Shown here piece after piece: positions 1-33,871 of a DNA stretch of 33,871 nucleotides (positions within the stretch are counted from its first letter, which is position 1; each line of letters starts with the position of its first letter). The position numbers and the translations under genes are program-made. A model generated the notes under the pieces. The model was not told where the DNA came from. It ran no database searches and was given only the letters and a program-made list of their open reading frames with translations. This DNA comes from a virus (taxonomy: Duplodnaviria > Caudoviricetes), in IMG/VR virus record IMGVR_UViG_3300014208_000093, positions 1-33,871 of that record. One strand, written 5' to 3'.

Positions 1-100
1 AACCGTCACCGGAACCGGAACCGTAACCGTCACCGGAACCGTCACAGTCACCGTAACCGTAACCGTCACTTACTGATAGGAACCGTTCTATAGCTTCCAT
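1..100 (-). CDS. Gly-rich (GYG/GDG/GSG) repeat phage protein, N-terminal part, runs off the window
   Basis: ATG at 100-98 overlaps the end of the upstream gene. It translates as MEAIERFLSVSDGYGYGDCDGSGDGYGSGSGDG. Such proteins are commonly paired with DUF6948-like genes in phages. Not in the ORF track because it is truncated. Confidence 0.75.
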   Translation of the reverse strand, partial: MEAIERFLSVSDGYGYGDCDGSGDGYGSGSGDG

Positions 101-375
101 TCTTTGACGGAATTGATGTTTGCAACCGCTACATCTGAACAGGGGATTACTTCAATTACCCCTAATACAGTCATTTCAGGTACGGCAATAGTAAACTTAC
201 AGGATGAAGGATTAGTCACTCCTTCAACGGCCAATTGAGACAATGAATTTGCACCACTCCAATACCACAATCTGCGGGCATTGGTTAATACGGCTTCTTG
301 CCCAACACGTTCTTTTACTTCAGCAAAGAATACTCCTGCTTTTTCAGTTCTGATGATAAATTTTTGATTGTTCAT
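88..375 (-). CDS. DUF6948-like small phage protein
   Basis: Motifs IIRTEKAGVFF, NARRLWYWSGANSLSQLA and VIEVIPC are typical of this family. AT-rich leader without Shine-Dalgarno. Confidence 0.75.
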   Translation of the reverse strand: MNNQKFIIRTEKAGVFFAEVKERVGQEAVLTNARRLWYWSGANSLSQLAVEGVTNPSSCKFTIAVPEMTVLGVIEVIPCSDVAVANINSVKEWKL

Positions 376-419
376 TTGAATAAAAATTTAAAGTTGGTTT
401 TATAAAATAATTAATTCTT

Positions 420-608
420 TCATATTTTTTCTGGTTTTATTCCATAATGGATATTGTCCTGATAAAATGCTAACACCAGGTAATTTTCCTCCAACGGAAA
501 TTTAGCCGTCAGGATCGCTGTTACTCTTTTTGCTTTTTCTTCATTCATTGTTTCAGTAGTAAACAAATGATAGCCGTCAAAACTAATTGTGAAATAATAC
601 GTTTTCAT
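420..608 (-). CDS. hypothetical phage protein
   Basis: 62 aa ORF in the same orientation as its neighbours, with an A-rich leader (AAAAATAAAACT-ATG). Confidence 0.65.
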   Translation of the reverse strand: MKTYYFTISFDGYHLFTTETMNEEKAKRVTAILTAKFPLEENYLVLAFYQDNIHYGIKPEKI

Positions 609-709
609 AGTTTTATTTTTAATGGGATTTTAGCAATTATTTATTTCGTCTGGATATAGATACAGGATATAGGGTAATACATCATCAAATCCACCTAATT
701 TCGCTAAAC

Positions 710-784
710 AAATGTACTCTAGTTGTCGACCCAGGTAATAAGCCTGGGTTTCGCCTCTTCAAGGCTCATCAGGACAACTCACTT
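710..784 (-). ncRNA. type I hammerhead ribozyme
   Basis: Minus strand reads AGUUGUC-CUGAUGA-GCCU(UGAAG)AGGC-GAAA-CCCAGG(CUUAUUA)CCUGGG-UC^GACAACU. The catalytic core is complete and all three stems pair. Predicted cleavage is between + coordinates 728 and 727. Confidence 0.93.
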
Positions 785-1276
785 CACCGAAGTATATCCT
801 TTCAAGAACCGAACAGCCAGGTTGTAAGCCCACTTGGTTTCTTTCAGGTTAGACTTCTTGCTAGTTGTAGCGACATACAAGGCATCAGCCTTGGCGCAAG
901 CCTCTTCACTTTCAATTCCTGGAAATGCTTTCAGGGTTTCTCCTACAGCTTCCATCCGAGTAAACACGACCACGTCCACTTTGGAAGCCTTCTTGGCATC
1001 ACGTTCTGCTTTCAGCCGTGCCTTTTCAGCCTCTTTGGTCTTTTTCTCTTCCACCTTCAGAAGTTTCAGGGCATCCTGCTGGGCTTTAATCGTGGCCAGG
1101 ATCTCTTCTTTTTGTTTTCGTGCTTCAGCCTCAGCCTCTTTCATCTGGGCTTTCAGTTCATTTACCTTCAGTTCAGCAGGAGTTAATTCTCTGCGTTTCA
1201 CTTCCTGATTCAGGACACGTTCACCTTGTTTTGAATTCTGAGCAATCACGTTGCTCGTGGCATCTGTTGTTTTCAT
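779..1276 (-). CDS. hypothetical Lys/Glu/Ala-rich coiled-coil protein
   Basis: 165 aa with a charged helical middle. Its TGA stop lies within hammerhead stem I. Confidence 0.8.
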   Translation of the reverse strand: MKTTDATSNVIAQNSKQGERVLNQEVKRRELTPAELKVNELKAQMKEAEAEARKQKEEILATIKAQQDALKLLKVEEKKTKEAEKARLKAERDAKKASKVDVVVFTRMEAVGETLKAFPGIESEEACAKADALYVATTSKKSNLKETKWAYNLAVRFLKGYTSVK

Positions 1277-1310
1277 AATAAGAAATAATTAAAATTGGGT
1301 TAAATGAAAT

Positions 1311-1565
1311 TTAAGAAATTCGTATTGGGTGTAAATCAAAACTAATCATTCCAGTTTCAACTTCAAACGTAACTTTTTGGAGTTGTCCGGTATAGCTATT
1401 GTAGGCTCCAAATACGTGGAATGTACTATGGGGTAAACTTTCTATATCAAATTCATTCGTTTCAACATAGGTTAAACTTTCAAGCACGATAACCTTCATC
1501 ACCTTGGAAATAAGGAAATTGGATAGTGCCTGAGCCTCTTCTGAGTTAAGTCTAGTAGTCTTCAT
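1311..1565 (-). CDS. hypothetical phage protein
   Basis: 84 aa, first gene of the leftward cluster. Confidence 0.65.
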   Translation of the reverse strand: MKTTRLNSEEAQALSNFLISKVMKVIVLESLTYVETNEFDIESLPHSTFHVFGAYNSYTGQLQKVTFEVETGMISFDLHPIRIS

Positions 1566-1625
1566 AATTCGTTATCTTTAATCAGTCTAAATAAGGTTAA
1601 CACATCTACTCTCTCAATTACCCTA

Positions 1626-1633
1626 CGAAGATA
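1626..1633 (-). promoter_or_regulatory. possible Bacteroidota-type -7 promoter element (TATCTTCG) for the leftward genes
   Basis: One mismatch to TAnnTTTG, about 60 bp upstream of the 1565 start. A similar TATCTTTA lies upstream of the NUMOD3 gene at about 3008-3015. Confidence 0.35.
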
Positions 1634-1714
1634 CGGTGAAGGTTTGAATTAACCTAACTTTTAATAGATTATTTTAGTATATCCCGTGAATAAGTTATTA
1701 ACTACGATTCCGAA

Positions 1715-2230
1715 AATCGGAAATAGTTTGAAAAAAGGAATAAAGGGAAGGTATAAAGATAACGTGGAAATAAAGATAGGTAATAACGGAAATAAGGTAG
1801 TATCAAATCAAAGATACATATTCAATATAGGGTAATAAGAGGGAAGAGGATATAACAGAAGAGGAATAGGGTAAAACAGCGGGTTTGCCTGCATTCCACC
1901 CCGTGGAGCCTGGCCAGCAACCCTAAATAAGTAAAAGTATAACGTATAACTAACTGACTATCAGCGAGTAACAGGATTGAAAACGGGCAATATATACGAC
2001 CAAGAATGGGGGTTGAAGTGCTAGAACGCCATATAAAGTGGGTAAAATAGGGTGTAAGGATGTAGTTGGATAGGGTAGTTTGGTAGAAAGGTAGAAGGTA
2101 GGTGAGCGGGTAGACACCGTGGATAGGGTAGGTGGATAGTGGTGGAGCCTGTACCCTGGATGGAAGGAGAGACACCCGCCCCCACTTGACGGATAGGGGA
2201 TAAGAAGCGGGGGTCAATGCCCCCTCCCAC
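1715..2230. other. non-coding purine-skewed region with short repeats (possible pac, genome-end or origin region)
   Basis: The + strand is strongly G/A-rich with recurrent GGAAATA, ATAGGG(T/G) and GGTAG. It ends in GGGGGTCAATGCCCCC. It lies between divergent operons upstream of terS. Confidence 0.45.
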
Positions 2231-2303
2231 ATTCTAGAATTTTTCAAACCTTTTTTAAGTGATTCACACTTTGGTTTAGGTATATAGAGTATATATAGGG
2301 GGA

Positions 2304-2360
2304 ATATAGGATGGTTTGGTTCCAAGATAGATAGATATAGGATACTTTGGTTCCAATATA
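2304..2360. repeat. 31-bp-period direct repeat ATATAGGATnnTTTGGTTCCAAnATA
   Basis: Copies at 2304-2329 and 2335-2360, each containing the dyad TTGG-nn-CCAA. Confidence 0.7.
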
Positions 2361-2582
2361 AATTATACTAGATTTGCCTTGGAATTTTAGAAAACTTCTG
2401 AAAATTCTATTTCCAAAAAAATTTATAAAAATTTAGGGGGTAAAATACCTTGATTCATGATATTTCTACCCAATTTCAAGGCTTATTTTTAGTACCCAGT
2501 TTTTTAGGAGGTTAGATGGGAGAGCCTCCTGCTAGACCCCCAATAAAACTGGAAAAGTCATTTCAAGGATTTTGGATAGTTT

Positions 2583-2987
2583 TTATGGCGTTTGGTCAGG
2601 GGTAGCGATTTTAGGAAAGGTTTTTCCAAAGCGTGGATTTTCAAGACCTTTTTTACCCCACATGTAGTGATTTGGTCCTCTTTTGGCTAAGGACATTTTC
2701 AACTTGGTTTCGTCGGACATGTTGCGCTTGGCCTTGGACATTCGCTTTCGGGTCTTCAAAGATTTCTTCTTGCCCATCAAGGCCTGGGAGATTTTTGTTT
2801 TGTGTTCTTCCGTGAAAGTTTGACCCGTCAAGGTGTAGGAGATTCGGTTCTTGGTGATCTGGTCTTTGGGGAGGGTTCGACGATCGGGCTTCACGTAGTG
2901 GAGTTCGTTCTTGACGAAGTCGTCGATTAGGGTTTGGTGCACTCGAGTGAAGTGTTTTGGCTTGGTGGGTCGATCTAGTCTTTTCAT
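2583..2987 (-). CDS. NUMOD3-repeat DNA-binding protein (homing-endonuclease-associated motifs, no obvious nuclease domain)
   Basis: FTEEHKTKISQALMGKKKSLKTRKRMS, MSDETKLKMSLAKRG and NPRFGK motifs. Confidence 0.75.
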   Translation of the reverse strand: MKRLDRPTKPKHFTRVHQTLIDDFVKNELHYVKPDRRTLPKDQITKNRISYTLTGQTFTEEHKTKISQALMGKKKSLKTRKRMSKAKRNMSDETKLKMSLAKRGPNHYMWGKKGLENPRFGKTFPKIATPDQTP

Positions 2988-3103
2988 GCGAATTGAATTT
3001 CTACAGTATAAAGATAGCGGAAATAATCTAATAAAAGGTAGAGGGTAGAAAAATATTTTTTAAATTTATATGAGGGGTTTAAAATATTTAGTATAAATTC
3101 GTA

Positions 3104-3697
3104 GTGAAGTATATCTTGAGGCATACCATGAAAGCACTAGATTTAGGAAATAAAAATGAACAGGGGAAGTGGATTCCAGCTTGCATCACCCCCCAGTTCA
3201 AGCGTCAGTTCTATCAATTGGCGTTGTTAGGAGCCACGGAAGCAATGATTGCTGAGTTCTTTGAAGTGGCCCCTAGCACTATACAGGAGTGGAAAAAAAC
3301 AGATCCAGAGTTGGCAGAGATTGCCCGCAGAGGTAGATTGGGAGCTGACATGAATGTGGCCAATGGATGGTACAAGAAGGCTTGTGGATACCAGTATGAA
3401 GAAAAGACGGTGGTTCGAAGATTGAATAAGGAAGGGGAGATGATCACGGTGAGGGAAGAAATTACGATCAAGGAACATGCTCCAGATGCGTTTGCTTGTA
3501 TGAAGTGGTTGGAGCGGAGGCACAAGGAACTTTGGGCTGATACTCAGAAGTCTGAAGTTAGCATCAAGTACAAAGGGGAGATGGACATTAAGTTGATTTC
3601 GGAACACATTCGGGATCCAAAAGATTTTTCGGTGGAGGAGTTACAGTTTGCTTTACAAATGGGACTTACCCAAATAGCGAAGAATGCGCAGAATTGA
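3104..3697 (+). CDS. terS: terminase small subunit
   Basis: HTH-like LALLGATEAMIAEFFEVAPSTIQEWKK, then A.GYQYEE and PD..A...WL..R. Directly upstream of terL. The start may instead be the ATG at 3128. Confidence 0.85.
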   Translation: MKYILRHTMKALDLGNKNEQGKWIPACITPQFKRQFYQLALLGATEAMIAEFFEVAPSTIQEWKKTDPELAEIARRGRLGADMNVANGWYKKACGYQYEEKTVVRRLNKEGEMITVREEITIKEHAPDAFACMKWLERRHKELWADTQKSEVSIKYKGEMDIKLISEHIRDPKDFSVEELQFALQMGLTQIAKNAQN

Positions 3698-5252
3698 TAA
3701 ACCGGAGGACGTGATTAACCATATGCCGGAAAGCAAACGACAGATTTTGCTGGCAGCTATGCAGCAACCCCAGATTCTAATTCGGGAAATCAACAATAGG
3801 TCGTTCTTTGAATTCCTTAAATTCTTTTGGCCGGAGGTGAGTGGACAGACCTTCGTATCCAATTGGCATATTAAGTATATTTGCGATGAACTGCAAAAGG
3901 TAGCGGAAAGGGTGGCTAAAGGATTGCCTAGGGAATATGATTTAATTATAAATGTTCCTCCAGGTAGTACCAAGACCGTTATCTGTTCGATTATGTTTCC
4001 AGCTTGGTGTTGGACTCAGTGGTACTGGATGCGGTTTATTACTATATCTTATTCTTCTGATCTATCTTTGGAAAGTGCCGAGTATAGCCGTGACTTGATT
4101 CAAAGTGAACGGTATAAATTGATTTATCCTGATTTGGAAATTAAGGATGATAAGAATACAAAGTCCAATTTTCGTATTGTCAAGAAAGAACACGTGAAAG
4201 CAGGCTTTCCAGTTCGTATTTTGAAAGGGGGAAACCGTTTTAGCACTTCCGTGACGGGAACGATCACCGGATTCCACGCTCATATGCTAATTTGGGACGA
4301 TATCATTGACCCGAAGAAGTCGCTAAGTGCGGTAGAGCTAAATAACGCAAATCATTTCCTGGATGAAACCCTGCCTACCCGTAAAGTTGACAAGGCAGTT
4401 TCCACTACTATCGGGATAATGCAGAGGTTACACCAGGACGATCCTACAGGACACTTGCTAGCTAAAGGTAAAGAGAATATTAAGCATATTTGCCTTCCAG
4501 GTGAAATAGACAACTATCGGGACAAGGTAAATCCTCCTGAATTACTCGAATTTTATAAAGACAACCTTTTGGATCCAGTACGTTTACCTCACTCCGTATT
4601 AGCCGATTTGGAGGCCGATTTAGGACAGTACGGGTACGCTGGACAGATAGGCCAACATCCTACCCCGCCTGCCGGAGGCATGTTCAAAGTGGACAATTTC
4701 GGCATGATACAGGCTATGCCGGAACCTGATACGATTGTAGAAACGGTACGATATTGGGACAAGGCTGGAACGAAGGTAAAAGTTGGTATCAAAGGAAAAG
4801 CAGCTTATACGGTAGGAGTTAAGATGTGTCGATTGAGAAATGGTCGTTGGGTTATTCTAAATGTTAAACGAGGTAGATGGAGCCCAGAGGAGAGAGAAAA
4901 GATCATACGAAACACTGCTATTGACGATGGAGTGGATGTTCGTATATTCTATGAGCAGGAACCAGGTAGTGGAGGCAAAGAATCCGCTCAGGCCACTACT
5001 TTAAATTTAGCTGGATACACTGGTCAGGCGGAAAGACCTCAAGGAGATAAAGTATTTAGAGCAGATCCATATAGTGTTCAAGTTAATGATGGAAATATAA
5101 GTTTATTGCAGGCTGATTGGAATAAGGACTTTTTAGAGGAACATGCTTACTTTCCATTCGGTTCTTATAAGGATCAGGTAGATGCTGCTGGAGCAGCTTT
5201 TGCTCAATTGACGGTTAGACGTGAAGCTAGAATGTTAACTAGGAGGAGGTAA
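3684..5252 (+). CDS. terL: terminase large subunit
   Basis: Walker A-like INVPPGSTKT, Walker B LIWDD, coupling motif IMQRLHQDD, and nuclease motifs YWDKA, EQEPGSGGK and KDQVDA. Confidence 0.95.
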   Translation: MRRIDKPEDVINHMPESKRQILLAAMQQPQILIREINNRSFFEFLKFFWPEVSGQTFVSNWHIKYICDELQKVAERVAKGLPREYDLIINVPPGSTKTVICSIMFPAWCWTQWYWMRFITISYSSDLSLESAEYSRDLIQSERYKLIYPDLEIKDDKNTKSNFRIVKKEHVKAGFPVRILKGGNRFSTSVTGTITGFHAHMLIWDDIIDPKKSLSAVELNNANHFLDETLPTRKVDKAVSTTIGIMQRLHQDDPTGHLLAKGKENIKHICLPGEIDNYRDKVNPPELLEFYKDNLLDPVRLPHSVLADLEADLGQYGYAGQIGQHPTPPAGGMFKVDNFGMIQAMPEPDTIVETVRYWDKAGTKVKVGIKGKAAYTVGVKMCRLRNGRWVILNVKRGRWSPEEREKIIRNTAIDDGVDVRIFYEQEPGSGGKESAQATTLNLAGYTGQAERPQGDKVFRADPYSVQVNDGNISLLQADWNKDFLEEHAYFPFGSYKDQVDAAGAAFAQLTVRREARMLTRRR

Positions 5253-5255
5253 AAA

Positions 5256-6707
5256 ATGGTACGAAAGGATAAGATAAACGTAAATAAGGAGCAAAGGTTA
5301 CAAGTAGCTAAAGTTCAAGTATTGAGTGAAATTATAGCTCGTGCTAATCTGGCTGGTAATTTAGGATATTCTTATGATGGGGAAAGGGATTTGTATCAGG
5401 CTTTAGGATATTCTAGAACTTTAACATATCAGAATTTTATAGCTCAATACCTACGTCAGGATATAGCAAGAGCAATAATAGATCGTCCAGTCAATGTATC
5501 CTGGAGTGGGCCGTTGTCTTTAGTGGAATCAGGAGAAGGAGAAGAAACTGGTTTAGAAAAAGAGTGGAGGAAGTTAGAAAGGCAAATGCAGTTGAAATCT
5601 AACTTCATGCGATTAGATAAATTAACTGGTTTAGGTAGATATGGGGTATTGCTTTTAGGATTGGACGACATTAAAAAACAAGAGGATTTTATCACTGCGG
5701 TAAACCCTGGTAAGAGAAAATTGCTTTATGTTCGCCCATTAGGAGAATCTAGTGCTAAAATTAAATCTTGGGTACAAGACCCTTCTAATCCTAGATTTGG
5801 AAAACCTTTAGTATATGATATAGTATTATTGAATCCTGAAGGAAATGAATCCTCTACTATTCAAGTTCATTATAGCCGTATAATCCATGTGGTGGAAAGT
5901 GCTATGGAGAACGGAACGGAGGGCATTCCACGGCTTCAACCCGTATTTAATCGCTTGCAGGATTTAGAAAAGTTGTTAGGCGGTAGTGCTGAAATGTTTT
6001 GGAGAGGAGCAAGGCCAGGATATTCTGGGGAATTAGACAAGGATCGTACCATGTCTACTACAATGTGGGCTGATTTACAGGATCAAATAGATGAGTATGA
6101 AAATAATCTGCGTAGGATATTAGTAGCGGATGGTTTGAAATTAAATTCTTTAACTCCTCAAATATCAGATCCAAAGAATCACGTAGACGTTCAGATAATG
6201 ATGATTTCTGCGGAAACAGGAATACCCAAAAGAATTTTGTCTGGATCTGAAAGAGGTGAATTAGCGTCAAGTCAGGATGCTGCCGAGTGGATTGCTTTTG
6301 TACAAAGTAGAAGGGAAGAGTTTGTAGAACCTCATATCATTCGACCTTTTGTAGATAGGATGATTGAATTTGAGATATTACCTAAAGCAAACGAGGAATA
6401 CGATATAGAGTGGCAGGATTTATTTGCTGTTAGTGAAGCGGATCGAGTTAAGATAGGTCAGGCAAGGGCAATAGCTTTGAAAGAGTATTGTACTATGCCT
6501 ATTGCTGCAGAGGTAGTAAGTCCAGAAGCTTTCTTTGAAATGTTTTTAGGATTGAGTAGGGAGAAAATAGAATTGATAGAGGAGTTAAATGCTACTTCGA
6601 TATTACAAGGCCAGATTCAAGAGGCAGAAGAGAGAACTTTTGAGATGGAAATGAAAGCTAAAGAAAAACCAGTTAAAAAAGAAGTAAATGCAGAAGCACG
6701 AGCATAA
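5256..6707 (+). CDS. portal protein (DUF1073-like)
   Basis: Position after terL. Motifs ARAIID, VHYSRIIH, GIPKRILSGSERGELASSQD and EWQDL. Confidence 0.88.
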   Translation: MVRKDKINVNKEQRLQVAKVQVLSEIIARANLAGNLGYSYDGERDLYQALGYSRTLTYQNFIAQYLRQDIARAIIDRPVNVSWSGPLSLVESGEGEETGLEKEWRKLERQMQLKSNFMRLDKLTGLGRYGVLLLGLDDIKKQEDFITAVNPGKRKLLYVRPLGESSAKIKSWVQDPSNPRFGKPLVYDIVLLNPEGNESSTIQVHYSRIIHVVESAMENGTEGIPRLQPVFNRLQDLEKLLGGSAEMFWRGARPGYSGELDKDRTMSTTMWADLQDQIDEYENNLRRILVADGLKLNSLTPQISDPKNHVDVQIMMISAETGIPKRILSGSERGELASSQDAAEWIAFVQSRREEFVEPHIIRPFVDRMIEFEILPKANEEYDIEWQDLFAVSEADRVKIGQARAIALKEYCTMPIAAEVVSPEAFFEMFLGLSREKIELIEELNATSILQGQIQEAEERTFEMEMKAKEKPVKKEVNAEARA

Positions 6708-7653
6708 CGATCTTTGTACCTGTAAAGAGCAAATAAAAGTAAATGGTACTGCTGGGTATGATCCTACCAGAACCACTGCTTTGCGTAATGCTTTTGCTAG
6801 TCAAATGAATCGTAGGTTTGACGCTTTGGCTTCTTTGGTATATAAAGCAATAGTTATTCAGGATTGCTTTGGAATGAAAACGCTATCTGTAAACCAAGTA
6901 GGTTTGCCAGGAGAAAGGGCTTTTGCTTTTGCTACCAGTCAAGAGAAGGTAGAAGCCTTTATGCGGTGGTTACAAGAACAAGTAGATGCAGGAGTATTAC
7001 AATTACGATACGCTCAACAGATAGGTTCTGCTTTAAATTATCAATGGACTAATCTTTATATTGAAGATAGTTATAAAAGGGGAATAGCCAGGGCAAGATA
7101 CGAAATGCAACAGGCTGGATATGAAGTACCGTCTATTTGGGATACAGGAGGAGTAGGAGCTGCAATGGGTACTCCTTTTCATTTGGATCGTGTTGGTTTA
7201 CTTTACACTAGAACATTTACGGACTTGGTAGGAGTAACGGATGCTATGTCCTCTCAAATTAGTCGGGTATTAGCTCAGGGAATGATAGATGGAGATGGAA
7301 TGAGGTTAATTGCTCGTAAATTGTTAAATGTAATTACGGGATCAGGAGGGAATTTAGGATTGACGGATACCTTAGGTAGATTTATAAATGCTAAACGTAG
7401 AGCAGAAATGATAGCTCGTACAGAAATTATACGAGCTCACCATATAGCTACTATTCAAGAATATAGAAATTGGAGAGTAGTTGGAGTAAGAGTAAGAGCA
7501 GAATGGACAACAGCTGGAGATGATCGGGTTTGTAGTCGGTGTTCTAGTATGGAAGGAAAGACTTTTACATTAGAGGAAGCAGAACCTTTACTTCCAGCTC
7601 ATCCAAATTGCCGATGTATTATGCTCCCAGCAATCATAGAAGGAGGAAATTAA
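6688..7653 (+). CDS. head morphogenesis / minor head protein (SPP1 gp7 / Mu gpF family)
   Basis: RAEMIARTE, W.TAGDDRVC..C and PAHPNCRC motifs. Confidence 0.92.
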   Translation: MQKHEHNDLCTCKEQIKVNGTAGYDPTRTTALRNAFASQMNRRFDALASLVYKAIVIQDCFGMKTLSVNQVGLPGERAFAFATSQEKVEAFMRWLQEQVDAGVLQLRYAQQIGSALNYQWTNLYIEDSYKRGIARARYEMQQAGYEVPSIWDTGGVGAAMGTPFHLDRVGLLYTRTFTDLVGVTDAMSSQISRVLAQGMIDGDGMRLIARKLLNVITGSGGNLGLTDTLGRFINAKRRAEMIARTEIIRAHHIATIQEYRNWRVVGVRVRAEWTTAGDDRVCSRCSSMEGKTFTLEEAEPLLPAHPNCRCIMLPAIIEGGN

Positions 7654-7654
7654 A

Positions 7655-9097
7655 ATGGAAATATATTCTAACAGTCAAACAGGAGTTTACCAAATTAGGA
7701 GTAGAAACTACCATGGTCGTAAACACTTGGTAGTTCCGGTGGTAATGATGGTAGAAGGAGTACATTCAGGCAGTCATGGCCCTTTACTACATAAAGCAGA
7801 GGACTTGGGACGTTTTCCAGCTAGTTGGGATGGAATACCTGTAATGATAGGACATCCTCAAATTGATGGGGTATTTGTATCTGCTAATATTCCAGAAATA
7901 TTAGAACAATCGGTAGGTAGAATTTTTCATACCCATATGGAGGATAATAAATTGAAAGCTGAAGCTTGGATAGATGAGCAAAGAATAACAGCGCTTTCTC
8001 CAACTGCTTTGTCCTATATCCAAAATGGACGGCCTCTGGACGTTAGTATAGGAGCTTTCACCGAAGAAGAACCTACCACAGGAGTATATAACGAAAATGA
8101 AACATATATTGCCATAGCCAGAAATCATAGACCAAATCACTTAGCTCTACTTCCAGGGGAACGAGGTGCATGCGGTTGGGAAGATGGTTGTGGGATTCGT
8201 AATAATAACTTAAATGAAGTAAAGGAGGAAAAAAATGACATGACTGATGAACAAATTTTAACAATGAAGCAATCTTTTGGCGAAGGTACTTTTACAGGAT
8301 TGACTGTTAACGAGCAGGGTTACCAAGAAAGAATGGAAAAGTTACGGATGCTAGTAGATTCTTATGATAACGATCGAGCCGTACATTATTTGGAAGAGGC
8401 GTATGATGGTTACTTCGTTTACCGGAAACGGATTCGGGATGCAAGTCCTGTTGTAGCAGAATGCTATAAACAAGCATATTCAATTGATACAGAAGGAAAA
8501 ATTGACCTATCTGGAGAACCAGTAAAAGTAGTAAAAAATGTTACTTATGTTCAAGTAAATAAAATGACACGTACAGATAAAAAAGGAGATTTAAACATGG
8601 ATGTAAATTTAGAAAAACCGTGTTGCCTTGAGAAAGTGGTAGAACTTATTAACAATAAGCTTACCAAATATACCGAGGCAGATCGGGAATGGTTGCTGAC
8701 TTTAGGCAAGGAGAAATTGGAACTAATAACTCCAGTAGAACCGGAAGCTATTGTTACCCAACTGCAAGACTTGACGGGATATGTTAAGAAGGATTCATTG
8801 AAAACGGAAGCTGATTTTCTTGCTTTGGCTCCTGAAAGTATTCAGGATTCATTGAAAGCTGGACTTCGTTTGAATCAGGAGCATCGTTCTAATTTGATTC
8901 AGTCTATTATTGCTAATTCCGCTGAAGGAGTTTGGACTGACGTTGAATTGAAAGGACAGAGTACTGAAATGCTTGAAAAATTAAACAGGCAATTTCCACA
9001 GGCAAATTATATTGGCCAAGCAGCTGGATCAGCATTGAATGCTAATTCCAGTGAAGTAGAACCGATGTTGCCTGCAGATGTAGTAACTAAAAAATAA
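7655..9097 (+). CDS. DUF2213-like prohead protease with C-terminal scaffold region
   Basis: PVMIGHP, DVSIG and NHLALLP..RGACG...GCG motifs. Helical C-terminal half. Position in the head module. Confidence 0.82.
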   Translation: MEIYSNSQTGVYQIRSRNYHGRKHLVVPVVMMVEGVHSGSHGPLLHKAEDLGRFPASWDGIPVMIGHPQIDGVFVSANIPEILEQSVGRIFHTHMEDNKLKAEAWIDEQRITALSPTALSYIQNGRPLDVSIGAFTEEEPTTGVYNENETYIAIARNHRPNHLALLPGERGACGWEDGCGIRNNNLNEVKEEKNDMTDEQILTMKQSFGEGTFTGLTVNEQGYQERMEKLRMLVDSYDNDRAVHYLEEAYDGYFVYRKRIRDASPVVAECYKQAYSIDTEGKIDLSGEPVKVVKNVTYVQVNKMTRTDKKGDLNMDVNLEKPCCLEKVVELINNKLTKYTEADREWLLTLGKEKLELITPVEPEAIVTQLQDLTGYVKKDSLKTEADFLALAPESIQDSLKAGLRLNQEHRSNLIQSIIANSAEGVWTDVELKGQSTEMLEKLNRQFPQANYIGQAAGSALNANSSEVEPMLPADVVTKK

Positions 9098-9112
9098 GGA
9101 AAGGGATTTGAT

Positions 9113-9580
9113 ATGGCAAAACACACGATTAAAATTAAGAAGTACGCAGATATCATAGAGGAGTGGATTGCAAGTGCCGCCATTACTCCAGGACATCTGG
9201 TAGAAGTCATTAACTCCGCAGGTTCTCCTAGAGTAAGGGTTCATGCCACTGCAGGAGGTAATGCTATTCCAATGTTTGCATTGGAAGATGAAATGCAAGG
9301 AGGCGGTATTGACGATGCTTATACTGCTGCTTATCCGGTTCAGGTTTGGATAGCTGGCAGGGGTGACGAAGTAAATGCTTTGCTTTTAGACGGTGAAACG
9401 GTAGTCGTTGGAGATTTTCTTGAATCTGCTGGCGATGGTACTCTTCAGAAACATGTTGCTGACTCAGCTGGGGTTGGAACTTTGAGCCTTCAGATTGTCG
9501 CTATTGCTATGGAAAGCGTAGATATGTCTGGTTCGTCAGGAGTTGATCCTACAGGTCGTATCAAAGTAAAAATTGTGTAA
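9113..9580 (+). CDS. capsid decoration / cement protein
   Basis: AITPGHLVE and VGDFLESAGDGTL motifs. Small gene between the protease and the capsid gene. Confidence 0.7.
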   Translation: MAKHTIKIKKYADIIEEWIASAAITPGHLVEVINSAGSPRVRVHATAGGNAIPMFALEDEMQGGGIDDAYTAAYPVQVWIAGRGDEVNALLLDGETVVVGDFLESAGDGTLQKHVADSAGVGTLSLQIVAIAMESVDMSGSSGVDPTGRIKVKIV

Positions 9581-9603
9581 CTAAATAAAGAAAGGAGTAG
9601 ATT

Positions 9604-10692
9604 ATGCCTGAAAATATGGATTTTGTAGGTAATGGAAAAGGGCAAGGGGAAGTTGCACAACTTTTGCTTACGCAAGGTCGTTTGGATCCTAGTGGGATGA
9701 GACCTTTTCTTGGCGAAGATGGTAAAGCTTATGTATCGGTTTATATTGGTGGAGATAGAAATAAACCTACCAGTTATCGTAACCGTGAAATTAATGTAAA
9801 CGCTACCACCTTACGGAGGGATGAATGGAAACAGTTAGATGAAGCCGTTATCCCGATTGCAGAGAGTAGACTAAATGGTATCCAGGATTTGATCAGCAAT
9901 GGTCTTACCTATAATCTTGGAAATGCCATGGGTACTACTGTTCTTGAGCAGCATGATATTTCCGATGCTATGGAAGCTGCCCTTACTATGGATGGAGTAA
10001 CCAGAAGTCCTGGTGATCGTCCAGTTTATGGAGTTACTTATTTGCCGATCCCGATTATCCACGTGGATTATGAAATTAATGCAAGGGTACTTGCTGCTAG
10101 TCGTAACATGGGTAATCCTCTGGATACAACTTCAGCGGAACGTGCTGCAAGAAAAGTAGCTGAGAAATTGGAAGCTATGTTGTTCACCAATACGACCTAT
10201 CCTTGGGGTGGAGGTACTATTTTTAGTTACCTTAATTACACTCATAGGAATCAGGTTACTTTGGATACGAAATGGACTACTTCCGGTGTAACTGGAGCTA
10301 CCATTGTAGATGATATCCGTACCATGAAGCAAGCTAGTCTTGACGCTCATTTCTATGGCCCTTGGATGCTTTATGTTCCTTCTGCTTATGAAACTTTGTT
10401 GGATGATGACTATACCACCGGTTATCCGAAAACTATTCGTGCAAGGATTCTTGAAATCGCAGGTATTAAAGGTATCAAAGTTATCGACACTTTGACCGCT
10501 GATAATATTCTGATGGTTCAGATGACTTCCGATGTAGTACGTCTGGTAAGGGGTATGGGTATTCAGAATATCGAATGGCAGACTGAAGGTAAATTCATTA
10601 CCAAGTATAAAGTCATTACTATCCAGGTTCCACAACTTCGTGCGGATCAGGACGGCCACTGCGGCATAGTTCATGCGACGTTCACGGCATAG
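9604..10692 (+). CDS. major capsid protein (HK97 fold, linocin/encapsulin-like family)
   Basis: TLRRDEWKQLDEAV, LPIPIIHVDY.I.AR.LAASR and LDTT....AARKVAE motifs. Strong RBS. Canonical position. Confidence 0.9.
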   Translation: MPENMDFVGNGKGQGEVAQLLLTQGRLDPSGMRPFLGEDGKAYVSVYIGGDRNKPTSYRNREINVNATTLRRDEWKQLDEAVIPIAESRLNGIQDLISNGLTYNLGNAMGTTVLEQHDISDAMEAALTMDGVTRSPGDRPVYGVTYLPIPIIHVDYEINARVLAASRNMGNPLDTTSAERAARKVAEKLEAMLFTNTTYPWGGGTIFSYLNYTHRNQVTLDTKWTTSGVTGATIVDDIRTMKQASLDAHFYGPWMLYVPSAYETLLDDDYTTGYPKTIRARILEIAGIKGIKVIDTLTADNILMVQMTSDVVRLVRGMGIQNIEWQTEGKFITKYKVITIQVPQLRADQDGHCGIVHATFTA

Positions 10693-10756
10693 AATTTTTA
10701 ATCGAACACTAATCATGTGTTTTTAATTTAATTTTTTAATCATAAAAACAATAGTC

Positions 10757-11236
10757 ATGGAACGTAAAAAAGTATCAACCAAACCTGTTGTAGTTCCCGC
10801 AGCAGTCATTCCAGAACCGAAACCTACTGTAATTCCTTCTGTAGTTATTCCAGAACCGGAACCTGTTATAGTTCCTTTAGCACCAGTTGTAGAACCTGAA
10901 CCTATAAAGAAATTGAGATGGAAAAAAATAGGAGGAGGTTCTCTTAGATTATTTCATAAAATAATTAAACCCAATGAAATATTCTATGCTCATGAATCTG
11001 AAATTCCAAAATCCTTTATGGATACCATTATATGTATGGAGGATGTAGAGGTTCGTGAAATAGCCAAACGAAAAGAAGAAGCCATACCGCCTAAAACTCC
11101 TGAAAAGTTATATGAAGTAAAACTGAAAAGCGTTGGTTGGTATAACGTGATTCAGATAGCCTCTGGAAAACCCATAAATCCAGAAGCTTTAAGAAAAACC
11201 GAAGCAGAAACTTTATGTAGCTCTTTAAACCTATAA
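10757..11236 (+). CDS. hypothetical virion-associated protein with Pro/Val-rich N-terminus
   Basis: VIPEP repeats and a C-terminal GWYNV...N..ALRK.EA segment. Follows the capsid gene. Confidence 0.75.
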   Translation: MERKKVSTKPVVVPAAVIPEPKPTVIPSVVIPEPEPVIVPLAPVVEPEPIKKLRWKKIGGGSLRLFHKIIKPNEIFYAHESEIPKSFMDTIICMEDVEVREIAKRKEEAIPPKTPEKLYEVKLKSVGWYNVIQIASGKPINPEALRKTEAETLCSSLNL

Positions 11237-11240
11237 GTTT

Positions 11241-11924
11241 ATGCTTTGGAAGATACCTCAGATTTGGAAAGGGGGTACTTGCATTATAATAGGGGGAGGT
11301 TCTTCATTAACTAAACAATTTGATATTCCTGATACTTTAGTGTCAGAAGTATATTCAGGAAAACAAACTCCTATTGCATATTCTCCGTATATGTCTAGTA
11401 TTCATTCGCAGCATATAATTGCGGTGAATATGGCGTATAAATTAGGTAATTGGATAGATGTCTTGTTTTTTGGAGATGTCGGTTTTGTTGAAAAGACAAA
11501 AAAGGACTTATTCAATTTTAGTGGTCTAAGAATCACTTGCGGGGAAACCAAAGTAGATTACAATGGACGGTTAAAGTTGATAGAAAAAGACAGATCCAAA
11601 AAGCAAGGCATTTCCACTTATCCCACTTCAGTAGCTTGGAATCATAATAGCGGAGGGGCTGCTATTAATTTAGCTTATCATTTCGGGGTTAAGAGAATAA
11701 TATTGTTAGGGTTTGATATGAAATTAGATTCTAACAACAATCAGCATTGGCATAAGTATTATTCAGGAAATCTTAGAACTGTTGGAGCGGCTATGAATAC
11801 TCATTTACGGGGTTTTCCTCAAATAGCAAAAGATTTGGAAGGGAAGGTAGAAGTTTTGAATGCCTGTCCGGATAGTAAGATAGACGTTTTTCCCAAAATG
11901 AACTTTAAGGATATTGTATTATGA
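11241..11924 (+). CDS. DUF115/Maf-like putative glycosyltransferase
   Basis: IIGGGSSL, IAVN.AY, LFFGD, NSGGAAINLAYHFG.KRIILLGFDM and HWH motifs. Confidence 0.7.
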   Translation: MLWKIPQIWKGGTCIIIGGGSSLTKQFDIPDTLVSEVYSGKQTPIAYSPYMSSIHSQHIIAVNMAYKLGNWIDVLFFGDVGFVEKTKKDLFNFSGLRITCGETKVDYNGRLKLIEKDRSKKQGISTYPTSVAWNHNSGGAAINLAYHFGVKRIILLGFDMKLDSNNNQHWHKYYSGNLRTVGAAMNTHLRGFPQIAKDLEGKVEVLNACPDSKIDVFPKMNFKDIVL

Positions 11925-12568
11925 TTATACAAGATACCTGGGATTGGAAAACTCATCAACCAATAGTGGAGTTGATGTTGTCTGAATTTCATCCTGAATT
12001 AATATTAGAATTGGGTATGGGTTTTAATTCTACTCCTTTATTCATTGAATACAATCCAAAAGAATTAATTTGTATAGAAAATGATAAGGATTGGTTAAAG
12101 ACTATGCTTGCTACTTTTAAATTTAAGGAAAATCACAAGGTAATATTTCACGATACTCCTGATGAGTCTAGGGCTTCGATAAATAACCATATAAACAATT
12201 TTAATTATTATGTGGAATTAAGGGATGAAATTGTTTGTAAAGAAAAGTCTATTAAATTATTGTTTGTAGATAATTATGCTTGTTTACGTTTATTAGCTAT
12301 TACTATACTGGGAGATTCTTTTGATATAATAATTCATCATGATAGTCAACCAGGAGGTAGCGTATCATATAGCGAGTATTTTAAGAATTTTAGAGAAACC
12401 TATGATTGTTATTTATTAAAAACTTCTAAAAATTGGACTTCTTGTTTAATTAGTAAACAGTTAGAATATAATCAAAATCAGATATGTGAAAAGTTGGCTT
12501 TAATCATATCTAAATTTTGTTTTGATAATGGATTAGTTCCTGGAGAAATGTATTTAGAAAAACAGTAA
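11921..12568 (+). CDS. class I SAM-dependent methyltransferase-like protein
   Basis: ILELGMG..ST, CIEND..W, LLFVD and IIHHD motifs. ATGA overlap with the previous gene. Confidence 0.7.
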   Translation: MIIQDTWDWKTHQPIVELMLSEFHPELILELGMGFNSTPLFIEYNPKELICIENDKDWLKTMLATFKFKENHKVIFHDTPDESRASINNHINNFNYYVELRDEIVCKEKSIKLLFVDNYACLRLLAITILGDSFDIIIHHDSQPGGSVSYSEYFKNFRETYDCYLLKTSKNWTSCLISKQLEYNQNQICEKLALIISKFCFDNGLVPGEMYLEKQ

Positions 12569-12569
12569 A

Positions 12570-14960
12570 ATGGAAACCTTGCCAAAAATAAGTTTAGTAA
12601 TGTCTTGTTTTTCTAGAGTAGAATTACTAAAACACGGACTTCGTTCAATAATAAAGAATAAACCAGATTTTCCTTTAGAAATAGTAGTGGTTAATGATGG
12701 TTTAGAAAATGATGGAACTAAGGAAGTATGTGATATTTTTGGAATGGTGTTAAATATAAAATATGTTTTTACTGGTCAACGACATGTTTTTGAACTAATA
12801 AAAAAGTGCCCTTCTATTCCAAATAATGTAGCTATTAAACAGGCTACTGGAGATATAGTAATATTGACTTGTCCGGAAATACTCCATCTTAATAATGCTA
12901 TTTCTTTATTAATCCAACCTTTATTAGAAAATAAAAAAATATTATCTATTCCTGAATATATGTTTTTCGATGACAAGGGTACATATACCAAGTTTTTAAA
13001 TAAACAACATGTAGTACCTACCAGATTTTTAAATAGTCATCTGGAGCATGTTAGAATGCCTTTTTTTATGGGGGTTTGGAAATCAGAAATAGAAGCTATT
13101 AGAGGTTACGATGAAGATTTTACAGATGGATATGCTTCGGAAGATAATGATTTTGTAGATCGTTTAGTAAAGAATGGTTGTACCTATTTTAGAACCTCGG
13201 CTCTTGTTGTTCATTTATTTCACGGGTCTCATTGTTCGGGACACGTTCAATTTGATAATCCAGCCTGGGTACGGAATAAGGAGTTATATAATGCTCGCAA
13301 AGAACAGATAGTTAGAAACGTAGGTAAAGAATGGGGAGTTATTCCTGAACAAGTATCTACGGAAATTCCAAAAATAGATATTCCAATCGTTCCAAAAGAA
13401 GAACCAATTTCTTCTCCAGAAGGTATAGAATTACAGGATGATTCTCTTGAAATAATTTTTACAGATATTTACAATAGTGACAAATGGGGATCGAAAGAAA
13501 CTCCATCTGGTACTGGTTCTGAATTGAGGGCTACAAAAAATATCAGAAAAGAAATTCCAAAGTTATTTAAAGAATTAGAAATTAAGCGAGTATTGGATGT
13601 AGGTTGCGGCAATGTTAATTGGATGCGTCATTTATTTTCTAATTTTGAATTTTATTTGGGCATAGACGTAGTGGAGGATTTGATAACGAGGAATAGAAAA
13701 GAATTTGGAACTAAGAATATTCAATTTCAACAAGCTATTATAACGGAAAGATTGTTCAATCCATACGAAGATTTGATGCCTTATGAATTTGATTGTGTAG
13801 TGTTAAATGATGTTTTAGTTCATTTATCATTTAGCGATATTTATATAATTTTAGAGAAGTTAAAGAAAAGCAAGATAAAATATATATTAACCACCCATTT
13901 TTCAGCTTGTGCAAAGAATGAAGATATTTCTTCAGGTAGATGGCGTCCTTTGAATTTAAACAAATTTCCATTTGATTTTCCTAGTCCATTGTCGACAATA
14001 GATAATACGGATGAAATGACTTTGAATAAGACTAGCAGTAGAAAAAAACAAAGGGGGTTAAGCAAGTCTTTAAGTTTGTGGAATTTACAGGAGTTGCCAG
14101 TAGTTAATGGTATTCCTAAAATAGTTCATTTATACTGGGATAAAAGTCCAATGGCATGGTTGCAAACACAAACAGTAGTAACTTTCCATAAACAGAATCC
14201 TGATTGGCAAATAAAAGTACATGTTCCAATACAACCATATGTTGTTCCTAATGGGAAATATGTTCCTGATTATACGGGTAAAGATTATTTTCATATAGTT
14301 AAATCTTTACCTTATGTAGATATAGTAGAAATGGATGTTGTTAAATATGGAATTGATCCTAAATTACATAATATTTTACAATCTGATATTTTTAGATATT
14401 TGATGTTATATGAAGTAGGAGGGGTTTGGTCTGATTTTGATGTTCTTTGGATTCGTCCAATATCGAATATTTACAAAGTAAAAACAAAAGGAATTATACC
14501 TACTTCTGAAATGGGAACCTTTATTTGTAAATGTGAGGCAAAAGATAATTTTCATAGTATTGGTGTGTTAATGACTAAACCAGGGCATCCTTTTTATAAA
14601 ACAATTATAGATAAGTGTTTTGCCATACAGGAATATTATAAAGATCGGGAAAAGTTACACCATCAAAGTTTTGGTACAGATATATTTGATAAATTGTATC
14701 CTACTTTTGAATATATCAGTAAAATATTTCCAGATGTTGTAAAAATGCCTTATAAGACTTTTTATCCTTATTCTATATTTAATTTGGAACTATTATATAA
14801 AGAGGATAGATTAGATTTGATAGAAGATGAAAATGTTTTATGCGTACATTGGTTTAATGGACACCGGTTTAGTAAGAATTATATAAATTCAGAAACAAAT
14901 ATTAATCCGCAATGCACAATGTCTAAAATTATAACATTAATTGAGAAGGGTGAATTATGA
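12570..14960 (+). CDS. multidomain GT2-like glycosyltransferase / SAM methyltransferase / GT32-like glycosyltransferase
   Basis: N-terminal IVVVNDG...GYDEDF..GYASEDNDF. Middle FTDIY....WG...SGTGS...VLDVGCG. C-terminal IPKIVHLYW...SDIFRY..LYEVGGVWSDFD. Confidence 0.88.
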   Translation: METLPKISLVMSCFSRVELLKHGLRSIIKNKPDFPLEIVVVNDGLENDGTKEVCDIFGMVLNIKYVFTGQRHVFELIKKCPSIPNNVAIKQATGDIVILTCPEILHLNNAISLLIQPLLENKKILSIPEYMFFDDKGTYTKFLNKQHVVPTRFLNSHLEHVRMPFFMGVWKSEIEAIRGYDEDFTDGYASEDNDFVDRLVKNGCTYFRTSALVVHLFHGSHCSGHVQFDNPAWVRNKELYNARKEQIVRNVGKEWGVIPEQVSTEIPKIDIPIVPKEEPISSPEGIELQDDSLEIIFTDIYNSDKWGSKETPSGTGSELRATKNIRKEIPKLFKELEIKRVLDVGCGNVNWMRHLFSNFEFYLGIDVVEDLITRNRKEFGTKNIQFQQAIITERLFNPYEDLMPYEFDCVVLNDVLVHLSFSDIYIILEKLKKSKIKYILTTHFSACAKNEDISSGRWRPLNLNKFPFDFPSPLSTIDNTDEMTLNKTSSRKKQRGLSKSLSLWNLQELPVVNGIPKIVHLYWDKSPMAWLQTQTVVTFHKQNPDWQIKVHVPIQPYVVPNGKYVPDYTGKDYFHIVKSLPYVDIVEMDVVKYGIDPKLHNILQSDIFRYLMLYEVGGVWSDFDVLWIRPISNIYKVKTKGIIPTSEMGTFICKCEAKDNFHSIGVLMTKPGHPFYKTIIDKCFAIQEYYKDREKLHHQSFGTDIFDKLYPTFEYISKIFPDVVKMPYKTFYPYSIFNLELLYKEDRLDLIEDENVLCVHWFNGHRFSKNYINSETNINPQCTMSKIITLIEKGEL

Positions 14961-16087
14961 AAATTTTAACCATTACTGGAACACGACCGGAACTCATAAG
15001 ACTTTCGGTAATTCTTGCTAAGTTAGATGCTTTGTTAGGGGAAGATCACGTACATGTGTATACTAACCAAAACTATGATCCTAATCTCAGTACCATTTTT
15101 CTTAGGGATTTGAGAATTAAAAAACCTAAATATACTTTTGGTAAAACCAATGGAATAGGTCAATTTTTGGGTATGGGTTTTACTGAATTTAATATTATTC
15201 TAGATGTAGAGAAACCAGATAAGATTTTGGTGTTAGGAGATACGAATTCAGTATTGTTTGCTATCCTGGCTGCCAAGCGAGGTATTCCGATTTATCATAT
15301 GGAAGCGGGTAATAGATGTTATGATGGAGCCGTACCTGAAGAAACTAATCGGAGAGTAATTGATGCTTGTTCATTATTTAATTTACCCTATACAAAGAAT
15401 TCAAAAGAGAATCTAATCAATGAAGGGTTTTCTAAAAACTTTGTATTTCAAACAGGAAATCCAATTAAAGAAGTTTTACAATATTATGAAAAGGATATAG
15501 CTAATAGTGACATTCTTGTTCGCCTGGGTTTAGCTCCGTACACCATGGATGCTTTTGCTAAGTTTGCTCTATTGTCTTTTCATCGTACAGAAAATGTAGA
15601 TACCAAGTCCGTAGCAAAGAATGTAGTGGAAGCTATAAATCAGATAGCAGAAGAAGGTAAGATGAAAGTAGTATTTCCATTTCATCCTAGAACTAAAGAT
15701 CAATTCGCTAAACATGGTTTATCGTTTTCAGATAGGGTAATGTGCATAGATCCAATAGGATTCTTTGACTTTGTACGACTAGAACAATTTGCCCATGTAG
15801 TGATTACTGATTCAGGAACAGTACCAGAAGAAACGGCTTTGTTTGGTAAACCCTGTATAGTTTTGAGAAATACTACTGAGCGTCAAGAATTGATGGAAAC
15901 TGGTAGTTGGATTCTAGCGGGTACGAATAAGGACGATATTGTACGAGCCTTCCGATCTATTGACGAAATGCGCCAGGTTTGGCCAGTTTTAGATGACTAT
16001 TCTAAGGTTAATGTATCCGATACTGTAATAAGGATTTTAATGGGTCAAAAGTGGTCTATAACGAGAAAAGGGCATGACGAATATTAA
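14957..16087 (+). CDS. non-hydrolysing UDP-N-acetylhexosamine 2-epimerase (WecB family, FnlC/WbjD/Cap5G-like)
   Basis: GTRPELIRLS, QNYD, LVLGDTNS, HMEAGNRC.D..VPEE.NRR, ITDSGTV.EE and TERQE motifs. Confidence 0.9.
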   Translation: MKILTITGTRPELIRLSVILAKLDALLGEDHVHVYTNQNYDPNLSTIFLRDLRIKKPKYTFGKTNGIGQFLGMGFTEFNIILDVEKPDKILVLGDTNSVLFAILAAKRGIPIYHMEAGNRCYDGAVPEETNRRVIDACSLFNLPYTKNSKENLINEGFSKNFVFQTGNPIKEVLQYYEKDIANSDILVRLGLAPYTMDAFAKFALLSFHRTENVDTKSVAKNVVEAINQIAEEGKMKVVFPFHPRTKDQFAKHGLSFSDRVMCIDPIGFFDFVRLEQFAHVVITDSGTVPEETALFGKPCIVLRNTTERQELMETGSWILAGTNKDDIVRAFRSIDEMRQVWPVLDDYSKVNVSDTVIRILMGQKWSITRKGHDEY

Positions 16088-16098
16088 ATCTAATCAAG

Positions 16099-17157
16099 AT
16101 GTTTGAAATAACTGGTGGATACCCAAAACAAGTAGAATATTTCAAGGATTCTACAATTTGCATAACTGGCGGATCGGGCTCATGGGGTCAAGAACTTACT
16201 CGACAATTGTTGGAACCGAAACCCCTGTATCATATTCCTAAGAAAATCATAATCTTTTCTAGGGGCGAAATTTCTCAAGTAGCGATGCAGAGAAAATTCA
16301 ATGATAAACGGATTGAATATGTAATTGGGGATATTAGAGATGCTCAGGCAGTAGATGCAGTGGTAAGTAGAGGAGTTGACTATATATTTCATCTAGCAGC
16401 GTTGAAGCACGTTCCTATTTGTGAAAATCAACCTAATGAAGCTATTAAGACAAATATCATAGGAACCCAAAACATAATCGAAGCGGCTCTCAAATACAAA
16501 GTCAAGAAACTAATTGACGTATCTACCGATAAGGCAGTAGATCCAATTAATGTTTATGGAATGACGAAGGGAGTAGGGGAAAGATTGGTTATACAAGCAA
16601 ATTGTCTTACTAAAGATACTGATTTTCTTTGTATTCGTGGAGGAAATGTACTTGGTACTAATGGTAGCCTGGTTCCTATGTTGATAAATCAAATAAAAAC
16701 CAATAATAGGATTACAATAACCGATGCTGAAATGACCCGATACTTTTTAACTTTGAAAAAAGCTATTGAGTTGTTATTTTTTGCTACCTGTGAAGGCCAG
16801 GGCGGAGAAATTTATGTTATGAATATGCCTAGCTTCCATATAATGGATTTAGCAAATATCTTGATAGAATATTATGGAAACAAAGGAACTCGAATAGATA
16901 CCATTGGAAGTAGAGAAGGAGAAAAGTTACATGAAACTTTAATTTCCCATCATGAAGTTTCTAGAACTAGTTTGGTAAACGCTAATTACCATGTTATCTA
17001 TCCTAAATTGAATACAGGCCGTAACAATTTTCATATTTGGGATCATTTAGACTTTGCTTCTCCTGTAAGTTTGAAAAGCTCTTTTACTTCTCAGGATAAT
17101 TTGAAAGATAAAGATTATTTGGAAGGGTTGTTGAAAGAAGGAGGATTTTTATGCTGA
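16099..17157 (+). CDS. UDP-GlcNAc 4,6-dehydratase (FnlA/WbjB/PseB-like SDR)
   Basis: TGGSGSWG, GDIRD, HLAALKHVP.CE, STDKAVDP.N.YG.TK, GNVLG..GS and GEKLHE motifs. Confidence 0.9.
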   Translation: MFEITGGYPKQVEYFKDSTICITGGSGSWGQELTRQLLEPKPLYHIPKKIIIFSRGEISQVAMQRKFNDKRIEYVIGDIRDAQAVDAVVSRGVDYIFHLAALKHVPICENQPNEAIKTNIIGTQNIIEAALKYKVKKLIDVSTDKAVDPINVYGMTKGVGERLVIQANCLTKDTDFLCIRGGNVLGTNGSLVPMLINQIKTNNRITITDAEMTRYFLTLKKAIELLFFATCEGQGGEIYVMNMPSFHIMDLANILIEYYGNKGTRIDTIGSREGEKLHETLISHHEVSRTSLVNANYHVIYPKLNTGRNNFHIWDHLDFASPVSLKSSFTSQDNLKDKDYLEGLLKEGGFLC

Positions 17158-17930
17158 GCATGGTTATGGCATATTACAATCGTAGGCAATTATTGCTTAA
17201 TACCTTAAAGTCTATTGAACGATCTTTTGTAAAGGATATTGAATTAATAATAGTTGATGATAATAGTAGGGAGGAAGAACGAATTGAAGATTTAGTGGAA
17301 ATTTATCCTTTCATAAAAGTTATTCGGGTTGAGAAAAAGGATAAATGGTATATCAATACCTGTATGCCTATGAATAGGGGTATTGCGGAGGCTAAAGGAG
17401 ATATTATTGTTTTGCAGAATCCTGAGTGCGTTCATGTCCAAGATGTTCTATTATATATTGTTGAAAATCTAACGGATCAAAATTATCTTTCCATTTCTAC
17501 TTATGCTTTTAATGAAGCTAAGAGGGGAGAATTGCCCAATATGTTACTTCATTTTGATAAGTATCCTCAACAACGATTTATGATGGATCTAGGATGGTAT
17601 AATCATCCGGTATATCGGCCAGTGTATTTTAATTTTTGTGCTGCTTTGACCCGTAAGAATATGGATTTGTTAGGAGGGTTTGATGAAAGATACGCCATGG
17701 GATTAGCTAGGGATGATGCAGAATTTGTAGATAGAATTGGTAGGTTGGGTTTACAAAAGATTATTCCTACGGAGGTATCTGTAATCCACCAATGGCATTC
17801 TAAAGTAGAGCATTTTCATGAGGGGGTTTATCCTCATAGAATACGGCAAAATATATCTGTATATAAACATTTTACCAGTAAGGAACAGGATATTTTTAAA
17901 AAGAATAGTTATGTTACCCGAACAATTTAA
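17151..17930 (+). CDS. GT2-family glycosyltransferase
   Basis: YYNR..LL..TL.S, LIIVDDNS, GGFDERYA.G...DD.EF and HQWH motifs. Confidence 0.88.
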   Translation: MLSMVMAYYNRRQLLLNTLKSIERSFVKDIELIIVDDNSREEERIEDLVEIYPFIKVIRVEKKDKWYINTCMPMNRGIAEAKGDIIVLQNPECVHVQDVLLYIVENLTDQNYLSISTYAFNEAKRGELPNMLLHFDKYPQQRFMMDLGWYNHPVYRPVYFNFCAALTRKNMDLLGGFDERYAMGLARDDAEFVDRIGRLGLQKIIPTEVSVIHQWHSKVEHFHEGVYPHRIRQNISVYKHFTSKEQDIFKKNSYVTRTI

Positions 17931-19203
17931 CACGGTTGTTTTAGTCTTGAAAACTGGAGGAGATTTTAATTTTCAAGATGTAGATATACTTTCTTATCAT
18001 TTACATTACCATTATCGGGGAATAAAACCTTTGAGGGTATTTTGTTTATATGATGGAGTAAATGTCGTTTGGGAATTACGAAATTGCACGGTACTTCCTA
18101 TGTTCTATAAAGAATGGAAGGGTTGGTGGAGTAAGATGAATTTGTTCAGTCCTGAAATGGAAATATATCGACCTTTTCTATATTTGGATTTGGATACGGT
18201 GGTGGTTAAGGATATTTCAGACTTGTTTGACAGAAGCAATGAAATAATTACTTTAGAGGATTTCAATATTAGAAATAAATCTGCTTCAGGCATGATATGG
18301 ATACCTGCTAAAAATCCAATAGTATCTGGTATTTGGGAGAGTTGGATAAAATCTTTTAAAAAACATATATTAAAATATCGAGGTGATCAGGATTTTATTC
18401 GTACTTTTATAACAATTAATAATTTTTGGCAATCCTTAACTACGAAAATATGCAGTTTCAAAATGAGAAAAGGAAACAAAGGTTGGTTAATGGAGATTCC
18501 AGATTCGATTGCTGTAGTATGTTTTCATGGACATCCTAGAGTACGAGAAGCCTCAAAATCCGTACCTTGGATAATGGATTATGTTCAGGAAAAATCTAAG
18601 CATCCCAAAGTAACTGTCATTATTCCCTATAAAATAAATCGTGGTTGGTTGATGGAAGCTATCAATAGTGTTCCTGAATGGTCTCAGGTTATTGTTAGCC
18701 AGGGAGAAGGTACTTGGCCTCAAAATTTTAATAAAGCTTTATCCCATACTTTAGGAGATTATGTTAAATTTTTACACGAAGATGATGAATTAACGGAAAA
18801 TAGTCTTGAAGATTCTGTTAAAGCTATTGAAGAACAGGGAGTGGATTTTATTCATGGTAAAGCATTAAGTATATCCGAAAGCGGAGAAGTAATAGAAGCC
18901 TATCAACCTCCACTGGAAGTTACTTATGAGCAGTTGAAAGAAAGTAATCCTTTACATGGCGGTTCTTTATTGTTTAAAAAAGAAATATTTGATAAGATAG
19001 GTGGATTCGATGAAACTTTAAATCATGCAGAAGAGTATGAATTTAATTTAAGATGTATGTATTACGGGTATCGTCTTGGATATTGTGATTCTTTTTTATA
19101 CAAGTATAGAAGGCACTCTGGTCAAAAATCAAATATAGATGTTGTAGAAATGGAAAGATTAGGAAAAGAAATATCAGATGGTTATAAATATAAAGCTTTA
19201 TGA
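17911..19203 (+). CDS. two-domain glycosyltransferase (GT8-like N-terminus, GT2-like C-terminus)
   Basis: WWSKMNLF, LYLDLDTV, GDQDFI and VCFHGHP, then VTVIIP, FLHEDD, GGFDE.L..AEEYEF and YRRH..Q. The ATG at 17911 is preferred over 17818 because it gives a smaller overlap. Confidence 0.85.
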   Translation: MLPEQFNTVVLVLKTGGDFNFQDVDILSYHLHYHYRGIKPLRVFCLYDGVNVVWELRNCTVLPMFYKEWKGWWSKMNLFSPEMEIYRPFLYLDLDTVVVKDISDLFDRSNEIITLEDFNIRNKSASGMIWIPAKNPIVSGIWESWIKSFKKHILKYRGDQDFIRTFITINNFWQSLTTKICSFKMRKGNKGWLMEIPDSIAVVCFHGHPRVREASKSVPWIMDYVQEKSKHPKVTVIIPYKINRGWLMEAINSVPEWSQVIVSQGEGTWPQNFNKALSHTLGDYVKFLHEDDELTENSLEDSVKAIEEQGVDFIHGKALSISESGEVIEAYQPPLEVTYEQLKESNPLHGGSLLFKKEIFDKIGGFDETLNHAEEYEFNLRCMYYGYRLGYCDSFLYKYRRHSGQKSNIDVVEMERLGKEISDGYKYKAL

Positions 19204-19913
19204 TTAAAGATAAATCATATAGTCCTATTTTTGTTACTGGAGTTGAACGGTCTGGTAGTTCTCTCATAGGAAGAATAATCACTATGTGCGGTGGATTTTC
19301 TGGTAAAATAACTCCTATGAGTGAAAATATACGAATTAAAAAATTAGTGGACGATTATTATAAAACTTTTAAAGCAGATACTCGTGGGCAATTTCCTTTA
19401 CCTAATACCAATGAATTATTAATACCTAGAGATTGGAAAGATAAAGTAAATTCCATATTGACTGAAGAAGGATATACGGATTCTAAAGTTTGGATGAGTA
19501 AGGGATCTAGGATGGCTCAGATATGGCCAGTATGGAATTTCGCTTATCCAGATGCTAAATGGATCGTTGTTAGGAGAAGGACTGGAGATGTAATCCAGTC
19601 TTGTTTAAAGACCGGATTTATGGATGCTTTTGGAGATAGAACCATCCAACAGATTATTGGAGTAGATAATGAAAAAGACGGATGGCTTTGGTGGATTCAC
19701 GAACACGAAAAGCTATTTGTTCAGATGATTGAATCGGGGTTAAATGTAAAACAGATTTGGCCTGAAAGAATGTTAAATGGAGATTTTAGGCAAATACAAG
19801 AAATGTTGGACTGGGTAGGATTGCCTTGGAATGAAGGCATTATTACTTTATTAGATGAAACTTTGATTAAAAGTAAAAACAATGGCCGTAAGAGTAACAG
19901 CAACAGAGGTTAA
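19200..19913 (+). CDS. sulfotransferase-family (P-loop-like) protein
   Basis: PIFVTGVERSGSS resembles the 5'-PSB motif. PDAKWIVVRR...DVIQS resembles the 3'-PB motif. Confidence 0.72.
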   Translation: MIKDKSYSPIFVTGVERSGSSLIGRIITMCGGFSGKITPMSENIRIKKLVDDYYKTFKADTRGQFPLPNTNELLIPRDWKDKVNSILTEEGYTDSKVWMSKGSRMAQIWPVWNFAYPDAKWIVVRRRTGDVIQSCLKTGFMDAFGDRTIQQIIGVDNEKDGWLWWIHEHEKLFVQMIESGLNVKQIWPERMLNGDFRQIQEMLDWVGLPWNEGIITLLDETLIKSKNNGRKSNSNRG

Positions 19914-20256
19914 ATCCATATTGGAAACGGAAACGACCTTAACAGATGCTCAAGTAACTGCTATTATTGTTAGCGCTAACGTAATGGTAGATACTGTATT
20001 GGGAACAGGAACTACTACTATTTTAAAAGAAATAGAAAGATGGCTCTCAGCTCATATGGTGGCTATTAGTAAAGAACGCCAGGCATTGAAAGAAGAAGCT
20101 GGAGGAGCAGCAATAACTTATACAGGGGCATATGGATTAGGTTTAAAATCTACTTCGTATGGTCAAATGGTACTTACCCTAGATACTTCGGGAGCTTTTG
20201 CCGATCTAGGGATTAAATCAGCCAGTCTTAAAGCAATTACTAGTTTTGATGACTAA
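19882..20256 (+). CDS. head-tail connector/adaptor protein
   Basis: IERWLSAH and GL.STSYGQ....LD.SG motifs. First gene after the glycan cassette. Confidence 0.75.
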   Translation: MAVRVTATEVKSILETETTLTDAQVTAIIVSANVMVDTVLGTGTTTILKEIERWLSAHMVAISKERQALKEEAGGAAITYTGAYGLGLKSTSYGQMVLTLDTSGAFADLGIKSASLKAITSFDD

Positions 20257-20633
20257 TGAGTATATTATCTTTTATCAATAGAATATCCGTTCAGACGGCA
20301 GTTTATTGGGCAAATCCGGTAGACGATGGTTTTGGTACTTGTACCTTCGATGCTCCGATTGAAATACGGGTTCGTTGGGAGGATAGATCCAAAACAATTA
20401 TTGATAGAGATCGTAAAGAAATAGTAGCAGATGTAGCCGTATTAGTGAATCAAGATTTGGATTTAGGTGGATTTTTATATTTAGGAGATTTAGACGATCT
20501 GGACAGTACTCCTGTTCCATCTGAAGTAGAAGGGGCTTTTGAAATACTTTCTTTTGAAAAAGTACCGTTGATAAAATCAACTACTAAATTTGTACGAATA
20601 GCTTACTTAAATAAACAATACCACGCAACCTAA
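20256..20633 (+). CDS. head closure / head-tail joining protein
   Basis: QTAVYW....DGFG...F.AP.EI.VRWE motif, plus size and position. Confidence 0.7.
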   Translation: MSILSFINRISVQTAVYWANPVDDGFGTCTFDAPIEIRVRWEDRSKTIIDRDRKEIVADVAVLVNQDLDLGGFLYLGDLDDLDSTPVPSEVEGAFEILSFEKVPLIKSTTKFVRIAYLNKQYHAT

Positions 20634-21157
20634 TGAATAGACCAGGATATAGTTTAACTGGGATGGACATCATCATCGGAAACATTAAATCTGAAACGAC
20701 TAAAATGAAGATGAAAGCTTTAGGGGGGATGATAGAAGGTGCCGTTGGTATTCGTAGGGATATGGATCATAAAACTCCTAAGATACCAGTTGATTTAGGA
20801 AATTTAAGAGCTAGTTGGTTTATCACTACTACTTTGGGAGCTAAACAAGAAGAAGGGGAAGGAACATTTACTGAAGTGGATAAGGAAGGTAAGAGAGTAA
20901 GACCCGCTGGATTTGCAGCAAAGATGGCTACTGATCATTCCAGTGTATTGTCTCAGGCTCAAGCAGAAGTAAATACCGCTTCAAAAATGACGTTGATTAT
21001 GGGGTTTAGTGCTAATTACGCTATTTGGGTTCATGAAATGTTAGGGGATGTAAATTGGAATAGACCTGGATCTGGAGCATGGTTTTTTAGACAAGCAATA
21101 AATACCAATAGAGAACTTGTTTTGCAAAAGATAGCTAAAGCAATGAAAATAAGATAA
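20633..21157 (+). CDS. HK97 gp10-like neck protein
   Basis: PVDLGNLRAS and FSANYA.WVHE motifs. Confidence 0.8.
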   Translation: MNRPGYSLTGMDIIIGNIKSETTKMKMKALGGMIEGAVGIRRDMDHKTPKIPVDLGNLRASWFITTTLGAKQEEGEGTFTEVDKEGKRVRPAGFAAKMATDHSSVLSQAQAEVNTASKMTLIMGFSANYAIWVHEMLGDVNWNRPGSGAWFFRQAINTNRELVLQKIAKAMKIR

Positions 21158-21159
21158 TC

Positions 21160-21555
21160 ATGAATGCTGTAAGTGAAGACATAAAAGATATTTTGATAGC
21201 AGATTCTAGTTTAGGATTGGTTTTTCAAACTAATTTATTTATATCTAGAGAACCTTCTAAACATAGTAATTGCGTTACCATATTTGATATTCCTGGATAC
21301 TCTCCTCAATTGTTGTTAGAAGGGGCGATGGGATTTAGAACAGAAAGTTTTCAAATAAGAGTAAGGAATACAGATTATAAAGTAGGATATGCTTTAGCGA
21401 ATGATATAATGGTATTGTTACACGGCCTGGAACATGTAACGTATAACAGTACTCTATATATGGTTATCTACTGTACCAGTGGCCCTGCTATGCTGGGATG
21501 GGATGATAACAACCGAGTGATTTTTGTAATAAATTTTAATCTTCAAAGGAGGTAA
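21160..21555 (+). CDS. tail terminator / tail completion protein
   Basis: FQIRVR...Y..GY and LGWDDNNR..F..NF motifs. Position before the major tail gene. Confidence 0.75.
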   Translation: MNAVSEDIKDILIADSSLGLVFQTNLFISREPSKHSNCVTIFDIPGYSPQLLLEGAMGFRTESFQIRVRNTDYKVGYALANDIMVLLHGLEHVTYNSTLYMVIYCTSGPAMLGWDDNNRVIFVINFNLQRR

Positions 21556-21560
21556 AAATT

Positions 21561-22001
21561 ATGAGTGGAGCTATTTCGAGTGTGGGTACCAAGTTTTATC
21601 GGTGGCCTTCTACTTCTGATAACTGGGCTGCTCTTTCTGAGATTCTATCTTTGGAAGGCCCAACACAGACTAGAGAAACCATCGATGTAACGAATTTGGA
21701 TTCAACTGGGGGATATAGGGAGTTTATTGGAAGTTTTCGTGACGGGGGTACGGTTACTCTTAGCATGAACTTCTTACGAGCTAACTATGACTTGTTGCAT
21801 ACCGATTTCGAGGATGATACCCCTGGCAATTACAAGATTGTATTGCCGGATACAGCTAACACCACCATAGAATTTGAAGGCTTAGTACAAGAAATGCCTT
21901 TGAGTGCTAGTGTTGGGAATCAGGTTACGGCTAACGTAACGATCAAGGTAACTGGAGAACCTTTGGTTTATGACGATTCTTCAGGAGTGCCGGTGTTGTA
22001 A
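21561..22001 (+). CDS. major tail tube protein
   Basis: GP..TRETIDVT.LDS.GGYREFI....DGG.V and V..KVTG.P motifs. Strong SD (AGGAGGT). Confidence 0.9.
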   Translation: MSGAISSVGTKFYRWPSTSDNWAALSEILSLEGPTQTRETIDVTNLDSTGGYREFIGSFRDGGTVTLSMNFLRANYDLLHTDFEDDTPGNYKIVLPDTANTTIEFEGLVQEMPLSASVGNQVTANVTIKVTGEPLVYDDSSGVPVL

Positions 22002-22059
22002 AAACAAATTCCTAATCATGGATTTTATTTATTTTCAAACAATTTAAAAAGTTAATCAG

Positions 22060-22419
22060 ATGATAAAGTTTATTCACTATCAACCGAGCAAAGATGCCGA
22101 AGTAATGAAACTTCCAGTGCGTCCTGCTTACAAGACAATGAAGTTGATGAAAGAAAAATCTGGTCTGATAATCGGTCTAGATGATGATGGTACAAATTAC
22201 GATGCTTATGAAACTCTTTTATTTTATGCTTTACAGGTAGGGTATAAATGGGAAGAAGGAAAAGACAGTCCTTGGAAACAAGAAGACATGGTCGATATCA
22301 TGGATCAGTGTTTTAACGAATTTATGGGTATGTTACCTGAGTTCTTTGGAGAAAAAGAAGATCCAAATACAGCTAAAAAAATAGTTAGAAAGGATCGGGT
22401 AGTTGAGGAAAAAAAGTAA
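22060..22419 (+). CDS. tail assembly chaperone (gpG-like)
   Basis: Lies between the tail tube and tape measure genes. Ends in the slippery sequence A AAA AAG before TAA. Confidence 0.8.
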   Translation: MIKFIHYQPSKDAEVMKLPVRPAYKTMKLMKEKSGLIIGLDDDGTNYDAYETLLFYALQVGYKWEEGKDSPWKQEDMVDIMDQCFNEFMGMLPEFFGEKEDPNTAKKIVRKDRVVEEKK

Positions 22420-22814
22420 CTTTATGGGAGGTCATATCTTCCATAAATTATGAAGAGTTAGCTGGAATATCAATAGCCAGGTTTGGAATAAGCGCAGAAC
22501 AGTTCTATGATTTATTGCCAATTGAATTTCGATATGCTTTGTTATGTGCTAATAAACGAGAAGAAAAAGAATTTCAATTAAAATATGAAGTTGCAAGGTA
22601 TACAGGTAAACATGTTTGGAATGCAGCAGGAAAGACGGTTAAAAAAGGAGTAACTTTAGATGTAAAAGATATAGATATTTTTGGTTGGGAAAGAGAAAAC
22701 GACCCTCAAGTACAAAGTATAGATGATATGAAAATGCAATTAATGAATATTGCAAATGCTTTTAAAGGTAAAGGGTTGAAAAAGACGGAAAGAAAGATTG
22801 AAAGGAAATCATAA
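22410..22814 (+). CDS. gpGT-like -1 frameshift extension of the tail assembly chaperone
   Basis: The -1 frame is open from the slippery site (VTLWEVISSINYEELAGISIARFGISAEQFYDLLPIEF) and is continuous with ORF 22515-22814. Confidence 0.8.
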   Translation, partial: KKVTLWEVISSINYEELAGISIARFGISAEQFYDLLPIEFRYALLCANKREEKEFQLKYEVARYTGKHVWNAAGKTVKKGVTLDVKDIDIFGWERENDPQVQSIDDMKMQLMNIANAFKGKGLKKTERKIERKS

Positions 22815-25800
22815 ATGGAAGTAGGGGTATTAACTGCGAGAATGGTGATGGACGTAAGTTCATTGCAAGCCGCACAAGCAAGTATGGTGGCTTTTGAAAA
22901 AACAGCTACCCGTTCTCTCAATACCGTAGCTCAAAGAATTCGTACTTTTGGATATTTGAGTACCGCAGTTATTACCGTTCCAATGATAGCCGCAGGAAAA
23001 GCTACTGCTAAGATGGCTAGTGACTTTGAGTTCTCTATGCAGAAAATAGTAGGATTGGCTGGAGTAGCTCAATCGTCTATAAATGCTTTCAAAAAAGAAA
23101 TTCTTGCTCTTGCTCCATCCATAGGTAAAGGGCCAAAGGAATTAGCGGATGCTTTGTATTTTATTAATTCTTCTGGTTTGAAAGGGGCAGAGGCTTTAGA
23201 CGTATTGAAATTATCTGCTAAAGCAGCAGCTTCAGGACTAGGAGAAACTCAGGCGGTGGCTAATCTTTTGACTTCTGTATTAACGGCATATAAAGGAACC
23301 GGAATGACGGCAGCATATGCTACGGACATTCTTGTATCCGCAGTACGGGAAGGGAAAGCAGAGGCCACTGGGTTTGCTACGGCTATTGGCCAGATTATTC
23401 CTATTGCGGCAAATATGGGAGTTTCTTTTGACCAGGTAGCGGGAGGAATGGCAGCTATTACTCTTAATGGAGCTAGTGCGTCAAATGCCGCTGTTTATCT
23501 AAAGGGAATATTCCAGGCTTTGACAATTGCTTCTGAAAAAGGGGATGCTGCCTTAGCAAAATATGTTTCTTCATATGTAGATTTACGGAATATTCTGAAA
23601 ACCCAGGGAATGATCGGATTGTTGAAAGAAATAAACCGATTGAGGGATGAAGCCGAAAGTAAAAGAAAAGGGAATGGAGAGGAGTTTTTATCTGACGTAT
23701 TTCCAAATGTTAGAGGTTTGACGGGGGTGCTTTCTTTGGCAGGAAAGAACTTTGAATATACTACGGCTTTAATGCAGAGAGTAACTAACTCGGCAGGTTC
23801 GCTAGGAACTGCTTTTGCTGCCGTTTCTGACACTATTAAGATGCGGTATGATAAAGCTATTGCGAGAATAAATGTATCGCAAATATCGCTTGGAACGACT
23901 ATTGCAAATACCTTCATTCCTATCTTGGAATCTTTATCTAGATGGATAGAAAAAGTTACAAAATGGTATGAAAATCTATCTGAAGCTCAAAAGCGCCATA
24001 AGATGATTGTTCTTGCGGTTGTAGCTGCTCTTGGTCCATTATCTTTGATAACTAGTTCATTAATTTATACTATTGGAGGATTGACTACTGCTATTAAATT
24101 AGCTTTTACTGTTTTAACATCAGGATTGATAAAATTAGCACCAATCATAAATGCCGCAATAGCATCTACTTCTGCAGCTATGGCAACTTCTTTGGGTATG
24201 GCGGGAGCTATTGGAATTGTAGTAGTGGCTATTGCAGGATTAATTTATGGAATTGTTCGATTGATTCAAAGTAGAAAACAATTAAATCAAGAGAATACAG
24301 AAGCAATTAAGATAGATAAAATAATAGCAGATTCAGAAGCAGAAGCAGCAAGGAAAATAGGAAATGAAGTTGCTCAATTAAATGTTTTGAAAGAAGCTAT
24401 TATTTCCACTAATATTCCAACAGAAGTTCGATCTAAATTAATAAAGGAATTGAATGATAGATTTGGAACTTATATGAAGAATTTGTTAGACGAAAAAGCT
24501 ACTAATGAGGAAGTTAAAAAGGCGATAGATGATGTAAATGTAAGTTTACTTGAAAGAATAGATTTAGAAACTAAATTAGCATTAGCTGGTAGATTGGGAG
24601 AAGAAAAAGCAAATGTAATGATGACCCAATTAGAGCTTATTCGTAAAAGGGCTGAGAAAACAAAAGAAATGGCGGATTTGCAAGAGCAAATGAAAGTTAC
24701 TGATGGAGGTGGAAAATTATCTAAGTGGGGAGGGATAGGACTAGATTCCTCTTCTCAATTAGAAAGAAATTACAATGCTGCTGCTTTTGCTGTAAAAGGA
24801 TATAATGATGAATTAGAAGTAACTCGTAAAGATTTACTTAATATTGAAGAAAAAATTAAAGGAATAGCTCAACTTCCAGGAATTGGTACTGTATTAAAAG
24901 ATGGAGGGTCGGGAGGAGGAGAGGATACTAAGGTAATAAGTTATTGGCAAAAACTTCAGACTGACATAGATGATGCTACGAAAGATTTGAAAGGATTTAC
25001 TGAAGCTGAAATAAAAGCAGGGAAAGGGGCAGCGGATCAAGCTAAGTTAGAAAGGGCTTCTAAAGCTCAACAAGGTATCTTAGGTAAAATTGATAAGGGG
25101 GCTGTAAAAGATATTTCAGACTTCTATGCCACTAAAAAACAATTGGCCGAAAACAATGCTAAAGCTATCTATACTATTGAAGAAGAACTAGCCACTAATT
25201 TAGCTCGTTTAAATATTGAAGCCAAAAAAGATTTAGTAGATTCAGAAAAAGATGTAACCAAGAAAGCTAAATTGGAGGCTGAATTAGAAGGAATGGTCAT
25301 TGACGAAATTAATCGCCAAAAGAAAGTAGCAGCAGATAAGTTGTTTAAAGCCAAAAGTGAGCAATATGAATTAGAAGCGGAGAAAGCAAAACAACAAGCC
25401 TATTTAGAAATAGCAGATACAGATAAAAAAGCAAGGGCAATTGAAGCAATAGAAATAGATCAAGCCCAAAAGCATATTTGGTTGATGGAAGCTATTTATC
25501 AAAAAGACATGACTTCGGCTCAGGATTTGTTAGATATACGGAGAGAAAGAAACTCTGAAGAATTTAAAGATTTGATGGATACTAAAGCTCGTGAATTAGC
25601 AGAATACAATGACGAGTATATTGGTAGAAAAGAGCTTTTAGAAAAAGAATGGAAAGAGGGAGTAAAAACAAGAAGGGAGTACAATTTAGCTTTACGGGAT
25701 TTGACGGTTGAGTTCTATGATTTTACTAAGGCATCCGCTACTGAAAATGTAGATTTTCTACAAAAAATGAGTACGGAGGAATTGAATTGGTATATTCGTA

Positions 25801-26411
25801 GCTTGGATACTAAAATAGCTATGGAACAAGACTTTACCGAAATTAAGAAACTGGAAGAGCAAAAGAGGTTAGCTGAATCTTTGAAACGATGGGATGCTGA
25901 AGAAAGAAGGGTAAAAAGTTTCAAAGAGATAATGATAGATGTAATGCAAAGTCTAGGACAGCAATTATCTGAAGGAGCTGAAACTTGGAAAGAGTATGGT
26001 CAAACGGTAATAGATGCTCTGAAGCAAGTAATTGCTATGATAATTAAGGAGGGAGTTGCTGCCGTAGTTAAAAATGCTTTGATTCAATCGTCTGCACTTC
26101 CTGGAGGGCCATTAGTAGCAGGAGCAGTAGGAGCTTTGGCTGGAGGACTAGCCGCAGGAGCTTTCTCCACTGCCTTAAATCAAATACCAGGATTAGCTAA
26201 CGAAGGAGCTGTATATGGACCAACTATTTTACAGGCAGGGGAGTATCCTGGAGCTAGTAGTGATCCTGAACATTTTATCCGTCAAAGCCACTTAGAAAGC
26301 TTAGTAGAGTCAGCAGGAGGGAATGGATATATAGCTGAAACAGAATTGTCAGGTCGGGTAGTAAAAATACTCTTGAAAAGAGAAGAACGATACCAAAATA
26401 GAGGTAGATAA
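22815..26411 (+). CDS. tail tape measure protein (TP901-family core)
   Basis: 1198 aa. Ala/Gly-rich N-terminal minor-tail region, hydrophobic segments and long charged helices. Confidence 0.93.
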   Translation: MEVGVLTARMVMDVSSLQAAQASMVAFEKTATRSLNTVAQRIRTFGYLSTAVITVPMIAAGKATAKMASDFEFSMQKIVGLAGVAQSSINAFKKEILALAPSIGKGPKELADALYFINSSGLKGAEALDVLKLSAKAAASGLGETQAVANLLTSVLTAYKGTGMTAAYATDILVSAVREGKAEATGFATAIGQIIPIAANMGVSFDQVAGGMAAITLNGASASNAAVYLKGIFQALTIASEKGDAALAKYVSSYVDLRNILKTQGMIGLLKEINRLRDEAESKRKGNGEEFLSDVFPNVRGLTGVLSLAGKNFEYTTALMQRVTNSAGSLGTAFAAVSDTIKMRYDKAIARINVSQISLGTTIANTFIPILESLSRWIEKVTKWYENLSEAQKRHKMIVLAVVAALGPLSLITSSLIYTIGGLTTAIKLAFTVLTSGLIKLAPIINAAIASTSAAMATSLGMAGAIGIVVVAIAGLIYGIVRLIQSRKQLNQENTEAIKIDKIIADSEAEAARKIGNEVAQLNVLKEAIISTNIPTEVRSKLIKELNDRFGTYMKNLLDEKATNEEVKKAIDDVNVSLLERIDLETKLALAGRLGEEKANVMMTQLELIRKRAEKTKEMADLQEQMKVTDGGGKLSKWGGIGLDSSSQLERNYNAAAFAVKGYNDELEVTRKDLLNIEEKIKGIAQLPGIGTVLKDGGSGGGEDTKVISYWQKLQTDIDDATKDLKGFTEAEIKAGKGAADQAKLERASKAQQGILGKIDKGAVKDISDFYATKKQLAENNAKAIYTIEEELATNLARLNIEAKKDLVDSEKDVTKKAKLEAELEGMVIDEINRQKKVAADKLFKAKSEQYELEAEKAKQQAYLEIADTDKKARAIEAIEIDQAQKHIWLMEAIYQKDMTSAQDLLDIRRERNSEEFKDLMDTKARELAEYNDEYIGRKELLEKEWKEGVKTRREYNLALRDLTVEFYDFTKASATENVDFLQKMSTEELNWYIRSLDTKIAMEQDFTEIKKLEEQKRLAESLKRWDAEERRVKSFKEIMIDVMQSLGQQLSEGAETWKEYGQTVIDALKQVIAMIIKEGVAAVVKNALIQSSALPGGPLVAGAVGALAGGLAAGAFSTALNQIPGLANEGAVYGPTILQAGEYPGASSDPEHFIRQSHLESLVESAGGNGYIAETELSGRVVKILLKREERYQNRGR

Positions 26412-28706
26412 ATGGCAGACTTTCAATTAAAAGCATATACAGAATGGGATGACATTCTTTCTTCTTCCTCTCATTGGGAGGTAGAAATCTATCAGGATTT
26501 AGATTTAGGAGGAGAATCATCCGTAACTGTTATGCCATTTATTAGTTCTCCTGATCCTTTGGTATTTCGATTTGGTCCGGCTGGGGATTTAGATACCGTA
26601 ATAAAAGCTACTGAGTGCACGGTAAATATGATCATCCCACAAGGGGAAAATTTTGATTGGTTAATAACAGACTTTAATCCTAGAAAATTTAAAGTAAAGG
26701 TTATACAAGATAGCGTTACTCAGTTTTGGGGATTTATGATAAATGATCAGTTGTTTGACAATCTTGAATATAACCGATCTTTGTCTATTATCTTTAGTGA
26801 TCAATTAAATTTGCTAACTAAGGAAGATTTTTTAGACGGTTCTGTTGGTCCAACTACTCCTGATACTCTTTTGAATCAATTGTGCAGAGGATTAGAAGCA
26901 ACCGGATTACAACTACCAATAAATATAGCTTGTAATATTTTCCACTTAGATATGCAAAGAGGAGCTACCTATACTCCTTTCAATCAGGCTTATTTAAGTC
27001 AAAGTATTTGGTTAGATGATAATTTTAATCCTGGTAAATGTGGAAATGTTATTGAAGAGATATTAAAACCTTTTTGGTGTAGAATATTTCAATCAGAAGG
27101 TGAATGGAGAATATATCGAATACGTGATTTGGAAAAAACTCCGATCTATTGTCAGAAGTTTTCATACAACGGGGCTTTAATTTCTTCTGAAACCTTAACT
27201 CCTCAGTTGTCTACTTCTACTTCCCTGCAAAAGTTTACTCCTTTAATTCAAAGAATACATGGTGGGGAGTTAGAATATTCACCAGATTGGAAATTTAGGG
27301 ATTTAGAAATAGATTATGGTTTGAAGCCTTCCTTAGTTAGTGGTTTGAATGCTGACGTATTTTGGACAGATCCATATACCCATACTGCTTGGACTAATGA
27401 AGGTAAAAAATGGTATCATATAGGATACACTGTAAATAATATTCAAAAAGGATTTTTGAAATGTTCTACAGATGATAGAATAGCTTTAAACATAGGATAT
27501 CAAATATATTCTCCTTTAGCAAATATTTATGCTGTAAATTCTTATGTATTTACGGTTATTTGTGGTAGATCAAATATGCATTGGCCATTAATATCTTATT
27601 GCTATGTGCAATTAGTATTAGTAGTAGGTGGAGTAGATACTTATTGGTATGACGATTCAACAGGCGTGTGGGAGGATGATTCTTTGTTTCATTCTATTGA
27701 CGGTATAGATTTTCCTGCTATTGGAAAGAAAGCAGATATTGCTACTAATTTAGAATCTAGAACAGTAGAAGTAGCAGCCCCTCCTGTTGATGGTCAATTG
27801 CGAATAGTATTTTATGCTCCGTATAGAGGAAGTCCTTTAGCAATCAATACTTATTTTTATATTGGGGAAGTTACTTTTGAAATAGCTAACGAAGATGAAA
27901 ATTTACCTAATGGAGAGGTTTCAAGAGTAAATATAACTAGTACTGGTCAAGATACTTTCTATGTTCCTGATCAGTATAAAATACGAATTAATGGAGGGGT
28001 AGTAACTAGAGAAGGAGCTACTCCAGGAACATTTGAACAAATAACTACAGATAGATATTTTGGATTACTTGCTTTAACCACTAACTTAGTTCCAATAGAT
28101 GATGATTGGGTAGAAATATATGCTACGGATTCAGCTGACGCTATGAAATTAAAGGACTGGTTATTGTATCATTGGCAAAGACATCACGCTACAACTAGTA
28201 AGTCTTATGAAGGATCGTTTAGGGGTAGAATGAAACCTACTAATGTTTTGAAGATTACTGAATTTACAGATACCGAATTTGGAACTTTGTATATTTGGGA
28301 CGATGTGGAATTTCATCCTAGAACAGGTATATGGACTGGAACTTGGTTACATTTGAAAAATAAAAATACTTTAAAGACAGGACAAACTTTTGAATCTATT
28401 TTAAAAGCCTATTCTATCAATACTAATTTAGCAATTTCAGTAGGAGGAGTTTCAGTATCTACAAAAGATGAATATCATTCTAATCCAGAAGCAATAGATG
28501 CTGGAGAACAAACAGTAACCTATCTAACTCCATTTTCAACAGACGATGATATTTTATTAGATCCAGCTATAATGGGTATAACTTCAGATGGGGAAATACT
28601 TTGGGCAGTTCCTTATTGGGATAGTGAAATAGAGGAAACTGCAGGATTTAAGATTAATTTTGCCGTAGCCGTTACCATACATTATACTGCAAGAATAATA
28701 AAATAA
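26412..28706 (+). CDS. tail tip / baseplate-hub-like structural protein
   Basis: 764 aa, beta-rich, immediately after the tape measure gene. CRIFQSEGEW.I motif. No signal peptide. Confidence 0.6.
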   Translation: MADFQLKAYTEWDDILSSSSHWEVEIYQDLDLGGESSVTVMPFISSPDPLVFRFGPAGDLDTVIKATECTVNMIIPQGENFDWLITDFNPRKFKVKVIQDSVTQFWGFMINDQLFDNLEYNRSLSIIFSDQLNLLTKEDFLDGSVGPTTPDTLLNQLCRGLEATGLQLPINIACNIFHLDMQRGATYTPFNQAYLSQSIWLDDNFNPGKCGNVIEEILKPFWCRIFQSEGEWRIYRIRDLEKTPIYCQKFSYNGALISSETLTPQLSTSTSLQKFTPLIQRIHGGELEYSPDWKFRDLEIDYGLKPSLVSGLNADVFWTDPYTHTAWTNEGKKWYHIGYTVNNIQKGFLKCSTDDRIALNIGYQIYSPLANIYAVNSYVFTVICGRSNMHWPLISYCYVQLVLVVGGVDTYWYDDSTGVWEDDSLFHSIDGIDFPAIGKKADIATNLESRTVEVAAPPVDGQLRIVFYAPYRGSPLAINTYFYIGEVTFEIANEDENLPNGEVSRVNITSTGQDTFYVPDQYKIRINGGVVTREGATPGTFEQITTDRYFGLLALTTNLVPIDDDWVEIYATDSADAMKLKDWLLYHWQRHHATTSKSYEGSFRGRMKPTNVLKITEFTDTEFGTLYIWDDVEFHPRTGIWTGTWLHLKNKNTLKTGQTFESILKAYSINTNLAISVGGVSVSTKDEYHSNPEAIDAGEQTVTYLTPFSTDDDILLDPAIMGITSDGEILWAVPYWDSEIEETAGFKINFAVAVTIHYTARIIK

Positions 28707-28764
28707 TCTGTTTCATGTATTTATTCGATAAAGGTTTATAAATTTACGGTATATAAAAGTAGAA

Positions 28765-30321
28765 ATGAAAAGATTGTTGATTTTATTAGCCTTTTTACTT
28801 CCACTTGTTTTACAAGCTCAAACTCCTGTAAGAACTACACGGTTGACGGTAGATACTGTTTTGCTGAAATCCTTATCGGTTATTCCAGTCTCGCCTTCTA
28901 CTGGAATCAAACTGTTTGATTGGATGAATCGGGTAACGGTCAGGGATAGTACTGGGGTAAAGAAAAAGCTGTTGATAGATGTGGATTTAGCTACTTTACG
29001 GGATACTACTGGCGCCTTATATGATTCTGTTGCTTTATATGCTAAAAAAACAACAACCATTTCAACTACGGCTCCCTTAACAGGAGGAGGAGATCTTTCC
29101 ACAAACAGAACCTTTGCTATCCCAAAAGCAACTTCTACGGTTGACGGGTATCTGGCCGCAGTAGACTGGGTGATTTTCAATGCCAAACAGGGAACTTTAG
29201 TAAATGACCAATGGTACACGGCAAAAGATTATGTTGGCAACACCATTAATATCTTGAAGGTTACGAAAGATAATACTCTGATGTTTGGGCTTCCGGTCGA
29301 GATTCAGGCCCTTCATGCCGTTGCCGATGCAGGACTGATTTCCATTATTGATGTACCGATTGTTCGGGCAAATTATGGGGACACGACAGGTGTAAAGATC
29401 AAGGTTGATGGTGTTCCGATTCTCAAAGTCTATTCCCTTGCTGACGGGGCGGGGTCGAGTTACAAGCGAGAGGTAAAGGTAGAAGGTAAACTTTGGGTAC
29501 TGGACACGATTGTCGGAACTTACTCAAGGTTCACTAAACAGATTCAGGCTGATTCGATTAATGCAGTCAGTAAATACCTATTAAACGGGGTGGATATTCG
29601 TAGAACCGGAACCCTTGACACATTGGCCTATAAGGATCAGGATAACAATTTTACAGTAGGGCAAACCGTGACAGACCTGTACGCATCAGATTCGATCACG
29701 GCCAATTCGGTAAACGTAGCGGATACCCTTGTTGCTAATAATTTACGATTCCCTACCTCACCCTCAAATGGCTATTTCTGGCGATCTGATGCAAGGGGTG
29801 TAGGATCGTGGCAAGCTATTACCAATGCCTACAAAGGCACCTGGAATGCAAACACGAACACCCCGACATTGGAAGACGGAACAGGGTCAGCCGGTGACTT
29901 TTACTTCGTTTCGGTTGGCGACACCATCAACCTGGGGTCTGGGAATATCATTTTCTTAACGGGGGGAACTTGTGTTTATAACGGGTCAATCTGGGAAGCA
30001 GTCAACCCCTATCAGTCCGTTGTATCTGTAAACAGTCTGATCGGAAATGTTCAACTGGAACTTGTACCTGTTGGAGATAGCGTACTGACGATGACAGGTG
30101 GTGCGGATTCCGTGAACCTGAACCCTCCGAGGTTCTATCAAAAAGAGCTGACGGCTGATGCCGAAAATGATATACCTGTTGGGTTCCCAATAGGAAGCAA
30201 GACGAAGGTTTTTTACAACGGGACTTTAATCGAACAGGCTCGTTGGTCGGGAGTTGGGACATCTACAATTACATTGGCTTTAGATACTCGAAAATATGAT
30301 GTTGTTACAATCACTAATTAA
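28765..30321 (+). CDS. tail-fibre-like protein with N-terminal Sec signal peptide
   Basis: MKRLLILLAFLLPLVLQA|Q. Fibre motifs TTAPLTGGGDLSTNRT, DGYLAAVDWVIFNAKQ, YKGTWNANTNTPTL and VVSVN...GNV. Confidence 0.8.
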   Translation: MKRLLILLAFLLPLVLQAQTPVRTTRLTVDTVLLKSLSVIPVSPSTGIKLFDWMNRVTVRDSTGVKKKLLIDVDLATLRDTTGALYDSVALYAKKTTTISTTAPLTGGGDLSTNRTFAIPKATSTVDGYLAAVDWVIFNAKQGTLVNDQWYTAKDYVGNTINILKVTKDNTLMFGLPVEIQALHAVADAGLISIIDVPIVRANYGDTTGVKIKVDGVPILKVYSLADGAGSSYKREVKVEGKLWVLDTIVGTYSRFTKQIQADSINAVSKYLLNGVDIRRTGTLDTLAYKDQDNNFTVGQTVTDLYASDSITANSVNVADTLVANNLRFPTSPSNGYFWRSDARGVGSWQAITNAYKGTWNANTNTPTLEDGTGSAGDFYFVSVGDTINLGSGNIIFLTGGTCVYNGSIWEAVNPYQSVVSVNSLIGNVQLELVPVGDSVLTMTGGADSVNLNPPRFYQKELTADAENDIPVGFPIGSKTKVFYNGTLIEQARWSGVGTSTITLALDTRKYDVVTITN

Positions 30322-30332
30322 ATTTTATCACA

Positions 30333-30974
30333 ATGAAAAAGTTACTTGTTATTTCGATTTTGCTTGCTTTCGCTCTAATCAGCTATGGACAAGTTACAAA
30401 TGTCCCTGATGTTCGTACCCCAACACGAGCAAGCGTATTAGGTAAAAATTTACCGGTCGGTTCACACATTTACGTCAGTTCTGACTCCACGAATTGGGAT
30501 GTAAAATCCGCTACACTTGGAACCTATACGGTTACTACCGCACTTGCAGCGGGATTAATCAAACAGTCGGATCGAACTGATTTGAGTCTGGCAACCCGAA
30601 CAAGTACGACAAATATTATCAGGTCCAATTACGGTGACGGGAACCAAGGAGATAGTGTCATACTTGCTGTTGCAACGACTTCACTTGCGGGTCTGGAATC
30701 AGCAGCAGACAAGACAAAACTTGACGGACTATCAACTGGAGCTGGGCAATTATATTCTGAATCCCTTGAATATCCTGATGATTCCACCGCAGGGTCTATT
30801 ATTACAATGGACTATTCCCCGAAAGATACGCTTTGCATAGTTTTGGAATGTAATGGGCAAATACTAACCCGATCCGTGGATTATTTCTGTGCTGACGCAA
30901 TAGCAAAAAAAGAACTACTAATAAAAGACGCAGTATCGAAATACGATAAATACCATTACAGTATTTCAAAATGA
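30333..30974 (+). CDS. small fibre-associated protein with Sec signal peptide
   Basis: MKKLLVISILLAFALISYG|Q. Contains ATTSLAGLESAADKTKLDGL, a common phage fibre motif. Confidence 0.78.
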   Translation: MKKLLVISILLAFALISYGQVTNVPDVRTPTRASVLGKNLPVGSHIYVSSDSTNWDVKSATLGTYTVTTALAAGLIKQSDRTDLSLATRTSTTNIIRSNYGDGNQGDSVILAVATTSLAGLESAADKTKLDGLSTGAGQLYSESLEYPDDSTAGSIITMDYSPKDTLCIVLECNGQILTRSVDYFCADAIAKKELLIKDAVSKYDKYHYSISK

Positions 30975-33871
30975 GAAAACTTCTTATCATCTTATTTCTT
31001 TCCCTGTCAGTAACAGGTTTTTCCCAGAATACACCATCGGCTATACGTAGGGTTGCAAACAGTACAAATACGTTTGAAACTCCGCTTGCCGAAGGGTACG
31101 TATTGTATGATATGGGGTCAAATAAGATGTATAAGATTTTATCAGCAGTAGCCGGAACCTACTCGCTTTCAACCCTGACACGTGGCACTCATTACGTGGA
31201 ATTGGCAACCGTACCGGGCAATAACGAATGGATGCCCGTTTACGATGCTGTTGGGAACCTGTCTAACTTGTTGATGCTTTCGCCTGACAACACAGTCAGG
31301 TTCGCCCATCCGGTAGAATTGACAAGCCTCTTTGCGGTCGGGGATCAGGGGATGACCACGCTGATAAATATTCCGGTATTGAGCAGTCTGTACGGTACGG
31401 TTCATGGCTATCGGTTTCGGATTGACGATCAGGATATTATCAGTATGCAACGCCTGTCAGACGGATCCGGAAGTACAACGACCCCAACGGTTACGATTAG
31501 TGCACGGACAACGGTAACGGATTCGATTGTCGGGGTCAATGAAAGGCTAACGGGAAAGATCCAGGCGGCAAACGGGGCGATTACAGACAGCCTTACGGTT
31601 GTAGAACGCACATACAATGCGACAACGTGGAACGGTTCTTTTAGAGTGCCTACATCAAATGCAGTACGGGATAAGATTGAAACCCTTGCAACCACGCTGA
31701 ACCTTTCGGGGATTCGGGATACACTCGCTTTTCATTCTGATAGTCTGGCAAATGCTTACGATTCAATTACGAAGCACACGGGTTGGTATTATACTTTAAG
31801 GGACAGTGTAATTGCTGAAATGGATTCTACCGTCAAGCATACCGGATGGTTTTACACCCTTCGAGATAGTGTTGGTAACTCTATGGATTCTATTTCTAAG
31901 CATACTGGTTGGTATTATTCATTGAGGGATTCAGTTGCCAATAATATAGATTCTATCAGTAAGCACAGAGGGTGGTATTATAGCCTACGGGATTCAGTGG
32001 CTAATAATATGGATTCGATTACCAAACACTCCGGATGGTACTATTCGCTTAGGGATTCTGTTATAAATACAATGGATTCTGTGGTTAATCATACGGTTAG
32101 GTATTATCAACTACTGGATTCAATAACAAATCACCGTGACACCCTTTGGAACCATTCTGACAGGCTTGTCGCATTGGAACGAGATACCGCAGGGTATTTA
32201 ACGGTTGAAGCAGACCCAAAATTTGTGGCTGATTCCAGTAAGTTTGTAAGACTTGGAGGTAGAACCGGAGGTCAGACCATAGCACAGAAGGTAACTTTTT
32301 CATTTGATTCAACGCTTGTTTTTAATCAGGCTTACAATGCAACGACTTGGAACAATAGTAACGCTATTCCAACAAAGAATGCCTTGAGGGATCAGTTTGT
32401 AACACTTCAACCACTTCTTACCAATCCCGTAACAGGAACCGGAGTATCAGGGTATCTGTCAGAGTTTACCGGAACGAGTGCGATTGATTCAGCATTTATT
32501 TACCATGCGGGGAATGAATTTAGGATTAACACAACATCAGATGCAGGGGCATATCAACTCCAAGTTAATGGATCGGGATATTTTAACGGGAACCTGAACC
32601 TGATTACAGGCAAGGCGTTTATGATTAATGCCGACACTCTTTCAATATCAAATTCTAAGGTGTTTTCAGCCTCGACATTTCGGTCAAGACTTGCAGCAGT
32701 AGGGGATAAAACAGGTACGGGATCGGTAATGTTCGGAACCGTGCCAACGGTAACAGACTCACTACTGCTTCCACTTCGGGCATATTCAGCAACGACCTGG
32801 AACAACTCAAAAAGGGCGGTATCAGAGGATGGATTCAGGGACGTTATTGTAGGATTACAAGGTGCTTCAACCAATGATGTTTGGACAACATCAACAGATT
32901 ATATCGGTAATTCCATAAATGCTTGGAAGATCAGTAAAGACAACTTATTCACGTTAGGAGCAAAGTTTGACCTTGGGAGTTTCAATCAGGTGGCAGATGT
33001 TGGGATGGTAACGCTATCAAATACGCCTGTTGTTTCAAGCCTGTACGGAACCGCACACGGATATAGATTTCAGGTAGATGACACGGATTTGCTTTCATTT
33101 CAAAGACTATCAGATGGAGCAGGGGGAACCCATAGCCCGACCATGACAATAATGGCCAAAACGACCGTAGCGGATAGTCTGTTTGCAACAAACCTTTTGG
33201 GAACGAACACCGGGGATCAGGATTTGTCTGGTATTCGGGATACCTTAGTTTTTCATTCGGATTCGCTTACGAATATTTATAGCCGGACAACGGACGTTGC
33301 ACATGGAGGAACTGGGAAAGCCTCAATAGCATCAAATTCATACATGAAGGGAGCCGGAACCGGGGCTGTAGTAGAAAGAACCTATGCTGAGGTGAAAACC
33401 GATTTATCATTAAATAATGTTGATAATACTTCAGATGCCAATAAGCCAGTAAGTACCGCCCAACAAACAGCATTAAACCTAAAATCAAATATTGCATCTC
33501 CGACATTTACCGGATTAGTTACTGCCCCATCTACACGAGAAGGTCAATATATTCAATCGGTAGATGAATCAGTAATAGTATGTGATGGGGATTCAAGGAC
33601 TGTCGGTTATACCGGAGGAACTGCTTACCCCTATTCAGACCATTTAGGGTTAGATACGACTTACACCATTTATAATACCGCAAACGGAGGTGCTACGCTA
33701 ACCTACTATTCCGGAGTGGATTGGAAAGCTGATGTAGCCTATGCAAACGTGGACAAATACATCAATAATGTTGGGGTTCGCAATATTGTTGTGATTTGGG
33801 CAGGTATCAATGATATGTATGTTAACAATGTAAGCGAGAACGTGGCCTACCGGGGAATGAAGGCCTACTGT
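30971..33871 (+). CDS. large tail fibre/spike with Sec signal peptide, heptad-repeat stalk and SGNH/GDSL esterase domain (3'-truncated)
   Basis: Translated by hand: open for 967 codons to the window end, with an ATGA overlap with the previous gene. MRKLLIILFLSLSVTGFS|Q. Fibre motifs GTNTGDQDLSG, VAHGGTG and LNNVDNTSDANKPVSTAQQTALNLK..IASPTFTG. SGNH blocks CDGDSRT, NTANGG and WAGIND. Absent from the ORF track because it has no stop. Confidence 0.88.
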   Translation, partial: MRKLLIILFLSLSVTGFSQNTPSAIRRVANSTNTFETPLAEGYVLYDMGSNKMYKILSAVAGTYSLSTLTRGTHYVELATVPGNNEWMPVYDAVGNLSNLLMLSPDNTVRFAHPVELTSLFAVGDQGMTTLINIPVLSSLYGTVHGYRFRIDDQDIISMQRLSDGSGSTTTPTVTISARTTVTDSIVGVNERLTGKIQAANGAITDSLTVVERTYNATTWNGSFRVPTSNAVRDKIETLATTLNLSGIRDTLAFHSDSLANAYDSITKHTGWYYTLRDSVIAEMDSTVKHTGWFYTLRDSVGNSMDSISKHTGWYYSLRDSVANNIDSISKHRGWYYSLRDSVANNMDSITKHSGWYYSLRDSVINTMDSVVNHTVRYYQLLDSITNHRDTLWNHSDRLVALERDTAGYLTVEADPKFVADSSKFVRLGGRTGGQTIAQKVTFSFDSTLVFNQAYNATTWNNSNAIPTKNALRDQFVTLQPLLTNPVTGTGVSGYLSEFTGTSAIDSAFIYHAGNEFRINTTSDAGAYQLQVNGSGYFNGNLNLITGKAFMINADTLSISNSKVFSASTFRSRLAAVGDKTGTGSVMFGTVPTVTDSLLLPLRAYSATTWNNSKRAVSEDGFRDVIVGLQGASTNDVWTTSTDYIGNSINAWKISKDNLFTLGAKFDLGSFNQVADVGMVTLSNTPVVSSLYGTAHGYRFQVDDTDLLSFQRLSDGAGGTHSPTMTIMAKTTVADSLFATNLLGTNTGDQDLSGIRDTLVFHSDSLTNIYSRTTDVAHGGTGKASIASNSYMKGAGTGAVVERTYAEVKTDLSLNNVDNTSDANKPVSTAQQTALNLKSNIASPTFTGLVTAPSTREGQYIQSVDESVIVCDGDSRTVGYTGGTAYPYSDHLGLDTTYTIYNTANGGATLTYYSGVDWKADVAYANVDKYINNVGVRNIVVIWAGINDMYVNNVSENVAYRGMKAYC
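31760..32137 (+). repeat. 63-bp (21-aa) coding tandem repeat, 5 copies plus 1 degenerate copy
   Basis: Unit DSI(T/S)KH(T/R/S)GW(Y/F)Y(T/S)LRDSVxxx(M/I), with heavy synonymous divergence between copies. Confidence 0.9.

Follow-up and report, generated by a model that had tools for sequence, protein, structure and literature searches.

Three consecutive genes (gA, gB and gC) at the 3' end of the window, by which we mean the whole 33,871-nucleotide stretch of phage DNA analyzed (IMGVR_UViG_3300014208_000093), appear to encode accessory fibres that are exported, glycosylated by the host and docked onto virions at lysis. We put the probability of this reading at roughly 0.6, and infer virion attachment, glycosylation and host alike. 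The received view is that a tailed-phage particle is assembled entirely in the cytoplasm, and conventional tail fibres are leaderless and assembled there. Synthesis and glycosylation of the fibres encoded here probably finish outside the cytoplasm, because all three genes carry predicted export signals and two of them are dense in O-glycosylation motifs. If this is true, periplasm-matured appendages added at lysis would constitute a second assembly compartment yielding virions with host-made glycans, and it would follow that phage genes with leaders, routinely annotated as morons or secreted enzymes, can encode structural proteins.

The cassette lies in the late region, where the tape measure gene (22815-26411) is followed directly by the hub gene and then by gA, gB and gC on one strand, with spacings of 58, 11 and -4 bases (Table 1). 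No terminator-like site was seen upstream of gA, and promoter scans gave chance-level hits only. Contigs from two sequencing runs match 26412-33204 without a differing letter, and the window may derive from either of them. Base composition changes at the cassette, with GC content rising from 0.33-0.38 to 0.42-0.46 and the skew dropping.

Table 1. Features of the hub and cassette region, in window coordinates
Feature	Position	Strand	Description
Tail hub protein	26412..28706	+	Leaderless; position after tape measure gene
Hub C-terminal domain	28419-28706	+	Phage's own tip or candidate docking site
gA	28765..30321	+	518 aa, fibre-like; predicted Sec/SPI leader; 13 O-glycosylation motifs
gA predicted leader	28765..28818	+	18 aa, then Gln19; from sequence
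gA C-terminal small beta domain (residues 452-518)	30118..30321	+	Family-conserved; DUF4183-like (lead only)
gB	30333..30974	+	213 aa; predicted leader 30333-30389, Gln20; 4 motifs; candidate linker/branch protein
gC	30971..>33871	+	More than 967 aa, truncated by the contig end; Gln19 after predicted leader (30971-31024); 26 motifs
gC 21-residue tandem repeat (residues 243-395)	31697..32155	+	Inferred coiled-coil stalk
gC tail-fibre repeat motif (residues ~806-852)	33386..33526	+	phrog_35419, phrog_24919
gC SGNH/GDSL hydrolase domain, start only	33587..33871	+	PF13472, weak (E 0.007)

The first-pass annotation had described basic-hydrophobic signal peptides on three fibre genes, and leader calls made by eye and with our own charge/hydrophobicity rule agree. 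Each leader is basic-hydrophobic, ends in a small residue, is followed by Gln and has no lipobox Cys, and cleavage is predicted after A18 in gA, G19 in gB and S18 in gC. The gA leader is retained in all six other full-length family members, Gln20 of gB is invariant in 5/5, and Gln keeps the +1 position even where the leaders themselves diverge. Judged by sequence and this heuristic, the three proteins look like Sec/SPI substrates following the Q-rule of Bacteroidota leaders, as described in PMC10653852. Cytoplasmic synthesis without a signal peptide, the habit of conventional fibres, is thus at odds with leaders predicted on all three genes and conserved in homologues. A type IX secretion (T9SS) tail was sought in 31 proteins without a sorting-domain model match; the C-terminus of gC itself lies beyond the window, and complete gC homologues also lack the domain. 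A dual-start cytoplasmic isoform has little support, with no in-frame ATG, GTG or TTG directly after the cleavage sites and the nearest in-frame starts past the leaders being TTG codons at 27 and 33 in gA and 45 in gC.

We counted the motif D-(S/T)-(A/I/L/V/M/T), after the D-(S/T)-hydrophobic motif of Bacteroidota O-glycosylation, which according to PMC12871550 is active on non-cytoplasmic proteins only. Computed counts reproduced every earlier hand count (13, 4 and 26 in gA, gB and gC; 1 in the tape measure protein, 1 in terL, 2 in the capsid protein and 6 in the hub). The proposed enrichment over shuffled controls held for gA (13 vs 3.1 expected, p = 0.0005) and gC (26 vs 6.2, p = 0.0005) and failed for gB, which alone is not significant (4 vs 1.7, p = 0.07); the hub was not significant either (6 vs 3.4). 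Control motifs (E-S/T-h, N-S/T-h, reversed, spaced and N-X-S/T) showed no enrichment. The third position is specific as well, with A/I/L/V/M/T after D-S/T at 43 of 47 sites in the cassette versus 27 of 62 in 25 other plus-strand genes (Fisher p = 1e-7). Within the gC repeat, 15 motifs (1.2 expected) keep one exact heptad register, positions 250 to 390 all being 5 mod 7; gC minus this repeat is still enriched (11 vs 4.9, p = 0.007), as is gA, which is non-repetitive. In aligned motif columns S/T and the third residue interchange while the motif is kept, and in gB the D-S-T at 51 is invariant and a motif at 165 occurs in 5/5. All three proteins present, at the level of sequence, what marks Bacteroidota O-glycoproteins, namely motifs in proteins predicted to be non-cytoplasmic. 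The enrichment extends to the exported proteins of this phage clade in general and is not fibre-specific, because spanin-like proteins of eight relatives are enriched too (34 motifs vs 4.7 expected).

Among 268 homologues (248 Met-starting, 20 without an initial Met), 41 bear leaders and 207 of the Met-starting ones are leaderless. Motif enrichment was found in 12 of 37 with leader and Gln (O/E 1.70), 0 of 4 with a leader lacking Gln, 4 of 207 leaderless (O/E 0.74) and 2 of 20 without an initial Met, bearing out the predicted difference from signal-less homologues. Three of the four enriched leaderless homologues begin inside the family repeat and look like fragments; the fourth, P0236, is genuinely leaderless yet motif-rich. 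The suggestion that leaders and motifs co-occur across related phages held in part: it is supported by this near-restriction, by the closest relative (G001), which has a leader gene 3' of the hub with 9 motifs in 154 aa, and by an unrelated phage (L220) with a gA/gB/gC-type cassette (14/4.0, 4/0.9 and 39/10.0 observed/expected), but 25 of the 37 leader-and-Gln homologues are not enriched. We infer, with good support, that the cassette proteins would be exported and O-glycosylated by the host, because the leaders are conserved together with Gln at +1, the third motif residue is specific, motifs keep a heptad register and enrichment is nearly restricted to leader-bearing homologues.

The first-pass annotation also took these genes for the phage's fibres. 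They are instead accessory cassette genes and not an obligate fibre, because four of seven complete relatives have no leader fibres and genes of this type stand beside lysis or portal genes in several relatives. In G008, G016, L006, L009 and L023 they lie upstream of the portal gene, distant from tail genes, and in L220 the three cassette genes and a leader-bearing LamG gene precede holin-like and lysozyme genes. Used on their own in IMG/VR scans, gA and the hub retrieved no relatives, and a scan with the alignment gave 80 loci, mostly matching one widespread fibre motif. The window also holds a glycosyltransferase cluster 3' of the capsid gene. We rejected it as the phage's own source of fibre glycans, as cluster genes occur in all nine relatives whose head region was examined, five of them without leader fibres.

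Fibre motifs, claimed for all three genes, were recovered at this position in two. gA matches phrog_13892 (minor tail protein, E 4e-19) and phrog_31460, gC matches the fibre motif phrog_35419 (E 7e-10) in a stretch that also resembles fibre and minor tail genes from cultured phages, and gB has only a weak match to phrog_6907 (function unknown, E 5e-4). gC runs from stalk through fibre motif to the start of an SGNH domain, a candidate receptor-modifying esterase; its homologues P0131 and P0146 (62-63% identity over residues 841-967) score above the SGNH cut-off. The AlphaFold monomer of gA has a mean pLDDT of 36.9 and is confident only in residues ~455-518 (block means 66-82), within the C-terminal small beta domain, a candidate docking domain with Atlas structure matches to phage proteins (TM 0.83-0.86, feature score 0.87). 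For the C-terminal domain of the hub, which stays C-terminal in most hub homologues, Atlas gave Gp53-like_C and H-lectin as leads only (0.81-0.82). Kinship between the gA and gB C-termini is suggested by visual likeness, and profile comparison of the two proteins gave 52% probability over 24 columns. PDB sequence searches returned no useful match.

Taken together, gA, gB and gC would form a mobile cassette of fibre-like proteins with predicted Sec export. Signal peptidase I cleavage followed by pyroglutamate formation is very probable, and transfer of glycans onto the fibres by the host system in the periplasm is nearly as probable. The products would be stored as soluble periplasmic proteins, given that neither a lipobox nor a T9SS tail was detected. 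The stalk, as a trimer bearing its glycans on one face, could form a stiff, soluble, protease-resistant brush carrying an esterase tip. Docking to the cytoplasm-built particle would be possible only once lysis breaches the inner membrane, and the fibres may well bind there to the leaderless hub tip or to a small adaptor, the latter suggested by gene order only. Their likely role is that of an accessory receptor-binding or capsule-modifying appendage.

Support from outside comes by analogy with cultured Cellulophaga phages. In three of four, virion proteins flagged by MS/MS carry leaders, 11 of 47 in the record parts examined for all four, a virion status taken from GenBank record notes and open to vesicle contamination of preparations; 10 of the 11 have Gln after the leader. 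Runs of three to four leader genes, preceded by small leaderless genes and flagged structural by MS/MS, lie upstream of lysis genes in phi18:3 (gp085-087, KC821620), phi10:1 (gp091-094, KC821618) and phi19:1 (gp101-104, KC821607), and in the two long-tailed phages the leader proteins are encoded in the interval from the hub to the lysis genes. Leaders go unmentioned in the record notes shown; PMC8776804 remarks only in passing on signal peptides in the lyase-domain proteins of two Cellulophaga phages. By this analogy, virion attachment of leader proteins becomes more plausible for our phage as well. The Cellulophaga proteins differ from the cassette, with no Cellulophaga record among the homology matches or top host counts listed, and are motif-depleted (12 vs 33.7 expected) rather than enriched. 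Export and heavy glycosylation are separable, because these leader-bearing virion proteins are motif-poor. The earlier proposal that the phage uses Sec so that its fibres are glycosylated thus survives as probable export and host glycosylation; glycosylation is not the general reason for export, given this depletion and the 25 of 37 homologues without enrichment. The idea is directly testable, because cultured Cellulophaga phages have the leader part and the cassette is an extreme glycosylation substrate.

The same proteins might undergo export and glycosylation yet stay off the virion, acting after lysis as adhesin or esterase fibres, free or on vesicles and debris, that strip capsule or serve as decoys for progeny. 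This would suit an accessory cassette of a kind that often adjoins lysis rather than tail genes, the enzyme- or lectin-like tips found in such proteins (SGNH, Kelch, LamG), the leaderless fibre-like genes 3' of the hub in G002 and G016, and the failure to find a homologous adaptor, as similarity of the hub tip to the small genes lying upstream in L220 and L100 is not significant (E 0.49 and 0.75). We consider it unlikely, as phage fibre stalk motifs are needless for a free enzyme and three cultured phages have analogous leader proteins flagged as virion components, which in two of these phages directly follow hub and small-gene positions. Still less probable are lysogenic-conversion or superinfection-exclusion genes that place fibres on or in the envelope of the infected or lysogenic cell. 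Sec leaders together with host glycosylation motifs are what a cell-envelope protein would typically show, the base-composition shift resembles that of an acquired module, and fibre-like proteins with signal peptides are known on cells, as in the MAT fibres of Bdellovibrio (PMC10769870), but the leaders have no lipobox and no T9SS tail was matched, the genes follow the hub in the tight same-strand array without a terminator-like site before gA, and no full-length gA or gB homologue occurred in the 401 Bacteroidia or 401 Bacteroidales genomes sampled.

In a third alternative the leaders would be uncleaved anchors or vestiges, the fibres would fold in the cytoplasm and the motifs would be a by-product of a coiled-coil repeat. 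This would fit leaders called by our own rule and by eye, the origin of 15 of 26 gC motifs in one repeat, and P0236. We regard this as very improbable, since leaders that differ widely in sequence all retain Gln at +1, enrichment extends outside the gC repeat and into gA, and neither the 43/47 third-residue bias nor the low average of leaderless homologues is accounted for.

Each component has precedents elsewhere. Conventional tail fibres and tailspikes with receptor-modifying enzymes share with the cassette a position after tape measure and hub, phrog_13892 and phrog_35419, an SGNH tip and modular swapping, but have no leaders and assemble in the cytoplasm. The Bacteroidota O-glycosylation system (PMC12871550) and Q-rule (PMC10653852) involve the same motif on Sec-leader proteins with Gln next, described for host proteins; the word "phage" is absent from the main text of PMC12871550, and the portions of this literature examined contained no description of a heptad-register motif array on a viral stalk. 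MAT fibres of Bdellovibrio bacteriovorus (PMC10769870) are trimeric adhesins that resemble phage fibres and have signal peptides and exchangeable tips, but are chromosomal cell-surface proteins, not phage-encoded, that share an N-terminal beta domain of 130 aa and often have S74 chaperones, and "glycosyl" is absent from the main text. The cassette genes belong to a phage late region, and a search for S74 domains in gA, gB and as much of gC as the window contains was negative. Tailed-phage virions that carry glycans are known from mycobacteriophage Che8 (Freeman et al. 2023, as cited in PMC11256854), where phage-encoded glycosyltransferases act on capsid proteins, whereas the cassette would involve host transfer to exported fibres in the periplasm. 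The literature searched held no description of an export-then-dock fibre route, in line with the first-pass remark that no described equivalent was known. More tentatively, many Bacteroidota phages could use two-compartment morphogenesis, with swappable appendage cassettes stockpiled in the periplasm and snapped on at lysis, the stalk in this lineage being a brush of heptad-spaced glycans added by the most recent host. Such a host-imprinted coat would alter virion stability, camouflage and the cells that can be bound next.

The combination of leader, Gln and motif may also provide a host marker for uncultured phages. The host of this phage may belong to the Bacteroidota, a tentative assignment favoured by the spanin-like motif load and by genome bins, and opposed by Shine-Dalgarno-like sites, unusual for Bacteroidia, at 9 of 28 window genes. 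Five of the top six capsid matches in genome contigs fall in Bacteroidota or Balneolales bins; overall, 5 of 11 carry these labels and 6 do not.

The window covers the late region of a long-tailed phage, as judged from gene calls and profile searches, with genes ordered terminase, portal, capsid, glycosyltransferase cluster, neck, tail tube, tape measure, hub (a leaderless tail protein), gA, gB and gC. The last three genes, together the cassette, lie closely behind the hub on the same strand, with no terminator-like site found upstream of gA, and GC content and skew change at the cassette. Contigs from two groundwater metagenome runs, possibly the window's own source, match the hub and much of the cassette without letter differences, and a 76-kb contig carrying the same gA is on record. 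gC is open because the window record stops within it; near this end the run contigs fragment into short pieces, as expected for a repeat or variable tip region.

Coordinates of the cassette, its surroundings and related features
Feature	Location	Remarks
Tape measure gene	window 22815-26411	just before hub
Hub	window 26412-28706	just before gA
gA	window 28765-30321	518 aa
gB	window 30333-30974	213 aa
gC	window 30971->33871	>967 aa
Exact run-contig match	window 26412-33204	
Fragmented run contigs	window 33272-33871	near gC end
Sugar-modification cluster	window 11241-19913	GT2s, GT32-like, methyltransferase, UDP-GlcNAc 2-epimerase, 4,6-dehydratase, sulfotransferase
Gene starts with strong Shine-Dalgarno-like sites upstream	window 5256, 7655, 9604, 17151, 21561	head and tail genes
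Motif-rich spanin-like genes	G002:63159, G003:50900, G018:40079, G019:63968, G020:31351, G022:75778, G023:11464, G028:49126	relatives
Portal-side leader genes	L006:1448-2416, L009:2364-3215, L023:1452-2225	also L051, L020
Cellulophaga leader genes	L217:2892-8584, L223:36848-42392, L224:39017-45154	podo- and siphoviruses
Motif-rich ORF of G001	L193:8127-8990, minus strand	287 aa

The first-pass annotation described three genes with predicted Sec-type signal peptides (leaders) and dense D-(S/T)-(A/I/L/V/M/T) motifs, and this feature is real. By our own charge and hydrophobicity rule, all three proteins begin with basic-hydrophobic leaders ending in a small residue and followed by Gln, with no Cys; Gln at this place matches the Bacteroidetes Q-rule (PMC10653852). 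Bacteroidota O-glycosylation is defined by this motif; the system modifies proteins outside the cytoplasm and occupies common motifs nearly fully (PMC12871550). The proposed comparison with shuffled sequences bore out the enrichment for gA and gC, though gB taken by itself falls short of significance: gA, gB and gC hold 13, 4 and 26 motifs compared to 3.1, 1.7 and 6.2 in 2000 shuffles, and five control motifs were not enriched. Among 30 other ORFs counted, no structural gene had a significant motif excess and the single outlier was one glycosyltransferase (3 vs 0.8, p = 0.04). A permitted third residue follows 43/47 D-S/T dipeptides in the cassette compared to 27/62 in 25 other genes. Residues 250-390 of gC carry 15 motifs at one position modulo 7 within a 21-residue repeat, which would form a coiled coil whose core takes up the motif's third residue, with Ser/Thr adjacent to it, and motifs outside the repeat number 11 vs 4.9 expected.

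No T9SS sorting domain was found in 31 proteins and no lipobox in the cassette leaders, pointing to soluble periplasmic storage until lysis rather than display on the envelope of infected or lysogenic cells, a reading we consider quite improbable. We favor, with a probability of about 0.6, a route in which the three proteins would be exported and lose their leaders, have their stalks glycosylated by the host, be stored in the periplasm and dock at lysis as accessory fibres that bind receptors or modify capsules. Within this route we strongly infer export and glycosylation; that no real export occurs is very improbable. Attachment to virions is likely by analogy, and release of free fibres or enzymes is an unlikely alternative.

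We checked the records of four cultured Cellulophaga phages with MS notes, phi18:1 whole and phi18:3, phi10:1 and phi19:1 in part. Leaders occur on 11/47 proteins for which GenBank notes cite MS/MS (phi18:3, 3; phi10:1, 4; phi19:1, 4; phi18:1, 0), some of which may be contaminants of the preparations, and Gln follows in 10/11; phi19:3, in which these genes are annotated purely by similarity, was left out. Their genes lie upstream of lysis genes and downstream of small leaderless genes, including phi10:1 gp090, itself MS-flagged. These 11 proteins contain 12 motifs vs 33.7 expected, which shows that export does not in general serve glycosylation, and the earlier proposal that fibres pass through Sec in order to be glycosylated does not hold as a general reason; the depletion would fit periplasmic passage with glycosylation avoidance. 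Three Cellulophaga podo- and siphovirus loci have leader genes with near-identical N-termini, swapped C-terminal domains and motif-depleted products.

The 268 homologues that we classed comprise, for gA, 119 of the 120 listed among 185 matches and, for gC, 149 additional proteins from the top 150 of 8190; most have only short fibre motifs in common with gA or gC. Twelve of 37 with leader and Gln were motif-enriched (observed/expected 1.70), compared to 0 of 4 with a leader lacking Gln, 4 of 207 leaderless proteins (0.74) and 2 of 20 without an initial Met. Three of the four enriched leaderless proteins begin within a family repeat and are thus probably fragments; P0236 is a true exception. The anticipated co-occurrence therefore stands in one direction, since enrichment nearly requires a leader, yet the majority of leader proteins show none. 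At aligned sites the motif is kept while Ser/Thr and the third residue change. Sevenfold spacing like that of gC recurs in most motif-rich homologues, not all (P0192, 22/22; gene C of locus L220, 8/31; P0081, 1/13). Motifs lie mainly ahead of tip domains (17 vs 0 within the tip in P0131, 38 vs 1 in L220 gene C), though not in a 914-aa protein of the capsid relative G016.

The cassette is carried by phages and is accessory. In G001, the closest relative (capsid 87%), a leader gene directly follows the hub and has 9 motifs in 154 aa up to the contig end. L220, whose tail genes look unrelated to those of the window phage, carries a gA homologue (44%), gB- and gC-like genes, a motif-free LamG gene with a leader and, behind these, holin-like and lysozyme genes. 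Large leader genes are present in three of seven complete capsid relatives (G002, G008, G016) and absent from four (G012, G018, G019, G022). Searches of 401 Bacteroidia and 401 Bacteroidales genomes gave no full-length homologue of gA or gB, only 16 and 2 matches to short motifs, respectively. By eye, leaderless fibre-like genes stand downstream of the hub in G002 and G016, and the leader genes of G008, G016, L006, L009 and L023 are found on the upstream side of the portal gene, most of them adjoining lysis genes. Portal-side leader genes are fibre-like, often follow a 115-125-aa leaderless gene, and possibly encode head-associated appendages.

Judged from sequence, the host is likely Bacteroidota in the wide sense. 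Sixteen capsid matches fell in genome contigs. Eleven are in metagenome bins (42-66% identity), where Bacteroidota or Balneolales labels apply to 5, all among the top 6; the remaining 5 are distant matches in Brevibacillus. Bin assignments are unreliable for phage contigs. Beside the lysis genes of eight relatives, membrane-anchored spanin-like proteins hold 34 motifs vs 4.7 expected, having been chosen from a list displaying motif counts, with none identified in G008, G012 and G016; they are possibly glycosylated by the host and could serve as a host marker. One such gene lies on a contig (G028; L090, L215, L216) in a Hyphomicrobiales-labelled bin, yet is of Bacteroidota type, and the contig is probably mis-binned. 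Shine-Dalgarno-like sites precede 9/28 window genes, which counts against a typical Bacteroidia host, though they precede 0/3 cassette genes; a host from a deep branch, or mixed ancestry, could explain this pattern. G001 also encodes an ORF with no recognised leader and 11 motifs vs 1.0 expected.

The gA model is confident at residues ~455-518 only, where Atlas matches are small unnamed phage domains and DUF4183 is a lead. At its C-terminal end the hub has a small domain (Gp53-like_C and H-lectin leads, scores <0.9) whose terminal position is shared by most homologues, P0282 carrying a different tip instead; this domain could serve either as the tip of the phage itself or as a dock for cassette proteins.

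The first-pass annotation knew of no described equivalent, and in the literature searched, which includes few subscription journals, we likewise found nothing on tailed-phage fibres that are exported or glycosylated by the host, nor on this biogenesis route. The nearest mentions are lyase-domain proteins with signal peptides in two Cellulophaga phages (PMC8776804), two Bacteroides phages in which signal peptides were counted (PMC5723332), Bdellovibrio MAT fibres (PMC10769870) and the glycosylated capsid of Che8, as cited in PMC11256854. Between its capsid and neck genes the window phage also carries an eight-gene leaderless sugar-modification cluster, a candidate for glycosylating virions in the cytoplasm, separately from the exported cassette; the cluster's first gene and sulfotransferase occur in 9/9 relatives, and the middle genes vary.
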